Part shown: in pieces, positions 1-43,130 of the stretch
How the letters are laid out: each line of letters opens with the position of its first letter
Position numbering within the stretch: position 1 is the stretch's first letter
Sequence record: MK931439.1
DNA: 43,130 nucleotides
Strand: one strand, 5' to 3'
From: Escherichia phage Sciku
Notes under the pieces: generated by a model
Databases searched by the model: none
Told to the model about the DNA's origin: nothing
Seen by the model: the letters and a program-made list of their open reading frames with translations, nothing else
Made by a program: the position numbers and the translations under genes

Positions 1-51
1 AGGGCGCGTCTGATGCGCTCTGATGGTCAGACGCATATGTCAGGGGGTTAT

Positions 52-597
52 ATGAAACTTACACTTAAGCAACCATCACCTGAGGTGGTGCAAGCTGCAC
101 ATGAAGAGGCTGTTAGTGCCAACCGTCGCCGTAAACGACCACGTGGCAAACAGAGCCTTTACCAGTCATCCCGTAATTCCGCTGCATTGTGGGACCCGGA
201 CTATTGCGACGAGTTAATCCGGTTCTTCGACCGCAACTCGTGGGAACTCGTACCTACGTCCAAAGGTGACGAACGCCCGTTGATTCAGGATAAACCCCCG
301 TCACTGGCCCGCTTCGCCTTACATATCGGCGTCACTATCCCTATTATTAAGCTGTGGTTGCGTGAAATTACCGCATTTGCCGAAGCCTATGAAACCGCTC
401 AGGCGCTGGAAGAGGCGTATTTCACCGAGACAGGCGCGGCCGGTATCTCCGCTACGTTTGCTGCCGCTAAGCTGGGCCTAAGCAAAGAGAAACCGGTTGA
501 ATCTACTGAAAAAACCGCGCCGACTGAGATTGTGTTCACTGTGGCAGAGCCCGTAGGTAAAATCGTTACCACGAACATGGGTGAGGTAGAGGAATGA
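52..597 (+). CDS. putative terminase small subunit
   Basis: ORF directly upstream of and overlapping (ATGA) the large terminase; ATG at 52 preceded by GGGGG; assigned by position only. Confidence 0.35.
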   Translation: MKLTLKQPSPEVVQAAHEEAVSANRRRKRPRGKQSLYQSSRNSAALWDPDYCDELIRFFDRNSWELVPTSKGDERPLIQDKPPSLARFALHIGVTIPIIKLWLREITAFAEAYETAQALEEAYFTETGAAGISATFAAAKLGLSKEKPVESTEKTAPTEIVFTVAEPVGKIVTTNMGEVEE

Positions 598-1844
598 GTA
601 TTCAGCTATCAGCCCCTCAGGCGCTGTTCCTGAACTGCGATAACAAATACAAGGCCTATGTCGGTGGCTTCGGCAGCGGCAAGACGTTTGTCGGCTGCCT
701 CGACCTGCTTACGTTCATGCTTAAGCACCCAGGTACGCGCCTTGGTTACTTCGGCCCGACCTACCCGGCTATCCGCGACATCTTCTACCCGACATTCGAG
801 GAAGCTGCTAACCTCCTGGGCCTTGATGTGCTGGTTAAATCCGGCGACAAAGAGGTCGTCGTTACGCGCGGTAAGACTGTAATTGGTACAGTAATCTGCC
901 GCTCGATGGATAACCCCGGCTCGATAGTCGGCTTCAAAATCGCTGCTGCGGTAGTCGATGAATTAGACGTACTGAGCCGTGAGAAAGCGGAGCTAGCGTG
1001 GAACAAAATCGTGGCCCGTATGCGTCTGGTTATCCCTGGCGTAATTAACCACATCTCCGTCACTACGACGCCGGAGGGGTTCAAGTTCGTCTACGCCAAG
1101 TTCAAAGAGAACCCGACACCTAGCTACTCTATGGTGCAGGCGTCAACTCATGAGAACGCCAGGTTCCTGCCGCCGGATTACATCAGCTCGCTGACCGAGA
1201 CCTACCCGGCGCAGTTGATTAACGCCTACCTTAATGGTGAGTTCGTTAACCTTACTTCTGGCAGTGTCTACTACGCCTACGACCGACGAAAGCAACGCAG
1301 TAAAGAGACAATCAAACCTGGTGACACCCTGTACATCGGGCAGGACTTCAACGTTACGAAAAACGCCAGCGCCGTGTATGTGCGACGCCCTAACGGGTGG
1401 CACGCGGTAGCAGAACTGAAAGGGCTGTTCGACACTCCTGACACCGTGCGCGTTATTACCGAGAAGTGGAAGTCGCAAGGCCACCGCATCGTCGTGTATC
1501 CGGATGCCAGCGGAAAGAACCGCAAGACCAACTCGGCGTCAATCTCTGACATAGCCTTACTCCAGCAGGCCGGGTTCGATGTGCGGGCTAAATCTGCCAA
1601 TCCGCCGGTTAAGGACCGTGTTTTAGCCGTGAATACCGCGCTGGAAAAAGGTAAGCTGTGGGTTAATGACCACTTATGCCCTGAGATAGCGAAGACTCTG
1701 GAGCAACAGGCGTACGACGACAACGGTGAGCCAGCTAAAGACGGCGTCATAGACCATATGGCGGATGCGCTTGGTTATCCTGTAGTTTACGAGATGCCGG
1801 TGGTTAAACCAGTAATCAACATCCCGGTGACTTTCGCACTTTAA
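594..1844 (+). CDS. terL: terminase large subunit
   Basis: N-terminal Walker A P-loop VGGFGSGKT; 416 aa; terS-terL-portal order. Confidence 0.85.
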   Translation: MSIQLSAPQALFLNCDNKYKAYVGGFGSGKTFVGCLDLLTFMLKHPGTRLGYFGPTYPAIRDIFYPTFEEAANLLGLDVLVKSGDKEVVVTRGKTVIGTVICRSMDNPGSIVGFKIAAAVVDELDVLSREKAELAWNKIVARMRLVIPGVINHISVTTTPEGFKFVYAKFKENPTPSYSMVQASTHENARFLPPDYISSLTETYPAQLINAYLNGEFVNLTSGSVYYAYDRRKQRSKETIKPGDTLYIGQDFNVTKNASAVYVRRPNGWHAVAELKGLFDTPDTVRVITEKWKSQGHRIVVYPDASGKNRKTNSASISDIALLQQAGFDVRAKSANPPVKDRVLAVNTALEKGKLWVNDHLCPEIAKTLEQQAYDDNGEPAKDGVIDHMADALGYPVVYEMPVVKPVINIPVTFAL

Positions 1845-1856
1845 GAGGATTATTCA

Positions 1857-3326
1857 ATGTTAACTATGAACGGTCAGAATCAGGGTGTTAAGACAAAACA
1901 CCGGGAATGGCTGCATCACTTTGATAAATGGCAGAAGGTGCGCCATGCGCTGGAAGGCGACCTTATCCGTTACCTGCGTAACGTCGGGAAGAACGAGCCT
2001 GACCCGACTTACGCCGCCCAACGCCAGGAGGAATACGAGAACGGCGCTATCTGCTACAACTTCACCAAGCGCACCCTGTCGGGTATGGTCGGCTCAGTTA
2101 TGAGAAAAGACCCTGAGCAGATTATTCCTCGTGAACTGGAGTACCTGTTACGCAATGCCGACGGTTCTGGTGTTGGCCTGTGGCAGCACGCGCAGGATAC
2201 GCTGATGGAGATTGACTCAGTAGGCCGTGGTGGTTTGCTGGTTGACGCCCCGGAAACAGCCGCAGCAACGGCAGCCGAACAGAACGCCGGATTATTAAAC
2301 CCGGTCATCGCATTCTACACCGCAGAGAACATCATCAACTGGCGACTCACTCGCGTAGGCTCGGTTAACCGCGTCACGATGGTAGTGCTGCGCGAGGTAT
2401 GGGAGTATTCAGAACCTGGTGCGGAGTTTGAAACCAAATTCGGCGAACAATACCGCGTTCTCGACTTGACTGATGGCCGCTACCGCCAGCGCATATACCG
2501 TTTCGATGCCGAAGGTGGTGCGCAGGGTGATGTAAAAGAAATCTTCCCGGAACTGGGCGAACAGTTGCGCGGAAAAATCCCATTCACGTTTATTGGTGCG
2601 AGTAATAACGACGCGACGGTTGATGACGCACCTTTGCTGCCGTTGGCAGAACTCAATATCGGACATTTCCGCAACAGCGCAGACAATGAGGAATCTAGCT
2701 TCGTCGTAGGTCAGCCTACCCTGTTTATCGCCCCAGGCGAGAATATGAGCATGGAGCAGTGGAAAGAGGCCAACCCTCACGGCGTGCGCATGGGTTCACG
2801 TTCAGGCCACAACATCGGCTACGGCGGCAACGCGTTTCTGGTTCAGGCCGGGGAGAATAACCTCGCCAAACAGAACATGCTGGACAAGGAGAATCAGGCC
2901 ATCCAGATCGGCGCGCAGCTTATCACGCCTACCCAGCAAATCACCGCTGAATCCGCCCGCCTGCAACGTGGTGCCGATACTTCCGTAATGGCGACTATCG
3001 CGCGTAACGTAAGCATGGCGTATACAGAGGCGCTGCGCTGGGTAGCTGCGATGCTGGGCCTGCGCGAAGGTGTGGAAATTGAGTTCAAGCTGAATATGGA
3101 GTTCTTCCTGCAACCGATGACTGCGCAAGACCGTGCGCAGTGGATGGCGGACATTAACGCCGGTTTACTTCCTGCAACTGCTTACTACGCCGCGTTGCGT
3201 AAGGCCGGGGTAACTGACTGGACTGACGAGGAGATTACAACGGCGATTGAGGACGCACCTGTGCCGTTAGGTGCTGTTACTCAGGTAGCTGGTGAGATTC
3301 CGCAGTCGGCGCAACAGCAGGAGTAA
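1857..3326 (+). CDS. portal protein
   Basis: 489 aa ORF immediately after terL; size and position typical of portal; no diagnostic motif checked. Confidence 0.7.
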   Translation: MLTMNGQNQGVKTKHREWLHHFDKWQKVRHALEGDLIRYLRNVGKNEPDPTYAAQRQEEYENGAICYNFTKRTLSGMVGSVMRKDPEQIIPRELEYLLRNADGSGVGLWQHAQDTLMEIDSVGRGGLLVDAPETAAATAAEQNAGLLNPVIAFYTAENIINWRLTRVGSVNRVTMVVLREVWEYSEPGAEFETKFGEQYRVLDLTDGRYRQRIYRFDAEGGAQGDVKEIFPELGEQLRGKIPFTFIGASNNDATVDDAPLLPLAELNIGHFRNSADNEESSFVVGQPTLFIAPGENMSMEQWKEANPHGVRMGSRSGHNIGYGGNAFLVQAGENNLAKQNMLDKENQAIQIGAQLITPTQQITAESARLQRGADTSVMATIARNVSMAYTEALRWVAAMLGLREGVEIEFKLNMEFFLQPMTAQDRAQWMADINAGLLPATAYYAALRKAGVTDWTDEEITTAIEDAPVPLGAVTQVAGEIPQSAQQQE

Positions 3327-3331
3327 AGGAA

Positions 3332-3358
3332 AAGGCCCTGTTATGGGGCCTTAGTTTT
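3332..3358. terminator. bidirectional rho-independent terminator
   Basis: AAGGCCC-N7-GGGCCTT hairpin followed by TTTTAT, between convergent portal gene and antisense gene. Confidence 0.6.
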
Positions 3359-3878
3359 ATTTAAATCGTGCGGGTATTAGCACCATAAATGCTGAGTTTG
3401 AAAATGATATTTTGCAACCTCTGGTTTGATCCTGGAAATCGAAACGAGCAATTACATTTTTGTATGCCTTAGAAATCTTGTACGCGTCAGCTAAATACTG
3501 CATAGCGAATCCTATACTATCAACCGCACCTGGCTCGATGCGCGCCACGCGCCTCCAGTCAGGAAAGTTTCCGTCTACAACATCTACCGGAAGTGTACAT
3601 ATAAGAGAACGACTATCGTCATAGAAGGAAACACTGCCGTTGGTATGGTTCACCTCCGCGTAGTTAAATTTAGATGGTTCTCTACCTTTGATGTCTATGA
3701 GAATCCCCTTCTCAACGTTTGTCTTCACATTGTCACAGAACAATCTACGACCATCCGTAGACACTATCAATCCTTCCGGGTCTATGTAAAAAGCGTTCAA
3801 ATAGTAGCGCGCATCATTTTTAGCCCTGCAGATTTTCGCCCCTACATACGCAGGGAAAGTAATAACGGTAGTAATCAT
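3357..3878 (-). CDS. hypothetical protein (antisense moron)
   Basis: 173 aa from ATG at 3878 with AGGAGG RBS 6 nt upstream; opposite strand to all flanking structural genes; no recognisable motif. Confidence 0.55.
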   Translation of the reverse strand: MITTVITFPAYVGAKICRAKNDARYYLNAFYIDPEGLIVSTDGRRLFCDNVKTNVEKGILIDIKGREPSKFNYAEVNHTNGSVSFYDDSRSLICTLPVDVVDGNFPDWRRVARIEPGAVDSIGFAMQYLADAYKISKAYKNVIARFDFQDQTRGCKISFSNSAFMVLIPARFK

Positions 3879-3904
3879 TTTATGCCTCCTGTTTAAGTTA
3901 ACTG

Positions 3905-3934
3905 AATAGTACCCTATTATATTGGTGTCTGCAA
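3905..3934 (-). promoter_or_regulatory. sigma70-like promoter with AATAG-N4-CTATT operator (type B)
   Basis: minus strand: -35 TTGCAG (3934-3929), 17-nt spacer, -10 TACTAT (3911-3906); palindrome AATAGtaccCTATT at 3905-3918. Confidence 0.45.
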
Positions 3935-3978
3935 ATATCATTTTTATGCGTTACACTGACACCACTACAGGAGGGCAT

Positions 3979-5022
3979 ATGAGCTTACTAACATCATTAA
4001 TCAGCCACCAGATTTGGCTGCAACGCACCGCATCCGGTGAAGTGAAGGACCTCACACCATTCATTCAGGAGATGCGAGATGAAATCAAAAGGCAGGTGCT
4101 GTTGTTCGGCGACGACGGGCGGAGCACAGCGCGTCTGAATAAACTATTGCGCGACCTCGAGGAAGCACTTACCGGGCTAACCGGCGACTGGCAGACTAAG
4201 CTGACAGAAGACCTTAAGGAGCTTGCAGCGTATGAGGCTGAGTGGAATGTGAAGACACTCACGGCTAACGTTAATGCGGAATTTGTTACCCCGACCGCTG
4301 AACAGGTGTGGTCCGCCGCCGTGTTTCAACCACTGGCGCTAAGCGAAAAGCCCGTTGACTTCACGAAGCTTATGGAAGGCTGGGGTGAAACGGAAGTAGC
4401 TCGCCTCGTTACCGGCGTTAAGATGGGCTTTGTGCAGGGCCGGACAACACGACAGATTATCAAGAGCGTTGTTGGCAACGGTGGGCTATCGGATAAATCA
4501 GCCAACAACGCCGCCGTTGTAATCCGCACCGCTCTTTCACACGTATCTAACGAAGCCCGTAACGAGACTTATCGACAGAACAGTGACATCATCGAGAAAT
4601 ACGAGTGGGTATCCACGCTTGACAGTCGTACCAGCACAATCTGCAAGGCCAGAGACGGCATGACGTGGGGAATCGGTAAAGGCCCTATGCCCCCAGCCCA
4701 TCCGAATTGTCGAAGTACCACAGCACCTGTAATCAGTTCAGAGTTCTATTTCCTTGACGCGGGCGCAAAACGTGCGGCTAAGGGGGCAGATGGAGGTACA
4801 CAAGTTAGCGCGGATACCACTTATTATGAGTTTCTGAAACAGCAACCAGCGTGGTTTCAGGACCAGGCGTTAGGCCCGGTGCGCGGTAAGATTTTCCGCA
4901 ACAGCGGTATATCGCCGGAAGAGTTTCGCGTAATATCTGTAGATGGTTTCGGGAATCCGCTCACGCTTAAGCAGATGGCGGAACTCGATAAACGTGTTGC
5001 TGATTATCTGAAAGGGGAATAA
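3979..5022 (+). CDS. head morphogenesis / minor head protein
   Basis: ATG at 3979 with AGGAGGG RBS; position after portal typical of Mu F / SPP1 gp7-type proteins; family call is positional. Confidence 0.5.
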   Translation: MSLLTSLISHQIWLQRTASGEVKDLTPFIQEMRDEIKRQVLLFGDDGRSTARLNKLLRDLEEALTGLTGDWQTKLTEDLKELAAYEAEWNVKTLTANVNAEFVTPTAEQVWSAAVFQPLALSEKPVDFTKLMEGWGETEVARLVTGVKMGFVQGRTTRQIIKSVVGNGGLSDKSANNAAVVIRTALSHVSNEARNETYRQNSDIIEKYEWVSTLDSRTSTICKARDGMTWGIGKGPMPPAHPNCRSTTAPVISSEFYFLDAGAKRAAKGADGGTQVSADTTYYEFLKQQPAWFQDQALGPVRGKIFRNSGISPEEFRVISVDGFGNPLTLKQMAELDKRVADYLKGE

Positions 5023-5483
5023 TGATGGGCTTTTTCAAAGTAACTGATGTACCTTCGCGCCGTGTTGTCCAGTACGCCCGCGTGTCAGGCTCCGGCGAGA
5101 ACGTGACCTACGTTGAAGATGAAAGTGTACTGGGTACACCTGTAGACGAGATGCCGTATGCAGATAAAACTGGTATCGCCATCACGGCGGCAGGTATGCT
5201 TTACGAGATTCCGTATCTGGAAGACGCAGGTGACGTGTACTTCTCCGTGCAACCGAAAGACGCGGAACTGGTAGACGGAAGCGCGGTAATCACGGTAGAA
5301 GTTAAGGCGTATAAAGCACCATATTCGCTGACCTGGTACAAAGACGGGAAGGAAGTCGTTAACGCACCAGAAGAAGCTTTGTCTCTGACGGTTAACGCTG
5401 CAGGCGAATACTTCGTTAAAGTTACTGATGCCGATGGTGTAGAGGCTGTGAGTAAAGCGGCGAAGGTTACTAAGCCGGAATAA
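5022..5483 (+). CDS. Ig-like domain protein, possible capsid decoration protein
   Basis: C-terminal YSLTWYKDGKEV...GEYFVKVTDADG resembles an immunoglobulin-like strand pattern; similar motif in 8219-8560. Confidence 0.4.
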   Translation: MMGFFKVTDVPSRRVVQYARVSGSGENVTYVEDESVLGTPVDEMPYADKTGIAITAAGMLYEIPYLEDAGDVYFSVQPKDAELVDGSAVITVEVKAYKAPYSLTWYKDGKEVVNAPEEALSLTVNAAGEYFVKVTDADGVEAVSKAAKVTKPE

Positions 5484-5486
5484 ACT

Positions 5487-5508
5487 AAAGCCCCGAAAGG
5501 GGCTTTTT
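5487..5508 (+). terminator. rho-independent terminator
   Basis: AAAGCCCC-GAAA-GGGGCTTT hairpin followed by TT. Confidence 0.65.
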
Positions 5509-5572
5509 AGCGCCTGTGATTATTCCAGTTATTCCACTCAATTGTAAATGTTGGAATAAACTATTCGAATAG

Positions 5573-5601
5573 TTGACTTTTCACTAAAAATGTGCTAAGC
5601 T
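5573..5601 (+). promoter_or_regulatory. sigma70-like promoter (copy 1 of duplicated promoter-leader unit)
   Basis: TTGACT (5573-5578), 17-nt spacer, TAAGCT (5596-5601); palindrome CTATTCGAATAG abuts the -35 at 5561-5572. Confidence 0.5.
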
Positions 5602-5642
5602 CCACCTGAGCTTGTGAAGTATGAACAAGCGACCGCGGCGCG
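5573..5642 (+). repeat. conserved about 70-bp promoter-leader block, copy 1
   Basis: near-identical to 37503-37572 at a constant offset of 31930; contains a 38-nt identical core CCTGAGCTTGTGAAGTATGAACAAGCGACCGCGGCGCG. Confidence 0.7.
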
Positions 5643-5781
5643 GGCAGGTAACGGAGCGGGACGTAAGTCCTGAGTGTAGTTACGCTGACGCGTTCGGAAG
5701 GGCCATACTCTATTGCTTGTGTAAAAAGTAACTGGTTTACTGAGATTACGCCGTTTCTATGTTTAAATGATAAGGACTAGC

Positions 5782-5808
5782 GCCCAGCTTTAAGGCTGGG
5801 CTTTACTT
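5782..5808 (+). terminator. terminator-like hairpin closing promoter-leader unit 1
   Basis: GCCCAGC-N6-GCTGGGC stem followed by TTTACTT, just upstream of the spanin RBS. Confidence 0.45.
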
Positions 5809-5825
5809 ATCGAGAAAGGAGAAAC

Positions 5826-6212
5826 ATGAATCCTAAAGCAACTGTCGTAGCTGGAGCATGTTTCATCCTCCTGACATACGGCTACGGAATCTACCAGTAT
5901 CGCAGCGGCTGGAACGAAGGCCGGGCGAATCTCGTTTCGCAGCAACAGCAGGAAGCACAGGCTGAGTTAGCGAAGAAAACACAACGGCAGCAGCAGGACG
6001 AATCTAAGGCCGCCGCCGCTGACAACGAAGGCAAGACGAAATCAGAGGTGATTACCCGTGAAGTCGTTAAGTACATTAAAACGCCTGGCCGCAGCGTGTG
6101 CACTTTCGACGATGCTCGCGTCCTGCTCAAGTCCCACGCCGTTGCCAACGCCAATTCCATCCCCGGATACGACGATGATGCAGCCGCCGTGCAAACTGGC
6201 ACCGCCAAGTAG
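5826..6212 (+). CDS. Rz-like inner-membrane spanin
   Basis: N-terminal transmembrane segment VVAGACFILLTYGYGIY then Q/E/K-rich coiled-coil-like region; AAGGAG RBS; Rz1-like gene overlaps in another frame. Confidence 0.6.
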   Translation: MNPKATVVAGACFILLTYGYGIYQYRSGWNEGRANLVSQQQQEAQAELAKKTQRQQQDESKAAAADNEGKTKSEVITREVVKYIKTPGRSVCTFDDARVLLKSHAVANANSIPGYDDDAAAVQTGTAK

Positions 6213-6321
6213 CGACGCTGACGAGGATTTAGCTATCGACGTTCAGAACGCCGAATGTGTACGGCAACTGAGACTGAAAGTGTTCATGTTGCAGGATTAC
6301 GTGAGGAATATTCTGGAATAG
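6058..6321 (+). CDS. Rz1-like outer-membrane lipoprotein spanin
   Basis: lipoprotein signal with lipobox LASC then proline-rich SSPTPLPTPIPSP; starts inside Rz in a different frame and extends past its stop; GTG start assumed. Confidence 0.55.
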   Translation: MKSLSTLKRLAAACALSTMLASCSSPTPLPTPIPSPDTTMMQPPCKLAPPSSDADEDLAIDVQNAECVRQLRLKVFMLQDYVRNILE

Positions 6322-6403
6322 TTGCCTTGCATGTTGGAATAATTTATTCTTGACATGTAAATCCGGGTGGCCCGGGTTCCAACGTCCAGGGGACATACTG
6401 AAT

Positions 6404-7105
6404 ATGAATCGTTTTTTACGTTATCCGTTCCAGGAAGAAGCTGGGGCAGAAGATAAAGCCGGTGGCGGTAGCGCACCGAAAATGTTCACCGCTGAAGAAG
6501 TTCAGGCGCTGATTGAGAAAGAAGTTGCAGGGCTTAAGGCCAATCAGGAAGCATTACTGGCAGAGAAGAAAGAAGCCGCTCGTAAAGCAAGAGAGGCTGA
6601 AGAAGAACGGCAGCGCGCGCACCAGGAGGCGTTAAAGGCCGCTGGTAAGATGGACGAGTTCGAAAAGACGATTCGTAGCCAGTATGACCCGGTGTTAGCC
6701 GAGAAAGATGGCCGCATCTCCAAAATGGCAGAGCGCATCCTCGGTAGCGAACGTAAAGCGGTGTTAGGCTCTTTCGCGGGTGACTTCATTACCCCGGAAG
6801 CAGTAGACATTCTTGCTCCGTTCGTTAAGACTGAGTTTGATGGCGATGATGTGGTTACTAAGTTTGTTGGCGCAGATGGCAACGTAATCACAACTGACCC
6901 GGAACAGTTCCGCAAATACCTGCGTGAACACAAAGCGTTTTCGCATTTGATTAAAGCAAATGCAGCTTCCGGCGGCGGGGCTTCCGGCGGCAAAGGCGGC
7001 GGGGCCGCACCAGCGTTTAAAGACATGAACGAAGCGGAGCGTTTAGCTCTGTACAAATCGAACCCTGCCGAATTTGAACGGCAACTTAAAGCCCTGAGGA
7101 AATAA
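6404..7105 (+). CDS. putative scaffolding protein
   Basis: ATG at 6404; charged helical E/K/A-rich sequence; directly upstream of the capsid gene. Confidence 0.5.
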   Translation: MNRFLRYPFQEEAGAEDKAGGGSAPKMFTAEEVQALIEKEVAGLKANQEALLAEKKEAARKAREAEEERQRAHQEALKAAGKMDEFEKTIRSQYDPVLAEKDGRISKMAERILGSERKAVLGSFAGDFITPEAVDILAPFVKTEFDGDDVVTKFVGADGNVITTDPEQFRKYLREHKAFSHLIKANAASGGGASGGKGGGAAPAFKDMNEAERLALYKSNPAEFERQLKALRK

Positions 7106-7107
7106 TA

Positions 7108-8157
7108 ATGGCAATTACCACTATCGGCGATATCGTAACTGGCAACGTACCCGTCCTTCTGTCCTATATGACTGAGGACCCGGTAGAGAAAACTGCGTTC
7201 TTCCAGTCCGGCATCCTGGCCCCGACCCCGTACGCTGCTGAGATTGCTCGCGGTCCGTCCAACGTCGCTAATATTCCTTTCTGGAAAGCGATTGATACCT
7301 CTATCGAGCCGAACTACTCGAACGATGTATATCAGGACATCGCCACTCCACGCAACGTACAAACCGGTGAGATGATGGCACGCGTCGCTTATCTGAACGA
7401 AGGCTTCGGACAGGCAGACCTGACTGTTGAACTGACCAGCCAGAACCCGCTGCAATCTGTTGCCGCTCGTCTGGATAACTTCTGGCAGCGTCAGGCACAG
7501 CGCCGTCTGATTGCTACCGCTCTCGGCCTGTATAACGACAACGTAACGGCAACCGATGCTTACCACGAGCAGAACGACATGGTTATCGACGTGTCTGCGA
7601 CTCTGGGCTTCGATTCTGGCGCGTTCATTGACGCTACCCAAACCATGGGTGACGCGCTGATGGGTAATGGTGGTGAAGTGCTGGGGGCAATCGCGATGCA
7701 TAGCTTCGTGTATGCGCAGGCGCGTAAGCAACAGCTTATCGACTTCATCCGCGATGCCGACAACAACACCATGTTCGCCACCTACCAGGGCTACCGCGTG
7801 ATTGTTGACGACAGCATGACCGTAGTTGGTACTGACTCTAGCCGTAAGTTCATCTCCATCATCTTCGGCAACGGCGCTATCGGTTATGGCGAAGGCAATC
7901 CGTCCAATCCGCTGGAATACGAGCGTGAAGCGTCCCGCGGTAACGGCGGTGGTGTTGAAACCCTGTGGACCCGTAAGACCTGGTTGCTGCATCCGCTGGG
8001 TTACAGCTTCACCAGCGCGGTAATCACCGGTAACGGTACTGAAACCGTAGCCCGCTCTGCTTCCTGGCAGGACCTGGCGAACGCCTCCAACTGGAACCGC
8101 GTTGTTGACCGTAAGCATGTGCCGATTGCCTTCCTGGTAACTGGTGTAAGGGCTTAA
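7108..8157 (+). CDS. major capsid protein
   Basis: 349 aa ORF after the scaffold gene and followed by a strong terminator; positional call. Confidence 0.65.
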   Translation: MAITTIGDIVTGNVPVLLSYMTEDPVEKTAFFQSGILAPTPYAAEIARGPSNVANIPFWKAIDTSIEPNYSNDVYQDIATPRNVQTGEMMARVAYLNEGFGQADLTVELTSQNPLQSVAARLDNFWQRQAQRRLIATALGLYNDNVTATDAYHEQNDMVIDVSATLGFDSGAFIDATQTMGDALMGNGGEVLGAIAMHSFVYAQARKQQLIDFIRDADNNTMFATYQGYRVIVDDSMTVVGTDSSRKFISIIFGNGAIGYGEGNPSNPLEYEREASRGNGGGVETLWTRKTWLLHPLGYSFTSAVITGNGTETVARSASWQDLANASNWNRVVDRKHVPIAFLVTGVRA

Positions 8158-8173
8158 GGTTAAGTTATAATCG

Positions 8174-8197
8174 AGAGGGACTTCGGTCCCTCTTTTC
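8174..8197 (+). terminator. rho-independent terminator
   Basis: AGAGGGAC-TTCG-GTCCCTCT hairpin followed by TTTCATTT. Confidence 0.65.
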
Positions 8198-8218
8198 ATT
8201 TACTAAGAGGACTCCTCA

Positions 8219-8560
8219 ATGGCAGACGTATTGAAACGACGCACTACGGGTGTTTCTGCGGATACAGTTGGCGCTAAGATTGACATGGAGACTATTTCTC
8301 CAGCGTCTTTCTCCTCCGCGCTCGCTGCAACCACATCCGTCACAGCGGGTGAAACTATGACACTGACCGTAACAGTAACTGGCGGTCTGGAGCCATATTC
8401 ATATCAGTGGTACAAAGATAACAACGCTATCGCCGGGGGTACCGCGGCTACCTATGCTAAAGCGTCGACCACTACCGCCGATTCCGGCACGTATAAAGTG
8501 GTTGTTCACGATGTGTATGGTAATATTATCTCCAGCAGCACTGTAGCAACTGTGTCTTAA
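8219..8560 (+). CDS. Ig-like domain protein, possible capsid decoration protein
   Basis: YSYQWYKDNNAI...SGTYKVVVHDVYG resembles the Ig-like pattern in 5022-5483; Thr/Ser/Ala-rich. Confidence 0.4.
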   Translation: MADVLKRRTTGVSADTVGAKIDMETISPASFSSALAATTSVTAGETMTLTVTVTGGLEPYSYQWYKDNNAIAGGTAATYAKASTTTADSGTYKVVVHDVYGNIISSSTVATVS

Positions 8561-8596
8561 TACAATGGCCCTTCGGGGCCATAATAAGGAAAGGTC

Positions 8597-8776
8597 ATGG
8601 CAGATAATTACGTAATCCGCGAAAAGTACACCCACGTTGATATTGTTGATGGTCAGGTGATGCCAGTGCGCGGTGTTGTAGATGCGGATGAGCTTGTAGC
8701 AACACAACCGGATAACGAAGAAGCACACAACAACGGTGGTGGTACTAAGCGTCGTCGCCGTAAGTCTGAGGAATAA
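8597..8776 (+). CDS. small hypothetical protein
   Basis: 59 aa ORF below the track cutoff; AAGGAAAGG RBS; basic C-terminus KRRRRK. Confidence 0.3.
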   Translation: MADNYVIREKYTHVDIVDGQVMPVRGVVDADELVATQPDNEEAHNNGGGTKRRRRKSEE

Positions 8777-8779
8777 TTT

Positions 8780-9292
8780 ATGCCGCTAATCGTGGAAGAC
8801 GGGTCAATAGTCCCGAATGCTGACAGTTACGTTAGCCTGGCCGACGCCCGCGCGTTAGCGGCTAATTATGGTCTTGAGCTACCAGCTGACGATACCACCG
8901 CAGAGGTGGCCCTGCGAAATGGTGCTACGTACGTCGGCCTGTCCGAACCGCAGATGTGTGGTCGCCGTGTGTCCGCCGAGCAGTCGCTGACATACCCGCG
9001 CACCGGGGTAACGCTGAACGGCTTCCCTGTGGCTAACAATGTAATTCCTAAGCAGGTAATTCTTGCACAGGTAATCGCCGCAGTAACATATGGCGCAGGT
9101 ACAGAGGTGAGGGCTAACTCCGACGGACGTTCAGTACAGACTGAGCGCGTAGAGGGTGCAGTAACCGTCACCTACTTCAACAACGGTAGTTCTGGCGCTA
9201 CTACGTCAATCACCGCAGCAGACGACGCCTTGCGCCCGCTTCTTTGCGGCGGCCTTAACAATGGCTTCTCATTTAACGTGTACCGGGGTTAA
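8780..9292 (+). CDS. putative head-tail connector protein
   Basis: 170 aa ORF between capsid and tail genes; positional call only. Confidence 0.35.
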   Translation: MPLIVEDGSIVPNADSYVSLADARALAANYGLELPADDTTAEVALRNGATYVGLSEPQMCGRRVSAEQSLTYPRTGVTLNGFPVANNVIPKQVILAQVIAAVTYGAGTEVRANSDGRSVQTERVEGAVTVTYFNNGSSGATTSITAADDALRPLLCGGLNNGFSFNVYRG

Positions 9293-9294
9293 AA

Positions 9295-9909
9295 ATGGCG
9301 AAGACTAAAACAGAGATATTTACGCTAATCGGGTCTGAATTACCGGATAACACAACCGGGCTAATCACCCCAGCTAAGTTACGCGGGGTGCTAACCCAAA
9401 TGGCTGACTCGCCGATTTATGTCACACCCGGCGTGAAAGAGGTTGAGGTGCTACGTGCCGCATCGACCATAGCACAAGCGCCAACCGCAGTAGATACCGC
9501 ATTGCAGTTAACTTTCGGCTCTGCTCAGGGAAGCGCATCCGACCCCGTGATGATTAACACGGCAGGTTTGGTTACGTTCAACACCGCAGGTAACTACGCC
9601 GTTCGCATCAAGTTACAGGCGGGGCGCACGGGTGCTAGCGGTACATCAATCCTGTTATCGCGTATTCTTCCGAACGGCTCTCAGTACGGCTCGCCAGCTG
9701 CCACGAAACTGGTAAGCGCGGACGTGACCATCCCGATTGAATCCCGCGTCGTTATTAGCCCAACCGCGGGCCAGACTTTTGCCGTTCAGATTATGCGGGA
9801 TAGCGCCGGGAGTAACTTCGGTGGCGTATACCCTCAAGCGGCTACCGTAACTGCATGGGGTACCGCACCGTCCGCGCTACTGGTTATCTCGAGACTGGAG
9901 GCTGCGTAA
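9295..9909 (+). CDS. hypothetical structural protein
   Basis: 204 aa ORF tightly packed in the head-tail joining region. Confidence 0.35.
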   Translation: MAKTKTEIFTLIGSELPDNTTGLITPAKLRGVLTQMADSPIYVTPGVKEVEVLRAASTIAQAPTAVDTALQLTFGSAQGSASDPVMINTAGLVTFNTAGNYAVRIKLQAGRTGASGTSILLSRILPNGSQYGSPAATKLVSADVTIPIESRVVISPTAGQTFAVQIMRDSAGSNFGGVYPQAATVTAWGTAPSALLVISRLEAA

Positions 9910-10268
9910 TGGGTACAGCTTTCAGTAAACGTATGCAAGGCGTGGGCACACGCCTGCTAACCAAATTTGGTAGCACGGTGTCTCTGGTTCGCTCTGGCTC
10001 GAAAGTGTGGGACGAAGTTCTCGGCGAGTACGTCTGGTCTGACGATGAAGTGTTGCCGTTGAAGGCTGTTCCGGTTCCGGTTAACGCAGGACTGGTAAAC
10101 GGTACGACGATTCGGGCTGGCGACATGATTGTTAAAGCCGATTACAGCGTCGTTCCGAAGATGGAAGACAAGGTGCAATTCGGCGGTGAGCAGTGGTCGG
10201 TAGTAGCCATCGAGAAGAAGATGGTTAACAATGATGTCGTGGCCTACTTTATTCAGGTGAGAAAATGA
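9909..10268 (+). CDS. putative head-tail joining protein
   Basis: ATG at 9909 overlapping the upstream stop; positional call. Confidence 0.35.
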   Translation: MGTAFSKRMQGVGTRLLTKFGSTVSLVRSGSKVWDEVLGEYVWSDDEVLPLKAVPVPVNAGLVNGTTIRAGDMIVKADYSVVPKMEDKVQFGGEQWSVVAIEKKMVNNDVVAYFIQVRK

Positions 10269-10660
10269 GTTTCGCGCTTGATGTCTCTAAGTTCGTTGAG
10301 AAGGCGAAGAAGAACCCTGAAACGGTTATGCGTCAGGTGTCTATCAAGCTGTTTTCCGCTATTATAAAGGTGAGTCCGGTAGACAAAGGGCGTTTTCGTA
10401 TGAACTGGATGGCGTCGGGAGGAACCCCCGCTTCCGGAACTACAGACGCTACCGACAAGTCTGGTAACATCGCAATAGGAAACGCCACTAGTTTTGTGCT
10501 GAAAGCCGCAGACTGGTACGAGTTTACGCTGACTAATAACCTGCCGTATGCGCAACGGCTGGAGTACGGTTGGTCGCAACAGGCCCCGCAAGGTATGGTC
10601 AGGACTAACGTGTCACGTTTCCAGCAACTAATTAATGAAGAAGCCAATAAGGTAAAATGA
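10265..10660 (+). CDS. putative tail completion / neck protein
   Basis: 131 aa ORF with ATGA overlap to the neighbour; positional call. Confidence 0.35.
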   Translation: MSFALDVSKFVEKAKKNPETVMRQVSIKLFSAIIKVSPVDKGRFRMNWMASGGTPASGTTDATDKSGNIAIGNATSFVLKAADWYEFTLTNNLPYAQRLEYGWSQQAPQGMVRTNVSRFQQLINEEANKVK

Positions 10661-11073
10661 TGGGCTACTTTGAAGACTTAACCAAAGCGTTCGACGTGCC
10701 GCTGGTAGCCTTCGGAAACACCAACGGCATCAAGATAGCGCTTGAGAACATCGACGCTCCGACGTCAACCGATACGCCATACCTTGCGAGTTACATGCTA
10801 CTGGCGGATACCGAGCAGGCCGACTTATTTTTCACAGAGCAACGCGCCGGTGTTTATCAGGTGGACATTAACTACGCATCGGTGAAAGGTAGCGCGCCAA
10901 TCAATAAAATGGCAGACTTACTTAACACGACATTCAAAGCAGGTAAGTCTTTTTCACGTAACGACATCTGCGCCGAAGTGCAATCGGTTAGCCTGGGGCC
11001 GCTGATTGTAGAAAATGGATGGGCTAAAAGACCATTGTCGATTAACTTTATTGCATTCACCAAGAGGCTGTGA
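10657..11073 (+). CDS. putative tail terminator / minor tail protein
   Basis: 138 aa ORF overlapping the upstream gene; positional call. Confidence 0.35.
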   Translation: MMGYFEDLTKAFDVPLVAFGNTNGIKIALENIDAPTSTDTPYLASYMLLADTEQADLFFTEQRAGVYQVDINYASVKGSAPINKMADLLNTTFKAGKSFSRNDICAEVQSVSLGPLIVENGWAKRPLSINFIAFTKRL

Positions 11074-11075
11074 AT

Positions 11076-12242
11076 ATGGCTACAACTCCTTTTAAGGGCG
11101 CGAATACCGCGCAATTCTATGTGGCGGAAACTACCCCGGGCGTGACACCGACTTCCCCGGTATGGTCGCCGTTGCGTAATACTGGCGGCGTTCCCGCGAT
11201 TACCCGCGACACTTTGACCTCCAACGAACTGGACGGCAGCCGCGAAACTACGTCAATTCGCACTGGTAACAAACAGGTTAGCGGTGAATACGCCATCGAG
11301 CTTAGCTCTAAAAGTCAGGATGACTGGCTGGCAGGTGCTTTAGGCTCTACGTGGCAATCAGGTGTATCCTTAACTGACCTGTCAATTACCGTCGCACCGG
11401 CAGGCAAGACGTTCACCCGTGCTGATGGTAGCTTTATTAACGACGGCGTTGAAGTAGGCGACCTGATTGCGTTTACCAACTTAACGGGAGATAACGCAAA
11501 ACCGTTCATCGTCACTGCGGTAGAGGCACTGGTAGTGACCGGTGCGGGCATCCAGCACACTCTCACCACAGAGACCGCTACTACTGCTGCTAAGACCGGC
11601 GACAAACTGGAAACCGGTAGCCAGTGTAAGACGTTCTCTATTCTCACATGGTACAAAGGCCAGTGCGGCGGGACTGACGCGTACACGCTTACCAAAGGTG
11701 TAGAAGTTTCTGGTTTCACTGTTGAGCAGGCCGTTAACGCGATGGTAACGGGCAGCTTCCCGTTCATCGGGCGCAGCCAGGAGATTCTCACCGAGCCGCC
11801 GTCTGGTTCTGATTTCTCCTCTGTTACGTTTGGTGATGAGCCGTTCTCCTCAGTTGACGTTTCTGTGTTCGATGGCTCTACGCCGTTGCGTTGTGATAGC
11901 TTTACCATCACCAACGACAACAGCGCGTCCGCGCAGTTCGAACTCGGCAACACTAACGTTGCGTTTGTGGAACGTAGCCGCGCGGCCAACACCTTCTCCA
12001 TCTCCGGTAAGCTGTACGACATGGTGATGATTCAGAAGTTTATCAACGAACAGCAGGTAGAGATTAACTCTATTCTGGCGGGGGTAAACGGGGCTATGTC
12101 TTTCAGTCTGAAACGTGCAGAACTCACGGCGGTTACGCCAGAGATTGGTGGTCCTGAGTCAATCACTCAGAGCATAGAAGGACAGTCCACAGGCAATCAA
12201 TATCAATCTTCTATTGTAATACAGCGCATTAGCTACGCGTAA
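11076..12242 (+). CDS. putative major tail protein
   Basis: 388 aa from ATG 11076; Thr/Ser/Gly-rich; upstream of chaperone and tape-measure genes; followed by a strong terminator. Confidence 0.5.
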   Translation: MATTPFKGANTAQFYVAETTPGVTPTSPVWSPLRNTGGVPAITRDTLTSNELDGSRETTSIRTGNKQVSGEYAIELSSKSQDDWLAGALGSTWQSGVSLTDLSITVAPAGKTFTRADGSFINDGVEVGDLIAFTNLTGDNAKPFIVTAVEALVVTGAGIQHTLTTETATTAAKTGDKLETGSQCKTFSILTWYKGQCGGTDAYTLTKGVEVSGFTVEQAVNAMVTGSFPFIGRSQEILTEPPSGSDFSSVTFGDEPFSSVDVSVFDGSTPLRCDSFTITNDNSASAQFELGNTNVAFVERSRAANTFSISGKLYDMVMIQKFINEQQVEINSILAGVNGAMSFSLKRAELTAVTPEIGGPESITQSIEGQSTGNQYQSSIVIQRISYA

Positions 12243-12271
12243 GGAAAAGGCCCCGAAAGGGGCCTTTTCCT
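12243..12271. terminator. bidirectional rho-independent terminator
   Basis: AAAAGGCCCC-GAAA-GGGGCCTTTT perfect hairpin with A-run upstream and T-run downstream. Confidence 0.7.
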
Positions 12272-12429
12272 TATTCCTTCAATTGCATTGGGTAGAAGTT
12301 AACGAGTTCTCCTTTATCCCGAAGCCGTGAATATTCATCTAACGCATCTTGCTGGCTACTCACTGCATAAATATCGTTCCACTCGTCCCATTCTTTGTCG
12401 TATACGCGGATTACATATATTGTTTTCAT
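12271..12429 (-). CDS. small hypothetical protein (moron island)
   Basis: 52 aa ORF MKTIYVIRVYDKEWDEW...; starts 8 nt after the upstream stop. Confidence 0.3.
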   Translation of the reverse strand: MKTIYVIRVYDKEWDEWNDIYAVSSQQDALDEYSRLRDKGELVNFYPMQLKE

Positions 12430-12436
12430 AATATTT

Positions 12437-12667
12437 TCACACATCAATGTTACTCCTGTACTCCCGTAACTTCTCCAGGCTTTCGATTGCCTCAGCTAAG
12501 TCTGTCCAGGTGTCCTTGTGACCACGTAAACCCATACACAATAGCTTCTTCAATGCGTGCTGTAACGCCGGGTCGCGTATGTCGAAGGCGCGTAGCACGT
12601 CGTAAACGTCTACAGTCATAGTGCTGCCGTAGGTGTTTGTCATTGTGCGGTTGTATTTATTTGTCAC
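12437..12667 (-). CDS. hypothetical protein (moron island)
   Basis: 76 aa minus-strand ORF; no motif recognised. Confidence 0.4.
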   Translation of the reverse strand: MTNKYNRTMTNTYGSTMTVDVYDVLRAFDIRDPALQHALKKLLCMGLRGHKDTWTDLAEAIESLEKLREYRSNIDV

Positions 12668-12857
12668 TGTTAACTCTCTTAAATCTGGCTATGCCTGACT
12701 CGTTAATGTTGCCTATTTCAAAGAAGCTGCGATATTTAGGCGAATACATTCTTACATCGCCATTCTCTAGGGTGACTCCTTCGTACACCGCACCTACTTC
12801 GAACCCATTTTTCTCTGCATACGGACTTACCTCGGTGCATTCATACATGTCTTTCAT
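12657..12857 (-). CDS. hypothetical protein (moron island)
   Basis: 66 aa minus-strand ORF overlapping both neighbours. Confidence 0.4.
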   Translation of the reverse strand: MKDMYECTEVSPYAEKNGFEVGAVYEGVTLENGDVRMYSPKYRSFFEIGNINESGIARFKRVNSDK

Positions 12858-13984
12858 CCCAGCATCTCCGGTGAAATAGTTAAACGTGCGACCTCGCCGT
12901 ATTCGGCGCTATAAGTAATTACATTTGCACTGCGGCCTGACATCCACCCGCCGCGGGAGGCGTAGGCATCTTTAGCCGCCAGGGTGCGGTGTTGTTCAAC
13001 AATCATGTTACGGCTTTCTACAATCTTTTGGTGGTGCAGGTGACCTACGTGGGCGTAGCTGTAAACACTCTCGCCGAACGCTTTGCGGAACTTGGCAATC
13101 ATAACCGGTTCGATAATGTCGAATCGCGCCTTATGCCCGTGATGAAAGAACAGCGTCGTTTTGCCGTGTTGCACCATCTTGTAAACATCCGGCGACGTGT
13201 CGACAATCACTCGGCTGTCGTTTGAGTATAAAGTCGCGAACATTTCCGCCAGCCATACGGACCCTACAGGATCGTGATTTCCTTGCACGATAAGCAAGCG
13301 AACGGTTTTATGTTTAACCAGCGCCATATCTACAACACGGCGGACCATACGAATCATGTAGCGGACAAGTTTCTGGTAGCGAGTGTCCGCGTCCAACACA
13401 TGACGTGACTCAGGTGTAACGGCGTCCAGACTATCGAAGTGTACGAAGTCTCCTAGCAGATTAATAACCCCTGTTCCTGCATCCGGTGCTTTCTGAAACG
13501 CCGCATCGAACCATCGAGAGAACAGGTCTTCCGCAATCTTCATATCCCAGTCGTCGCCGCTCTCGTCGGCCCATGCCAGCATACCAAGATGAAAATCAGA
13601 CACGGTGTAAAGATTGAGTAGCTTGTCGTCGCGTTTGGCTCGAGTCGCTTTAACAGGAGCAACGGGCGTAATCTCTGACTTCATGCCTTCGATCACGGCT
13701 TTCATCAATTCAACCTGACGTTCGGCATCGGTGTCGGTCTTAACCCATTGCAACTTAGTGTTGCCGAACTCATCCACAAGTGACGACGTTCCTTTAATCT
13801 TGTAGCCGTCCGGCACAAGGTGGCTAACGTCGCGCCCGTGACCTACGCCTTTCTTCGCCAGCTTCGCTTTACGGATACGGATAACGCGGTCTGAGATTCC
13901 ATACTTACGTGCGATATCAATAATTTTTGTTCCGGCGTTCAATTCTTCCCGTAACTGTTCGTCGGTTATTTTCTTATGAGCCAT
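12854..13984 (-). CDS. HTH domain - calcineurin-like metallophosphoesterase fusion protein
   Basis: N-terminal HTH-like IIDIARKYGISDRVIRIRKAK; then metallophosphoesterase signature blocks SDFHLG, GDFVHFD, GNHD, HHGH, GHLHH; GAGGAA RBS. Confidence 0.7.
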   Translation of the reverse strand: MAHKKITDEQLREELNAGTKIIDIARKYGISDRVIRIRKAKLAKKGVGHGRDVSHLVPDGYKIKGTSSLVDEFGNTKLQWVKTDTDAERQVELMKAVIEGMKSEITPVAPVKATRAKRDDKLLNLYTVSDFHLGMLAWADESGDDWDMKIAEDLFSRWFDAAFQKAPDAGTGVINLLGDFVHFDSLDAVTPESRHVLDADTRYQKLVRYMIRMVRRVVDMALVKHKTVRLLIVQGNHDPVGSVWLAEMFATLYSNDSRVIVDTSPDVYKMVQHGKTTLFFHHGHKARFDIIEPVMIAKFRKAFGESVYSYAHVGHLHHQKIVESRNMIVEQHRTLAAKDAYASRGGWMSGRSANVITYSAEYGEVARLTISPEMLG

Positions 13985-14023
13985 GCTTTACTTCCTCGTG
14001 TTTAGGATTTGTCCTATACTAGC

Positions 14024-14215
14024 TCACTTCTCTTTGACGTTCGAGTTGCACGCCCAGATTAAAATAAATACCCACGGCAGCAGAACCCAACCGAGAAACA
14101 GATTAGCCATGAATATCGCTAATTTAGCTTTATGGTTGCGCATATGCGCCACGAGAAATGGGATAAAATAAACTAAAACGATAATGATTAAGAAGAACAT
14201 AGTAATACCTGTCAT
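14024..14215 (-). CDS. small two-TM membrane protein, putative superinfection-immunity (Imm-like) protein
   Basis: 63 aa from ATG 14215 with AGGAGC RBS; two hydrophobic helices; LFLGWVLLPWVFILIWA resembles the Imm-type motif as I recall it. Confidence 0.45.
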   Translation of the reverse strand: MTGITMFFLIIIVLVYFIPFLVAHMRNHKAKLAIFMANLFLGWVLLPWVFILIWACNSNVKEK

Positions 14216-14255
14216 GGTGTAGCTCCTGTTCGAGTTAACATTGTTGGTGTAAGTG

Positions 14256-14285
14256 AATAGTATCCTATTATGTTGGGGTGCGCAA
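14256..14285 (-). promoter_or_regulatory. sigma70-like promoter with AATAG-N4-CTATT operator (type B)
   Basis: minus strand: -35 TTGCGC (14285-14280), 17-nt spacer, -10 TACTAT (14262-14257); 26-bp block here is an exact inverted copy of 37811-37836. Confidence 0.5.
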
Positions 14286-14393
14286 GTAATGTGATAGAAT
14301 AATTTTGCGCCTAGTGTCGCACACGAAAAGCGGGTGGTTCCCGTCTGGCGCATTTACCATTAACCTGTAACCTCTTAACCAAAGGATTAAAGA

Positions 14394-14810
14394 ATGAAAC
14401 TTTCTGATTTTTATTACGAAGCTGAGGCAGAAAAAGGCGCCCGTATGCCGATACCACTGAAAGACGGCACCGATTCAGGGGAGTGGCTGAACGTTGTTTC
14501 ACCGGAGGCAGACGTTGCTGTTAAAGCTATGAGGGCGTTTACACTTGCGTACCGCGCGGCATTAGGTAAATTGAAACCGCTTCGCGATAAATGCGAGGAA
14601 CTGAAAGATTTCTCGGAATACAACATCAAGATGGAAGACGCCGCAACGGACCTTAACCGCCAGTTAGCGCTTGAACTGGTTAACGGTTGGAGTCTCGACG
14701 ATGAATTTAATAAAGAGAACCTGAATACTCTTTTCTCACAATATAAACGACTCGCTGAACACGTTGTTGTTTTCCACAATGAACAGCTTCACCAATTGCA
14801 GGAAAAGTAG
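14394..14810 (+). CDS. putative tail assembly chaperone
   Basis: 138 aa acidic ORF directly upstream of the tape measure; followed by an ORF in the -1 frame. Confidence 0.5.
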   Translation: MKLSDFYYEAEAEKGARMPIPLKDGTDSGEWLNVVSPEADVAVKAMRAFTLAYRAALGKLKPLRDKCEELKDFSEYNIKMEDAATDLNRQLALELVNGWSLDDEFNKENLNTLFSQYKRLAEHVVVFHNEQLHQLQEK

Positions 14811-14815
14811 ACGCG

Positions 14816-15175
14816 TTGCTCCAGTTTGCCCGTTGGAACTTCATAACCCGCCACAAACGGCGGGAGTTTGACAGTATCGCCGACGGGCATAAAGCCGCGC
14901 TAATTGCTATGGGGGTTATGCAAGACGCGCCGGAAGCAACGCAGGACACAGGGCCGGAATGCCCCCCTGAGCTATTAACCACCTTCGAGAAGTACAGGGA
15001 AATCAAATTCACCCGCCGAGTGGACGATGATGGCATCAAGATGTACCCGCGCGAACAGTTAAGATGGTCGGATTTAGTGGCATACAGCACCGTTTCAGGC
15101 CAGAATATAGGCATGTTCGAATCTGACATCATCATGAGCTTAGACGCTATTTTCGAGGGTAGAAACGATGGCTGA
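14816..15175 (+). CDS. putative -1 frameshift extension of the tail assembly chaperone
   Basis: -1 frame relative to 14394-14810 and open from 14783; overlaps the tape-measure start. Confidence 0.35.
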   Translation: MLQFARWNFITRHKRREFDSIADGHKAALIAMGVMQDAPEATQDTGPECPPELLTTFEKYREIKFTRRVDDDGIKMYPREQLRWSDLVAYSTVSGQNIGMFESDIIMSLDAIFEGRNDG

Positions 15176-17504
15176 TGTAGCTAGTTTAGTTGTAAAAGTA
15201 TCAGAGCAAGGCGCGAAAGCTACATCAGACCGTCTTGATAACCTTTCCAAGTCTGCAAAGGTAGCCGGAGCTGCGGTAGCGGGCCTCGCTTCCATCGTCG
15301 CCGCTACCGCGTACAAGGCCGCACAGGAACTGGTAGACTCCCAACGGCAACTGGACAAGATGTCCGCCAGCCTGAAAACACTAACCGGAAGCACGCAGGG
15401 TGCAAGACAGGCGTTAAGCATCCTGCAAGACTTCGCGCGCGACACCCCGTATGGTCTTGAACAGGCGGTAGAGGGATTCCGTAAACTGGTGGCTCTCGGC
15501 CTTACACCGTCAGAAGAAGCGTTGCGCTCCTATGGCAACACTGCCGCTGCTATGGGTAAAGACCTTAATCAGATGATTGAGGCCGTTGCGGACGCCAGTA
15601 CATTTGAATTTGAGCGCCTTAAAGAATTCGGCATCAAGGCCAAGCAAAACAAAGACGATGTTGAATTTACATTCCAGGGCACCACTACGGTAGTTAAGAA
15701 GAGCGCTGCCGACATCGAGCAATACCTGCTCAACATTGGTAACGTAAACTTCGCGGGGGCTATGGCGGACCAGGCCAACACACTTAACGGCGCCATCGCC
15801 AGTGCCAGCGACTCATGGTCGCAGTTAAAAATGACACTGGCTACCAGCCTTGATGTTGGTGCTCTTGCGGAGCCTATCCGGTACATCGATGATTTAATCC
15901 AGGAACTTAACGCACAGGTAGCATCCGGCGAACTCGCTGCTGAGATGCGTATGTGGGGCGACATCGCGTCAGAAGTGGGAAGCGCGATAGAGATGTCGTT
16001 CGACGCGGCATTTGGTTTCGTAGGCGACGCAATAAACGGGCTGAATGAACTTTGGGACTTTAGTAGTAAAAGTATCACCGATAGCGGTGAACAAACGGCG
16101 ACAACCATCGCGGAATCAGCCGCCGATGCGCTCGATTTCATTGCGGAAGAATTTACCGCGATGGAGCGATTCTTTGAAGATATGGTTAAAGGGGCACAGG
16201 ACGCTGGCCGGTTGGTGAAAGCTGCCTTCACACCAGGGGAATCTGTAGACGTAGCAAAAAACATTAACTTCCAGTTAGGGATGGCACTGGATACTCAGCG
16301 CGATGTTGCGGACCTGACCCGTAAAAGTTTCCGCGAACAGGTGGAGGCTCAGCAAAATATTGTCGCGCTTAAACGCGCGGCATATGACATCGACAAAGAA
16401 GCCGCTAAGGGAGAAGGTCTTAGTAAATTTAAGGTAACTGGTACTGGTGGCGGATCCGAAGATGATAGCGCAGGTGCAAAAGCCGCTAAGAAAGCCGCAG
16501 ATGCGTTCGAGCGCCAGAAGAAAGCCGCTGAGGATTTCTACTACCAGTCGATTCATCTCAATGATGACGTATTCCAGAAAATAGAAGCCAACCAGGAACA
16601 GCAGCTAACCAAGCTACAGGAGTTTTACGGCAATCAGCTTCTTAGCGACCAGCAATACGAGAACGCTAAAACTCAGATTATGCTGGAGGCGGACACTGCA
16701 CGTCAGGAAGAACTCGCCAAGCGAGAGAAAGAACGGCAGGAAAAGAACCAGAAAGGCGAGGACTTCATGGCTCAGATTATGGGTCAGAATGCCGCAGAGC
16801 TTGAGCTTTTGGAGATTCAGGAACAACAAAAACTTGACGTTGCAGACCGATATCGCGAACAGAACCTTATTAACGAGGAGCAGTACCAGGCTGCGGTTAA
16901 TGCTATAAACGACCAGTATGCTTTGAAACGTGCCAACGCTACCGGTAACGCTTTCGGAATGATGGCGGATAACATGAAGGCCTCACTAGGGGAGGCGTCT
17001 GCCGCATACAAAGCGTTTGCCATTGCGCAGGCCACCATCGCCACATACACATCCGCCATCGAGGCTTATAAATCTGCATCGGCTATCCCTATTGTTGGAT
17101 GGGTGCTCGGGCCTGTAGCAGCAGCTACAGCGGTAGCGGCAGGTCTCGCTAACATCAGCAAGATTCGTTCGGCCCGTGAGCAGGGCGGTAACTTAGCCGC
17201 AGGTCAGTTATCTACTATCGCGGAACGTAACAAGCCAGAAGTTATTATGCCTGCAGGGGCGTCACGCGTACGTACCGCGGAACAGATGCGCCAGATTATG
17301 GGCGAGAACGGCAACAAGTCAGGCGGTGACAGCGTGACAATCGTCAACAACACCACCGGACGAGTTGATTCCGCCGTTACAGAGCGTGACGACGAAGGGC
17401 GGTTACGTGTTATCATCAGTGAAACAGTATCGGCGGCGTTACAAGACAGCAACAGTGCAATCTCCAAGTCCCGCCGGGCTACACGAAACCAGCCAGGGTA
17501 TTAA
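15168..17504 (+). CDS. tail tape measure protein
   Basis: 778 aa, Ala/Gln/Glu-rich helical sequence with a hydrophobic segment near the C-terminus; follows the chaperone pair. Confidence 0.8.
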   Translation: MADVASLVVKVSEQGAKATSDRLDNLSKSAKVAGAAVAGLASIVAATAYKAAQELVDSQRQLDKMSASLKTLTGSTQGARQALSILQDFARDTPYGLEQAVEGFRKLVALGLTPSEEALRSYGNTAAAMGKDLNQMIEAVADASTFEFERLKEFGIKAKQNKDDVEFTFQGTTTVVKKSAADIEQYLLNIGNVNFAGAMADQANTLNGAIASASDSWSQLKMTLATSLDVGALAEPIRYIDDLIQELNAQVASGELAAEMRMWGDIASEVGSAIEMSFDAAFGFVGDAINGLNELWDFSSKSITDSGEQTATTIAESAADALDFIAEEFTAMERFFEDMVKGAQDAGRLVKAAFTPGESVDVAKNINFQLGMALDTQRDVADLTRKSFREQVEAQQNIVALKRAAYDIDKEAAKGEGLSKFKVTGTGGGSEDDSAGAKAAKKAADAFERQKKAAEDFYYQSIHLNDDVFQKIEANQEQQLTKLQEFYGNQLLSDQQYENAKTQIMLEADTARQEELAKREKERQEKNQKGEDFMAQIMGQNAAELELLEIQEQQKLDVADRYREQNLINEEQYQAAVNAINDQYALKRANATGNAFGMMADNMKASLGEASAAYKAFAIAQATIATYTSAIEAYKSASAIPIVGWVLGPVAAATAVAAGLANISKIRSAREQGGNLAAGQLSTIAERNKPEVIMPAGASRVRTAEQMRQIMGENGNKSGGDSVTIVNNTTGRVDSAVTERDDEGRLRVIISETVSAALQDSNSAISKSRRATRNQPGY

Positions 17505-17507
17505 CCA

Positions 17508-18908
17508 ATGAGTGATTTGAGATTCCCTATGTCCCTTCGACCAATAGTGTCGAAGGGGTACTCCCAAACGCGAGGGAGTAATATCTGGCGTACAGAAGTG
17601 CAAGGTGGCGTACCGCGACAGGGGCGTGATACATACTTTGAGCCAGTGCCGATTAGCGTTACGCTCGTCGTATCGTCGCTCGGGCGACAGGCGTTCTATA
17701 GCTTCCTGAACAACATAGACGGCGGTGCGTCTTCATTTATCATGCCGCACGATACGGGTTTAGGTCTCGAAGACCACCAGGTACTTATTACGTCGGACAT
17801 TAGCGACAGCACCGACGATGGTAAAAACTGGGTAATTACTTTCACAGCAACCGCGGAGCGGACTGCGATTCAGGAAGATACCTGCCTTACGAAGAATCTA
17901 CCGGATTTGTTCGGTTGTTATGGGGATTGCTTAGGTGGATTCCTTAAAGCATACGGAGCCGCGCAATCAACGTTTCCACGAATTTGGAGCAATGAAGGGC
18001 CTGCCGGATACCCGCCGATTAACCTTCTGGCGTCCACGCTGGATAGCCGTATTGTGTACGACGGACCGCAGGTTTACTACATCAACCGAAACGGCAATCT
18101 TGTGCAGTCCGCCGTCAATGAATGGCCTATTACGTTTATTGATGGGGTCGCTGTTGGGCGTGTGCCGCCGGAGGTTGGTGGTCTAAACCTACTAAAAATG
18201 TCAGAGGACTTATCGGATCCCGTATGGGCAAAAACAAGGACTACTGTTACATACGGCGGAACGCAAGACCCTACCGGCGGAACGGGCGCATCCAAACTAG
18301 TCCCAACAACAACCACTGGTATTCACCACGTTTCACAATTGATAACCCCGGAAGCATCTACGGCATACACCTATTCTGTTTTTGTGAAAGCAAATGGGTA
18401 CAATAATGCTATTGTTCAGATCGGAGTATTTGCTAGTCAGGTGGCAAGTAATCCTGTTTATGTAGACCTATCTACGGGGGTGATAACATCAGCTAATGAC
18501 TATTCAAGATGCGGGATAATAGCAGTAGGTGATGGCTGGTTTAGAGTATGGGTGCGAGTTATTACTAATTCCTCCCCGACAAGTATAAACGCGTCTGTGT
18601 GGGCCTCTGACGCTGCTAACAACACGTCTTTCCCAGGTGATGGTGTTAGTGCTATATCAGTTTTTGGCGCCCAAATGGAGAAATCTAATAATTCATCGTC
18701 GTATGTTAAAACCGAAGAAAATTTAATTACACGCCCCGCGGCATCGGCAAAAGTAACCATGAATGGTGCGGCAAGCATTGACATTACCTATTCCGACGGC
18801 ACTGTGGTAAACGTTCCGTCTGTTGACGGTTACGCCACCATCCCCCAAGCGGATTCTGCGTGGGGTAGCAAATATATCACCCGTATTGATTTTAATGTGG
18901 ACGGTTAA
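17508..18908 (+). CDS. minor tail protein
   Basis: 466 aa ORF immediately after the tape measure. Confidence 0.5.
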   Translation: MSDLRFPMSLRPIVSKGYSQTRGSNIWRTEVQGGVPRQGRDTYFEPVPISVTLVVSSLGRQAFYSFLNNIDGGASSFIMPHDTGLGLEDHQVLITSDISDSTDDGKNWVITFTATAERTAIQEDTCLTKNLPDLFGCYGDCLGGFLKAYGAAQSTFPRIWSNEGPAGYPPINLLASTLDSRIVYDGPQVYYINRNGNLVQSAVNEWPITFIDGVAVGRVPPEVGGLNLLKMSEDLSDPVWAKTRTTVTYGGTQDPTGGTGASKLVPTTTTGIHHVSQLITPEASTAYTYSVFVKANGYNNAIVQIGVFASQVASNPVYVDLSTGVITSANDYSRCGIIAVGDGWFRVWVRVITNSSPTSINASVWASDAANNTSFPGDGVSAISVFGAQMEKSNNSSSYVKTEENLITRPAASAKVTMNGAASIDITYSDGTVVNVPSVDGYATIPQADSAWGSKYITRIDFNVDG

Positions 18909-18911
18909 CTT

Positions 18912-19427
18912 ATGAGTCAGGAATCAGTAGAAGCAGCCTATCGCCGTAAGCTGGCATCAAACCCCGACGGCGAGATTGACTACACGACGCTGGAGATAGT
19001 GCATCCGCTTCTTTCGAAGCGGTATTTACTTGTGCGCGGAACTTCTGACCTGACGGCAACGTTAGAGACCGGAGAAGTAGTTACGTTTGAGGCCACACCA
19101 ATGGAGGCTAAAGGGGCCGCCAACAATAACGACATGGACCAGCGAGCATCGTTCGCATTGCCCGATATTGGAAACCAGTTAGACGATGAGATGGATAGGA
19201 TACCGCCCGATAATACCGTGTTGCCTAAGTTTATATTCCGCCGTTTTGTTAGTACCGATTTGTCTTACCCGGCTGACGGGCCTGTTGTGTATGAGTTGCA
19301 GTCGATAAACCAGGAAAAGGGGCTATTTACCGCCTACGTTGGCGTTCCTATGTTGAACCAAAGGGCCACTGGTGAACTAATGACCCCTTCAGTAATCCCA
19401 TTGTTACGGGGCGTTTTGTCCACATGA
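18912..19427 (+). CDS. minor tail protein
   Basis: 171 aa ORF in the tail-tip cluster. Confidence 0.45.
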   Translation: MSQESVEAAYRRKLASNPDGEIDYTTLEIVHPLLSKRYLLVRGTSDLTATLETGEVVTFEATPMEAKGAANNNDMDQRASFALPDIGNQLDDEMDRIPPDNTVLPKFIFRRFVSTDLSYPADGPVVYELQSINQEKGLFTAYVGVPMLNQRATGELMTPSVIPLLRGVLST

Positions 19428-19789
19428 ATATTAATTCTTATACAGGGTTGCCGTACGACTTTCGCCGTCGTAATTGCTGGCACCATGTCCGTAACGTTCG
19501 TGCGGATGTAGGCCTCTTTACGCCTGAGTTTAACGTCGCTTCGCCAACACAGATTAACGACGCCTTCGAAGAAGGCCATAAAGATACTAAAGGCCTTGTA
19601 CGCGTAGAAACTCCGCAAAACTTCGATGCCGTGCTGATGGCAACACGGCACAGAAACCGTGTAATCTGGCACGCCGGAGTATACTATGACGGTATGGTTA
19701 GTCATTGCGAGCTGGCGAGTCGCCAGGTACGGTTAGACCGTCTGGAAGACTTGCGCGAAACTTATGCGGAGATAGAATTTTGGCGCTGA
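19424..19789 (+). CDS. tail assembly protein with NlpC/P60-like peptidase motifs
   Basis: RRRNCWHHVRNV and HAGVYYDG resemble the Cys and His catalytic regions of NlpC/P60 domains found in lambda K-like proteins. Confidence 0.55.
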   Translation: MNINSYTGLPYDFRRRNCWHHVRNVRADVGLFTPEFNVASPTQINDAFEEGHKDTKGLVRVETPQNFDAVLMATRHRNRVIWHAGVYYDGMVSHCELASRQVRLDRLEDLRETYAEIEFWR

Positions 19790-22335
19790 CATTACATTAC
19801 ACCCGTAACGAAGACGGTACTTTCGACCGCGAACGGCACAACGTACCGCCGATGGAATACGTCGTCGCTAACATCCCCGACGGGGTGCCTGTACGTATTT
19901 ACCGTGGCGAGATCGGCGAGGACACGGAAGTAACTGAAGATTTCGAAGCGCTGAAAGAAGACGATGTTTTCCATATTATCGAAGGCGCTGGTGGCGGTGG
20001 CGGTTTTCTGGGTAAACTCCTGGACCCTTTGGGTGTGCTTAAATTTGTTACCAAGTTGATTTCTCCGTCGCAGAAAACGCCTAAAACGAGTTTAGCGAAC
20101 CAGCAGGCTGAGTCCCCCAACAACAGCCTGACGGACCGAAGCAATAAACCCCGTCCATATGAACGGTCGTATGATATTTGCGGCAGAGTCCAGACTATCC
20201 CTAATGACCTCATGACTACCTATAAAATATTCGATGAATCTGGTCGCATTATTGAATACGGATACTACGATGCCGGTCGTGGGTATCTGGACATCAAGGC
20301 CGAAGATATTACCGACGGCGATACTAAGGTACAGGAGATTACGGGGACCTCTGTCGCGGTGTACGCGCCGTTTACATCCCCCAACAATACAAATACCCCG
20401 CAGCTTCTGGTGGGGGAACCTATCAATCAGAATCTTTATATAACTATCGCGTCTAATGAAGTAGATGGAGCCGTTCTTAAAGCCCAGAACGATATTCGGG
20501 TCAACCCAAGCGACACGGGCCGCGTGAGATATGACTCTGCTACAAAAATTGGATACCTGTATGACGACACGGGGGATTCTGGCTTCGCGGAAATATTATC
20601 TGTTGGTGACACCGCGTCGTTCAATAACTTTGACGTTCCGGACGTAACAAATACCAACGGCAACTTTCGTGTTCTTTATGTCGATAACTTCGAGCTGCGG
20701 GTCGACACCGGCGGCGCGTCTAATTGGGCTGCTTTAGGCTCAACCACCTATTCACTTTCCCAGAGAAGTGACACGTGGGTAGGCCCCGTGGATACGTATG
20801 AAAGAACATTAACCGACTGGACCACCTTAAACCGCCTGGAAGTTGAACGCGTAGTAGCCAACATCGCTGCCGCTAACGGTATGTATAAAGACAACGGCAG
20901 TAAATTGCGTACGTCGGTAACTATTGAACTCCAATACCAACTACTCGATGAAACCGGTGCCCCATACGGGAGTATCTATTCAAAACAGGCCGTTATATCT
21001 GGTCGGTCCGCCGACTACACCGGAGTTACTATTTACGCCGACTTGCCCATGAGGTCGAAAGTTAGGGTACGTGCCCGTCGTGTTACCAACCTGGACCTTG
21101 ATTTCGAGGGCACCGTGGTAGACGAGGTTTCCTATATCAACCTTTACGGTCAGGTCCGTGACACTACGCCACATTACGGCAATCGTACCACCGTACACTC
21201 GGCACGTAAGCAGACGCCGCGGGCCGCAGAGATTAAGCAACCACAGTTACGTATGGTCGCCACAGAGATGGTGTACAAATACCTCGGTAATGGTGTATTC
21301 GACACCGTAATGACACCGAATACTCAGGCCATTCAATCATTAATACGTCTCGCCCGTGACCCGGTAGTAGGTAATCTCAACCTAACAACATCCAATATGG
21401 ACAAGTTGTTAGCGACTCAAACCGAAATAGAAAACTATTTCGGTAACGTTGAGGCTGGGCAATTCTGCTACACTTTTGACGACTATAAAATGACCATGCA
21501 GGATATCATCAGCACAATAGCCGATGCTATTTTCTGCACTCCATATCGTAAAGGGCAAGACATATTACTGGATTTCGAGCGCCCGCGTATGGGGCCGGAA
21601 ATGGTATTCACACATCGAAGTAAGACAACAGCTTCGGAAAAGTGGACGCGCACATTCAACGACGCTCAGGTATACGATAGTCTTAAGTTCTCCTACATCG
21701 ACCCAGATACTAACGTAAAAGAGACCATCAGCATTCCCGCCGAGGGCGGTGTTAACACAGAAACGTATGACTCTAAAGGTATACGTAATTATCGTCAGGC
21801 GTACTGGGCGGCGTACCGTCGGTACCAGAAGAACCTGTTGAAGAAGGTGACGGTATCATTCACGGCGACAGAAGAAGGGGTTTTTGTGCTTCCAGGACGG
21901 GCAATAAGCGTAGTTAAAGGTTCACGCGTAGCACCCCAAGACGGTTATGTTATTGCGGTTAATGGCCTTACCCTGACGCTATCACAGCCTGTTACGTTTA
22001 CCCCAGGAGATGACCACTCCATCATCCTCAAGAAGCGAGACGGAGGAGTTCAAAGTGTTGCCGTTGTGCCGGGAAGCCACGACCGTGAAGTGGTTATGCT
22101 ATCTGCGCCACAGGAAGCAATCTACACGGGGAATAGTGCGCTAAAAACTGAGTTTTCATTCGGCAACGAAGCAAGGCATAATGCTCAGATGATTCTTGTT
22201 TCCACAGTTGACCCCGGAGATGACAGAACAGTCAAGATTACGGGTTACAACTATGACGACGGATTCTATAAATACGATGGCGTCGCGCCATACGGCAGCG
22301 GTTTCTCCGACGGATTCAGCAATGGTTTTAATTAA
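19780..22335 (+). CDS. tail tip / host specificity protein (J-like)
   Basis: about 850 aa ORF after the NlpC/P60 gene; start set at in-frame TTG 19780 preceded by GGAGA (uncertain; the track ORF opens at 19705). Confidence 0.55.
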   Translation: MALTLHYTRNEDGTFDRERHNVPPMEYVVANIPDGVPVRIYRGEIGEDTEVTEDFEALKEDDVFHIIEGAGGGGGFLGKLLDPLGVLKFVTKLISPSQKTPKTSLANQQAESPNNSLTDRSNKPRPYERSYDICGRVQTIPNDLMTTYKIFDESGRIIEYGYYDAGRGYLDIKAEDITDGDTKVQEITGTSVAVYAPFTSPNNTNTPQLLVGEPINQNLYITIASNEVDGAVLKAQNDIRVNPSDTGRVRYDSATKIGYLYDDTGDSGFAEILSVGDTASFNNFDVPDVTNTNGNFRVLYVDNFELRVDTGGASNWAALGSTTYSLSQRSDTWVGPVDTYERTLTDWTTLNRLEVERVVANIAAANGMYKDNGSKLRTSVTIELQYQLLDETGAPYGSIYSKQAVISGRSADYTGVTIYADLPMRSKVRVRARRVTNLDLDFEGTVVDEVSYINLYGQVRDTTPHYGNRTTVHSARKQTPRAAEIKQPQLRMVATEMVYKYLGNGVFDTVMTPNTQAIQSLIRLARDPVVGNLNLTTSNMDKLLATQTEIENYFGNVEAGQFCYTFDDYKMTMQDIISTIADAIFCTPYRKGQDILLDFERPRMGPEMVFTHRSKTTASEKWTRTFNDAQVYDSLKFSYIDPDTNVKETISIPAEGGVNTETYDSKGIRNYRQAYWAAYRRYQKNLLKKVTVSFTATEEGVFVLPGRAISVVKGSRVAPQDGYVIAVNGLTLTLSQPVTFTPGDDHSIILKKRDGGVQSVAVVPGSHDREVVMLSAPQEAIYTGNSALKTEFSFGNEARHNAQMILVSTVDPGDDRTVKITGYNYDDGFYKYDGVAPYGSGFSDGFSNGFN

Positions 22336-22347
22336 AGAGGACTCTAT

Positions 22348-24720
22348 ATGTCAAGCGGATGCGGTGACGTTTTAAGCCTGGCGGATTTACAAACCGCCAA
22401 GAAGCACCAGATTTTTGAAGTTGAGGTTATCACTGGTAAATCCGGCGGTGTCGCCAGTGGTGCGGATATCGATTATGCGACCAACGCGGTTACTGGTCAG
22501 ATGCAGAAGACTCTCCCCGCCGTGTTGCGAGATGCGGGGTTCTTCCCGGCATCTTTTGATTTCACTACCGGCGGGACATTATCGACTACAGACCGCAATA
22601 AGGTCGTTTATGACCCAGTAAGCATGGCCTGGTATTCATGGGGTGGTTCTTTACCAAAGGTCGTCCCCGCGGAAACTAACCCGTTACTGGACACAAATTG
22701 GAAACCGCAAACAGACCCGAATCTACGCAATGACCTTGAAAATGGCATGTACAGAACGGACGCAACCGCCGTTAAATATGTCCCTGGGGTGGTTATAGAT
22801 AGCACAACAGATAACCGGGCCGCATTGTATGCATTCCCTGGCAAAGTTTATATCCCAAAAGACGTCCAGCTACGCTGTAATTTCCTGCCAGATGATGATG
22901 TAACAAAATTTACTGGTGAAGGAAAAATTCTCACGCGCGACCCATGGGGTAACGAGCACATTTTCGACGTTTCACTGGCAACTCATGGGAGCAAATACAC
23001 TGCATTCAACGTAATAAACCAGTTCGCTCGCCGCAATACGCTATGTCGTGTTGGTATCGTTGGTGACTCAATCACAGACGGTGCATACGGAACCGGATGG
23101 GTAGCCAACCCAACGGATTCAAACGGGGACCTGTCCTCGACTAATTATGACCACAATAGCAATGGTGGCGCAGGCTCCTGGTTCCGTACCTTCACGGACT
23201 GGCTTAACCGATTTACAAAAAATGGTGCTTTCATCTTTAAAGCAGAAAACTGCGCATCTTCTGGAAAGCGACTTATTGACGGGTGGGCTAATCGTAATTT
23301 CGACCATGGCTTTTTCAAAAACACTGCATACGGGAATGTTCCACCGGATGTCTGCTTTATGTCTATGGGCGTTAACGATAACGGCCTACTGAATACGTTA
23401 GGGTTCGATCAGTACTTATTCCGTTTTGAGCAGTTTATCCGTAAAGCATGGGGCTATGGATGTGCTGTCTGCGTTGTTTCAATGAACCAGAATGGCTCAC
23501 AATGGGCGGCTCTCGAGGCATCAATCAAGAAGCATATTGAACGCCTGTTCCCCGCGGTAGAGTTCCTCGATCTCTCTCAGGCAGTAACTGAGATGTACAG
23601 AGATGTCGGTAGCTACACCTTAGAAGAAATTTGCCGTCGTCCTACCAATGGCTCTTTCGACTACACGCACTTTGCGCCCCTTGGTCACCAATATATTGGC
23701 GCTTATGCCGCGACCAAGGTTATGCCTTATCGCGTCCATAAGGCCACAAAAGGGAATAATTTCCTGCCGGTGTCGCCTAACGATATCCAACCATTCGGGT
23801 ACCCTTCCGGCAGTACATATGACGTTTCTATGGAGCGACTTAGCGGAAATTCATACCTGAATGGGCTTACCGGATGGGGCGTGGTTAAGCCCGCTACTGA
23901 AAATTTAACCATACGATATTTTGTCTGGTGTGATACTTCTGACATATCAATGGTTATTTTTGAACCATATAACCCTACTTACATTGGTTCCAGGCGCGCA
24001 AATACTGTATCAATACGCCAACAAGATACCCGTAATACAGCATATAGCTCCGGTAATATCGCGAGTAATGGCGTCTCATCGTTTACGAACAAACTCACCA
24101 CACGAACTGGAATCCTTAGAAAAGGACTGAATCAGATTGAGATTGTTTACGATGGTACGCCGTCGAAAGTATACCCTCCCGCTCTGTTATTCAGAGGAGA
24201 GCTGAACGAATCATGTTCTCAGAACGCCTCTGTATACTTGGCTGCAAATGCGATAAAGGGTGTTTACGGGCAGGTAATAGATAAAGCAGATCTCTTATTA
24301 GCGTATGGTGCAGAAACAGCAAATGATGAAGCGCCGGATATGTACGGCGCTACTAAGTCATCAAATGTTCAAAATGTTGTCCTGTCAGCTTTGCCCGTTG
24401 GTTGTGGTGTTGTTTTTTACTACAAACCCACGTCACGAAGTGGAGTTGTCGCCAAGAGAGTGGCGACTGGCATCGAGATCTCGACGATGCTTTTTGGCGC
24501 ACTTACTGTTATCGGCACCTTGACTTGCGATGTGACCGGCGAAGTCATGCTCACAGCCGGCCTGGCACCTTCAGTACCTACAATAACAGTTAAACCCACT
24601 ACCGGCGGCACTGTTCAACAAGCTGTTACTGGTCACTCTGGCGGCAAGATAGCCCTGATTAACAAGGGGGCTTCCGGTAACACAATAACGGTTAAATCTT
24701 CATCTCAATTCGTCATTTAA
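22348..24720 (+). CDS. tail fibre / tailspike with SGNH-hydrolase (esterase) domain
   Basis: 790 aa; SGNH block I GIVGDSITDGAYG and block V DYTHFAPLGH in the central region; last structural gene, followed by a terminator. Confidence 0.65.
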   Translation: MSSGCGDVLSLADLQTAKKHQIFEVEVITGKSGGVASGADIDYATNAVTGQMQKTLPAVLRDAGFFPASFDFTTGGTLSTTDRNKVVYDPVSMAWYSWGGSLPKVVPAETNPLLDTNWKPQTDPNLRNDLENGMYRTDATAVKYVPGVVIDSTTDNRAALYAFPGKVYIPKDVQLRCNFLPDDDVTKFTGEGKILTRDPWGNEHIFDVSLATHGSKYTAFNVINQFARRNTLCRVGIVGDSITDGAYGTGWVANPTDSNGDLSSTNYDHNSNGGAGSWFRTFTDWLNRFTKNGAFIFKAENCASSGKRLIDGWANRNFDHGFFKNTAYGNVPPDVCFMSMGVNDNGLLNTLGFDQYLFRFEQFIRKAWGYGCAVCVVSMNQNGSQWAALEASIKKHIERLFPAVEFLDLSQAVTEMYRDVGSYTLEEICRRPTNGSFDYTHFAPLGHQYIGAYAATKVMPYRVHKATKGNNFLPVSPNDIQPFGYPSGSTYDVSMERLSGNSYLNGLTGWGVVKPATENLTIRYFVWCDTSDISMVIFEPYNPTYIGSRRANTVSIRQQDTRNTAYSSGNIASNGVSSFTNKLTTRTGILRKGLNQIEIVYDGTPSKVYPPALLFRGELNESCSQNASVYLAANAIKGVYGQVIDKADLLLAYGAETANDEAPDMYGATKSSNVQNVVLSALPVGCGVVFYYKPTSRSGVVAKRVATGIEISTMLFGALTVIGTLTCDVTGEVMLTAGLAPSVPTITVKPTTGGTVQQAVTGHSGGKIALINKGASGNTITVKSSSQFVI

Positions 24721-24724
24721 ATAC

Positions 24725-24750
24725 AAAAGGCCCCTTTCGGGGCCTTTTCT
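24725..24750. terminator. bidirectional rho-independent terminator
   Basis: AAAAGGCCCC-TTTC-GGGGCCTTTT hairpin between convergent structural and replication blocks. Confidence 0.7.
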
Positions 24751-24888
24751 CTACTCTTCGGATAACTTCTCCAGTACAAACGCCAGTTGCGCATTAGCGG
24801 CGTCTCTCTGTTGCCGTAGTCGTAGAACCTCTTCTTCGAGTTCCTCGATACGTTTTTGCAATGCCGGAATTGGGGCTATGATGTTCAT
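24751..24888 (-). CDS. small coiled-coil hypothetical protein
   Basis: 45 aa ORF whose ATG overlaps the helicase stop (ATGA); heptad-like IEELEEEVLRLRQQ. Confidence 0.3.
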   Translation of the reverse strand: MNIIAPIPALQKRIEELEEEVLRLRQQRDAANAQLAFVLEKLSEE

Positions 24889-27350
24889 TTCTTACCTCGT
24901 CTCTTCATGTAATTAAGCAATTCTTCCTGTACAGATTTCTTCTCGTCGGTGCGCGCGGCAACAACCTCATCCAGCGTGTCTTTAGCGACGATGTGATAGA
25001 GGAACACCGGGCGCTCGTGTCCAGCCTGTTTCTGACGAACAGGGCCTATGCGCTCGACAACCTGCAAATAGTGCTCGAGGTTCCATCCCTGACTTATAAA
25101 CGCCAGATGATGCCCTCCATCCTGTAAATTCAAACCATGGCCGGCTGACGCGGGATGAACACATAAGATTTCGATTTCACCACGGTTCCACGCTTCCATC
25201 TGCTTATTACCCTTAGCTCCTTTGGCAAACGCCTTAGCCTGCGGGAATCGCTTAAGTATGCGCTCCAGTTCGTGTTTAAACTGATAGGCCACCAGTAACG
25301 GCGCGCCCTGCAACTCCTCAACAATGGACTCCAGTGCGTCCAGTTTCGTGTCATGCACTTTCTCCCAGTCTTTCGTTGCTTCGCCATCTGGCCCTGATAC
25401 ATACACGGCACCGGACGCAATCTGGAGACACTTTGATGTCTTCGCTGCCGCGTTAGCGGCTTCAACTTCCCCGCTCTCGAGTTCCGCAAATAACTTCTCC
25501 TCCATATCGATGTACGCCTGACGCGCTTTCTTCGGCAGGTCTATTTCAACAGGAACGATAATCGGCGCTTCGCAACCGAACCACTCTGCAGCATCGATAG
25601 TGAGACTGATATCCTTCATCTTCTGATGAATCTCGGTATCCGCGCCCGGGCGAGCGTGATACTCACGCGCCATAGCCGATTTGCCTTTCTGTATCGAATT
25701 AAACCAGCGGTCGGTAAACGCCGTATACGAAGAACCAAGTCGCTCGCCTGCGTCTATAAACCAGTTCTGCCCCCACAAGTCTTTGAGGCCGTTTGGTGAC
25801 GGCGTACCGGTCAGGTTGATAAAACGCTTAACCTTACCAAACGCCACTTTACTAAGCGCCTTTGCTCGCTTGCTGCCACCAGAACGGCTGCGGAACGATT
25901 TAAGCTTCGTGCTCTCGTCGGCAACGATAACTGTGAAAGGCCAGTCGTCTTTGCCGTAGTAGTCAATCAGCCACTCGATAACTTCGTAGTTAGTGCACAC
26001 CACGTTAGCGTCGGACTCAAGCGCCGTGATGCGGCGCTTCTCCGAACCGGTCGCATCTACTACACGCAGGCACGGGAAACCCCAACGTGCCTGTTCCGCG
26101 GGCCACGTGCCAGACGCAACACGCAACGGGGCGAGGATTAACACGCGGTCGTCGTCATTAAGTTGCCCATTACGGAACAGGCGGTTGAGAACCCACAACG
26201 TTGAGCTTGTATTGTGCGTGACAGTGAAGTCCCCCAATAAAAACCTACTGTCACCGTCGATAGTGAAGCCGAAATAATCATCTACGCCGACCGGGGTTAT
26301 GGATTCTATACCAACGTTAAGCACGTTCTTATTAATATTACGCTTCGGTAAATTCTGGTGGCGTCCTCGCACGAAAGGTACCTCAGAAAAATCGCCAGAT
26401 ACCGACACACGGAAGTAGTCACCCCAAACATCAGTGTTTGCGCAACGCTTACGAGTTTTCTTCTTGTAAGCAGCAAAACCAAGAGAACGGCATAGATAGC
26501 AAAAATCATCAGCAAGTCGCTCGCTTACCGAAATCCAGTCAAAACCCGCTTTAGACAAATCGCAGTAACCATCACTATCCAGAAGCCCCGCCAGCAATTC
26601 TAACCGCTGTCGCCGGTCGCCGCATTTGTAACTATGCGGTATATGCTTATTGTTCAGGACACCCGCCGATTTCAGCGCGTGCGTAAACCCGTGCTTCTTA
26701 TGACCTGTGTTGCCGTAAGATATACTCCATGTAAGTCCTTCTTTTCGTATTTGCATCCCATTACGTGCTGCGTACGACTCAAGATAAGCCCTTATTTCCT
26801 TTTCGTTCTCTCCTGATGTTATGGCCCCCGACGACGAAGTACCGTCACCCAGCCATAACCCCATAAGGTACGGAGGCAATAAAGCCTCGTCCTGCTCTTT
26901 CCTTGTAAAATCGACAGGTACCCGCCAACCCTTAAGATACCCATTAGGTCCGGTTACATATTTCGGCAACTTAAGCCAGTCGCGGACGCTTATGTCGAAA
27001 ACGGTATTATCTGGCCATGAACCTTTTGCAATCCCTGTAGTAGTTCGCAGGGATAATATATGGCTTTCGTTGACCGTATACGACTCTCCTTTTCGCGGTT
27101 TAACCTCGTACATCATCTCCCGGCCTCTACCGAGAGACAGTACATTTCTAGGCGTTGAATCCGGCCCCATAAGCACGTCACCGACGATGACGTCTTCTAC
27201 TTTCTTGGTCGTACCGTCAAACATAATAACTTCCGTCCCGCGTTTCAGGCACTTGCCGCTGCCCATACTAGCCCAGATATTGCAACGTGGGTGCTGTAAC
27301 ATAAACGACGTCATTATTTTCTGGTATTCCCTGCGCCTAAATTTACTCAT
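24885..27350 (-). CDS. SNF2-family helicase precursor containing an intein
   Basis: motif I ASMGSGK|T interrupted after Lys33 by a 347-aa insert; C-terminal helicase region with GHGLNLQ; mature protein predicted 474 aa. Confidence 0.8.
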   Translation of the reverse strand: MSKFRRREYQKIMTSFMLQHPRCNIWASMGSGKCLKRGTEVIMFDGTTKKVEDVIVGDVLMGPDSTPRNVLSLGRGREMMYEVKPRKGESYTVNESHILSLRTTTGIAKGSWPDNTVFDISVRDWLKLPKYVTGPNGYLKGWRVPVDFTRKEQDEALLPPYLMGLWLGDGTSSSGAITSGENEKEIRAYLESYAARNGMQIRKEGLTWSISYGNTGHKKHGFTHALKSAGVLNNKHIPHSYKCGDRRQRLELLAGLLDSDGYCDLSKAGFDWISVSERLADDFCYLCRSLGFAAYKKKTRKRCANTDVWGDYFRVSVSGDFSEVPFVRGRHQNLPKRNINKNVLNVGIESITPVGVDDYFGFTIDGDSRFLLGDFTVTHNTSSTLWVLNRLFRNGQLNDDDRVLILAPLRVASGTWPAEQARWGFPCLRVVDATGSEKRRITALESDANVVCTNYEVIEWLIDYYGKDDWPFTVIVADESTKLKSFRSRSGGSKRAKALSKVAFGKVKRFINLTGTPSPNGLKDLWGQNWFIDAGERLGSSYTAFTDRWFNSIQKGKSAMAREYHARPGADTEIHQKMKDISLTIDAAEWFGCEAPIIVPVEIDLPKKARQAYIDMEEKLFAELESGEVEAANAAAKTSKCLQIASGAVYVSGPDGEATKDWEKVHDTKLDALESIVEELQGAPLLVAYQFKHELERILKRFPQAKAFAKGAKGNKQMEAWNRGEIEILCVHPASAGHGLNLQDGGHHLAFISQGWNLEHYLQVVERIGPVRQKQAGHERPVFLYHIVAKDTLDEVVAARTDEKKSVQEELLNYMKRRGKK
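26211..27251 (-). mobile_element. intein with LAGLIDADG homing-endonuclease domain
   Basis: begins with Cys (TGC at 27251-27249), ends His-Asn (26216-26211) before Thr +1; two LAGLIDADG motifs YLMGLWLGDGT and LLAGLLDSDGY; in frame, 1041 nt. Confidence 0.8.
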
Positions 27351-27538
27351 TTCAGCACCAGCACCAGCTCTTTACGCCCGAACGCCGTAACGTTACCTGT
27401 TACATCTTCAATAACCAGTTTACCGTTAGACTCGACGAACACCGTATCAACGGCAACAGGGCGACGGGTCTTAACGTTGAAAATCATATCGCCTGGTACG
27501 ATGTCACGTGCTGGTTTGCGGTCATATTCGTGTTTCAT
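27347..27538 (-). CDS. hypothetical protein
   Basis: 63 aa ORF whose stop overlaps the helicase ATG. Confidence 0.4.
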   Translation of the reverse strand: MKHEYDRKPARDIVPGDMIFNVKTRRPVAVDTVFVESNGKLVIEDVTGNVTAFGRKELVLVLK

Positions 27539-27568
27539 TTCTCAATTCCTTATATTGTTGGTGTAGGG

Positions 27569-27856
27569 CTAACTATAATAGTTCGCTATTAGGTCGTCAA
27601 CCTGTTTAAACGAACCAACGACAAAAACATTTGCACCACGTTTACGCATCCGCTCGTGCTCTCGTAGCTGGTGGGGGTCCGGCTTCGTGTTTTCATCTTT
27701 CTTAACCTCGACGAACCAGATGACGCTGCCGGGGAGGATTACCAGCAGGTCAGGGGCGCCCACTCTATTTTCGTACGACAATTTGCGTACGAGGCCCCCC
27801 AGGGCCTCGAATCGGTCTTTTGCGTATTTCTGAACAACTCCTTCTTTAGTCGCCAT
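27569..27856 (-). CDS. VRR-NUC domain nuclease
   Basis: 95 aa with PD-(D/E)xK-like core GAPDLLVILPG...FVEVKK typical of VRR-NUC. Confidence 0.6.
   Translation of the reverse strand: MATKEGVVQKYAKDRFEALGGLVRKLSYENRVGAPDLLVILPGSVIWFVEVKKDENTKPDPHQLREHERMRKRGANVFVVGSFKQVDDLIANYYS
27572..27600 (-). promoter_or_regulatory. sigma70-like promoter with AATAG-N4-CTATT operator (type A)
   Basis: minus strand: -35 TTGACG (27600-27595), 17-nt spacer, -10 TATAGT (27577-27572); palindrome AATAGttcgCTATT 27577-27590. Confidence 0.5.
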
Positions 27857-28337
27857 GGTTACAGAAATCTCCGTGTAGTGATTCTCTCGCCGCGCAGACT
27901 ACTTTGTACGCTTCCTCCTTTGTCGAAAAAGCACCGAAATATATGCGCTTCCCGTTCACGGTTATCCTTGCCCTAAATTTACCTCTTTCAGGTGATACCC
28001 CCTTTAAACATGAGGTGTTGTCACGCCTTACCCTTGCGTTTCTGGTATTCTCCCACCTGGTCGCTAACCGCAGGTTGCAAATCCGATTATCCGCACGGTC
28101 GCCGTTTATATGGTCAACCTCCTCCGGCGGCATATCACCGTACACCCACCACCAAGCCAATCGGTGTGCCGGATAGTGGACGTTTCTGAACACAACTTTC
28201 ATATACCCAAGGTCAGTGTAGTTATTTATAGCTTTCCCCGGAACAGACCGCGGACCACTTCGCTTAACCCATTTGAATACCCCAGTATCAGGGTCGTACG
28301 ACAGGAAATCTTTTATATCGTCACTTGGTGCTTTCAT
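27846..28337 (-). CDS. HNH homing endonuclease with AP2-like DNA-binding domain
   Basis: HNH core HRLAWWWVYGDMPPEEVDHINGDRADNRICNLRLATRWEN; C-terminal AP2-like GVSPERGKFRARITVNGKRIYFGAFSTKEEA; ATG 28337 with GAGGGG RBS. Confidence 0.75.
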   Translation of the reverse strand: MKAPSDDIKDFLSYDPDTGVFKWVKRSGPRSVPGKAINNYTDLGYMKVVFRNVHYPAHRLAWWWVYGDMPPEEVDHINGDRADNRICNLRLATRWENTRNARVRRDNTSCLKGVSPERGKFRARITVNGKRIYFGAFSTKEEAYKVVCAARESLHGDFCNHGD

Positions 28338-28419
28338 AATACGCACCCCTCACGTTTCGTATGCTCAATCCCGCAGCGCGGGCAGATTCGGCAGTCTTCT
28401 TCGTATAACCAGTAAATTT

Positions 28420-28551
28420 TCATTCCAGCACCCACATATAAATTGCGATGAACATGCCTAATACGGCAACCATCATGCCGTATTGGCCCTCGTGGCAGTA
28501 GACACCGGCGGCGAATCCTGCCAGTACCGCGATAATTAGTTTACTTAGCAT
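28420..28551 (-). CDS. small hydrophobic membrane protein
   Basis: 43 aa ORF MLSKLIIAVLAGFAAGVYCHEG...; start overlaps the polymerase stop. Confidence 0.3.
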   Translation of the reverse strand: MLSKLIIAVLAGFAAGVYCHEGQYGMMVAVLGMFIAIYMWVLE

Positions 28552-30712
28552 AACGCTTCATCTCCGCACCTTCCGCTACAAGAGGGAAGCCTTCTGCCCA
28601 CTCAGGCAGAGAACACATTAATTTTTCCAGTTCGCCCACCGTGTACTCAGATGTATCGGGGGTTTCGCAGATAATCTCATCGTGAACATGAAGTACAATT
28701 GGATAGCCGTTTGCTTCTACGTTCAGCAGGGCGTTAGCCAGCAAATCACGGCACAGCGCCTGAGTGCAGTTTTCCACGAGTTTACCGGAGTAGGTGTACT
28801 GGAAGCCCCACTGACGGGTTAACTGATTCTCTCCCTGGTACTTGATATGCACGTTAGTAGACACCTTCCCGTCTTCGTCTGTCTCTTTCGACACGCTCAA
28901 CCCGATGCCTGGATAGGACATAACGCGGCCAGACGGCAACGTCATGCGCAACCACCAACCGGCGACTTTGTTGCCGTTGTTGTCTGTATCTACGTTACGC
29001 GAAAACTTAACGCCCCGCGGCCCTGCGGTGAACTCTTTGCCTGGATTGCGGATAGCAGCCATAGCTGCGTCTTCAATATCTCGCCAGAATTGTACTATCG
29101 CTGGATTGGCCTCTCGGTACATGCGTTTCAGAGCGTCACATGTTCTCCATACTTTCTTATCAAGTATATATGATGGTCGGTCATCCTTTTCACCAGGACG
29201 TGGTGGTCGCTTGGCTTCCTGAATACGTGCCCACTCGTAACCGCGTGCAGTAGCAGCCCAAATATGGTCCGGGAAAGTTCCGTCTAAAGTGCGTGTCATA
29301 TCATTCAAATCAAGACCTAAGTTTTTAGCAAACGTGACGAAAGCACCGACACCACCCGCGTAGCCGAGGCCCAGAACCATTGCTTTGGCTATTTGTCTTT
29401 GGTCCTTTGTTACGTCGTCATAACTAACGTTGAACACGGTTGATGCGAGTTTCTTATACACATCAACCCCGTTTACAAATACTTCTATTAAATCGTCTTC
29501 ACCAGCAAGCCACGCAAGCCCGCGGCCCTCGACGTTAGAGTAATCAGCGACGACAAACTTGTGCCCTTCTTCTGGTATGATGCAGCTACGAACCGTCGAT
29601 GCCGTTAGCTTGGCTACGTCAAAACGGCGATGAGCACGGCCTTTAAGTAGCGCTGAAATACCTTTATCCAGTTCCTCATCATGGTAATACCCGCGAGCCA
29701 GGTTCTGTGGCTGGAAGCCTTTACCAGCAAATCGTAACGTACGCTTGGCCCCACCATACTGGATGCAACCCCGGCGGCGGTCGTCAGACGAGCGACCTAA
29801 CAGCAATGGGTTGTATTTCGTGGACGCCGTGGACGCGGCCCCGAGGCGCATTTCAATAATCGTACGCGCATCGTCCTGTAAATCATCATCCGCCAGCAGG
29901 TCATTCAGCGTCGACTTCTGTGCGTTGTGGATGCGGTGGGCGGGGGCGAGTTCACGCAGAATCGGCAGGAAGTCTTTACCGGTGAGTGAGCAGCCGTATT
30001 TGCGCTGGGCTTCTTCCTGCAACTGCGCCTTGTGCTTCTCTACGGCTTCAATCGCTGCTTCCGCCAGCGCAACATCAACCTTGAACCCACGGTCATTGAT
30101 TAACTGGTCCAGTTCCAGTACACGGTCTTCGAACTCAGAGTTACCCCACCGCGGCAGCTTATGGAATACTTCACGCATCGCGGTGATGTCGCTCACGGCG
30201 TACTTGATGAACAGCGCCCACTCGTCCGAGTGCGTTTCGGCGGTGTAGCGGCGGATTTTGTAGTTCTTCGGTGTCGGTTTAGAAAAACGCTTAATCAGCG
30301 CCTTGCCGCGTTTGTCTTTCGCGTTGTCTGCAGACACGCCCAGCACTTCACACAGCGCGTCAAGTGAACCCGGCAGCGCGTGACGAAATGCCCAAATCAT
30401 CGTATCAATGGTGTTGCTTACAGGAATATCAAAGCCCCAACAGTGCTTCATGATGAGCCTATCGAACATTGAGCCGTTGTGCCACACCATCTTAATGCGG
30501 CTGTTTGGCTTAGCCAGACGGCGTAACGCGCGGTGCAAATCTCCCGGCATGTCGCTGCCGTCGGTGCAATCCCATGCCTGTACAGGCTCGTCGTCAAAAG
30601 CATAGGTACAGATGAGCACTTCGGTGGTTGGGTGTTCGGCGTAAGCGTAGGAGCCAACTTTCTTTAAATCGGCCTCGGAGAATGTTTCAAAGTCTAAGAA
30701 CAGGTAACTCAT
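28541..30712 (-). CDS. family A DNA polymerase with 3'-5' exonuclease domain
   Basis: Exo I motif FLDFETFS at N-terminus; motif B KAMVLGLGYAGGVGAF; motif C VLHVHDEI. Confidence 0.85.
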   Translation of the reverse strand: MSYLFLDFETFSEADLKKVGSYAYAEHPTTEVLICTYAFDDEPVQAWDCTDGSDMPGDLHRALRRLAKPNSRIKMVWHNGSMFDRLIMKHCWGFDIPVSNTIDTMIWAFRHALPGSLDALCEVLGVSADNAKDKRGKALIKRFSKPTPKNYKIRRYTAETHSDEWALFIKYAVSDITAMREVFHKLPRWGNSEFEDRVLELDQLINDRGFKVDVALAEAAIEAVEKHKAQLQEEAQRKYGCSLTGKDFLPILRELAPAHRIHNAQKSTLNDLLADDDLQDDARTIIEMRLGAASTASTKYNPLLLGRSSDDRRRGCIQYGGAKRTLRFAGKGFQPQNLARGYYHDEELDKGISALLKGRAHRRFDVAKLTASTVRSCIIPEEGHKFVVADYSNVEGRGLAWLAGEDDLIEVFVNGVDVYKKLASTVFNVSYDDVTKDQRQIAKAMVLGLGYAGGVGAFVTFAKNLGLDLNDMTRTLDGTFPDHIWAATARGYEWARIQEAKRPPRPGEKDDRPSYILDKKVWRTCDALKRMYREANPAIVQFWRDIEDAAMAAIRNPGKEFTAGPRGVKFSRNVDTDNNGNKVAGWWLRMTLPSGRVMSYPGIGLSVSKETDEDGKVSTNVHIKYQGENQLTRQWGFQYTYSGKLVENCTQALCRDLLANALLNVEANGYPIVLHVHDEIICETPDTSEYTVGELEKLMCSLPEWAEGFPLVAEGAEMKRYAK

Positions 30713-30771
30713 TATTTTCGACCCTTAGTAAAAAGGCCCAATGAAGGGCCTTAGTTAAATCGATTCAGATA

Positions 30772-31398
30772 TTAGCGACGGCGACGTTCGCGGCGCGGTG
30801 CTGCATCTTCATCGTCGTCTTCCAGGTCATCGACACTTGCGGCGACTTTAGAACCACCGAACGCTTTACCTTCGCCAACATATTTAATTGCCAGAAGGTT
30901 AACACCGAGGACTTTGTATTTCTGGCTGAACCAGATTTCGACGCTTACGTTAGCAACGCAGCCGCTGTAAACCTGTTCACCTTCAATCTGTTCGCCGTCT
31001 ACGTTGAAGTCCTGTTCTACCTGAGTCTCACCTTTTTTAGAGGTTACAATCAGTGGCTGTTTCTGCGCCTTCGCTTTGAAGTAGAAGCCTTCCGGGAAAT
31101 CTTCAAACGGATTGTCGCGCTCGGCAATGTCTTTAATCGCGCATTTATCCATGTGCTTACCTTCGCCGTAGTTGGACTTCATCCATTTCTCGGCGGCGGC
31201 GGCACCTAATGCTTCTTCAACTACAGCATAAACAGCGTCGTATAGCGCGTCGATTTGAGCATGGTCGGACGGCAGGATAATCGTTGCGCTGTACTGGCCC
31301 TTAGTGATTGAGCCATCATCGTTTTCACGGTCTTTTTCGCGTTCGAATACGTTAACCCATGCAGTGTTTACTTTACGCAGATTTAATTTCAGTCCCAT
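30772..31398 (-). CDS. putative ssDNA-binding protein (DUF2815-like)
   Basis: 208 aa with acidic C-terminal tail DDLEDDDEDAAPRRERRRR; sits between polymerase and a nuclease-like gene. Confidence 0.45.
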   Translation of the reverse strand: MGLKLNLRKVNTAWVNVFEREKDRENDDGSITKGQYSATIILPSDHAQIDALYDAVYAVVEEALGAAAAEKWMKSNYGEGKHMDKCAIKDIAERDNPFEDFPEGFYFKAKAQKQPLIVTSKKGETQVEQDFNVDGEQIEGEQVYSGCVANVSVEIWFSQKYKVLGVNLLAIKYVGEGKAFGGSKVAASVDDLEDDDEDAAPRRERRRR

Positions 31399-31456
31399 CG
31401 TGATTTCTCGCTTTTAAGTTTCGTTTACTCCGGGAAGCTGCCCGGCCAGTGATTTA

Positions 31457-31485
31457 ACTATAATAGTTTGCTATTCAGGTGTCAA
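31457..31485 (-). promoter_or_regulatory. sigma70-like promoter with AATAG-N4-CTATT operator (type A)
   Basis: minus strand: -35 TTGACA (31485-31480), 17-nt spacer, -10 TATAGT (31462-31457); palindrome AATAGtttgCTATT 31462-31475. Confidence 0.55.
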
Positions 31486-31675
31486 CACTTTATTTACTAT
31501 CTGGGTTAATTACATGCCTTACATCAATCTTACCTTTGTTAACCATTCGGATAATTTTACCCATCTCGTCGTGCATTACCATATTAAATACGCGGCGTAT
31601 CGTTTTGTTTTTACCTAGCTTTGCCCCGTTTCGGTACTGTTCTACGTAGCTTTTTTTGCAATTCTTGAATCGTAC

Positions 31676-32917
31676 TCATTCTAAATCCTCCTCTGTTACA
31701 CGGTCCCACTCAGGCCGTTTATCGTCTGCCGCGGCGACGCATGGCGCTCCCGGCTTACGGGTAATGAAGTCTTTCAGTTCTTCTTCCGGGATAACTTTAA
31801 CAGCTTCTGTCGGCGTCATGAGCACTTCTTTAGTCAGCTTGTCGCCGTAGAGTTCTGCTACTTTCTCTGCATCTTTCCACGCACGATTACCAGGACGACC
31901 CTCGACCAACTTGTACCCTGGCACTTTCTTACCGGAATGTAACGCAGCTGCCATCGCTTTCTCAACCTTGTCGATGTGCTGTCGTAACAGCGGTAACTTC
32001 TCATACTCAGCGACGAGTTGCTCAGGTGTCAGTTCAAGCGCAAAGTCGTCCTCCAGTTCTTCTGCCAGTACCGCGTTAACCGTCTTCGTACGTGCGGCGC
32101 ACTGTTCAGAGAACCGACACCACTGACAACCATCGACCGACGGCTTGAAGTCCGACGCTTTCAGGTTCTTCTTGCCACGGGAATAGGCATCTAACGTTAA
32201 CAGCGCACGTTTCTGCGCGAACTTAGCGAACAGTTCCAGACCTTCAACCGAGATGTCCCACTCTGACGCACCACCAGCATACGGCTGGAAGATGACAAGA
32301 CGAACGGTTGTTATGCTATAACGTCTCTTGAGTCGGCGATAAACACCGAGAGCGTAAAGCATAAGCTGTTTGTTTTCTTTCGCTTCGACACGATGTCGCC
32401 CGGTTTTCAGGTCGCCGATGATAAGCATGTACTCGTCGGTGTTGGCCCGTTCCTGAACGGCGACAAGGTCAGCGGTCCCGAACGTCTCAACGCCTTCATA
32501 GCCTGGATGCAATACCTCAGTAAGATTTACGCGCATTTCCAGCTTGGCGTAAGTCGCTACGTCGATAATCGCTTTGCAGTAATCGGTGTACTTGCGCACC
32601 TGCTCAATCATATCCGCCGTAATTAGTACCGCGCCTTTCATTGGGCTGATTAGTGCCTTAATCTGGCCTCTACCCTCATCCAGCACATAAGCGCCGACTT
32701 CGCGCTCTAACGGCAACGCAGTCCCGCGGATATAGGCGTTGAGATGGACCTCTGCTATGGTGTGGCACGCGGTCCCTGTAACGGCGGCTTTACCAGACGT
32801 GTTAGGAATATCTTTTTCACAGGCCAGTGACGCACTGCACGTCAGCCACTTCTTAGCACCCGACGGTGACAATATGGCGTGCACATCATTATTGCCCCCG
32901 CGTTCCTTTAAAATCAT
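31676..32917 (-). CDS. PD-(D/E)xK-type nuclease (DUF2800-like)
   Basis: ATG 32917 overlaps upstream stop (ATGA) with GGAGA RBS; N-terminal ILSPSGAKKWLTC and Cys-rich C-terminal cluster as in Cas4/RecB-like nucleases. Confidence 0.55.
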   Translation of the reverse strand: MILKERGGNNDVHAILSPSGAKKWLTCSASLACEKDIPNTSGKAAVTGTACHTIAEVHLNAYIRGTALPLEREVGAYVLDEGRGQIKALISPMKGAVLITADMIEQVRKYTDYCKAIIDVATYAKLEMRVNLTEVLHPGYEGVETFGTADLVAVQERANTDEYMLIIGDLKTGRHRVEAKENKQLMLYALGVYRRLKRRYSITTVRLVIFQPYAGGASEWDISVEGLELFAKFAQKRALLTLDAYSRGKKNLKASDFKPSVDGCQWCRFSEQCAARTKTVNAVLAEELEDDFALELTPEQLVAEYEKLPLLRQHIDKVEKAMAAALHSGKKVPGYKLVEGRPGNRAWKDAEKVAELYGDKLTKEVLMTPTEAVKVIPEEELKDFITRKPGAPCVAAADDKRPEWDRVTEEDLE

Positions 32918-33186
32918 ACCCTGTTCTCCCACTGGTCAATTAAATGTCTCGTCTTATGGTCGCAATGTAAGGCCCATCCATACATCGACTCGAAGACATA
33001 AAAGTCAGGTTTGGCGAATGTCGTGCGCTTAATCTGCGACACGTGACGGCCTGTATCTTTGGGCCGTGGTGCTTTGCCTAAGTACGCCATTTCTTCCATC
33101 TGATGCGCACCGGATGGCGCACGCAATAGCCACAACGCCTCGGTGTTATCGCGCCTGTCTACGGCTCGGTAGAGTTGGTAAATCAT
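32914..33186 (-). CDS. hypothetical protein
   Basis: 90 aa minus-strand ORF translationally coupled to the downstream nuclease gene. Confidence 0.4.
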   Translation of the reverse strand: MIYQLYRAVDRRDNTEALWLLRAPSGAHQMEEMAYLGKAPRPKDTGRHVSQIKRTTFAKPDFYVFESMYGWALHCDHKTRHLIDQWENRV

Positions 33187-33229
33187 AATTCCGACCCTCA
33201 GTTAAAGCGGCCCGGAGGCCGCAGGATAA

Positions 33230-33721
33230 TTATTCTTCTTCGAAATACTTGTTCTTGATTGCCGTCAGGCGCTCCAGGTATTCAACCAGGTCTTCGTCTT
33301 TAATCGCGGCAATCTTCATCTTCTTACCGGTGAACTCTTCCAGCAGTTCATCGGAGTCATCGCACGCGGCATCGCTCGGGCCTTCGTTAATCGCACCGTC
33401 GATAGCCTGAATCTGGTCGCGCAGAGACTGGTAATCGACTTCTTCTTCCGGTTCTGGCGTCGGCTCCTCTACTTTAGCTTTACGCGGCTTGCGTTTCGGC
33501 TTCTCTTCTTCTTCCGGTTTAGTGTCGACTACGTCTTCACCTTCAACCGGGATTTCTTTTGTTTCTTCTTTAATACTTTCAGAGAACTGCTCAATTTTAT
33601 GCGCGGCTACTGCGGCGGCCTCTTTGGCAGTAGTTGGCGCGAACTGTTTTGCACTGTTCGCAGCAATCAGTTCATGGGCAACTACGAAACGCTCCAGTAA
33701 TTTCAGAAATTGTTCTAACAT
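33230..33721 (-). CDS. acidic hypothetical protein
   Basis: 163 aa, Glu/Asp-rich with a central lysine-rich patch; GGAGAGAAA RBS. Confidence 0.45.
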   Translation of the reverse strand: MLEQFLKLLERFVVAHELIAANSAKQFAPTTAKEAAAVAAHKIEQFSESIKEETKEIPVEGEDVVDTKPEEEEKPKRKPRKAKVEEPTPEPEEEVDYQSLRDQIQAIDGAINEGPSDAACDDSDELLEEFTGKKMKIAAIKDEDLVEYLERLTAIKNKYFEEE

Positions 33722-33736
33722 TTGTTTCTCTCCTGT

Positions 33737-33886
33737 TTATTTATACTTAACGGTTTTGACTAACTGGCCTGTTGCTTTGTCGAAGAAGCCAACACGATTG
33801 TTGCTTACGCTATATCGTGCGGTTTCTTTAGTTCCAAATGCGATATCAAGGCCTAACAGAATCTTTGCTTTGCGGTTGTTAACCAT
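33737..33886 (-). CDS. small hypothetical protein
   Basis: 49 aa ORF, first gene downstream of promoter 33917-33945; AGAGGAGAGA RBS. Confidence 0.35.
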   Translation of the reverse strand: MVNNRKAKILLGLDIAFGTKETARYSVSNNRVGFFDKATGQLVKTVKYK

Positions 33887-33916
33887 TGTGTCTCTCCTCT
33901 CGTTTGGTATGGGCTA

Positions 33917-33945
33917 ACTATAATAGCGAACTATTCACTTGTCAA
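33917..33945 (-). promoter_or_regulatory. sigma70-like promoter with AATAG-N4-CTATT operator (type A)
   Basis: minus strand: -35 TTGACA (33945-33940), 17-nt spacer, -10 TATAGT (33922-33917); palindrome AATAGcgaaCTATT 33922-33935. Confidence 0.55.
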
Positions 33946-34009
33946 TGGGTTTTTCTAAAATAATTAATATGGTACTATTCACGCATCAACTAACTAAGGA
34001 GTAACTGAC

Positions 34010-34225
34010 ATGCAACCATCTGAACTAGGCATCCGTGTAGAACAACGCCGTAAAGAACTCGGCATCTCCCAGCGCCGTCTGGCTGTCCTGACTGGCGTTT
34101 CCCAGGGCGCGATTAACCAACTGGCACTTGGGGTAACTCAGGACGTCCGCCCGGCGACGCTGTTTAAACTGGCGGAAGTGCTGGAGATAGACGCCAAGTG
34201 GCTGGCGTTAGGTGAAGGGGCTTAA
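34010..34225 (+). CDS. Cro/CI-type helix-turn-helix transcriptional regulator
   Basis: 71 aa; HTH ISQRRLAVLTGVSQGAINQLALG typical of XRE/Cro family; AAGGAG RBS; only plus-strand gene inside the minus-strand block. Confidence 0.7.
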   Translation: MQPSELGIRVEQRRKELGISQRRLAVLTGVSQGAINQLALGVTQDVRPATLFKLAEVLEIDAKWLALGEGA

Positions 34226-34256
34226 TGCCCCTTTCTTTTTATAGCAACTTATCGAG

Positions 34257-34553
34257 CTATTCCAAATTCTTAATCGTGTGTTGCACGTTCAGGTACTGAA
34301 TCCACGCAAAAAGCCATACGCTTAACGGAAAACTAACCACAGCTGCCGTTCTGAAAACAATGTGGACGGTACACGCTACAATTTCCTTTACCGTCATATC
34401 CAGAACGTGGCGCAATTCTGCAACTTCCTCTAACGCTAGCTTGCAAGCAGGCCACCATTGGTGTGCTACACAAGAAACACATGTCAGGTACGACGGGCGG
34501 TATCCAGCCCTCACTGCTTTAAACGGGTTATCTATAAAATCGTAGATATTCAT
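34257..34553 (-). CDS. hypothetical protein
   Basis: 98 aa ORF with Cys-rich N-half and hydrophobic C-terminus; start overlaps primase stop. Confidence 0.4.
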   Translation of the reverse strand: MNIYDFIDNPFKAVRAGYRPSYLTCVSCVAHQWWPACKLALEEVAELRHVLDMTVKEIVACTVHIVFRTAAVVSFPLSVWLFAWIQYLNVQHTIKNLE

Positions 34554-36811
34554 TCCAAATCCTCTTCTGTCACTATCAGCATCTCATTCGGCTCGTATAT
34601 TGTCTTCGGAATCTTGTTATCGTTTATGCCCCACGGCAGCCGATATTGCTTAGGTATAGGCCTGTTGTTATTATCCAGCCCAGAGACGATAACCCCGGCC
34701 TCGTGCATCTCCTCCAGTTTCTTTCGAAGGTCGTTATTAGCGTTAATCGGTACACCATAACTATCTTCTTTCACCGCTTTGACGATAGCGGACATAGAAA
34801 ACCCTCGCTTGTCGTCGCCCTGCTCCTGCAATTTACCTAATGCGTAAATAACCGTAGCTTCTTTGGTACCCAGTTTCTTGAACTGGCCTACCTTTTCTTT
34901 AACGGCTTCCTTCTGTTCGTCGGTCATACCTTCTACTTTCTTCACGAAGACAGAGAAGGCGTTAAAGTTAACAAAGACATCGATGTGCGGATTTCCCGCG
35001 TCAAAATCTCGTACATCGTCACTGCTATACCCTTCCGGAAGCACCATGAAGTTGTGAGTTGGTTCTTTCTTTTCCGGCGGCTCCGCTATCTGAATCTTCT
35101 GTATTACGAATCCTCTGGCTTTCTGCCGTTCTCCGTTTCGGTTCTTTATGTGATACAGGTTTATCTCTAAGTTATTGTCGTTGTCTGGTTTATGCAGGAA
35201 CATCCCGTTATCGATGGAGTTGTGAAAGTCGCTCCCACCCTTCGGCATCATGCCGTTTTCAGACGGTACGGTTTCGTCGATGTTTTTAGTCGGGTGCACC
35301 ATAGCGCCTACCGCAGCGTTAAGCGTCGACGCTATTTCGTTAAGCGCCTGCGCCGCTTCTTTCATCGACCTGTTGTCGTTCTCGTCGAAGCCTGGTATGC
35401 AAGTTTGTAGGGTATCAAACGTAACCTTTACAATTTTCTCTTCACCGGCGACACGGCGCATCATTCTTACCGCCTGGCGGCGCCATGCTTCATCAAGTAA
35501 ATTACACCCATCGGCAACACAATCGATAATGTGCAAGCGGTCCAGGCTATCCCCGAGGGCAATCTGCAAAGACTTTTTATGTCGCTCGAACGACTGTGCG
35601 CCTTCACCGGCGAAAATGAACGCATGTCCTTCTGCAACCTCTGCCCCACCGAACGCATATCTTTTTTCGGCGGCAATAGCGGCGTCAATCGCCATACTAA
35701 ATGTCGACTTACCAGTGTGGGACTTTGCGCAAATGTAAAACGATTCGTTAGTCTGCATAAGGCCGTCTACGACGGAGTAAGCAGGTTCTTTTTCAACTTC
35801 CGGCTCGTCTTCGAGGTCTTCCAGAGTGCAAGTTACAGGCTCTTCATTCTCTGTGCGGTGTAATTCCTCAATCTCTTCGTCCGGTAAATCAGGCAGAGCC
35901 GCACGAATGCTGTTAATACTGATAGGTTGCTTGTCTACGTTAAGCTCGTCCGGAAGACCGCACATACGCAGAGCCAAATGTTGTCGGCGGTTAAGCTCGG
36001 TGCAAGCGCCGTTGTTTGTGTGCTGGCACACGAAGCGCACTTCTTTACCATCAAGCATAATGCTGGTAGAGCCTTTGCCGGTGTGCAGGTGTTCGTTAGG
36101 GCAAGGCACTTCGTACCCGCGACCGGAAGATAAAGCGTCAAGGCCAAGCTCCGCTTCGCAGAAATGCGCTATATCCGCGTTAAGCCCATGCTCATCGGCA
36201 GCAAGGGTCTTAGCTTCACGTTTACGCAACCCCATTTCTTCGGCTTTCTTGATGTACCGCTCGGCACGGATAACACGCCCTTCTGTAACCGTTATCTTCG
36301 ACTCTTTATGCGGCAGGTAGATAAGGCGGTTGCCATCTTCTGTGCAGTGGTCACGCAGCGCTTCGTCTATCTCTAACTCTGCACAAATGGCGCGTTGTAC
36401 CATCCACGCATCGTTAGAGTTAAACGGCGTGCGTGCAGGTACAAGAACGCGAAAGGCGTAATCCCCGTTTTTACACGCGTGCTGATGCGACGCCGTTGTG
36501 TGCAGAATGTTGAAGAACGGCGCGTTCTTGAATTTGCGCGTCAGGTCGCGGTACTGAGCGCGGTTGAGATGGTCAAAGTCGAACTTAACCACACTGTCTT
36601 CCAGAATCGCGTTCTTACGGCGACCGCCAACCGGCGCAATAGCTTTCTGCTTAATCTTGGCCGCGTCGTACTCTTCCTTAGTCCATGACGGGTCTACGGA
36701 CAGACGCTTCGATGTATCGCAGACATACTCTACAAACTGCTCCAGTGGCATTTCACGGGCTACCGGGTTTTTATCGAATGTGTTACGCAGCGTTGCAAAA
36801 ACAATATTCAT
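34550..36811 (-). CDS. DNA primase / helicase
   Basis: 753 aa; Cys/His cluster CPNEHLHTGKGSTSIMLDGKEVRFVCQH; Walker A AKSHTGKST in the central domain. Confidence 0.7.
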   Translation of the reverse strand: MNIVFATLRNTFDKNPVAREMPLEQFVEYVCDTSKRLSVDPSWTKEEYDAAKIKQKAIAPVGGRRKNAILEDSVVKFDFDHLNRAQYRDLTRKFKNAPFFNILHTTASHQHACKNGDYAFRVLVPARTPFNSNDAWMVQRAICAELEIDEALRDHCTEDGNRLIYLPHKESKITVTEGRVIRAERYIKKAEEMGLRKREAKTLAADEHGLNADIAHFCEAELGLDALSSGRGYEVPCPNEHLHTGKGSTSIMLDGKEVRFVCQHTNNGACTELNRRQHLALRMCGLPDELNVDKQPISINSIRAALPDLPDEEIEELHRTENEEPVTCTLEDLEDEPEVEKEPAYSVVDGLMQTNESFYICAKSHTGKSTFSMAIDAAIAAEKRYAFGGAEVAEGHAFIFAGEGAQSFERHKKSLQIALGDSLDRLHIIDCVADGCNLLDEAWRRQAVRMMRRVAGEEKIVKVTFDTLQTCIPGFDENDNRSMKEAAQALNEIASTLNAAVGAMVHPTKNIDETVPSENGMMPKGGSDFHNSIDNGMFLHKPDNDNNLEINLYHIKNRNGERQKARGFVIQKIQIAEPPEKKEPTHNFMVLPEGYSSDDVRDFDAGNPHIDVFVNFNAFSVFVKKVEGMTDEQKEAVKEKVGQFKKLGTKEATVIYALGKLQEQGDDKRGFSMSAIVKAVKEDSYGVPINANNDLRKKLEEMHEAGVIVSGLDNNNRPIPKQYRLPWGINDNKIPKTIYEPNEMLIVTEEDLE

Positions 36812-37003
36812 TTCTTTTTCTCCGCACGTTCTAAGGCTTCCAGCATACGGCGCATTGCGCGTTCATCTTTACCGGTGCGAAGAAGTCTGCGCCGTGTTTC
36901 TGGCGGCGTAGCTGTGGAACTATTAATTTCGCCATTGTATAATCCTTGTGCTTACTTTGATGATTTGTGCTTCGGCCCCGACGTCCTAGCGTTGGGGTTT
37001 CTT

Positions 37004-37216
37004 TTATTTATCGCCTGCAAACCACGCGTGCGCAGAATCATAGAAACGACATTTACTTAATACCTCGATTGGCATCTTAATAATGCGCGTCGGTTCCGAC
37101 AAATGATTAGGCTTACATATTTCTGCATAGAATCCGCTGTCAGTAATTTCTGACGCAAACTTAAACCAGTATTTAACTTTACCGTCTTCAAAGTAACAAC
37201 CCATACGCCCAATCAT
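37004..37216 (-). CDS. hypothetical protein
   Basis: 70 aa ORF overlapping (ATGA) the stop of the upstream HTH gene. Confidence 0.4.
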   Translation of the reverse strand: MIGRMGCYFEDGKVKYWFKFASEITDSGFYAEICKPNHLSEPTRIIKMPIEVLSKCRFYDSAHAWFAGDK

Positions 37217-37395
37217 TTCACGTTCTCCTTAATCCATGCTTCAACTTTATTACGGTCAAATGTACCCGGTAAACGGCGGCCCATTACTTTAATACAGCAG
37301 TCAGGGAATTTACCACTGCGCAGCCAGTTATTAATTGTCTGACGTGTCACACCGATACGTTCTGCTACTTCATTCTGGGTCATGTAATGTTGCAT
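37213..37395 (-). CDS. small HTH DNA-binding protein
   Basis: 60 aa from ATG 37395 with AGGAGA RBS; HTH-like QNEVAERIGVTRQTINNWL; first gene of the leftward block. Confidence 0.55.
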   Translation of the reverse strand: MQHYMTQNEVAERIGVTRQTINNWLRSGKFPDCCIKVMGRRLPGTFDRNKVEAWIKENVK

Positions 37396-37426
37396 TTTTA
37401 TATCTCCTGTTTGTTTGGTGAAGCTG

Positions 37427-37455
37427 AGTATAGGATAGCGGGAATGTAAAAGCAA
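37427..37455 (-). promoter_or_regulatory. sigma70-like promoter for the leftward replication block
   Basis: minus strand: -35 TTGCTT (37455-37450), 17-nt spacer, -10 TATACT (37432-37427). Confidence 0.4.
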
Positions 37456-37502
37456 CCAAAACGCCACACAAAGTTACTAAGATACAAAAGATGCTTCAGG
37501 TA

Positions 37503-37531
37503 TTGACTTTTACTAAGAAATATGGTAAGCT
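37503..37531 (+). promoter_or_regulatory. sigma70-like promoter (copy 2 of duplicated promoter-leader unit)
   Basis: TTGACT (37503-37508), 17-nt spacer, TAAGCT (37526-37531); same architecture as 5573-5601. Confidence 0.5.
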
Positions 37532-37572
37532 CAGCCTGAGCTTGTGAAGTATGAACAAGCGACCGCGGCGCG
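37503..37572 (+). repeat. conserved about 70-bp promoter-leader block, copy 2
   Basis: near-identical to 5573-5642 with the same 38-nt core; weaker similarity continues for about 70 nt. Confidence 0.7.
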
Positions 37573-37717
37573 CGGCAGGCGAAACGAGCACGTGTAGCGT
37601 GTGGAGTGAGGCTCGCTAGCGCGTTTGGGAGGCCCCAAGTCTATTGTAATTCCAGCCTAAGTAGCTAAGTTACTGATTTGCCGTAGGTTAGAACCGCCAG
37701 CTCACTCACTCACTCTT

Positions 37718-37750
37718 GGTGCCTTCGGCACCACGTTCGTTTCGTTTCGC
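37718..37750 (+). terminator. terminator-like hairpin closing promoter-leader unit 2
   Basis: GGTGCC-TTCG-GGCACC hairpin followed by ACGTTCGTTTCGTTTCG; preceded by a (CTCA)x3 repeat. Confidence 0.4.
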
Positions 37751-37800
37751 TCGCTACCCCCCTTAAACGAAAGAATCACAACGGCAACGTAACTAATCTC

Positions 37801-37829
37801 TTGCACACCCCAACATAATAGGATACTAT
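37801..37829 (+). promoter_or_regulatory. sigma70-like promoter with AATAG-N4-CTATT operator (type B)
   Basis: -35 TTGCAC (37801-37806), 17-nt spacer, -10 TACTAT (37824-37829); palindrome AATAGgataCTATT 37817-37830. Confidence 0.5.
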
Positions 37830-37863
37830 TCACTTATCGAAACGAGACAGAGGAGTGAGGGCT

Positions 37864-38055
37864 ATGTTTAAGAAGGGTCAGTTGGTTAAATACTCCGACG
37901 ATAAACACGGCATAATTGAATTAAAATCTGCTTTATTTCCAGGAGAGTACGTAGTTACCATGCAAAATGTGAGAGGAGTAAATTCACAAATATACGTAGC
38001 GGAGGAGAACTTAAAACTAATCGGCAACAATTTTAAATTCAAAGAGGCGAAGTGA
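37864..38055 (+). CDS. small hypothetical early protein
   Basis: 63 aa from ATG 37864 with GGAG RBS; first gene after promoter 37801. Confidence 0.4.
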   Translation: MFKKGQLVKYSDDKHGIIELKSALFPGEYVVTMQNVRGVNSQIYVAEENLKLIGNNFKFKEAK

Positions 38056-38243
38056 TGGAAGAATTAATTTACGACGTATACGTCGACGGGGTTATCTCAG
38101 AAACGACAAGTAATAAAGATTACGCAATAAAGCTGTATATGTATTACGCGGCCATTGTAGGAAAGATGGTAGAAGTGCGGGAGCGAACGGCATCGAATCA
38201 TGGTGCCAGTGCCGACGACTCTGAGGGAGGTTGCCGTAAATGA
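38052..38243 (+). CDS. small hypothetical protein
   Basis: 63 aa ORF overlapping the upstream stop. Confidence 0.4.
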   Translation: MMEELIYDVYVDGVISETTSNKDYAIKLYMYYAAIVGKMVEVRERTASNHGASADDSEGGCRK

Positions 38244-38431
38244 GAATTCGTATAACTGATGTTGAACAAACATGCCCTGAGGAATACCAGGACGTTAGCC
38301 TTGCGTACTTTGGCGTCTCTGTTGGTGATGAGTTCGACGTAGGGATTAGTTGCGAATATGGGTTTGTTGTAAATCATCGCGGCGAGAATTTGTTCGTCCG
38401 TAATTCTGAATGCGAAGTTCTGGAGGACTAA
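38240..38431 (+). CDS. small hypothetical protein
   Basis: 63 aa ORF overlapping the upstream stop; acidic. Confidence 0.4.
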   Translation: MRIRITDVEQTCPEEYQDVSLAYFGVSVGDEFDVGISCEYGFVVNHRGENLFVRNSECEVLED

Positions 38432-38434
38432 GTT

Positions 38435-38596
38435 ATGAGAGAAGCGTTCGAACGGTGGGCCGTCGTTGAGGGTCTGCCGGTTAACAAGGGTTCGAAGAAA
38501 GAGTACCTGAACGTTAAGACGCGTCTCGCGTGGCGGGCGTGGAAAGCTGGTGCGCAATATCGTGCCGGTATGACAGGTGGTGTAACAGGTCAATAG
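38435..38596 (+). CDS. small hypothetical protein
   Basis: 53 aa ORF below track cutoff; GGAGGA RBS 7 nt upstream. Confidence 0.35.
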   Translation: MREAFERWAVVEGLPVNKGSKKEYLNVKTRLAWRAWKAGAQYRAGMTGGVTGQ

Positions 38597-38733
38597 TTTA
38601 GGATTTTACTGAGTGACTTACGCTGCTACACAGCAGCGTATCATTTTTCTCATTTTTGTCCTATTTCACCAAACGCAACAATCGAATCGACTATTGCAGG
38701 AGATGCAATAATACAAACACCAATAAAATTTAC

Positions 38734-38762
38734 TTGCACGCTGGGGAAGAATAGGATACTAT
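38734..38762 (+). promoter_or_regulatory. sigma70-like promoter with AATAG-N4-CTATT operator (type B)
   Basis: -35 TTGCAC (38734-38739), 17-nt spacer, -10 TACTAT (38757-38762); palindrome AATAGgataCTATT 38750-38763. Confidence 0.5.
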
Positions 38763-38885
38763 TCATTTACACAAACGAGAGGAGAGGCAGAATATGGTTA
38801 CTTTGATGATTATGGAGTTCGAAAACAGCGCTGCAACTTACCGCGACATGTTCAACGAAACGATTAGCTAAGCAGGAGAAATAAG

Positions 38886-39095
38886 ATGGTACAGAGATAC
38901 GAGATAATAAGATGGGGTCTGCCGGAGATGGCTAAGTACCCATACGGTGACTACGTTGAGTATGACAGCTATAAGGAACTGGAGGCCCGACTGGAAGAAG
39001 TCAACGCTGAGTTACAGAAATACAAAGACCAGTTCCCGGATTACGTCGAGTGCGCGAACTGCGGGTCGGTTACACATGTGGAAGGGGTGGATTGA
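38886..39095 (+). CDS. small hypothetical protein, paralog A (MVQRY family)
   Basis: 69 aa; N-terminus MVQRYEI and Y-x-EY-x-SY-x-ELEA pattern shared with the next gene. Confidence 0.45.
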   Translation: MVQRYEIIRWGLPEMAKYPYGDYVEYDSYKELEARLEEVNAELQKYKDQFPDYVECANCGSVTHVEGVD

Positions 39096-39349
39096 TGGTG
39101 CAGAGATACGACTTAACAGAATACTACGTGAGTGGTGCGGTAGATATAACGCCTGTCCCGGACTCGCATGAAGGGCGTTATGTAAGCTACGAAGACTACG
39201 CGCAACTCGAAGCTGAACTCATGAAAGTAAAAGCCGCAGCCCGTTGTCTTGTGCGAGAAGCAGGTAAGGTGTATAGCGATTATAGTGACGTTATAGCACC
39301 TGAGTTTGTAGACCAGCAAACCATACACGAACTAGGTATTCTGTTATGA
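39095..39349 (+). CDS. small hypothetical protein, paralog B (MVQRY family)
   Basis: 84 aa from ATG 39095; N-terminus MVQRYDL; same pattern as 38886-39095. Confidence 0.45.
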   Translation: MVQRYDLTEYYVSGAVDITPVPDSHEGRYVSYEDYAQLEAELMKVKAAARCLVREAGKVYSDYSDVIAPEFVDQQTIHELGILL

Positions 39350-39639
39350 GCCTTGCAACTGACATCCTGAAACGCAGCGGCCTTGCGCCGCTGTCGCCGA
39401 GAGCAAACACTCAGATATACAAGCGCCGCCGTAATACGCTGTACCCAGAGATACAGGAACGACGTAAAGCTATCCGCGCCTGTGGATTCCAGAACGGGAA
39501 GGCCGTGAATCTCGGTGAGTTTAAAACACAAGAACGCGCCGCAATCGCTAATCGACTATTTAATTACTGGAAATCGCTGGGGTACGATGATATTCCGACG
39601 AAACCCCAGAGACGACAATACATCTGGAGGCACAAATGA
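39346..39639 (+). CDS. hypothetical protein
   Basis: 97 aa basic ORF with ATGA overlaps on both sides. Confidence 0.4.
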   Translation: MSLATDILKRSGLAPLSPRANTQIYKRRRNTLYPEIQERRKAIRACGFQNGKAVNLGEFKTQERAAIANRLFNYWKSLGYDDIPTKPQRRQYIWRHK

Positions 39640-40073
39640 CTACTATCGCGTTTGACGGAAAGACGATGGCCTGTGACACCCGAGTAACCGGAGACCACAT
39701 CTACAACACAGATACCAAGATATATGAGAACGAGTTTGTTGTTATCGGTGTAGCAGGCAATGCTGAGGCTGGTATCCTTTTAGTGAAGGACGATAGTATT
39801 TTAGTGCCTAAGCACTACGATTTTGATTTCTCTGCTTTGGTGTGGGTTAAAGACATCGAAACGTTGTGCAAAGTAGAATTCTATAAATCATGGGATTGTG
39901 CACTAAGTTCGGTTATCCCTGTTGCAGATGGTTTTGCCGCCGTCGGTTCCGGTGCACCTTATGCACTGGCGGCTATGTATTTAGGTAATACGGCAACACG
40001 TGCAATTACTATAGCAGAGCAATTCGACCCTAACACCGGCGGCAATATTATTACCAAACAACTATTAGGATAA
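39636..40073 (+). CDS. HslV-like (proteasome-type Ntn-hydrolase) peptidase
   Basis: N-terminal MTTIAFDG with Thr2 as candidate nucleophile; GVAGNAEAG and AVGSGAPYALAA align with HslV GFAGGTADA and GSGGPYAQAA as recalled; 145 aa; GGAGG RBS. Confidence 0.6.
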   Translation: MTTIAFDGKTMACDTRVTGDHIYNTDTKIYENEFVVIGVAGNAEAGILLVKDDSILVPKHYDFDFSALVWVKDIETLCKVEFYKSWDCALSSVIPVADGFAAVGSGAPYALAAMYLGNTATRAITIAEQFDPNTGGNIITKQLLG

Positions 40074-40132
40074 TTCCTAACCGTGCTATCCTCCAGTTAC
40101 TGCATACTTAATACGCACCTGGAGGATTCATC

Positions 40133-40441
40133 TTGGATAAATTTACTGAAACAGTGCCGGTGTGGCTTCTCACCGCCGCACTGGTCGGTGGATTGGTCGG
40201 ACTAAGACAACATAAAAAGTCTATATCCGGTCCAGTCGACGGACTGGTATTTCTTCTCACCGGCTTCGCGTGTGCCGTTTTCGGTGCACCTCTTGCCGCT
40301 CAATGGTTCGGTATTACCGGTGAGCGCGAGATAGCTGGCCTCGGATTCATCATTGCCGTTCTCTGGATGCCTATCTATTCCCGCCTTTCTGGCATTGTCG
40401 CCGGAGAATACATCGCACGTCGCGGAGGTGGCAATGAATGA
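40133..40441 (+). CDS. putative holin
   Basis: 102 aa with several predicted transmembrane helices and a charged C-terminus; immediately upstream of the endolysin. Confidence 0.45.
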   Translation: MDKFTETVPVWLLTAALVGGLVGLRQHKKSISGPVDGLVFLLTGFACAVFGAPLAAQWFGITGEREIAGLGFIIAVLWMPIYSRLSGIVAGEYIARRGGGNE

Positions 40442-40715
40442 GTTATTCTGGTTTGGCGGTATGCTCGCAATCGGGGGCACATCGCTGTTTAACGTATACC
40501 ACCCCAGTGTAGACGATGGCCTGTTTGGTCGTGTGCTGTATATTCTCACTGCTATTGTCTGCGCTGCCGGTTGTATCCACCTGTTACAGGGCAGCGTGTC
40601 ACCAACGTTGCCGGAAACACTAATCACCCTGGTAGCGCTGCGACAGATTCGTCAATCGTGGCTGCATTACCAGTCGAAAGGAGGACATAAGCGTGTCTCG
40701 AAACATTTCAGATAA
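40434..40715 (+). CDS. membrane protein, possible second holin / antiholin
   Basis: 93 aa from ATG 40434; hydrophobic helices FWFGGMLAIGGTSLF and VLYILTAIVCAAGCIHLL; overlaps both neighbours. Confidence 0.4.
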   Translation: MNELFWFGGMLAIGGTSLFNVYHPSVDDGLFGRVLYILTAIVCAAGCIHLLQGSVSPTLPETLITLVALRQIRQSWLHYQSKGGHKRVSKHFR

Positions 40716-41196
40716 TGGATTGCAGTTCAAGAAAGCGTGGGAGAAGTTTCGTGGAACTGCGTACAAAGCCACAAAGAACGAGAAATACTGGACTATAGGC
40801 TGGGGCCATACCGGGCCAGATGTGTACGAAGGGCAGAAGATTACCGAGGGTCAGGGGTTGCTGTTACTTAACCGTGATATGCAGTGGGCGGTGAAAGCAG
40901 TAGACGAGGTGGCGCATCCATCGCTTACCCAGGCCCAGTTTGATGCCGTTGTTGACCTGGTGTTTAACGCCGGAACTGGTGTTATCGCAGCGACTACCGG
41001 AACCGGTAAGGCGCTACGGCAGGGGGACATCGCAGCCTTACGGCACAAGATGAGCCAGTTCATTAACCAGCGCAACCCTAAGACCGGTAAACTTGAACCT
41101 GTTCTGGGCCTGCGCCGTCGTGTAGCGGGTCGCCTGGCGTTGTTCGACGGTAAACCGTGGCAGGAGGCGGAGGATATCGGGAGGGCTGTTAAATGA
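40693..41196 (+). CDS. endolysin, phage lysozyme (GH24-type)
   Basis: EKFRGTAYKATKNEKYWTIGWGHTG matches the catalytic Glu ... TIG-GHTG region of lambda/P22/T4-type lysozymes; QFDAVVDLVFNAG; GTG start with AAGGAGGA RBS. Confidence 0.85.
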   Translation: MSRNISDNGLQFKKAWEKFRGTAYKATKNEKYWTIGWGHTGPDVYEGQKITEGQGLLLLNRDMQWAVKAVDEVAHPSLTQAQFDAVVDLVFNAGTGVIAATTGTGKALRQGDIAALRHKMSQFINQRNPKTGKLEPVLGLRRRVAGRLALFDGKPWQEAEDIGRAVK

Positions 41197-41325
41197 TGGA
41201 CGAATACGAAGGTGTTTAGTATTATGGTTAAGCCAAGTTTTTCGTATTTGCATACTAAGCCTTGGTAAACCTGAAGCAGCAGCCCAAGCGGTGGAGACTG
41301 CGTAGGGTTCAGAGGCTTATGACCG

Positions 41326-41356
41326 AAACCCGGACCGCGAATCCGGGTTTTATTTT
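41326..41356 (+). terminator. rho-independent terminator
   Basis: AAACCCGGA-N7-TCCGGGTTT hairpin followed by TATTTTACC. Confidence 0.55.
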
Positions 41357-41430
41357 ACCATTTGACACCTGAGACTAATCCGACGATACTTAAATCACCT
41401 CCTGCTCCATCCCTCTGCTCTCCAGTTTTA

Positions 41431-41463
41431 TCCCGGCCCTGACCCAGCCGGGATTTTTTTTTT
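41431..41463 (+). terminator. strong rho-independent terminator
   Basis: TCCCGGC-N9-GCCGGGA hairpin followed by a run of 10 T. Confidence 0.75.
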
Positions 41464-41485
41464 ATCTATTTTCTGTAATGACTAG

Positions 41486-41514
41486 TTGACTATTATTCTG
41501 ACACCAATTATATT
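41486..41514 (+). promoter_or_regulatory. sigma70-like promoter
   Basis: TTGACT (41486-41491), 17-nt spacer, TATATT (41509-41514). Confidence 0.45.
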
Positions 41515-41606
41515 TACTCCATCGACGAATCAGCTAATGTTAATATGAGCCTGGATGATTTTATGACTATTGTTGAGCAGGTTCTGGCGTTTTATGGGGA
41601 TGTAAA

Positions 41607-41774
41607 ATGAAAATCACAGATATCGAAGCATTCAAAGATGCACAACTGATGGCACGTATCGCTGTCAGTAACCTGAGCACTACTGTACCAGCGGACGCGT
41701 TCTGGTTCACCGCGATGCAGACACTGAAAGCAGCTTATGCAGGAGAGAAGAAATGGGCGAACAAGGTCAAGTAA
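41607..41774 (+). CDS. small hypothetical protein
   Basis: 55 aa ORF MKITDIEAFKDAQ...; below track cutoff; GGGGA RBS. Confidence 0.35.
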   Translation: MKITDIEAFKDAQLMARIAVSNLSTTVPADAFWFTAMQTLKAAYAGEKKWANKVK

Positions 41775-41914
41775 GCCAACCATTACGCGTAGGCCGTAAA
41801 GTCAGTCACACCCCGTTCCCGACACGCAAGGAACTGATGAAACGTAACAGTTTCCCGGGGCCGGACAAGAACAAGTATCTAAATCGCATGTGGGGAGAGC
41901 GTAAAAATGACTGA
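41753..41914 (+). CDS. small hypothetical protein
   Basis: 53 aa basic ORF with AGGAGAGAAG RBS; overlaps upstream gene in another frame. Confidence 0.3.
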   Translation: MGEQGQVSQPLRVGRKVSHTPFPTRKELMKRNSFPGPDKNKYLNRMWGERKND

Positions 41915-42095
41915 CCGTGAATACGAAAAGATGATGGTAGAGGCCGCGCACGGCAAAACGCAGAACGCTAAAGCCGAAATAGGGATACTTGATAAGTGGA
42001 TAGAAGAACAGGCTCGATACCTTGACCGCCTGATGGAACGCCGCCGTGAACTGATTAACCGGTTCAACCTGAACAAAGGTGACACCAATGCCTAA
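41907..42095 (+). CDS. small hypothetical protein
   Basis: 62 aa ORF; charged helical sequence. Confidence 0.4.
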   Translation: MTDREYEKMMVEAAHGKTQNAKAEIGILDKWIEEQARYLDRLMERRRELINRFNLNKGDTNA

Positions 42096-42327
42096 AATCA
42101 CAATTGCATCGCTCGAGCGTCGTATCCTGGTGCTCGAGTCGGAGAAACAGACGTTAGGCGGGCAACTGTATATCAATGGTGAGTTTCAACTGGAGGCGTT
42201 TAAGTTGCTTCTTGATAAGTTGAGGGAGGACGAAAAGCCTCACGAGCACGATTACTACCTACATGTGGTTGATGGGATACACCAGGCAACGTGCATTAAA
42301 TGTGGTAAAGCGTATGGAGTCGCCTAA
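42088..42327 (+). CDS. small hypothetical protein
   Basis: 79 aa from ATG 42088; C-terminal Cys/His pair HQATCIKCGKAYG. Confidence 0.4.
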   Translation: MPKITIASLERRILVLESEKQTLGGQLYINGEFQLEAFKLLLDKLREDEKPHEHDYYLHVVDGIHQATCIKCGKAYGVA

Positions 42328-42496
42328 ACCAGTAGTCATTGATGGTGTCCTGTGGAAACCATACGCGGTTAACCACATCGACGCCGACGGAAAGAAGTTC
42401 AGCTTCTACATTTTTGCGATTAGCCGTGAGCACGCCGCTTGTGTGGTAGATGATATACGAGAAACGGCGTGGCTTGGCGATGAGATAGTGGGGTGA
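42314..42496 (+). CDS. small hypothetical protein
   Basis: 60 aa from ATG 42314 (MESPKPVV...). Confidence 0.35.
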   Translation: MESPKPVVIDGVLWKPYAVNHIDADGKKFSFYIFAISREHAACVVDDIRETAWLGDEIVG

Positions 42497-42641
42497 GTAT
42501 GTTCGATAATATTGACGCAGCAATCGAAGAAGCAATCTGGCGTCGCTACAACGGTGAGCAACAACGGCACTTCTGCCTGGTGCAGCGCGGTAACATGATT
42601 GCCGTAGTGCAGGACCGCGATAATAAATACCCAAATGCAAT

Positions 42642-42902
42642 GTGGACGACGAGGAATTTCTTAGGATGATTACCAGCATTCCGAACCTGATTAAAGAATA
42701 CGGCACGATGGCGGAGACATGCCGACAAACCGGCATCAATGAAATGACGATTCGCAAGTACAGCAAAGACGTAGACTGCGAGCGCCATGTAATTTATAAC
42801 AACCGCCTGATGACGCACGTCAGGACAAGCCCGGTGTTATTCACACGCCGTGGTATCACGAAGACTGAGCAACGTATCGCACGAGAGGAGGGTGATGTAT
42901 GA
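42642..42902 (+). CDS. small hypothetical protein with possible HTH
   Basis: 86 aa; segment AETCRQTGINEMTIRKYS is HTH-like; start uncertain (GTG at 42642 or ATG at 42666). Confidence 0.35.
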   Translation: MDDEEFLRMITSIPNLIKEYGTMAETCRQTGINEMTIRKYSKDVDCERHVIYNNRLMTHVRTSPVLFTRRGITKTEQRIAREEGDV

Positions 42903-43054
42903 AAAAGTTAACGGTGTACTGGAAGACAGGCGCTACATCAGAACTTGATGTTTTCAGCGTAACGCAATGTGAGAAGTTCTGGTACGCCGAAACATTCAAC
43001 GGTGAAGTGAGAATCCCGTTAGCACTGGTAGACGGCAGGGATATCACCGGGTAA
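42899..43054 (+). CDS. small hypothetical protein
   Basis: 51 aa ORF with GAGAGGAGGG RBS; followed by a terminator hairpin. Confidence 0.35.
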   Translation: MKKLTVYWKTGATSELDVFSVTQCEKFWYAETFNGEVRIPLALVDGRDITG

Positions 43055-43063
43055 CCAACCATC

Positions 43064-43088
43064 AAGCCCTCTACGGAGGGCTTTTCTG
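43064..43088 (+). terminator. rho-independent terminator
   Basis: AGCCCTC-TACG-GAGGGCT hairpin followed by TTTCT. Confidence 0.55.
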
Positions 43089-43130
43089 TACATCCAGCCC
43101 AATCCCCTTATATAATCCCTTTAGACGCGT

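Follow-up and report, generated by a model that had tools for sequence, protein, structure and literature searches.

A dispersed 14-bp palindrome in host-type promoters of Escherichia phage Sciku, a candidate operator of a Cro-like repressor

Palindromes and promoters in the window

The window analysed here is the whole 43,130-nucleotide stretch of Escherichia phage Sciku (MK931439.1), which is essentially Escherichia phage Shashou (Kagunavirus, Guernseyvirinae). An earlier note had described three minus-strand promoters in it, each with a -35 hexamer, a 17-nt spacer, a TATAGT -10 and the palindrome AATAG-N4-CTATT, and we confirmed all three at 27572-27600, 31457-31485 and 33917-33945. These class A promoters are the top three sigma-70 matches between 24.7 and 43.1 kb, and their hexamers match 10-11 of 12 consensus positions. 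A second promoter class holds four more exact copies of the palindrome (3905, 14256, 37817 and 38750), and conserved copies with one mismatch were found in two further promoters (33966 and 41481), the former being that of the Cro-like gene. The palindrome is therefore borne by at least nine host-type promoters (seven exact copies and two with one mismatch). All promoters given here are sequence predictions.

3905..3918, minus strand: exact candidate operator over the -10 of a class B promoter (minus; TTGCAG 3934-3929, 17-nt spacer, TACTAT 3911-3906) of the sliding-clamp gene
5568..5581, plus strand: AATAGTTGACTTTT, one mismatch, over the -35 of a TTGACT-17-TAAGCT promoter
14256..14269, minus strand: exact candidate operator over the -10 of a class B promoter (minus; TTGCGC 14285-14280, 17-nt spacer, TACTAT 14262-14257) of the Imm and phosphatase operon
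21426..21439, no strand assigned: exact copy inside the tail-tip (J-like) gene, promoter context absent
27577..27590, no strand assigned: exact candidate operator in the spacer of a class A promoter (27600-27572, minus; -35 TTGACG 27600-27595, 17-nt spacer, -10 TATAGT 27577-27572) of gp038 and the intein-containing helicase, overlapping the 3' end of the VRR-NUC gene
31462..31475, no strand assigned: exact candidate operator in the spacer of a class A promoter (31485-31457, minus; -35 TTGACA 31485-31480, 17-nt spacer, -10 TATAGT 31462-31457) of the SSB and DNA polymerase operon
33922..33935, no strand assigned: candidate operator O1, AATAGCGAACTATT, exact, in the spacer of a leftward class A promoter (minus; -35 TTGACA 33945-33940, 17-nt spacer, -10 TATAGT 33922-33917) predicted to drive gp049, gp048, gp047 and the exonuclease
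33966..33979, plus strand: candidate operator O2, AATATGGTACTATT, one mismatch, over the -10 of the putative cro promoter (plus; -10 TACTAT 33973-33978, weak -35 TTTTCT 33951-33956)
34010..34225, plus strand: gene of a Cro-like XRE/HTH_3 protein, 71 aa, the proposed operator-binding repressor
37213..37395, minus strand: gene of an HTH_17 (excisionase/MerR-like) protein, 60 aa, a rival candidate binder; its promoter (minus) is TTGCTT 37455-37450, 17-nt spacer, TATACT 37432-37427
37817..37830, plus strand: exact candidate operator over the -10 of a class B promoter (plus; TTGCAC 37801-37806, 17-nt spacer, TACTAT 37824-37829) driving gp057-gp061
38750..38763, plus strand: exact candidate operator over the -10 of a class B promoter (plus; TTGCAC 38734-38739, 17-nt spacer, TACTAT 38757-38762) of the rightward operon from about 38794
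41481..41494, plus strand: candidate operator ACTAGTTGACTATT, one mismatch, whose centre contains the -35 of a class C promoter (plus; -35 TTGACT 41486-41491, -10 TATATT 41509-41514), which lies 3' of a terminator and is predicted to drive an operon including the NinH-like gene
42642..42902, plus strand: gene of a NinH-like protein, a weak rival, with PF06322 just below the curated cutoff

A genome-wide scan found more sites than the subset in the earlier note. Eight exact copies are present in the whole window versus 0.03 expected, a number reached in none of 100 shuffled sequences, and with one mismatch permitted there are 11 matches versus 1.26 expected. The objection that the motif might be as dense in coding sequence by chance does not hold: the centres of six of the eight exact sites fall in non-coding DNA, which makes up 5.7% of the genome (binomial P ~9e-7). 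Seven of the eight lie within sigma-70-type promoters, the seventh, at 27577, being within the last codons of a gene and yet inside a promoter. Only the copy at 21426 is isolated in a coding region; it has no counterpart in a matching context in L003 and L004, the full Kagunavirus genomes examined, and is probably incidental. The one-mismatch copy at 5568 is doubtful as an operator, and the duplicated TTGACT-17-TAAGCT promoter at 37505 lacks it. The promoter-bound palindrome is non-random, and chance is excluded.

Placement relative to RNA polymerase signals and conservation in relatives

The palindrome is found in three registers, in the spacer of the TTGACA-17-TATAGT promoters (class A), over the -10 of the TTGCAC-17-TACTAT promoters (class B) and over the -35 (class C), with its centre at about -18.5, -12.5 and -33.5 respectively. 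It overlaps the core promoter in every one of them. According to the earlier note, one half of the palindrome overlapped the -10 in class A, but this has to be corrected: the palindrome spans about -25 to -12, filling the spacer, and has only one base in common with the -10 hexamer. With three registers, the palindrome is a module in its own right, distinct from the signals that RNA polymerase reads, and from these positions a protein bound in any of the three would block polymerase.

Among 31 unique orthologous SSB promoters, the two half-sites were intact in 27 and 30, while the same promoters contained nine N4 variants and ten variants of the linker to the -35, length changes included. Across the Kagunavirus sites there are 21 distinct N4 sequences (42 if both orientations are counted). 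The 14-bp dyad thus has twofold symmetry, conserved outer half-sites and a variable centre. The operators of phage 434 are built in the same way, with 14 bp, conserved outer bases and a variable centre. The earlier note took the recurring palindrome as the mark of a common repressor-type regulator, and this is the best reading of the dyad, its near-invariant half-sites, its varying N4 and linker and its three registers.

AATAG-N4-CTATT ranks first among palindromes of the 5-N4-5 form in nearly all of some 40 Kagunavirus loci, and shares first place in a few short loci. In Jerseyvirus the motif is among the top palindromes in most loci, at orthologous promoters. O1 is kept in every Kagunavirus control region compared, and the one-mismatch left half of O2 (AATAT) in all Kagunavirus loci; a counterpart of O2 lies over the cro -10 in the Jersey, Cornell and phiEap-2 phages. 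At the 41481 operator, ACTAG..CTATT is kept in the Kagunavirus loci apart from two single-base exceptions in the right half, and AATAG..CTAGT in Jerseyvirus with one exception.

The exact AATAG motif is absent from the Cornellvirus phages compared, whose corresponding promoter positions carry ATTA(C/G)-N4-(C/G)TA(A/T)T; the consensus being a post hoc one, its shuffle values are over-favourable, and AT-rich promoters inflate loose patterns. In phiEap-2 about ten sites of the AATA(G/C/T)-N4-(C/G)TATT type were found in non-coding DNA, several of them within recognisable promoters. The 5-N4-5 geometry is therefore common to Cornellvirus and phiEap-2, with altered half-sites.

Proteins that might read the palindrome

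It is very likely that the palindrome is read by a phage-encoded repressor of some kind. Going further, we think that it is probably the operator of a dimeric HTH repressor encoded by the phage, most likely the 71-aa 434-Cro-like XRE protein. Of the three candidate binders listed in the earlier note, this one (34010-34225) is favoured by comparative genomics, which speaks against both the HTH_17 protein (37213-37395) and the NinH-like one (42642-42902).

The Cro-like protein matches PF01381 (HTH_3) with E=5.6e-12 and 46 bits, versus a cutoff of 23, as expected of a Cro/C1-type protein. Its best solved relative is phage 434 Cro (1zug/2cro/3cro; phmmer E=7.7e-6 over residues 6-68 of 71), likewise a 71-aa XRE protein with one domain of five helices, and about 37-40% identical over the fold alignment. 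A single-sequence AlphaFold model has five helices (pLDDT 79.5), and Foldseek placed it at TM 0.72-0.78 to 2cro and 3cro, the five-helix 434-Cro fold. The predicted fold also matches HipB, SinR-type repressors and the C-proteins of restriction-modification systems. Like 434 Cro, these are dimeric binders of palindromic sites; C-proteins, HipB and SinR are small XRE proteins whose palindromes overlap their own promoters, giving autoregulation.

In all four lineages an operator pair directly adjoins the cro gene, even where flanks and gene order differ, one operator being in the cro promoter and the other in the divergent replication promoter. Core elements of predicted promoters are overlapped throughout, including those of the proposed regulator's own promoter. 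Helix 3 of the Cro-like protein is invariant within Kagunavirus except for one G-to-S change in L032, and the operator is likewise invariant. Between Kagunavirus and Jerseyvirus, Cro is 46% identical and four helix-3 positions differ (SQGAINQL versus SQSLITHL) with the same 10-bp core, and the Jerseyvirus helix 3 is closer to that of Cornellvirus (TQSAISHL), whose half-site differs. This mismatch between helix 3 and operator usage counts against Cro as the binder, as does the exact coincidence of HTH_17 presence with the AATAG form of the motif.

A possible alternative binder is the 60-aa HTH_17 protein, which would then repress or activate the promoters that bear the operator. Homologues of this protein are nearly confined to Kagunavirus and Jerseyvirus, which are the lineages with the exact AATAG motif, and are 82-84% identical between the two, in parallel with the invariant core. 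Its helix-turn-helix gives a score against HTH_3 as well. Its gene, first in an operator-free operon, has been reported as early: in the K1B4 RNA-seq, the only published set for Kagunavirus and too coarse for timing, a single gene is annotated as early, an 'HTH domain' gene that matches the HTH_17 homologue by gene order. However, no HTH_17 homologue was found in the Cornellvirus and phiEap-2 phages compared, which have 14-bp 5-N4-5 elements at the same promoter positions and keep a diverged Cro homologue. Within Kagunavirus three versions of its recognition helix (TRQTINNW, TRRTLNNW and STMTLNRW) go with an unchanged operator, the palindrome is absent from the protein's own promoter, and no significant solved homologue was found. 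The usual targets of small HTH_17 proteins of the excisionase or MerR-like kind are asymmetric sites or direct repeats. On balance we regard HTH_17 as a rather unlikely binder.

Perhaps the palindrome is a target of both proteins in Kagunavirus and Jerseyvirus, although we give this little credence. Such a two-protein temporal switch would time how a strictly virulent phage passes from its early to its late phase; HTH_17 might, for instance, provide early occupancy or activation before Cro brings about shut-off, and Cornellvirus and phiEap-2 would have a simpler, Cro-only version with a re-specified half-site.

Another factor, whether the NinH-like protein, a small phage protein that escaped recognition or a host transcription factor, is an improbable binder as well. 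The NinH-like gene is found in Kagunavirus, Jerseyvirus and Cornellvirus, and many small early ORFs have no known fold. Against NinH, its identity of 62-66% is about equal in the Jerseyvirus and Cornellvirus genomes compared, where the half-sites differ, and its gene lies at a distance from every operator pair. A host factor is unlikely because motif sharing does not follow the host: Jerseyvirus and Cornellvirus, both on Salmonella, have different motifs, and Kagunavirus, on E. coli, has the same motif as Jerseyvirus. To our knowledge there is no E. coli regulator with an AATAG-N4-CTATT consensus.

The repeat has already been published as 'phage promoters' predicted with PHIRE in two genome papers (PMC9825357, PMC7203180), and it might be a promoter cassette spread by duplication and read by RNA polymerase alone, with no dedicated regulator. 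In fBC-Eco01 the PHIRE repeat is the same sequence, in seven copies per genome with the consensus tgAATAGTa-ccTATTat-T (PMC9825357), and Golestan also has seven PHIRE promoters, the consensus being absent from the main text (PMC7203180). One of these papers credits a phage RNA polymerase; neither mentions dyad symmetry, the three registers or a link to the Cro-like gene. Promoters of one class have common flanking 5'UTR sequence, which fits common descent. However, a cassette would not be expected to take three registers relative to the -35 and -10, nor to keep its half-sites in a spacer where sigma-70 has no base-specific contacts and where the N4 and linker drift. The cassette also leaves the dyad symmetry unexplained, as it does the coherent change of the Cornellvirus half-sites across promoters, and we hold it to be quite unlikely. 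A promoter of a phage RNA polymerase was rejected, no such polymerase gene being annotated in the genome and the three registers lying within sigma-70-type promoters.

We consider a Q/AlpA-type antiterminator loading site, or a MerR-type spacer operator activating transcription, most improbable: the class A element does sit between -35 and -10, like the lambda QBE and the P. aeruginosa AlpA binding element, but AlpA binds as a monomer to a 6-bp asymmetric element and its N-terminal segment forms a ring in the RNA exit channel, whereas here we have a 14-bp dyad that lies over the -10 or -35 in classes B and C, candidate proteins of 60-71 aa with a helix-turn-helix only, class A hexamers already close to consensus, MerR families all below the curated cutoff, and spacers of the optimal 17 bp, MerR promoters typically having 19-20 bp.

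A possible Cro-type regulon and its relation to known systems

Our reading of the Cro-like protein as the binder is that of a Cro-type regulon, in which early and replication promoters would be turned down and cro would be autoregulated. Upon infection, host sigma-70 RNA polymerase would fire the strong early, replication and cro promoters. As Cro builds up, it would occupy the seven perfect operators and exclude polymerase, and, judging from operator position, the early, replication and accessory operons would be turned down. The weaker one-mismatch operator over the cro -10 would then allow negative autoregulation at higher Cro levels. Operator-free promoters, namely P_HTH17 (primase-helicase operon), the duplicated TTGACT-17-TAAGCT promoters and the terminase promoter, would be unaffected. 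This is an ordinary kind of switch, yet it is undescribed for this phage group.

As in the 434, lambda and P22 Cro systems, operators overlap core promoters, including those in the regulator's control region, and their match to the consensus varies. Unlike 434, this phage is strictly virulent and has no CI partner, integrase or tripartite OR; it has at least nine dispersed operators in three registers, compared with two clustered operator regions in 434, and its half-site is AATAG rather than ACAA. A lambdoid bistable immunity switch was rejected, CI and integrase being unannotated and the control region having two operators only. The Kagunavirus genome papers describe these phages as lytic (PMC9825357, PMC7203180).

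The C-proteins of restriction-modification systems, with their C-boxes, activate or repress one or two promoters of a single operon, in contrast to the genome-wide regulon proposed here. In PY54 and N15, a Cro-type lytic repressor is likewise reported to act at a palindromic operator (PMC4488713); unlike this phage, PY54 and N15 are temperate telomere phages, with a single Cro operator in the immunity region.

Palindrome sites and promoter classes

The DNA shares 99.9% identity with MK931440.1, the record of Escherichia phage Shashou (Kagunavirus, Guernseyvirinae), with 36 substitutions and two 1-nt indels, and about 1,020 bp of the Shashou record (38849-39868; parts of gp062 to gp065) are deleted from it at about 38842-38850. 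The record is a siphovirus genome of 44 kb, the annotation of the record contains no integrase, no CI-type repressor and no RNA polymerase, and the genes are arranged in three blocks:

13-24720, plus strand, structural genes
24751-37395, minus strand, replication and recombination block
from 37.8 kb, plus strand, small early and lysis genes

The palindrome AATAG-N4-CTATT was found eight times as an exact match in the whole window (0.03 expected) and eleven times with one mismatch allowed (1.26 expected), and AATAG is the commonest arm of any 5-N4-5 palindrome in the genome. An earlier note had described three minus-strand promoters containing it; all three are present as described and score as the top three sigma-70 matches from 24.7 to 43.1 kb. 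The palindrome does lie inside each of them, but the overlap with the -10 that the note reported amounts to a single shared base, the dyad instead filling the spacer with its centre at about -18.5 (class A). The set of three was also too narrow, since four more exact copies belong to a second promoter class (class B), in which the right half of the palindrome contains the -10 hexamer and the centre lies at about -12.5. These class B promoters are found upstream of the sliding-clamp gene, an operon for Imm and a phosphatase, gp057 and the next rightward operon. Chance occurrence in coding sequence, which the note had allowed for, does not account for the motif, as non-coding DNA amounts to 5.7% of the genome but holds six of the eight centres (P ~9e-7).

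Palindrome copies and their promoter context
27600-27572, minus strand, class A promoter: TTGACG 27600-27595, 17-nt spacer, TATAGT 27577-27572
31485-31457, minus strand, class A promoter: TTGACA 31485-31480, 17-nt spacer, TATAGT 31462-31457
33945-33917, minus strand, class A promoter: TTGACA 33945-33940, 17-nt spacer, TATAGT 33922-33917
3905, 14256, 37817 and 38750, exact operators of class B: TTGCAC/TTGCGC/TTGCAG-17-TACTAT
33966-33979, one-mismatch operator O2 (AATATGGTACTATT) with class B geometry, ahead of the Cro-like gene and 44 bp from the operator at 33922 (O1)
41481-41494, one-mismatch operator (ACTAGTTGACTATT) that takes in the -35 TTGACT of a promoter, TTGACT-17-TATATT, located after a terminator; centre at about -33.5 (class C)
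21426, exact copy in the tail-tip gene, without promoter context

The imperfect half of the class C site is kept as such, reading ACTAG..CTATT in Kagunavirus loci and AATAG..CTAGT in Jerseyvirus, with a few single-base exceptions. We treat the copy at 21426 as incidental because of its location in the tail-tip gene, its missing promoter context and the lack of a counterpart in matching context in the other full Kagunavirus genomes examined (L003 and L004). A partial copy at 5568 is doubtful as an operator, because the duplicated twin promoter at 37505 has no palindrome. The sites at 3905-3918 and 14256-14269 lie in divergent intergenic regions where the plus-strand dyad is followed by a -10-like hexamer (TATATT and TATGTT) without a good -35, facing late genes for capsid morphogenesis and the tail chaperone, and both regions may exert control in either direction. 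Downstream of the 27600-27572 promoter, the helicase gene (24885-27350, minus strand) is annotated with an intein and a homing endonuclease.

A probable operator, distinct from the promoter signals

The dyad is placed in three different registers with respect to the polymerase hexamers, and in each it overlaps core promoter elements. A site placed in this way would lead to steric repression by standard promoter logic. We compared orthologous SSB promoters of Kagunavirus and Jerseyvirus, 31 of them unique, anchored on the downstream 5'UTR with the palindrome unused in the anchoring, and scored them by element-wise counts, column-wise information content being blurred by indels. Of the 31, 27 have AATAG as their left half and 30 have CTATT as their right half, and the central N4 took nine variants and the linker to the -35 ten, length changes included. 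Across the Kagunavirus sites N4 comprises 21 distinct sequences (42 with both orientations). The three registers, the nearly invariant half-sites and the varying N4 and linker support the suggestion that the shared palindrome is the signature of a common repressor-type regulator, and judged from the sequence AATAG-N4-CTATT is probably the operator of a phage-encoded repressor.

The repeat has been seen before in a different light. PHIRE analysis in the genome paper of the Kagunavirus phage fBC-Eco01 gave seven sites with the consensus tgAATAGTa-ccTATTat-T, ascribed to a phage RNA polymerase, and the genome paper of Golestan, also a Kagunavirus, gave seven promoters by the same tool; neither paper mentions symmetry, registers or Cro. 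The label of phage-polymerase promoter was rejected, no RNA polymerase gene being annotated in the genome. We found no literature description of an operator or regulator for Guernseyvirinae, although the 2015 Jerseyvirinae description (Arch Virol) may mention one. A role of the palindrome in RNA was also rejected, as the hairpin reaches just -0.4 to -1.8 kcal/mol and would sit upstream of the predicted transcription start; Rfam gave no match over the whole window.

The operator motif across Guernseyvirinae and its probable binder

The comparison covered four full GenBank genomes and 60 IMG/VR loci around Cro homologues. One of these loci, L022, carries CTGTCTCTTATACACATCTCCGAGCCCACGAGAC at its contig end (about 13320-13400), which we take to be a Nextera adapter and an assembly artefact in the public contig. 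Orthologous promoters carry AATAG-N4-CTATT in all Kagunavirus loci (Cro identity 93% or more), in one intermediate locus (Cro 77%) and in all Jerseyvirus loci (Cro 46-48%), where it is extended to a 16-bp palindrome, TAATAG-N4-CTATTA. The exact AATAG motif is absent from Cornellvirus-like phages, whose orthologous promoters carry a 14-bp 5-N4-5 element of like geometry and promoter positions, ATTA(C/G)-N4-(C/G)TA(A/T)T, one copy of which is perfect (ATTACTAACGTAAT). SenTO17 has 5 strand matches of this type where 0.63 are expected, and another locus has 4 where 0.15 are expected, statistics that are optimistic because the consensus is post hoc, and the present window has a single match, at chance level. 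The operator nearest to cro retains TATAC-N4-(G/C)TAAT and its register across six control regions of Cornellvirus though the flanks are replaced, varying only in N4 and the innermost base. Enterobacter phage phiEap-2 represents a fourth lineage, with a different Cro variant and no HTH_17, and its non-coding DNA holds about ten AATA(G/C/T)-N4-(C/G)TATT-type sites, several in recognisable promoters. The Cornellvirus motif surfaced only through reading the orthologous promoters and not through enumeration of exact palindromes in SenTO17, which yielded TAAC-N6-GTTA and TTAA-N8-TTAA, both almost wholly coding and looking like noise, and also GAATAA-N-TTATTC.

Three HTH proteins are encoded in the window:

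34010-34225, Cro-like protein, 71 aa, HTH_3/XRE
37213-37395, HTH_17 protein, 60 aa
42642-42902, NinH-like protein

All three had been named as candidate binders in the earlier note, and comparative genomics favours the first and speaks against the other two. Because operator-like dyads with altered half-sites occur in two lineages that have no HTH_17, the binder should be a protein common to the four lineages and diverged between them, and on sequence grounds no canonical sequence-specific HTH protein other than the Cro homologue appears to fit this pattern. The cro gene lies directly beside an operator pair in all four, O2 at its own promoter and O1 at the divergent replication promoter, a linkage that survives inversion or replacement of the adjacent primase-helicase module from one lineage to another. 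Helix 3 of Cro (VSQGAINQLALG) is invariant within Kagunavirus except for one G-to-S change (locus L032), and the operator is likewise invariant. Of the solved proteins, 434 Cro, which also has 71 aa, is the closest to the Cro-like protein (E=7.7e-6), and a single-sequence model (pLDDT 79.5) predicts a bundle of five helices that matches 434 Cro, HipB, SinR, C-proteins and P22 c2. The operators recognized by 434 Cro are 14 bp long, conserved in their outer bases and variable at the centre, and their outermost adenine is contacted by the Gln with which helix 3 of the protein begins. Both a Gln at this place and an outermost A are conserved in all lineages, which by analogy would parallel the 434 Cro contact. 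The Cro-like protein is more likely than not the binder of the palindrome, with a Cro dimer proposed to sit on operator DNA such as AATAGCGAACTATT. This assignment is weakened by the four helix-3 positions that differ between Kagunavirus and Jerseyvirus Cro, the core motif being yet common to both, and by the resemblance of the Jerseyvirus helix 3 to that of Cornellvirus, which uses another half-site; no simple code relating helix-3 residues of Cro to half-site bases could be derived.

The strongest rival is the HTH_17 protein, which co-occurs perfectly with the exact motif, is 82-84% identical between Kagunavirus and Jerseyvirus and is absent from Cornellvirus-like phages. However, we downgraded it because operator-like dyads are present in lineages without it (in SenTO17, Pfam scans of small early ORFs turned up the XRE protein only and no HTH_17) and because its helix 3 has three variants within Kagunavirus; its promoter, moreover, carries no palindrome in any variant. 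Binding by the NinH-like protein is disfavoured, this protein showing much the same identity (62-66%) in the compared genomes of Jerseyvirus and of Cornellvirus, whose half-sites differ. Salmonella is the host of Jerseyvirus as well as Cornellvirus, and the difference between their motifs makes a host factor unlikely. AlpA/Q-like antitermination was rejected on account of the AlpA described in PMC9371919.

A proposed shut-off circuit and neighbouring elements

With Cro as the repressor, host RNA polymerase would fire the near-consensus promoters on entry, and Cro would build up from its own promoter, in which the -35 is weak and the operator imperfect. The seven perfect operators would be occupied first, turning down the replication, recombination, accessory and early operons, and the weaker O2 and the class C site later, giving autoregulation of cro. 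Promoters without the dyad would escape Cro:

37455-37427, P_HTH17, primase-helicase operon: TTGCTT-17-TATACT
5573 and 37505, duplicated promoters: TTGACT-17-TAAGCT
terminase-gene promoter: TGTACA-18-TATAAT

The division between operator-bearing early and replication promoters and operator-free late-facing ones is the split that a shut-off repressor predicts. The likeness to the 434 or lambda Cro repressor lies in the domain, the fold, the operator geometry, the overlap with promoters and a position suited to autoregulation. It is not a lambdoid immunity switch, however, since CI, an integrase and a tripartite OR are all missing; what is distinctive is the virulent lifestyle, the genome-wide occurrence of the operator in at least nine promoters and in three registers and the drift of half-sites between genera. 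We found no published account of the Guernseyvirinae transcription programme, and time-course RNA-seq of the Kagunavirus phage K1B4, sampled from 5 to 120 min, called only four genes early, without per-promoter detail.

Guernseyvirinae (Kagunavirus, Jerseyvirus, Cornellvirus) are often isolated and have been proposed for phage therapy and food biocontrol. A Cro-type operator regulon would offer a testable map of at least nine regulated and at least four candidate operator-free promoters, and would explain a repressor-annotated gene in a virulent phage, a gene that in safety annotation would be no evidence of lysogeny. The related XRE proteins with shifted half-sites (AATAG, ATTAS, AATAN) would also form a natural series for the study of recognition codes and for orthogonal repressor/promoter parts.

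The SSB promoter is followed directly 3' of its -10 by a 5'UTR hairpin (CACTGGCCGGGCAGCTTCCCGGAGTAAAC, 31419-31447, minus strand; stem CCGGG/CCCGG), which is kept in Kagunavirus and Jerseyvirus and slightly varied in Cornellvirus and phiEap-2, with variable loop length, and may stabilise the 5' end of the SSB and DNA polymerase mRNA or serve as its translational operator.

The duplicated promoters belong to a direct repeat (5573-5648 and 37503-37579, both plus strand; 91% identity over 78 nt) made up of the TTGACT-17-TAAGCT promoter, with a TG-extended -10, and a leader (CCTGAGCTTGTGAAGTATGAACAAGCGACCGCGGCGCGGGCAGG) some 70 nt long, in which two hairpins are predicted. The first copy precedes the spanin, scaffold and capsid operon and the second lies in the 460-bp gap from HTH_17 to gp057. 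The leader is present in about two dozen of the Kagunavirus loci, and one variant of it has CCGTG..CACGG for CCGCG..CGCGG, a compensatory change in the two arms of hairpin 2. Its possible roles are those of a late-promoter leader, of a put-like antitermination RNA and of a small RNA, and the small annotated CDSs gp007 and gp056 that overlap its copies may be spurious. The 460 bp between divergent promoters (37396-37860) hold no convincing genes and contain, besides the second leader copy, repeats of GAAAC (three) and GAGT (three to four) and a terminator-like hairpin at 37717-37733; the RNA fold of 37536-37745 was no better than that of shuffles (z=-1.1), and Rfam was blank.

Just upstream of the 5573 promoter, the region 5520-5574 has three copies of GGAATAA/TTATTCC within 40 bp, followed by a 16-bp palindrome (AACTATTCGAATAGTT, 5559-5574) with the operator half-sites in inverted order. 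Repeats of the GGAATAA type are also found around the spanin genes of SenTO17 and at a possibly equivalent site in phiEap-2, and the region may be a late-activator site.

Follow-up and report, generated by a model that had tools for sequence, protein, structure and literature searches.

A lone Cro-type gene and a palindrome in promoter cores of a Kagunavirus phage: a candidate system for early and replication gene shut-off

The stretch of DNA analysed here (hereafter the window; 43,130 nucleotides of Escherichia phage Sciku, MK931439.1) contains a replication block in which one small gene, encoding a Cro-like regulator, is read against all of its neighbours. Why does such a gene stand alone on the plus strand of a phage that has neither integrase nor CI, and which DNA sites might its product control? 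The window is 99.9% identical to Escherichia phage Shashou (MK931440.1; Kagunavirus, Guernseyvirinae), both over the whole length and within 33000-35500. A segment of 1,021 bp of the Shashou record (38849-39868) is missing from the window at ~38850, the rest being 99.9% identical.

The cro gene, its product and its position

The gene, its own signals and the module facing it are listed below.

34010-34225, plus strand: cro-like gene (open reading frame list), encoding a 71-aa XRE/Cro-type helix-turn-helix (HTH) protein
33996-34001, plus strand: ribosome-binding site AAGGAG, read from the sequence 8 nt before the ATG and annotated in the record
34214-34234, plus strand: intrinsic terminator with a GC-rich hairpin and T run (terminator scan; record), overlapping the cro stop codon
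34257-37637, minus strand: helicase-primase module gp51-gp56 (annotation), convergent with cro and including gp55 at 37213-37395

The gene call is not new: MK931440.1 already labels the open reading frame 'transcriptional regulator cro' on the grounds of BLASTp similarity to 434 Cro. Its AAGGAG is kept in an alignment of nine Kagunavirus sequences plus Ent3. The terminator, which lacks a T run on the opposite strand, makes cro monocistronic and keeps it from running antisense into the helicase operon. In the Shashou record, the minus strand holds every other annotated gene from 24751 to 37637; the first-pass annotation had correctly described cro as the only plus-strand gene of this block, whose length is 12.9 kb rather than the 12.6 kb given there. 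It had also described a phage without integrase or CI, and indeed neither is annotated in the record. A search of 5,426 complete E. coli genomes with the cro region returned nothing, and therefore no prophage source.

A profile search of the product matched Pfam HTH_3 with 46 bits against a cutoff of 23 (E=5.6e-12), and HTH_19 (35.5 against 30.2) and HTH_31 (29.8 against 27) also scored above their cutoffs. The solved relatives closest by sequence were 434 Cro (E=7.7e-6, about 38% identity) and the N-terminal domain of the 434 repressor. The AlphaFold2 model (pLDDT 77) placed helices at residues 5-17, 21-28, 32-39, 48-57 and 62-66, which is the five-helix fold with helices 2 and 3 as the HTH. 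Foldseek against the PDB ranked 434 Cro (2cro) first (TM 0.70/0.76), with 434 Cro and 434 repressor at 0.70-0.80. The initial assignment to the XRE/Cro-type HTH proteins is thereby confirmed by both sequence and fold. The predicted recognition helix reads S31-Q-G-A-I-N-Q-L38, and its first Gln, Q32, is nearly invariant in the homologue alignment.

Other classes of HTH regulator did not account for the gene. With 71 aa, an HTH only and no Peptidase_S24 domain, the product falls outside the CI-type (LexA-like) class, and the divergent cI-type partner sharing operators that defines a lambdoid switch is missing, as no CI or integrase is annotated. The first leftward genes of Shashou and six relatives gave no Pfam HTH match; a CI remnant as first leftward gene was ruled out by this absence of an HTH in seven lineages. 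An XRE-type antitoxin (HigA-, HipB- or MqsA-like) does not fit a monocistronic gene with both neighbours on the other strand, and the match to MqsA reached only E=0.088, below the cutoff. Nor is it a restriction-modification (R-M) controller (C) protein: no R-M genes flank it in the annotation, and C.AhdI and C.BclI appeared solely as generic fold matches of the model. On sequence and predicted fold, the gene product is a stand-alone Cro-type (434-Cro-like) HTH protein.

The position of cro 'against the grain', as it had been described, holds, and the gene order of relatives gives it a structural explanation. A rightward operon with cro at its head is seen in Cornellvirus, SenTO17, Tsm2, Scapp and 20 IMG/VR loci, where the order is a leftward exonuclease/SSB/polymerase operon, a divergent control region, then rightward cro followed by the helicase-primase. 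The helicase is thus on the plus strand, co-directional with cro, in these 20 other IMG/VR loci, VSiP, SenTO17, Tsm2 and Scapp. The helicase-primase lies on the minus strand, together with gp55, in the 11 Kagunavirus and 11 Jerseyvirus loci inspected, and in the window it converges with the monocistronic cro. The helicase-primase of the window also differs in type, sharing only 27-29% identity with the Ent3 and VSiP types. We therefore attribute the isolation of cro on the plus strand to replacement of its downstream helicase-primase module, in reversed orientation, in the Kagunavirus/Jerseyvirus lineage. Insertion of cro into a minus-strand block was set aside, since the gene order in relatives shows module replacement.

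Further observations were made in and around this module. The replicative helicase-primase is mosaic within the subfamily (window 34550-36811; locus L002 34781-36967; locus L003 34828-37128), and other Kagunavirus loci carry an Ent3-like helicase-primase at 58-65% identity. The segment after this gene in VSiP (L003, 37120-37420) is non-coding and rich in GGGGGAG-type repeats. An element of ~70 bp is duplicated on the same strand of the window (5573-5648 and 37503-37579, plus; 91% identity), comprising a TTGACT-N17-TAAGCT promoter-like site, an AGCTC..CCTGAGCT hairpin and an identical start of a small Arg-rich ORF (MNKRPRR...), which is annotated as gp7 in the first copy. Because the second, unannotated copy (37503-37579) overlaps gp56 on the minus strand, gp56 may be a miscall.

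The control region and the palindrome across the genome

Two palindromic sites, designated O1 and O2, were located between cro and the divergent leftward genes.

33922-33935: O1, perfect palindrome AATAGCGAACTATT (palindrome search), in the spacer of the leftward promoter
33917-33945, minus strand (33945 to 33917): type A promoter TTGACA-17-TATAGT (promoter scan), 11/12 to consensus
33966-33979: O2, imperfect palindrome AATATGGTACTATT, agreeing at 9/10 specified positions and lying across the -10 of cro itself
33970-33978, plus strand: likely cro promoter core, extended -10 TGgTACTAT, as read from the sequence

The divergent type A promoter that had been proposed upstream of cro was recovered by the promoter scan and serves gp49, gp48, gp47 and the exonuclease. 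The imperfect operator copy reported with it also stood, with AATATGGTACTATT exactly at 33966-33979; its left half-site is degraded to AATAT, and its right half is the TACTAT -10 itself. A good -35 is not present before this extended -10, and the consensus scan proposed instead TTCACT-16-TAAAAT at 33934-33961 as the cro promoter. The Jerseyvirus counterpart is a full type B promoter (TTGCGT-17-TACTAT; types A and B are described below), and the cro promoter of the window probably belongs to type B as well. Since leftward transcripts meet no terminator before cro, antisense interference with the gene is possible.

Across the window, AATAG-N4-CTATT was found in 8 exact copies against about 0.04 expected (about 195-fold). 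Allowing up to one mismatch, 8 exact and 3 one-mismatch copies stood against 1.26 +/- 1.17 expected, a total of 11 that no shuffle out of 100 attained. When all 4-6 bp palindromic half-sites were counted without bias, it was the only enriched non-terminator palindrome in the genome. Seven of the eight exact copies fall within the cores of sigma-70-type promoters for non-structural genes and take two registers with respect to the -10; the seven operator instances counted at first pass are correct as promoter-embedded copies, and the eighth (21426) is located within a tail gene.

In the type A layout, TTGACA-N4-AATAGnnnnCTAT-TATAGT, the palindrome is placed between the -35 and the -10. Its three sites (27577, 31462 and 33922, all on the minus strand) belong to the replication promoters of the helicase, of SSB and DNA polymerase, and of the exonuclease block. 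In the type B layout, TTGCAC-N10-AATAGnn-TACTAT-T, the palindrome runs across the -10 at four early-gene promoters (3905 and 14256, minus; 37817 and 38750, plus), whose targets are small early-type genes, a superinfection-immunity/phosphatase block and a clamp-like gene. The sites outside the cro control region are as follows.

27577-27590: putative operator in a type A promoter (27600 to 27572, minus) of gp38 and the intein-containing helicase
31462-31475: putative operator in a type A promoter (31485 to 31457, minus) of the ssDNA-binding protein and DNA polymerase
3905-3918: putative operator at the -10 of a type B promoter (minus) of the sliding-clamp-like gp4
14256-14269: putative operator at the -10 of a type B promoter (minus) of the superinfection-immunity, phosphatase block
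37817-37830: putative operator at a type B -10 (TTGCAC-17-TACTAT, plus) of the small rightward genes gp57-61
38750-38763: putative operator at the -10 of the second rightward type B promoter, for gp62 onward

Homologous sites were identified for 31462 (Ent3 32221, VSiP 31230, Tsm2 4171), for 27577-27590, which is embedded in the 3' end of a VRR-NUC endonuclease gene (Ent3 28011), for 37817 (Ent3 37971, Tsm2 10097) and for 14256 (Ent3 15800). The occurrence of two registers relative to the -10 favours a separate binding site over a polymerase contact element.

The remaining copies have other surroundings. The eighth exact copy is the core of a longer perfect palindrome with 10-bp arms, ACCGAAATAG-AAAA-CTATTTCGGT, at 21421-21444 of the window, within the tip-attachment (J-like) gene and without promoter context. 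Two one-mismatch sites, 5568-5581 and 41481-41494, carry TTGACT (-35) at their centre, and these promoter-like sites (plus) precede the head-gene and far-right operons; the latter is syntenic in Jerseyvirus Ent3 (L002 40956-40969). They may represent a third class of operator, of lower strength, at promoters on the late side. The annotated 30-aa hypothetical gp25 (window 14268-14361) is probably no real gene, because it overlaps the type B promoter/operator at 14256-14290.

The motif has already been published and read as phage-RNA-polymerase promoters (PMC9825357), and seven PHIRE promoters are listed in the Golestan paper. No RNA polymerase gene is annotated in Shashou or in the relatives examined. 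The published reading is a misreading.

Conservation, lineage variation and the candidate binding protein

The Cro-like protein was detected by tblastn in 535 phage records, about 116 of them at at least 93% identity (Kagunavirus) and about 350 at 46-48% (Jerseyvirus), and cro is intact and in the same position in more than 500. A word-indexed protein search returned 20 close Kagunavirus homologues, and the IMG/VR locus scan gave the wider diversity. The HTH segment GVSQGAINQLALGV is invariant in variants that are 75-79% identical overall, and GVSQGAINQLALGVTQDV is likewise unchanged in Kagunavirus variants of this range.

These data bear on the suggestion that cro is what remains, without function, of a lost lysogeny module. 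Such a leftover would agree with the missing CI and integrase annotations and with other temperate-type remnants noted in Jerseyvirus (PMC9409062). However, the gene is intact and syntenic in over 500 records with an HTH that is invariant among diverged variants, it keeps its own ribosome-binding site, promoter and terminator, and its orthologue is transcribed in phage K1B4 (PMC12645636). Neither a neutral substitution pattern (dN/dS near 1) nor frequent frameshifts were seen in 47 Kagunavirus/Jerseyvirus loci. We regard a functionless leftover as highly improbable, and the remnant considered at first pass is not borne out: the sequence record indicates that cro is maintained and not decaying. 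Its descent from a temperate-type switch is plausible.

The upstream sequences were compared across 37 IMG/VR Kagunavirus loci (35 distinct sequences). The AATAG and CTATT of O1 are invariant in 37/37 loci, the site lying at -87 to -89 from cro. By contrast, six different N4 spacers occur, and both the sequence and the length of the segment from O1 to the -35 differ among loci. The O1 half-sites thus show a clean phylogenetic footprint. O2 is identical in 35 of the 37, with one variant being AATATGCTACTATT, and Jerseyvirus has ATTACTGTACTATT in its place.

Beyond Kagunavirus, the motif persists and varies by lineage. At homologous promoters, Jerseyvirus Ent3 has 8 matches (up to one mismatch) against 1.32 expected. 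The Serratia phage Tsm2 carries two perfect AATAG-N4-CTATT sites, as well as a different inverted repeat, TAGTGGGT/ACCCACTA, in its cro region. In locus L071 (Cro helix TQGGIGHI), two perfect AATAC-N4-GTATT sites were found within 8.7 kb, one in the leftward promoter next to cro and the other behind the helicase; this symmetric G-to-C change in both arms would be expected of a diverging dimeric binder. Cornellvirus VSiP and SenTO17 (helix TQSAISHL) have 8-9 AWTA-N6-TAWT sites each (nine in VSiP against 2.3 expected), most of them ATTAG-N4-GTAWT. With respect to transcription the latter are found in either orientation, and relative to the -10 they are displaced by 3 bp, with a third register in VSiP, where a direct-repeat search returned terminators and no promoter family. 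No palindrome was recognisable at the leftward promoter for the helices SQSALSFV and SQGYISHL and for Scapp; a short inverted-repeat search of control regions, which missed 5-bp arms, also gave none in Scapp.

The correspondence between helix and operator is loose, because Jerseyvirus changes four of the eight recognition-helix residues (SQSLITHL against SQGAINQL) and yet keeps the AATAG/CTATT core; a strict helix-to-operator code is not supported on these grounds. Nearly all lineages keep the promoter-proximal half-site, (C/G)TATT, beside the -10, and promoter function may account for part of this conservation.

This last feature, that one half-site always abuts or overlaps the -10, would also be seen if the palindrome were a host-factor site or an intrinsic promoter feature, with Cro aimed at host or resident-prophage genes (mimicry, counter-defence). 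Leaning the same way as that alternative, the nearest HTH relatives outside Guernseyvirinae are CI-type repressors with S24 domains (40-51% identity), and RDF and Ant, temperate-type genes noted in virulent Jerseyvirus, have been proposed to act on resident prophages (PMC9409062). However, we know of no E. coli regulator with an AATAG-N4-CTATT consensus. The motif takes two registers relative to the -10 in Shashou and a third in VSiP, and it occurs in both orientations relative to transcription. Its sequence differs between lineages with the same hosts (Salmonella Jerseyvirus and Cornellvirus), and one lineage has changed symmetrically to AATAC/GTATT. These changes of register, orientation and lineage fit a diverging phage-encoded dimer and not a host factor or polymerase contact, and we consider the host-directed alternative improbable.

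A different phage protein could also bind the palindromes, with Cro acting locally or elsewhere. The first such protein is gp55 (60 aa, 37213-37395, minus), an HTH_17, TorI/excisionase-like protein assigned to phrog_66 'excisionase and transcriptional regulator'. Between Kagunavirus and Jerseyvirus, which both have the sharp motif, gp55 is 80-84% identical and Cro only 46-48%, and the gp55 orthologue is among only four 'early' genes in K1B4. The second is a NinH-like protein, 61-69% identical across Ent3, VSiP and SenTO17. Against these points, gp55 is confined to Kagunavirus and Jerseyvirus, being absent from VSiP, SenTO17, Tsm2 and all 20 co-directional IMG/VR loci, and phages without it keep motif-type sites at homologous promoters, with perfect palindromes in Tsm2 and L071. 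As a rule, small winged helices of the excisionase/TorI type recognise direct repeats, as monomers or filaments, rather than 14-bp palindromes. As main binder, gp55 was rejected on its phylogenetic distribution despite its better conservation than Cro, and the NinH-like protein was rejected for its absence from Tsm2, which has perfect palindromes. Binding by another phage protein is, in our judgement, unlikely.

As gp55 and the NinH-like protein are missing where the motif persists, the Cro-like protein is the only HTH protein found in every lineage with the motif. The early proposal that it is the best candidate binder of AATAG-N4-CTATT is upheld on this basis. The Cro-like protein most likely binds the palindrome built into nearly all early and replication promoters, presumably as a dimer on AATAG-N4-CTATT.

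A candidate promoter, TTGCTT-17-TATACT, was observed directly upstream of gp55 (window 37427-37455, minus) and holds no palindrome. This fits the 'early' class of the gp55 orthologue in K1B4, as gp55 would escape the proposed Cro control.

Proposed mode of action and comparison with known systems

The reading that we favour, and consider probable, is a Cro-only shut-off of early and replication genes with self-repression, for which AATAG-N4-CTATT would be the operator. For binding, repression and timing, we infer the following course from the arrangement of the sites. After infection, host polymerase would fire all type A and type B promoters, including that of cro. As Cro accumulates, a dimer on the promoter-core operator (spacer and/or -10) would block host RNA polymerase, and the early and replication operons would be turned down. 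At a higher level, Cro would fill the weaker O2 over its own -10, resulting in self-repression. Because CI, integrase and an S24 domain are all missing, the system would be a one-protein timer or dosage limiter and not a lysis/lysogeny switch.

A broader claim is that a single Cro-type protein and a promoter-core operator form the master temporal control of all Guernseyvirinae (more than 500 sequenced phages, many of them put forward for therapy), with protein and operator having co-diversified (AATAG/CTATT, AATAC/GTATT, ATTAG/GTAWT). We hold this tentatively, at somewhat below even chance. If it is true, the reported 'phage-specific promoters' of Guernseyvirinae are Cro operators.

Transcription has been profiled in one relative. 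In the RNA-seq of the Kagunavirus K1B4, the cro orthologue (gene 004, 3386-3601, plus, 216 nt) is the lone plus-strand gene before the helicase and is classed as 'middle', and the gp55 orthologue (gene 008) is 'early'; the time course is coarse and silent on target promoters (PMC12645636). No binding, expression or genetic study of the Cro-like protein or the motif was found in the literature searched.

Kagunavirus and Jerseyvirus are commonly isolated as therapeutic phages against E. coli and Salmonella. If confirmed, the proposed shut-off would provide a simple model for early and replication gene timing in these phages with host RNA polymerase only, and it would correct the misreading of the motif as promoters for an RNA polymerase that they do not encode (PMC9825357). 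A 'lysogeny-type' gene need not mean a temperate lifestyle, a point that bears on safety screening. Small orthogonal repressor-operator pairs might also be drawn from the lineage-specific operator variants. For specialists the proposal holds no surprise: Cro/XRE repressors with palindromic promoter operators are textbook, and this would be a phage regulator of an ordinary kind.

Among known systems, 434 Cro is the nearest in structure, with the same 71 aa, the same five-helix fold and the conserved first Gln of the recognition helix. The 434 operator is 14 bp long, with outer half-sites of 4-5 bp around a centre that is not contacted (ACAA-N6-TTGT). Its outermost A is read by Gln28, and all half-site variants of the present lineages likewise begin with A. 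Unlike 434, the window phage is virulent, has no CI partner and no tripartite OR, and uses AATAG-N4-CTATT as its putative operator, with sites spread across the genome over seven or more promoters instead of being grouped at two operator regions.

In its proposed role, the protein would resemble lambda Cro, a small early repressor that damps early transcription (PL, PR) and itself. Lambda Cro differs in having another, non-homologous fold and in competing with CI, and the window phage has no such competitor.

The full CI-type proteins from IMG/VR (HTH_3 plus Peptidase_S24; loci L054, L068-70, L073, L091, L092 and L094) have N-terminal domains 40-51% identical to the window protein, as close as the Jerseyvirus orthologue, and share a C-terminal D-x-x-W-L-x-x-G motif. 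They differ in their length of 208-235 aa with a self-cleaving S24 domain, the window protein ending at residue 71, and in their unrelated genomic contexts without the helicase/exonuclease/SSB module. Since these full CI-type repressors are the closest relatives in IMG/VR outside the replication module, the protein may equally be called a 'CI N-terminal domain' and a 'Cro'.

The arrangement of sites recalls P1 C1 and the 'stoperators' of mycobacteriophage L5 gp71, where one repressor has many short sites scattered at or near promoters. Those proteins are immunity repressors of temperate phages and recognise asymmetric sites, whereas the window phage, which has no lysogeny, carries palindromic sites within its promoter cores.

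Follow-up and report, generated by a model that had tools for sequence, protein, structure and literature searches.

The put RNAs antiterminate at both intrinsic and Rho-dependent terminators through the beta' zinc-binding domain. To our knowledge, HK022-like put RNAs are the main phage example so far of antitermination by an RNA without a protein factor. In phage lambda, the 6S RNA runs from PR' to tR', and RNase III sites are known in T7 and in the lambda N leader. The two HK022 elements, putL and putR, are factor-independent antiterminators, and putL starts at +3 (PMC9378689).

Here we describe a locus of Escherichia phage Sciku (MK931439.1) whose layout resembles put. The window, that is the whole stretch of DNA analysed, is 43,130 nucleotides long, and positions 37503-37750 hold one copy, out of two, of a structured RNA family that is well supported and previously undescribed; the family marks the head-operon leader across a whole phage subfamily. 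As with put, the RNA would be transcribed right after a sigma-70 promoter and on the operon strand (promoter and start are predicted here), it has two bulged stem-loops, and its two diverged copies head two operons of one phage, sharing one part and differing in another. A dedicated phage protein is not needed for put and is not recognisable here. Unlike put, which is about 70 nt long, the element comprises a 5' domain of about 90 nt and a tail of 100 nt; most of its relatives are single-copy, ahead of late genes, and the phage is virulent, not lambdoid. Local alignment of both copies with putL and putR (NC_002166) gave a best score of 18 against a shuffled mean of 14.4, a value reached by 79 of 1000 shuffles, and on these grounds homology to put was rejected. 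Neither of our covariance models, R1 and R2, matched the HK022 region.

Two copies of a promoter-leader unit

The first-pass annotation had described the locus as the second copy of a duplicated promoter-leader unit, and self-comparison of the window confirms it. Positions 37503-37572 are 87% identical over 70 nt to 5573-5642 (repeat family D2), with the same promoter spacing, a start-to-start distance of 31,930 bp and an identical core of 38 nt (5605-5642 and 37535-37572). Weaker, patchy homology runs on to about +140, roughly 100 nt past the 70-nt repeat, and the differences between the two copies are compensatory. Hundreds of related genomes keep the unit, which puts the repeat far outside what chance would give. 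Covariance model R1, built without copy 2 from a MAFFT alignment of 28 sequences, finds exactly two matches in the window: the leader RNA core of copy 1 on the + strand (5608-5743, comprising P1, P2-P4 and the start of the tail; 173 bits) and copy 2 (37538-37676; 74 bits, E 2e-14). Across models, the copy 2 match scores 74-97 bits. We are confident that copy 2 is a diverged duplicate of one module, in which an extended -10 sigma-70 promoter is joined to a structured leader RNA.

The window belongs to Kagunavirus (Guernseyvirinae) and is near-identical to Escherichia phage Shashou (MK931440.1), at 99.8% in the region under study and 100% in copy 1. According to the Shashou annotation, the head-morphogenesis and Ig-like genes end at a strong terminator (5487-5508) upstream of copy 1; on the 3' side of copy 1 lie the genes for i-spanin, o-spanin, scaffold, major capsid, connector and tail tube. 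Copy 2 is flanked by a leftward HTH gene with the primase-helicase block and by a rightward run of small genes, which on the Shashou map leads to an HslV-like gene, holins and endolysin and then round to terminase and portal. One terminator stands after the capsid gene (8173-8194), and the rightward operon is punctuated by several (38619-38640 and, beyond it, more that are annotated in Shashou).

Database records annotate hypothetical proteins over the two copies; in Shashou they are CDS 007 (+) at copy 1 and CDS 056 (-) at copy 2. Together with the position of copy 2 beside the primase-helicase block, a frequent location for an origin, this would suit a small protein gene or a site acting as DNA (operator, origin, packaging or recombination). 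The open reading frame at copy 1, which begins at ATGAACAAGCG (MNKRPRR...), ranges from 9 to 48 aa in 26 versions, with frameshifts and stops, and its start codon is absent in E-type and Jerseyvirus members, so a coding gene was rejected; the element has no coding potential. The unit lacks this phage's operator-like palindrome, and compensatory changes, among them G-U pairs kept on the + strand only, point to a folded + transcript. We regard the DNA-site and coding readings as highly improbable and essentially excluded.

Searches of existing collections did not place the RNA in a described family. Rfam 15 gave 0 matches over the whole window at gathering thresholds, and with E up to 10 both copies gave only chance-level hits of at most 18 bits, far below thresholds; Rfam holds no put family, and the HK022 put region itself gives no match. 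A tRNA/tmRNA scan of the window returned nothing. No homologue of the leader RNA was found in 5,426 complete E. coli genomes, and an origin in the host or a prophage was rejected on that basis. Our search of the literature on RNA in Kagunavirus, Guernseyvirinae and Jerseyvirus found no description of the element. The sole transcriptome paper found, a time course of Kagunavirus vB_Eco_K1B4, reports gene-level expression only (PMC12645636); K1B4 is a near relative of ST20, a phage with both copies.

Distribution in the Guernseyvirinae

The Kagunavirus form occurs at 222 places in 180 records of the phage collection. Copy 1 is in all 180 (95-99% identical in 174 of them), and about 42, or about a quarter, additionally carry copy 2, which is in no Jerseyvirus record; some 138 Kagunavirus genomes thus have one copy. 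In Jerseyvirus, for instance Ent1, the corresponding slot, bounded by the Rz spanin and the terminator that follows the Hoc-like gene, is occupied by a diverged homologue (35-39 bits, E about 1e-5 to 1e-6), present once in each of 269 records. Some 461 records have the capsid protein at 80% identity or above, against about 449 with the element, which is essentially universal in Guernseyvirinae. The first-pass annotation had offered a lack of conservation in related phages as a reason to abandon the unit; the unit is kept in relatives, and that objection falls. The same annotation took the surroundings of copy 2 for the main early control region, a view that our results bear out only in part. 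Divergent promoters are indeed present, but the unit itself is an optional paralogue of a late-operon leader, and its reading as primarily an early-control element does not hold, since the universal copy heads the spanin-scaffold-capsid operon (180 + 269 records).

No local segment is more conserved within Kagunavirus than the 5' domain of the RNA. Over 31 distinct loci, mean identity is 98.4% in the 5' domain and 95.3% in the RNA tail, compared with 91% in the spanin genes, 88% in the scaffold/capsid genes and 65% in the upstream gene. Between the genera, P1 and P3-P4 have different sequences and the same fold, while the P2 sequence, the internal-loop pattern, UUCGGAAGGGCC, CUAU(A)UUGCUU, AGAUU(A)CGCCGU and a compensated end hairpin are common to both, as is the string ACCGCGG.GCGG ... 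ACGC.UUCGGAAGGGCC. Copy 2 exists in at least five sequence types. The two loci also exchange material: in P2-P4, L022 has a C-type copy 2 that is identical to the copy-1 variant found in L009.

At the copy-2 place, the one-copy Kagunavirus K1H and Ent1 have other promoters and leaders, arranged as a promoter, a non-coding stretch of 300-450 nt, a hairpin and then a type-B promoter. R1 and the broader model R2 did not detect the early leaders of K1H and Ent1 or Serratia phage Eta. The K1H and Ent1 early leaders share the tail island G.CUAU(A)UU ... AAG.UACUGA.

Predicted promoters and the operator-like palindrome

Both copies begin with a putative promoter on the + strand, which we call class A. 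In copy 2 (37503-37531) it reads TTGACT as the -35 hexamer (37503-37508), a 17-nt spacer, TG at 37523-37524 and TAAGCT as the -10 hexamer (37526-37531); in copy 1 (5573-5601) it is TTGACT-17-TGcTAAGCT. Hexamers and spacing are thus the same in both, with an extended -10 (TGn before TAAGCT). A palindrome, AACTATTCGAATAGTT (5557-5572), abuts the -35 of copy 1; this palindrome and the TGGAATAA repeats accompany copy 1 only, and copy 2 has neither. Among relatives TGnTAAGCT is invariant while n varies. Jerseyvirus has TAGACT-17-TGtTACGCT in the same place, and TGnTA(A/C)GCT is invariant across types and genera. The invariant TGn(-10) and the Jerseyvirus counterpart are good but indirect evidence that these sites are promoters. 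A generic promoter scan misses the class-A sites, as TAAGCT matches the -10 consensus at only 3 of 6 positions. That scan, with this same blind spot for class A, found no other promoter-like site on the + strand before the scaffold/capsid genes.

The setting of copy 2 is divergent, as had been noted from the letters alone: the unit lies between the leftward HTH gene and the rightward small genes, with a second promoter class downstream. Both neighbouring promoters are in the sequence as described, and both fall below the hexamer thresholds of the generic scan, which omits them. The leftward promoter-like site, TTGCTT-17-TATACT (37427-37455, - strand), stands ahead of the HTH gene (37395 to 37213), whose product has a PHROG match to excisionase/transcriptional regulator. 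The predicted type-B promoter, TTGCAC-17-TACTAT (37801-37829, + strand; family D3), lies 60 nt after copy 2, and another (38733) follows the first rightward terminator. Over the -10 of the former, within 37801-37830, sits the operator-like palindrome AATAGGATACTATT (inverted repeat I1). Its pattern, AATAG-N4-CTATT, has eight exact sites and three with one mismatch in the window, against 1.3 expected. All exact sites but one lie in intergenic promoter regions, namely at type-B sites and leftward replication-gene promoters, and the pattern overlaps the -10 hexamer at the sites inspected. A search for it across the window found none in the copy 2 unit, where it covers the neighbouring type-B promoter instead, and none at either of the two RNA-unit promoters. 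The RNA-unit promoters therefore appear to form a separate class, presumably regulated differently.

Fold and covariation of the leader RNA

The essential content of the unit, missed in the first reading, is a folded RNA with strong covariation. We number the fold from G1, which is 5608 in copy 1 and 37538 in copy 2. P1 pairs 3-8 with 18-23; P2 pairs 26-28 with 88-90 and 30-35 with 82-87; P3 pairs 38-40 with 78-80 and 41-45 with 72-76; P4 pairs 50-55 with 60-65. On the + strand of copy 2, the P1 hairpin spans 37538-37560 (stem 37540-37545/37555-37560, loop GAAGUAUGA), and the covariance model and MFE folding place the irregular hairpin P2-P3-P4, of about 65 nt, at 37563-37628. Between P3 and P4, a conserved, purine-rich internal loop prolongs the helix by non-canonical pairs. 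Three of them, G46·A71, 47-70 (G·U or A-U) and A48·G69, were assigned by eye; RNAalifold gives 49-68 (G·U, G-C or A-U) and also C50-G67, an alternative partner for C50 that leaves a 2-nt bulge.

Relatives were gathered from IMG/VR, metagenomes and GTDB genomes. In a plain MAFFT alignment of 28 sequences, 96.4% of cells are paired, against 30-36% with the partner slid by 1-3 columns, and none of 500 shuffles reaches the covariation score. With 52 distinct sequences from both genera, 94.2% of cells are paired (at most 39% when slid), 18 of the 34 pairs change on both sides, and the score is 0.234 vs 0.090; this alignment was made to the covariance model and leans towards it, but the margin is large. 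From the same alignment, RNAalifold independently returns P1, P2a, P3 and P4, plus pairs 49-68 and 50-67. Changes on both sides include one P2 pair seen as C-G, U-A and A-U, all eight pairs of P3 and four of six in P4, which exists as at least six different helices among relatives. P1 is 99-100% paired and appears in every single-sequence MFE fold. In Jerseyvirus (UACGCU-UUC-AGCGUA) three of its pairs differ on both sides from those of Kagunavirus, and the E-type variant reads GCUUGUG-AGAUAU-CGCAAGC; the loop is GAAGUAUGA, AGAUAU (E-type) or UUC, 9 nt long as against 3 nt in Jerseyvirus. Folded singly, copy 1, copy 2, an E-type copy 2 and Jerseyvirus Ent1 each give P1 and one long hairpin, and for copy 1 the MFE equals the hand-drawn structure (z -3.3). 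Since G·U pairs are conserved on the + strand only, the folded strand is the predicted + transcript.

Other candidate pairings were rejected. A pseudoknot of the P1 loop (AGUAU) with AUACU at +98 to +102 fails because +101 varies freely (C, G, U, A) over an unchanged loop, and the helix GAGUGU/AUACUC was dropped for the same uncompensated variation. P5 (AGUAAC/UUUACU) is weak, being 85-86% paired with many uncompensated changes and little covariation. The C-G/U-A/A-U switch favours the long-range P2 over a hairpin CCGC-GGC-GCGG or a shifted P2 register. As a widespread motif, P1 is at chance level: a degenerate scan of IMG/VR gave at least 109 matches outside the family, and among those listed there is one independent, fully complementary stem, inside a coding region.

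The fold begins about 7-9 nt past the -10 hexamer in both copies and in Jerseyvirus, so that relative to the transcript start that we infer, P1 opens at +3 for Kagunavirus and around +1 for Jerseyvirus. With so few unpaired 5' nucleotides, P1 has the placement of a 5'-terminal stabiliser hairpin. One reading is accordingly that the leader is an mRNA stabiliser, a processing site or both: P1 would block attack on the 5' end by RppH and RNase E, and P2-P4 would be an RNase III-type site, cleavage at which sets the mature 5' end and the lifetime of a highly expressed mRNA. In either genus, and at either copy, 0-2 nt separate P1 from the predicted start. The extended hairpin, with about 27 stacked pairs and an internal loop, has the length and layout of an RNase III substrate, the operon with the greatest demand for expression (scaffold, capsid) has the module at its head, and GC hairpins stand directly before the spanin and the scaffold ribosome-binding sites. 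Likeness to the ompA 5' UTR and the 5' stem-loops of T7 class III transcripts lies in a hairpin at the (here predicted) 5' end of a highly expressed late mRNA. With T7-type RNase III sites the element has in common an untranslated, long and irregular hairpin that contains an internal loop. However, such stabilisers and sites tolerate sequence change, whereas this element is about 98% conserved, loops and tail included. The reading needs structure, not 98% identity in loops, junctions and a 100-nt unpaired tail, and conservation of P1 would be pointless for the mRNA if RNase III removed it. We consider this explanation rather unlikely, though we rank it first among the rivals of the account favoured below.

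Very high conservation in loops and unpaired parts points to a specific, conserved partner, which in the account favoured below is the transcribing polymerase. Loops and junctions are invariant within a genus and change together between genera: the internal loop is GGAG/AGUGUA in one and GAAG/AGCGUA in the other, and the P1 loop changes too, as expected from co-evolution with a phage-encoded partner. The leader might alternatively bind a phage or host protein, either as a nut-like site, with antitermination dependent on a small phage protein, or as a translational or autoregulatory operator, for example for scaffold or capsid. Feedback of the P22 scaffolding protein on its own mRNA has reportedly been described. 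Copy 1 is directly 5' of the spanin, scaffold and capsid genes, and many small early proteins are without an assigned family. On the other hand, PHROGs scans of about 20 small proteins gave no antitermination family, no Q- or N-like protein and no known RNA-binding family, and autoregulation by head proteins makes little sense before the early genes that follow copy 2. The lambda nutL/nutR sites with N are similar in that two RNA sites follow two promoters, each a small hairpin with a conserved single-stranded element. Unlike lambda nut, the boxA consensus (CGCUCUUUA-like) is missing here, with only CUCUAUUG or GCUAUAUUG in its place, and the P1 loop of 9 nt (3 nt in Jerseyvirus) is not a GNRA-like pentaloop. 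By inspection and PHROGs, we found no lambda-type boxA, no 15-nt boxB with a GNRA-like pentaloop and no recognisable N-type arginine-rich protein, which does not prove that none exists. A protein-binding leader is in our judgement unlikely.

Tail and terminal hairpins

After P2-P4 come the conserved string UUCGGAAGGGCC, a tail of about 100 nt and a GC hairpin. In copy 2, alignments place the conserved, mostly unpaired tail at 37629-37716 (+ strand), with the elements GGGAGGCCCC, the island TCTATTG (37640-37646), AAGTTACTGA (37667-37676) and, at 37701-37712, the (CTCA)x3 microrepeat that had been reported at first pass; the number of CTCA units is 3 to 6 among relatives. Past +91 the tail is 95% conserved within Kagunavirus, with little supported pairing.

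The terminal hairpin of copy 2 (37717-37733, + strand) is TGGTGCC-TTC-GGCACCA, with seven pairs, five of them GC, and a loop of 3 nt, followed by CGTTCGTTTC. It had been given as GGTGCC-TTCG-GGCACC at 37718-37733, which counts one G twice; the six inner pairs are GGTGCC-TTC-GGCACC, with a 3-nt loop, at 37718-37732, and T37717-A37733 is the seventh. In copy 1 (5782-5801, + strand) the hairpin is GCCCAGC-TTTAAG-GCTGGGC, then TTTACTTAT. It lies 15 nt upstream of the spanin ribosome-binding site, and another hairpin precedes that of scaffold. Compensatory variants of the copy 1 hairpin, GCCCCGC/GCGGGGC and GCCCTGC/GCAGGGC, show one pair as A-U, C-G or U-A, and the Jerseyvirus form is GCCCGGC-UUAC-GCCGGGC. 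A lenient scan of the window flags the hairpins of both copies; the tails that follow are UUUACUUAU (copy 1), CGUUCGUUUC (copy 2) and UUAGCGUAU (Jerseyvirus). The unit was said to end in its hairpin; the hairpin is there, but because its U tract is poor, termination at it in copy 2 appears doubtful.

This bears on whether the unit makes a standalone small RNA, ending at the terminal hairpin or cut off from the leader, which would be abundant, 190-200 nt long and act in trans on a host or phage target, with a layout like that of lambda 6S RNA. Each copy has its own predicted promoter and a GC hairpin about 190 nt downstream, the genes after copy 2 have a promoter of their own 60 nt further on, and K1H and Ent1 have a similar layout at the copy-2 place. 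However, the hairpins are followed by poor U tracts (UUUACUUAU; UUAGCGUAU in Jerseyvirus; ACGUUCGUUUCG at copy 2), and scaffold and capsid have no promoter candidate other than that of copy 1. Complementarity of the leader to other phage transcripts of 12 nt or more does not exceed chance, and a homologue is absent from the E. coli genomes searched. We find a trans-acting small RNA improbable. Because the U tracts of the end hairpins are weak and copy 1 is the sole promoter candidate for scaffold/capsid, we read the RNA as a 5' leader, one that probably works in cis and forms the start of the operon's transcript, and not as a terminated small RNA.

Lambda offers a parallel for this arrangement in PR'/qut/6S/tR', where an operator-less promoter is followed by a non-coding leader of about 200 nt that ends in a hairpin before the structural genes. 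A conserved RNA fold, however, is not known to be required of the lambda leader, and in the present phage the hairpin makes a poor terminator and a Q-like gene is not recognised.

Discussion

If the leader acts in cis, one possibility is that RNA polymerase, having just transcribed the folded 5' domain, is engaged by it and becomes resistant to pausing and termination, as with the unrelated HK022 put RNAs. Transcription from the operator-less promoters would in that case run through the hairpin of the leader itself, through the terminator that follows the capsid gene (8173-8194) and through those that punctuate the rightward operon (38619-38640 and further on). As a second effect, the 5'-terminal hairpin may shield the mRNA from decay that depends on the 5' end. 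Fusion to a promoter, a two-hairpin 5' domain, terminator-punctuated units and the lack of a recognisable Q or N lead us to put-like modification of the transcribing polymerase as the likeliest single mechanism, one we propose with considerable doubt.

In its favour, the module is always fused to a dedicated promoter, and that promoter is of class A, without the AATAG-N4-CTATT palindrome of other promoters. The two hairpins stand at the very start of the predicted transcript, two long rightward units, each interspersed with terminator-like hairpins, have the module at their head, and about 20 small proteins include none recognised as Q- or N-like. The strong conservation of loops and unpaired parts also fits a specific partner. 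Other observations fit less well. The sequence is unlike putL and putR and resembles them only in position and two-hairpin layout, and most relatives are single-copy, so a two-operon logic is not general. With type-B promoters 60 nt after copy 2 and at 38733, the downstream genes are not strictly dependent on read-through, and partial read-through after capsid genes is common without an antiterminator. P1 and P3-P4 differ strongly between genera, which is awkward for an invariant polymerase surface, and the conserved unpaired tail is left unexplained. Taken together, the put-like account is the best explanation as a whole, and we advance it tentatively. It is unlikely, yet worth stating, that these RNAs form a second, evolutionarily independent class of factor-free antiterminator RNA, used by all Guernseyvirinae for the head operon and by some also for the rightward operon.

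About 450 sequenced Guernseyvirinae genomes carry the element, unannotated or mis-called as a hypothetical protein, and many of the carriers are candidate therapeutic or food-safety phages; virulent Salmonella and E. coli phages of this subfamily find wide use in therapy and biocontrol. It is more conserved than the capsid gene and sits where the amount of scaffold and capsid is set. An RNA polymerase is not among the products of these phages, and none of the small proteins tested was recognised as Q- or N-like, which raises the question of how late transcription is timed or boosted with the host enzyme. A promoter-coupled RNA with a defined fold, compensated natural variants and a natural duplication provides a testable handle on it. 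If the RNA acts on polymerase, HK022 would be joined by a further case of RNA-only antitermination; should it prove to be a signal for stabilisation or processing, it would be a compact, portable high-expression leader for E. coli and Salmonella.

An operator-like palindrome at the phage promoters

The palindrome AATAG-N4-CTATT occurs at 11 sites in the window versus 1.3 expected, a count that none of 100 shuffles reached. Exact sites are located at 3905, 14256, 21426, 27577, 31462, 33922, 37817 and 38750, and sites with one mismatch at 5568, 33966 and 41481. All exact sites except 21426 fall within intergenic promoter regions, those of the type-B promoters (a class distinct from the RNA-unit promoters) and of the leftward replication promoters, and at the inspected sites the palindrome overlaps the -10. 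The promoters of both RNA units in the window do not carry it. This distribution in the sequence suggests that a single regulator acts through the palindrome over a regulon of approximately eight promoters.

Immediately 5' of the copy-1 promoter, and only at this copy, the palindrome AACTATTCGAATAGTT is found along with repeats of TGGAATAA/TTATTCCA (5520-5572). TGGAATAA occurs a second time upstream of the scaffold gene (6335-6342), and Jerseyvirus has ATTCCTT-N13-AAGGAAT at the position corresponding to the copy-1 repeats (locus L080, about 1885-1925). A regulator of the promoter of the head genes, presumably a late one, may bind at these elements. Directly 5' of the scaffold ribosome-binding site is a conserved hairpin (window 6365-6377; L080 2753-2769) that differs compensatorily between genera, CCGGG-UGG-CCCGG versus CACCGGG-AGG-CCCGGUG. 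The annotation of the Jerseyvirus Ent1 calls it a terminator; the hairpin there has no U tract.

Annotation and variation of the leader RNA

Two hypothetical proteins of Shashou (MK931440.1), CPT_Shashou_007 and CPT_Shashou_056, overlie the RNA at window positions 5621-5731 (+) and 37531-37638 (-). The plus-strand ORF is not conserved among homologues. Both proteins are probably over-calls, recurring in many deposited genomes. ORF layout differs between the window (38700-41200 compared) and Shashou at ~38.8-41 kb, a difference that marks the window as closely related to Shashou but not identical with its genome. The Shashou helicase gene has an intein annotated at about 26.2-27.25 kb.

P1, the 5'-terminal hairpin of the leader, together with its flanks (GAGCTTGTGAAGTATGAACAAGCGA), has a 25-26-nt identical stretch in a Gammaproteobacteria MAG (JBNKYV010000212.1; L078 4957-4982, minus strand). 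The stretch is part of a ~330-nt element (fold z -8.6) with inverted repeats of ~55 nt at its two ends; the element lies 5' of an MMPL-family gene, and the context is unrelated.

Ahead of the copy-2 hairpin, (CTCA)n (37701-37715) is a microsatellite of variable length, with n = 3 in the window and 4 and 6 among relatives (L006, L077, L010); leaders of the E-type, one of the copy-2 sequence types, have (GTGA)3 at the corresponding position. Phages without copy 2 have a different, operator-less promoter in the equivalent place, TTGACA-16-TAAAAT in K1H (L079 4879-5240) and TTGACA-17-TAAGTT in Ent1 (L103 9437-9900); a hairpin-containing non-coding stretch of 300-450 nt separates it from the type-B promoter downstream. 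The early leaders of K1H and Ent1 may be functional analogues of copy 2 with unrelated 5' sequence.

What the first reader, a model, noticed from the sequence alone, without database searches (positions are those of the whole stretch)
37801..38763. Type-B operator promoters (TTGCAC-17-TACTAT) upstream of the small early genes, with exact inverted copies in front of both morons
Promoters at 37801-37829 and 38734-38762 carry AATAGgataCTATT overlapping the -10. The same palindrome in the same promoter context occurs on the minus strand at 14256-14285 (the 26-bp block 14253-14278 is an exact inverted copy of 37811-37836) and at 3905-3934. Both antisense morons are therefore wired into the same putative regulon as the early genes rather than carrying unrelated promoters.
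Basis: seen in the sequence. Interest (0 to 1): 0.6.

Follow-up and report, generated by a model that had tools for sequence, protein, structure and literature searches.

The report
Shared operator-promoters wiring phage accessory cassettes
A virulent E. coli phage (Kagunavirus) puts one 14-bp palindromic repressor-type site inside nearly all of its early and replication-gene promoters, including those of two backward-facing accessory gene cassettes. This is a real but fairly ordinary phage regulon whose motif had already been listed, and mislabelled, in genome papers.

Summary
Four σ70-type promoters (TTGCnn-17-TACTAT) carry AATAG-N4-CTATT over the −10: two before the rightward small genes and two on the minus strand before the antisense cassettes. 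Corrections: the minus-strand −35s are TTGCGC and TTGCAG, and the inverted repeat is 31 bp exact (36/37), not 26. Only the slot-2 copy is near-exact.

The palindrome is not specific to "type B". It has 8 exact copies (0.04 expected) plus one imperfect copy, including three replication-gene promoters and the divergent control region of a Cro-like gene. Across related phage loci, 203 of 231 palindromes sit in 17-bp-spacer promoters at three registers. The arms are invariant and the centre is free, which is how an operator behaves.

The antisense slots keep this promoter while their cargo varies (18 unrelated families), so the co-wiring claim is supported. Cornellviruses carry a symmetric variant palindrome at equivalent promoters.

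The likeliest mechanism is steric repression by a phage protein. The 434-Cro-like protein is my leading candidate (about 0.45) and a small HTH_17 protein the second. Neither covaries cleanly with the motif, and nothing has been tested experimentally.

Two papers already list the motif from PHIRE scans, and one calls the sites phage-RNAP promoters although no RNAP gene is annotated. Interest is modest.

The parts
37801..37836 (+). Class-B promoter P_B1: -35 TTGCAC 37801-06, 17-nt spacer, -10 TACTAT 37824-29. Palindrome AATAGGATACTATT at 37817-37830. Predicted start about 37836. Drives four small genes, 37864-38596.
   Evidence: conserved in Kagunavirus loci
38734..38769 (+). Class-B promoter P_B2: TTGCAC 38734-39, TACTAT 38757-62, palindrome 38750-38763. 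Preceded by terminator 38619-38640. First ATG at 38794.
14250..14286 (-). Slot-2 promoter: TTGCGC 14285-80, TACTAT 14262-57, palindrome 14269-14256. 36/37 inverted copy of 37800-37836.
   Evidence: (I1); exact palindrome in all Kagunavirus/Jerseyvirus slot-2 loci
12271..14215 (-). Slot-2 antisense cassette: Imm-like superinfection immunity protein, metallophosphatase and three small ORFs. 47.4% GC.
12245..12268 (.). Bidirectional terminator closing slot 2. Member of a repeated terminator family.
   Evidence: D6, D8, I3, I5
3899..3934 (-). Slot-1 promoter: TTGCAG 3934-29, TACTAT 3911-06, palindrome AATAGGGTACTATT 3918-3905, conserved leader TTCAGTTAACTTAAACAGGAG.
   Evidence: same promoter and leader before 18 cargo families
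3357..3878 (-). Slot-1 cargo, 173 aa. Annotated as a sliding clamp; best PHROG match is 'RusA-like'. 42.7% GC against 52-55% in the flanks.
3332..3352 (.). Bidirectional terminator closing slot 1.
33917..33945 (-). Class-A promoter P_A1: TTGACA-17-TATAGT, with palindrome O1 (33922-33935) in the spacer. Drives the leftward replication genes. O1 also overlaps the -35 of the rightward candidate cro promoter TTCACT-16-TAAAAT (33934-33961).
33966..33979 (.). O2: imperfect palindrome AATATGGTACTATT between P_A1 and the cro-like start. The weakened upstream arm is conserved in all Kagunavirus loci; Ent1 has ATTAC at the same place.
34010..34225 (+). Cro-like HTH_3 regulator, 71 aa. Leading candidate binder.
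31457..31485 (-). Class-A promoter P_A2: TTGACA-17-TATAGT, palindrome 31462-31475. Lies upstream of the SSB-like gene.
27572..27600 (-). Class-A promoter P_A3: TTGACG-17-TATAGT, palindrome 27577-27590. Lies upstream of gp38 and the helicase.
37213..37395 (-). HTH_17 (excisionase/MerR-like) protein, 60 aa. Second candidate binder.

Best explanation
The four elements are host-RNA-polymerase (σ70) promoters. Each has a 14-bp dyad operator, AATAG-N4-CTATT (read 4-6-4: AATA-N6-TATT), laid over the -10 region.

The same operator occurs in the spacer/-10 of three replication-gene promoters and twice in the divergent control region next to a Cro-like gene. Together these sites form one phage-wide regulon covering the small rightward genes, the replication genes and the two antisense accessory cassettes. 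The structural genes lack the motif.

A dimeric phage-encoded repressor binding the dyad would occlude the -10/spacer and turn these promoters down together as it accumulates. This is the way Cro turns down early transcription in lambdoid lytic growth.

My preferred binder is the 71-aa 434-Cro-like protein (34010-34225), at a sub-claim probability of about 0.45. The class-B promoter with its conserved leader also acts as a standard head for interchangeable accessory cargo, each cassette closed by a repeated bidirectional terminator.

Shown here: the sequence anatomy, the enrichment, the conservation, the register variation and the cargo turnover. Inferred: promoter activity, repression and the identity of the binder.
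For: Enrichment. There are 8 exact copies against 0.04 expected, and it is the only multi-copy palindrome of its class in the window.

Promoter context. Seven of the eight exact copies, plus the imperfect O2 copy, lie in promoter-like sites. The other exact copy (21426) is an orphan inside a tail gene. Each class-A and class-B site has a 17-nt spacer. Each of the four class-B promoters has an SD-ATG 24-35 nt downstream in the right orientation.

Relatives. In related phage loci, 203 of 231 exact palindromes sit exactly N4, N7 or N10 after a TTGnnn -35. That puts the dyad centre at about -18.5, -15.5 or -12.5.

Conservation pattern. The arms are as invariant as the -35 and -10, although the upstream arm lies in the normally sequence-neutral spacer. 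The central 4 nt vary freely unless they form part of the -10.

Orientation. The extended asymmetric motif ATAATAG-N4-CTATTCA flips orientation relative to transcription between class A and class B. That is operator behaviour, not RNAP-element behaviour.

Conservation between genera. The palindrome is identical at orthologous promoters in Jerseyvirus Ent1.

Concerted change. Cornellviruses have TATTA-N6-TAATA (3 exact against 0.02 expected), a single symmetric change in both arms. It occurs at an early rightward promoter and at or upstream of two antisense genes (one of them with a TTGACA -35); a one-arm variant box marks the cro-divergent promoter and another early promoter.

Why Cro. It is the only annotated DNA-binding regulator shared by all three genera. 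Its closest solved relative is 434 Cro (E = 8e-6), which from established knowledge binds 14-bp operators of the form ACAA-N6-TTGT. The invariant Gln aligns with 434 Cro Gln28, the residue that contacts operator position 1, and that position is invariably A here. Two operator copies flank its own divergent control region.

Cargo turnover. There are 30 promoters and 18 unrelated first-ORF families.
Against: No transcription-start, binding or reporter data exist for any of these phages.

The Cro recognition helix differs between Kagunavirus (QGAINQ) and Jerseyvirus (QSLITH) although their operators are identical. Jerseyvirus and Cornellvirus helices are similar (QSLITH, QSAISH) although their operators differ. 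So there is no clean covariation.

The HTH_17 protein is 80-86% conserved between the two genera that share the palindrome and is absent from Cornellvirus. This is an equally suggestive pattern.

The class-B -10 hexamer (TACTAT) matches consensus at only 4 of 6 positions.

The only RNA-seq study (Kagunavirus K1B4) puts the slot-2 immunity gene and the DNA polymerase in a 'late-peaking' class, not an early one. However, phage reads never exceeded 9% and sampling ran to 120 min, so the infection was asynchronous.
Confidence: 0.62

Rival explanations
1. The regulon and operator are the same, but the binder is the 60-aa HTH_17 (excisionase/MerR-like) protein at 37213-37395, not the Cro-like protein.
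For: It is confined to Kagunavirus and Jerseyvirus, the two genera with the identical palindrome. It is 80-86% identical between them, against 46-47% for Cro, and is absent from Cornellvirus-type genomes that lack AATAG-N4-CTATT. Its recognition helix and wing are nearly identical between genera. In the K1B4 RNA-seq paper the only annotated early gene is an HTH protein, gene 008; I infer from its position in the gene numbering that this is the HTH_17 orthologue. No palindrome lies near its candidate promoter at 37548-37519.
Against: Kagunavirus LM02P1 has a 69%-identical HTH_17 with a changed recognition helix (SPMTLNRW against TRQTINNW) and a changed wing, yet keeps 8 exact palindromes. Cornellviruses run an analogous variant-palindrome system without any HTH_17. 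From general knowledge, small Xis/HTH_17 proteins usually bind direct repeats as monomers rather than a 14-bp dyad.
Confidence: 0.17
2. The conserved block is mainly a recombination and shuffling signal, a PeSL-like composite promoter-terminator motif. The dyad symmetry would then be incidental to overlapping -10-like sequences, and no dedicated repressor exists.
For: 18 cargo families follow the same promoter and leader. Two promoters 23.5 kb apart are identical at 36 of 37 positions. Empty slots retain a promoter-core scar directly abutting the terminator hairpin. The terminators are themselves a repeated family. There is PeSL precedent in T4-type phages (PMC2839356, PMC4122927).
Against: Shuffling does not explain why the upstream arm is invariant at three different registers, including in core replication-gene promoters that are not variable cassettes. 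It also does not explain the symmetric two-arm change across the Cornellvirus sites. Shuffling and operator roles are not mutually exclusive.
Confidence: 0.1
3. The sites are promoters for a phage-encoded RNA polymerase, as stated for the same consensus in the fBC-Eco01 genome paper.
For: PHIRE recovers the motif as a repeated roughly 20-mer upstream of genes.
Against: No RNA polymerase gene exists. Every ORF of 700 aa or more has another assigned function. Each site has a good σ70 -35 at a 17-nt spacing. The motif sits at three registers and in both orientations relative to transcription, which is incompatible with a single-subunit RNAP promoter.
Confidence: 0.01
4. The dyad is bound by a host factor, or by an activator or σ-modifier, rather than by a phage repressor.
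For: Neither phage HTH protein covaries cleanly with the motif. E. coli and Salmonella hosts are close relatives and could supply the same protein.
Against: Cornellviruses also infect Salmonella yet use a different dyad. A dyad centred at -12 to -19 at three non-helical-phase registers suits occlusion, not activation. I could recall no enterobacterial regulator with this consensus (memory only, not tested).
Confidence: 0.07

Closest known systems
Phage 434 / lambdoid Cro with its O_R/O_L operators
   Same: A small HTH_3 protein whose closest solved relative is 434 Cro. The dyad is 14 bp with conserved outer bases and a free centre. Multiple copies overlap the core of divergent promoters next to the cro gene. 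The predicted role is turning down early transcription during lytic growth.
   Different: There is no cI partner and no lysogeny module, because the phage is virulent. Operators are dispersed over at least 9 sites across the genome instead of two clusters. The half-site sequence (AATAG) is unrelated to ACAA. Binding has not been demonstrated, and the recognition helix does not covary with the operator.
PHIRE 'conserved phage promoters' reported for Kagunaviruses Golestan (PMC7203180, Table S4) and fBC-Eco01 (PMC9825357)
   Same: It is the same motif at the same positions, including before the two backward-facing cassettes and twice before the DicA/Cro-like gene.
   Different: Those papers only list the 20-mers. 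One attributes them to a phage RNA polymerase. Neither recognises the dyad, the σ70 -35/-10 context, the register classes, the link to a regulator or the conservation across genera.
PeSL composite promoter-terminator cassettes of T4-type phages (PMC2839356, PMC4122927)
   Same: A conserved early-type promoter and a conserved stem-loop terminator bracket highly variable ORFs. Empty sites show promoter core and hairpin juxtaposed.
   Different: The phage family is different (siphovirus). Cassettes are antisense insertions within the structural operon. The promoter carries a dyad operator. No recombination intermediates or junctions were analysed here.
Morons of lambdoid phages, and the 'two potential morons' described in the related structural module of Serratia phage η (PMC3918226)
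   Same: They are autonomous promoter-gene-terminator units inserted between conserved structural genes. They are absent or different in close relatives and have lower GC.
   Different: Classical morons are expressed from the repressed prophage and carry their own unrelated promoters. Here the phage is virulent and the promoters belong to the phage's own regulon.

Membership tests
σ70-dependent bacterial promoter | -35 and -10 hexamers resembling TTGACA/TATAAT with a 16-18-nt spacer, including the key A2 and T6 of the -10 | tested here: met
   TTGCAC, TTGCGC or TTGCAG (4-5 of 6), exactly 17 nt, then TACTAT (4 of 6, A2 and T6 present) at all four sites. 91 of 92 unique class-B relatives have TACTAT.
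σ70-dependent bacterial promoter | Correct orientation and distance to a downstream gene with a ribosome-binding site | tested here: met
   SD plus ATG lies 24-35 nt after the palindrome at all four sites and in 30 of 30 related cassette promoters.
σ70-dependent bacterial promoter | A mapped transcription start, or in-vitro transcription by the host holoenzyme | not testable with these tools
   No TSS data were found. The K1B4 RNA-seq paper gives gene-level classes only.
Cro/CI-type (434-like) operator | Short dyad (about 14-17 bp) with conserved outer half-sites and a variable centre | tested here: met
   Arms are invariant and the central 4 nt are free unless part of the -10.
Cro/CI-type (434-like) operator | Multiple copies overlapping promoter cores, including the regulator's own divergent control region | tested here: met
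   O1 at 33922-35 and O2 at 33966-79 lie between the leftward TTGACA-17-TATAGT promoter and the cro-like gene.
Cro/CI-type (434-like) operator | Operator sequence covaries with the regulator's recognition helix across relatives | tested here: inconclusive
   The regulon-wide symmetric change in Cornellvirus supports a trans factor. The Kagunavirus and Jerseyvirus helices differ despite an identical operator. HTH_17 also fails one comparison.
Cro/CI-type (434-like) operator | Demonstrated specific binding by the regulator | not testable with these tools
   Needs EMSA, footprinting or ChIP.
Moron (Hendrix-type) | Autonomous unit with its own promoter and terminator inserted between genes that are adjacent in relatives | tested here: met
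   Slot 1 is empty in many Kagunaviruses, leaving a scar next to the terminator. Cargo is variable, and bidirectional terminators close both slots.
Moron (Hendrix-type) | Atypical base composition | tested here: met
   Slot-1 cargo is 42.7% GC against 55.3% and 52.5% in the flanks. Slot 2 is 47.4% against 52.9% and 49.0%.
Moron (Hendrix-type) | Expressed from the prophage, independently of the phage lytic programme | tested here: not met
   No integrase or cI is annotated and the subfamily is virulent. The promoters carry the phage's own regulon motif.
Phage-RNA-polymerase promoter (label used in PMC9825357) | The phage encodes its own RNA polymerase | tested here: not met
   No RNAP appears among the annotated genes, and all large ORFs have other assignments.
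Phage-RNA-polymerase promoter (label used in PMC9825357) | Fixed orientation and position of the motif relative to the start site | tested here: not met
   There are three registers, and the asymmetric flanks occur in both orientations.
PeSL-like mobile regulatory cassette | Conserved promoter and stem-loop motifs bracketing variable ORFs | tested here: met
PeSL-like mobile regulatory cassette | Recombination junctions or excised circles mapping to the motifs | not tested
   Junction mapping across natural variants was not done. Circles need wet-lab work.

The most novel reading that the evidence does not exclude
Guernseyvirinae run a cI-less, Cro-only circuit. One 14-bp operator, embedded at three registers in σ70 promoters, controls the entire early/middle programme. 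The operator-promoter plus a repeated bidirectional terminator also forms a PeSL-like 'socket' inside the structural operon. Unrelated accessory genes (superinfection exclusion, possibly anti-defence) are swapped into this socket and so inherit correct timing automatically. Operator and regulator specificity have shifted together at least once, in Cornellvirus.
Probability: 0.3. Interest if true: 0.55.

Novelty: new member of a known kind. Interest (0 to 1): 0.38.

Why it matters
Kagunaviruses and Jerseyviruses are widely isolated as therapeutic and biocontrol phages, yet their transcription programme is essentially uncharacterised. This analysis gives three things:
- A concrete, testable map: at least 9 operator-bearing promoters and two candidate regulators.
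- A correction to a published mislabel, the 'phage RNA polymerase promoters'.
- An explanation of how backward-facing accessory cassettes with ever-changing cargo are kept under the phage's own temporal control.

The conserved promoter-leader-terminator socket is also a natural insertion site for engineering payloads with native regulation. Conceptually it is a familiar design, repressor operators over early promoters, so it would not surprise a specialist much.

Tried and rejected
- Rfam scan of the whole window: no hits.
- Phage-RNAP promoter reading: rejected, because there is no RNAP gene and the registers and orientations vary.
- Hairpin or RNA-level role for the dyad: rejected, because it lies upstream of the predicted start at every register.
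- Covariation tests for the binder. Cro fails on Kagunavirus versus Jerseyvirus. HTH_17 fails on LM02P1. vB_STM-ZS turned out to be Cornellvirus-like and not an independent lineage.
- Other small proteins with the same phylogenetic profile (gp38 at 94%, gp21 at 91% identity between genera): no Pfam or PHROG function and no obvious DNA-binding features.
- Supplement of the K1B4 transcriptome paper: it holds only host annotation and no per-gene phage classes.
- Anany 2015 (Jerseyvirinae proposal) and Bull 2010 (K1 phages) are not held in the library.
- My first promoter-orientation heuristic mis-oriented class-B sites, and my first regex used N11 instead of N10. Both were corrected.
- Structure prediction and the large protein-database searches were not used. 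They would not identify DNA specificity.
Full report
**Context.** The window is a near-copy of Escherichia phage Shashou (Kagunavirus, Guernseyvirinae), a virulent siphovirus. Identity is 99.8-99.9% apart from a clean 1,021-bp deletion corresponding to Shashou 38849-39868. The plus strand carries terminase, head and tail genes, and from 37.86 kb a run of small genes followed by the lysis genes. The minus strand carries the replication block (24.7-37.4 kb). Two short minus-strand cassettes interrupt the structural operon. Slot 1 (3357-3878) lies between the portal and head-morphogenesis genes. Slot 2 (12271-14215) lies between the tail tube and tail chaperone genes and encodes an Imm-like superinfection immunity protein, a metallophosphatase and small ORFs.

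**Observation.** All four elements exist as described, with small corrections.
- P_B1: TTGCAC(37801)-17-TACTAT(37824-29), with AATAGGATACTATT at 37817-30.
- P_B2: TTGCAC(38734)-17-TACTAT(38757-62), with the same palindrome at 38750-63.
- Slot 2, minus strand: TTGCGC(14285-80)-17-TACTAT(14262-57).
- Slot 1, minus strand: TTGCAG(3934-29)-17-TACTAT(3911-06), with AATAGGGTACTATT.

The inverted repeat between P_B1 and the slot-2 promoter is 31 nt exact and 36 of 37 overall. The slot-1 copy shares only the architecture, arms and -10. Chance is excluded: AATAG-N4-CTATT has 8 exact copies against 0.04 expected, and it is the only palindrome of its size class with 4 or more copies.

**The motif is broader than the finding.** The other exact copies are at 27577, 31462 and 33922. 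An imperfect copy lies at 33966, and an orphan lies inside a tail gene at 21426. The first three sit in minus-strand promoters of the form TTGAC(A/G)-17-TATAGT, with the palindrome in the spacer. These drive replication genes. Sites 33922 (O1) and 33966 (O2) lie in the 123-bp divergent region between the replication operon and a 71-aa Cro-like HTH_3 gene at 34010-34225. So 'type B' is one placement of a single operator. The palindrome starts 10 nt after the -35 in class B and 4 nt after it in class A.

**Comparative evidence.** I collected 37 IMG/VR loci around the cro-like gene, 27 around slot 2 and 74 around slot 1, plus whole genomes of Ent1 (Jerseyvirus), SP-031 and vB_STM-ZS (Cornellvirus type) and LM02P1.
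- Of 231 exact palindromes in the Kagunavirus/Jerseyvirus material, 83 lie 4 nt after a TTGA-type -35 (TTGACA/G), 108 lie 10 nt after TTGCnn, and 12 lie 7 nt after TTGCAT (Jerseyvirus slot 2).
- All of these give a 17-nt spacer, with -10 hexamers TATAGT, TACTAT and TATTAT respectively.
- The arms score as high as the -35 and -10. The central four bases vary freely unless they contribute to the -10.
- The flanks are asymmetric (ATAATAG...CTATTCA), and this asymmetric unit is inverted relative to transcription between class A and class B.

An element that keeps its sequence while changing register and orientation relative to the polymerase contacts is best read as a binding site for a separate dimeric protein. 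At centres of -12.5 to -18.5, such a protein would act as a repressor.

**The cassettes.**
- Every Kagunavirus and Jerseyvirus slot-2 locus has an exact palindrome in its leftward promoter.
- Around slot 1, Kagunaviruses either carry the TTGCAG-type promoter with the leader TTCAGTTAACTTAAACAGGAG, or are empty. Empty slots retain only AATAGCATACTATA directly against the portal terminator.
- Across these loci, 30 antisense class-B promoters precede first ORFs from 18 unrelated families.
- Slot-1 cargo here is 42.7% GC against 52-55% in the flanks.
- The terminators closing the slots are themselves a repeated family.
- Most Jerseyviruses carry an amidase in slot 1 without the palindrome, so wiring of that slot is lineage- and cargo-dependent.

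**Who binds.**
- The Cro-like protein is present in all three genera and in true lambdoid phages next to cI. Its closest solved relative is 434 Cro. From established knowledge, 434 Cro binds 14-bp ACAA-N6-TTGT operators, with Gln28 contacting position 1. The aligned Gln is invariant here, as is the A at operator position 1.
- Its recognition helix nevertheless differs between Kagunavirus (QGAINQ) and Jerseyvirus (QSLITH) despite identical operators.
- The 60-aa HTH_17 protein (37213-37395) is 80-86% conserved between just those two genera and absent from Cornellvirus. That fits the palindrome's distribution.
- However, LM02P1 has a markedly altered HTH_17 helix and wing and still has 8 exact palindromes.
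- Cornellviruses carry TATTA-N6-TAATA (3 exact against 0.02 expected). It differs by one symmetric change in both arms. It lies at an early rightward promoter and at or upstream of two antisense genes, and a one-arm variant box marks the cro-divergent promoter.

A concerted symmetric change across a regulon implies a trans-acting dimer that is also present in Cornellvirus. This favours the shared Cro-like protein. I put Cro-like at about 0.45, HTH_17 at about 0.17 and something else at the remainder.

**Literature.** The motif is not new as a string. Golestan's Table S4 lists seven PHIRE 'conserved promoters' at exactly these positions. The fBC-Eco01 paper gives the consensus tgAATAGTa-ccTATTat-T and assigns it to 'the phage-encoded RNA polymerase'. 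No such gene exists in these genomes. I found no paper that recognises the dyad, its σ70 context or a regulator. The K1B4 RNA-seq study is too coarse: phage reads were at most 9%, sampling ran to 120 min and there were only three classes. It does place an HTH gene among four early genes, and it groups the slot-2 immunity gene with the DNA polymerase, not with the adjacent structural genes. The related structural module of Serratia phage η was already described as interrupted by two 'morons' with their own promoters and terminators. PeSL cassettes of T4-type phages are the closest analogue for the promoter-terminator socket.

**Verdict.** This is a real, well-conserved operator-promoter family whose presence before both antisense cassettes is confirmed. 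Mechanistically it is most likely a Cro-type repression regulon in a cI-less virulent phage. It is a new member of a known kind, partly pre-described, with modest interest. The binder and the timing remain to be shown experimentally.

Noticed in passing
window 5573-5801 and 37503-37745 (+): Two paralogous units of about 200 nt (first 70 nt 87% identical, 74% overall). Each starts with TTGACT-17-TAAGCT and ends at a terminator-like hairpin. Rfam has no hit. They overlap tiny annotated ORFs (Shashou gp7 and gp56) that may be spurious. They could be a pair of phage small RNAs or leaders. The second copy lies directly upstream of P_B1.
   Followed up: partly
window 41481-41514 (+); also 5568-5581: A quasi-palindrome ACTAG-TTGA-CTATT lies over the -35 of a strong TTGACT-17-TATATT promoter, after the endolysin terminator and ahead of the small genes and terminase. 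It is conserved in all Kagunavirus loci and, with the mismatch in the other arm, in Ent1. AATAGTTGACTTTT similarly precedes the 5573 unit. This may be a fourth context for the same binder.
   Followed up: partly
window 21426-21439: An orphan exact palindrome AATAGAAAACTATT lies inside the tail tip (J-like) gene with no promoter context. It is absent from Ent1, and LM02P1 has GATAG at that place. At 0.04 copies expected by chance, its presence is slightly odd.
   Followed up: partly
window 38842-38850 (Shashou 38849-39868): Relative to Shashou the window has a clean 1,021-bp deletion with about 9 bp of junction overlap, just downstream of P_B2. It truncates the first gene to 25 aa and removes about four small early genes.
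   Followed up: yes
window 3326-3352, 5487-5508, 12239-12268, 24725-24754: The bidirectional terminators at module boundaries form one repeated family, AAAGGCCCCGAAAGGGGCCTTTT (78-93% similar). They bracket the same variable slots as the class-B promoters.
   Followed up: partly
L069-L137 around position 2462 (empty slot 1 in many Kagunaviruses): Where slot 1 is empty, a promoter-core remnant AATAGCATACTATA sits 3 nt from the portal terminator hairpin. This is a composite promoter-terminator scar reminiscent of PeSL motifs. Golestan's 'promoter before ORF3' is this scar.
   Followed up: partly
L003 (SP-031) 25438, 26069, 26596: Cornellvirus SP-031 has three exact copies of a different palindrome, GAATAA-N-TTATTC, clustered around its antisense genes gp36 and gp39 and the spanin genes. 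Its function is unknown.
   Followed up: no
window 3357-3878 (-): The slot-1 cargo is annotated as 'DNA polymerase III sliding clamp' in Shashou. It has no Pfam hit, and its best PHROG match is a family labelled RusA-like resolvase (E = 2e-33), with weak processivity-factor hits. The annotation is uncertain.
   Followed up: partly
window 37519-37548 (-): A promoter-like TTCACA-18-CATATT without any palindrome overlaps, back to back, the TTGACT-17-TAAGCT promoter of the 37503 unit. It is the best candidate promoter for the HTH_17/primase-helicase operon.
   Followed up: no
L002 (Ent1) 15700-15870: In Jerseyvirus slot 2 the same palindrome is flanked by -35-like hexamers on both strands: TTGCAT leftward and TTGACG rightward, each 7 nt from the palindrome. 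This suggests a shared operator for face-to-face promoters toward the Imm gene and the tail chaperone gene.
   Followed up: no

Follow-up and report, generated by a model that had tools for sequence, protein, structure and literature searches.

The stretch of DNA analysed here (the window; 43,130 nucleotides from Escherichia phage Sciku, MK931439.1) is a Shashou-like Kagunavirus genome, the 2.2 kb around the gene of interest being 99.9% identical to Escherichia phage Shashou (MK931440; Kagunavirus, Guernseyvirinae). That gene encodes a member of the PPH family of proteasome homologs and sits between a small gene and the lysis cassette:

39346-39639, plus strand: upstream 97-aa gene (PHROG 9632), translationally coupled to PPH and kept where PPH has been lost
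39626-39630, plus strand: GGAGG ribosome-binding site of the PPH gene, read directly and also in the Shashou record
39636-40073, plus strand: PPH coding sequence, stop codon included (predicted HslV/proteasome-beta-like N-terminal-threonine peptidase)
40088-40127, plus strand: hairpin in the 60-bp gap between PPH and holin (arms 40088-40096 and 40119-40127; MFE -18.4 kcal/mol, z=-3.6)
40133-41196, plus strand: lysis cassette directly downstream of PPH (PHROGs 2359, 2508 and 7; GenBank annotation)
40133-40441, plus strand: class I holin of the cassette
40434-40715, plus strand: class II holin of the cassette
40693-41196, plus strand: endolysin of the cassette

Our reading of the sequence and of its list of open reading frames agrees with the initial annotation in placing at 39636-40073 (plus strand) a 145-aa frame with an ATG start, whose N-terminus, MTTIAFDGKTMACD, opens with Met-Thr-Thr-Ile. 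The GGAGG lies six bases 5′ of the ATG, and the start codon (39636-39638) and the TGA with which the upstream 97-aa gene ends (39637-39639) overlap as ATGA. There is no earlier start codon between the preceding in-frame stop and this ATG and, consequently, the protein has no possible N-terminal extension. Its upstream neighbor has a C-terminal half that looks by eye like an AP2-type DNA-binding domain, with no Pfam match at E<=0.001, and PADLOC returned no defense-system match for either the PPH protein or this neighbor.

The exact protein is already annotated in GenBank, being 100% identical to Shashou QEA09465.1 and to the phage Sciku protein, and the PPH family itself was described in 2021, so neither is new. 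The Shashou coding sequence is named “ATP-dependent protease”, with a note of HHPred similarity (100 probability) to the Haemophilus influenzae ATP-dependent protease HslV, and homologs in other records are variously called “peptidase HslV family”, “protease”, “N-terminal nucleophile hydrolase domain containing protein” or “hypothetical protein”. We consider the label “ATP-dependent protease” an over-transfer from HslV, as ATP dependence has no support of its own. The Shashou genome announcement makes no mention of the PPH gene; it does already report the intein that we also saw in an 821-aa SNF2-type helicase of the window (24885-27350, minus strand), in which Hom_end_hint (aa 33-107) and LAGLIDADG_3 (aa 247-304) matches precede the SNF2 domain. 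Approximately 1 kb of the Shashou record (genes 061-065, including that for a 162-aa hypothetical protein) is absent from the window between 38596 and 38886, and the two sets of coordinates, which are equal at 37.8 kb, differ by 1027 where PPH is reached. This makes the window a close variant of Shashou and not the deposited genome.

Taken as a single sequence, the PPH protein scores poorly against curated models: 11.9 bits for Pfam Proteasome PF00227 (gathering threshold 22.4), 15.3 bits for the NCBIfam HslV equivalog TIGR03692 (cutoff 157.75) and 15.1 bits for NF003964 (cutoff 137), while a single-sequence search of the PDB found HslV chains at E values of only ~0.07-0.8, in the GSG region alone. 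These scores are uninformative about fold but show that the protein is not an HslV ortholog. Its fold placement consequently rests on profile and structure comparisons, and these are firm. Residues 1-141 match PHROG 1040 (“peptidase HslV family”) at E=1.2e-35, and a profile of 132 homologs with about 35% identity to the query matched Thermotoga maritima HslV (1e-12), BPH (5e-11) and proteasome beta5 (5e-11). Similarly, hhalign of the PPH profile against Escherichia coli HslV, the sequence of which was verified against PDB 5ji3/1e94, gave 97% probability and E=4e-11. The structure model that we kept was predicted from the 132 diverse sequences and has a pLDDT of 93; an earlier prediction from 28 close homologs (pLDDT 55) was discarded. 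The PPH protein has the four-layer alpha-beta-beta-alpha Ntn-hydrolase fold of the MEROPS T1-type proteasome/HslV superfamily. The initial annotation had named as refuting a failure of profile searches to reach the Ntn-hydrolase/HslV fold, and no such failure occurred. Hence, of the initial description “HslV-like”, the fold stands and membership of HslV proper does not.

In a profile search of 1.84 billion cluster representatives (50%-identity clusters), from the hits of which the 132 homologs were taken, the level of E<=1e-3 was reached by 4,225 proteins and that of E<=1e-10 by 280; almost all have 135-155 aa and align from their own first residue. PPH homologs occur in 348-456 phage records, and the BFVD viral structure library holds 37 phage proteins that match at E<=1e-3, all uncharacterized or named by homology. 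Fuchs et al. (2021; PMC8665760) placed PPH in group I together with HslV and BPH and described its members as proteins of ~140 residues from tailed phages and prophages, with no propeptide and none of the C-terminal S12/H5 elements, in which the beta-sheet core, Thr1/Asp17/Lys33 and the oxyanion glycine are kept and, as also in RPC, the second helix (H2) is missing. The Sciku protein has 145 aa and no C-terminal extension, which separates it from RPC, comes from a Kagunavirus genome and, judged by the model and an alignment gap, lacks H2 and retains H1, H3 and H4. As its length, phage origin, H2 loss and absent C-terminal extension all match this description, we assign it to the separate and already named PPH family and not to HslV proper. 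What our analysis adds to that of Fuchs et al. is the 4,225-cluster census, per-residue conservation, a dN/dS estimate, and the presence/absence pattern and deletion scar in Kagunavirus. Our literature search found no experimental study or published assay of any PPH member.

Two further groups of matches were encountered. In Aeromonas phage 4L372D (L008, 3001-3885) and Vibrio phage VnaP (L010, 3001-3834) a PPH-like domain forms the N-terminal half of a 277-294-aa protein, and these proteins probably correspond to the RPC group of Fuchs et al., which is related to PPH and carries a C-terminal extension of unknown fold. The existence of such extended relatives explains the 277-position length of the PHROG 1040 profile. 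Partial tblastn matches to the GSG-containing C-terminal half were also found in Microbacterium phages WaterT (MN096357, 4940-5086) and Cassita (ON526969, 5233-5454), in genes annotated “protease” near the left genome end. These may belong to a different proteasome-homolog family, such as AAH; the hosts of both phages are actinobacteria, which are not known to carry HslU.

Conservation was assessed with 143 family representatives (about 35% identity), picked on length only and not on their N-terminus. The codons for the predicted active site and its scaffold, together with a loop considered below, are as follows:

39639-39641, plus strand: Thr2, predicted nucleophile (mature Thr1), paired with HslV Thr1 by hhalign
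39675-39677, plus strand: Asp14, equivalent to Asp17 of HslV/proteasome (hhalign)
39717-39719, plus strand: Lys28, equivalent to Lys33 of HslV/proteasome (hhalign)
39747-39758, plus strand: G38-V-A-G41, equivalent to HslV G45-F-A-G48, the oxyanion-hole glycine region (hhalign)
39786-39827, plus strand: residues 51-64, loop replacing the end of HslV H1 and all of H2 (hhalign gaps and model)
39945-39953, plus strand: G104-S105-G106, equivalent to HslV G123-S124-G125 and proteasome Gly128-Ser129-Gly130 (PDB search, profile search and hhalign)
40026-40043, plus strand: D131-P-N-T134-G-G136, a D-x-x-(T/S)-G-G motif (residue counts)

The initial annotation had drawn attention to the threonine directly after Met1, and had named a lack of conservation of this position among homologs as refuting its reading. 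The position is conserved: Thr2 is Thr in 139/143 representatives and Ser in two more, and 135 of the 143 start with Met-Thr. The active-site lysine, for which a check of conservation had been suggested, is invariant (Lys28, 143/143), and Asp14 is Asp in 142/143. The glycine-rich segments that had been said to align with HslV do so by hhalign at G38-V-A-G41 (G38 in 115 of 143, or 80%, plus 21 Ala; G41 in 141) and at G104-S105-G106 (both glycines 143/143; S105 in 131, plus eight Thr). In the C-terminal motif, D131 is found in 139 and G135 in 131 of the 143, and the T134 position is Thr in 98, Ser in 28 and Cys in 17; we take D131 and T134 to be like Asp166 and Ser169 of proteasome beta subunits. 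Overall, the catalytic and scaffold positions are 92-100% conserved in these representatives, except G38 at 80%. Additionally, a dN/dS of 0.16 between the PPH genes of Shashou and phage SCS92 shows purifying selection. On these grounds the PPH protein is predicted to be a compact, probably active relative of the HslV/proteasome peptidases.

The protein is 30 residues shorter than HslV, and the alignment with E. coli HslV locates most of the difference in a single large gap that opens after residue 50 and leaves some 25 HslV residues unmatched; the other deletions are small, in the S1-S2 and S2-S3 hairpins, and the C-terminus is shorter. The only helices in the model are at 43-50, 107-115 and 120-130, and the element that follows helix 43-50 is a strand at 65-71. 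The model thus retains H3 and H4 as well as a short H1, and lacks H2.

Does the phage, or any other phage with a PPH gene, encode a partner for this peptidase? The initial annotation had noted that there is no HslU-like ATPase in the window, and indeed we found neither HslU nor any other AAA+ unfoldase in its 43,130 nt, where the encoded NTPases are the terminase, the intein-containing SNF2 helicase and a RepA-like AAA_25 helicase. The genomic context of homologs was examined by tblastn on annotated phage records, and in nine other phage lineages (Jerseyvirus, Seoulvirus jumbo phages, a Queuovirinae Vibrio phage, DSS3_MAL1, Pseudomonas Aurca01, Klebsiella Jedunavirus, Aeromonas Plateaulakevirus, Rhizobium Cuauhnahuacvirus and Vibrio VnaP) no unfoldase adjoins the PPH homolog, which is surrounded by small genes without assigned function. 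The main reading of the initial annotation, an HslV/proteasome-type peptidase that a phage encodes without its partner, is supported.

In both Kagunavirus and Jerseyvirus, PPH lies directly upstream of the holin-holin-endolysin genes in the same orientation, an adjacency that was not seen in the phage lineages examined outside the Guernseyvirinae. The hairpin in the gap has a perfect 9-bp stem, its 3′ arm holds the GGAGG ribosome-binding site of the holin (40121-40125), and no U-run follows; we found no terminator-like site between PPH and holin in the window. Kagunaviruses have the identical hairpin whether or not they carry PPH, and it thus belongs to the holin control region and not to PPH. 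In Jerseyvirus Psm105 a 13-bp hairpin of different sequence occupies the same place (-26.1 kcal/mol, z=-4.6), with GGAG in its 3′ arm and then a U-run. Such hairpins may serve to mask the holin start from translation, as terminators, or both. A hairpin was also noted in the loci L002 (3475-3505), L011 (2158-2197) and L012 (2069-2108). A promoter and terminator scan of 37400-41700 yielded about as many sites as shuffled sequence and defined no transcription unit. As a separate observation, two holins and an endolysin are annotated in 40133-41600 and no spanin, and the ~400 bp after the endolysin hold only 26-36-aa frames with no obvious lipoprotein or membrane-anchor character.

The PPH gene is dispensable and accessory. 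In Kagunavirus vB_EcoS_XY1 the holin comes directly after the 97-aa gene, and alignment reveals that ~414 nt were cleanly deleted, with the final 18 nt of PPH (K-P-L-L-G-stop) remaining as a scar, from which it follows that the gene was ancestral and then lost. The upstream 97-aa gene is present in 480 phage records (358 Salmonella, 100 Escherichia and 10 under “Kagunavirus”), and PPH in about 34 Escherichia and Kagunavirus records and in 282 Salmonella records, a count that includes some distant jumbo-phage hits. The gene is thus present in roughly 30% of Kagunavirus-type records and in at most about 80% of the Salmonella ones. Such a pattern rules out an essential morphogenetic or lysis function. 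A role as prohead or virion maturation protease was likewise rejected, because the structural module does not include the gene and viable relatives have deleted it. A paper on JSS1_004 (mBio 2025) proved irrelevant, its subject being host hslUV transcription and a T7-like kinase.

The explanation that we consider best overall, with a probability of roughly 70%, is that the PPH protein is a threonine-nucleophile peptidase that acts without a dedicated unfoldase and is a non-essential accessory in the Guernseyvirinae. Threonine is a permitted second residue for methionine aminopeptidase, and the host enzyme would remove Met1 as it does for E. coli HslV, which also has an MTTI start and was crystallized from residue 2 onward. 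The new N-terminal threonine would then offer its free alpha-amino group and, as nucleophile, its side-chain hydroxyl, assisted by Lys28 (Lys33) and Asp14 (Asp17), while the Gly38-Gly41 and Gly104-Ser105-Gly106 segments would shape the oxyanion hole and the active-site scaffold; the protein has no propeptide. In proteasome-type particles H3 and H4 make the ring-to-ring contacts, and as both are retained in the model, assembly into a ring or double ring through these surfaces is plausible. Because H2 is lost and there is no genetically linked ATPase in the phages examined, PPH most likely needs no dedicated unfoldase, which has also been proposed for BPH, and its targets would be peptides or unstructured proteins in the cytoplasm of the infected cell. 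Independence from an activator is not guaranteed, since subunits of the proteasome type usually have no activity before they assemble, and the peptidase activity of HslV by itself is very weak. In the Guernseyvirinae the gene is probably co-transcribed with the lysis cassette, and we infer that it confers a conditional fitness benefit.

Several other explanations have to be weighed against this one. The initial annotation had offered two possibilities for the missing ATPase, that the protein acts alone or that it uses host HslU. In the latter case PPH would dock on host HslU, either as a hybrid ATP-dependent protease or as a decoy that titrates HslU away from HslV. HslV is among its closest solved relatives, the MTTI N-terminus is identical to that of E. 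coli HslV and there is no phage ATPase partner; furthermore, the hosts of the PPH phages sampled are all Proteobacteria, and Proteobacteria carry HslU. In HslV, H2 is one of the “apical helices” that transmit activation, a role for which our literature search found no confirmation. The pocket between HslV subunits that receives the HslU C-terminal tail is formed by Phe54 and Phe57 of H1, Ala79/Lys80 of H2, and Gln114 (PMC6429459). In the hhalign register the PPH counterparts of F54 and F57 are the hydrophobic I47 and V50, which favors docking, but H1 is short (43-50) and H2, the source of the Ala79/Lys80 part (PMC6429459), is deleted family-wide (PMC8665760). Canonical docking is doubtful because that part of the pocket is missing. 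Moreover, PPH has no genetic linkage to hslU, its score against the HslV equivalog model is 15 bits where the cutoff is 158, BPH provides a precedent of a group-I homolog without an unfoldase (PMC8665760), and the GenBank label, having been transferred from HslV, is not evidence. We therefore disfavor the use of host HslU and regard it as unlikely. A lesser chance still is to be given to a degenerate HslV remnant that has lost catalysis and could at most regulate or serve as a structural part, which the initial annotation had suspected from the short length. The 30 missing residues and the failure of the single sequence to reach threshold with the curated models for HslV and the proteasome would fit such a remnant, but the catalytic and scaffold residues are conserved across the 143 representatives, dN/dS is 0.16, and the shortening amounts to the clean loss of one helix, plus shorter hairpins, in a confidently folded domain (pLDDT 93), a loss that is family-wide (PMC8665760) and common to thousands of members of 135-155 aa. 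Shortness is thus a trait of a large conserved family and not decay of the Sciku copy, and the conservation data have already largely refuted the idea of a remnant, leaving it with a negligible probability.

The position of the gene invites the question of whether, in the Guernseyvirinae, PPH is part of the lysis programme, for instance by acting on a holin, antiholin or host envelope factor, which it would process or degrade so as to set the time of lysis. Its place directly upstream of the holin-holin-endolysin genes in both genera, the lack of a terminator-like site between PPH and holin in the window, and the conserved hairpin that masks the holin ribosome-binding site just after the PPH stop codon could all be read in this way. 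However, in XY1, which has lost PPH, the lysis cassette is the same and the hairpin identical, the gene is absent from about 70% of Kagunavirus records, the Jerseyvirus hairpin with its U-run looks like a terminator that separates PPH from holin, and beyond the Guernseyvirinae the lineages examined do not have PPH beside lysis genes; we consider a lysis role very unlikely. An Ntn enzyme with a non-degradative activity also seems improbable, though somewhat less so than a role in lysis; the enzyme would then resemble archaeal connectase, as a ligase or transpeptidase with sequence specificity, or else be an amidohydrolase, which could have a single host or phage target or a non-protein substrate. 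Over these alternatives we prefer the threonine peptidase that acts without a dedicated unfoldase.

Where could this lead? Our analysis leaves as the point of interest the role of PPH in infection. The patchy distribution of PPH among near-identical phages is what one would expect of an accessory gene for host range or counter-defense. We can only speculate, and with little confidence, that PPH forms a self-sufficient, ATPase-free “mini-proteasome” of a new H2-less architecture directed against host immunity or stress proteins, or that it docks on HslU in a non-canonical manner and so reprograms a host AAA+ enzyme; if true, each of these would describe for the first time what a viral proteasome homolog does. 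No version of the proteasome fold smaller than PPH is known, and PPH belongs to a very large family (thousands of 50%-identity clusters), and the question that its phages pose is that of proteasome-fold activity without helix H2 and without an unfoldase. The E. coli and Salmonella phages that carry it are easily handled and have natural deletion variants, making them a convenient system in which to study the function of a viral proteasome homolog.

With respect to known systems, the catalytic beta subunits of the 20S proteasome (e.g., beta5) share with the Sciku protein the same fold and catalytic set, including the Asp166/Ser169-like D-x-x-T-G-G motif; PPH, by contrast, is phage-encoded and has no propeptide, alpha-ring partner, H2 or H5. 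BPH (beta-proteobacterial proteasome homologue; PDB 5ovs and 5ovu), which has a long acidic pore loop and forms tetradecamers (PMC5777263 and PMC8665760), has about 185-200 aa and keeps H2, relative to which PPH is cut down. Compared with HslV (ClpQ; PDB 1m4y, 1e94, 1g3i and 6kui), Sciku PPH is ~30 residues shorter, lacks H2, has shorter S1-S2 and S2-S3 hairpins and has no adjacent hslU, and near the C-terminus, where E. coli HslV reads D-I-C-I-Y-T-N, it has the proteasome-like D-x-x-T-G-G. From PPH as described by Fuchs et al. (2021) the Sciku protein shows no substantive difference, and it is matched by that published description.
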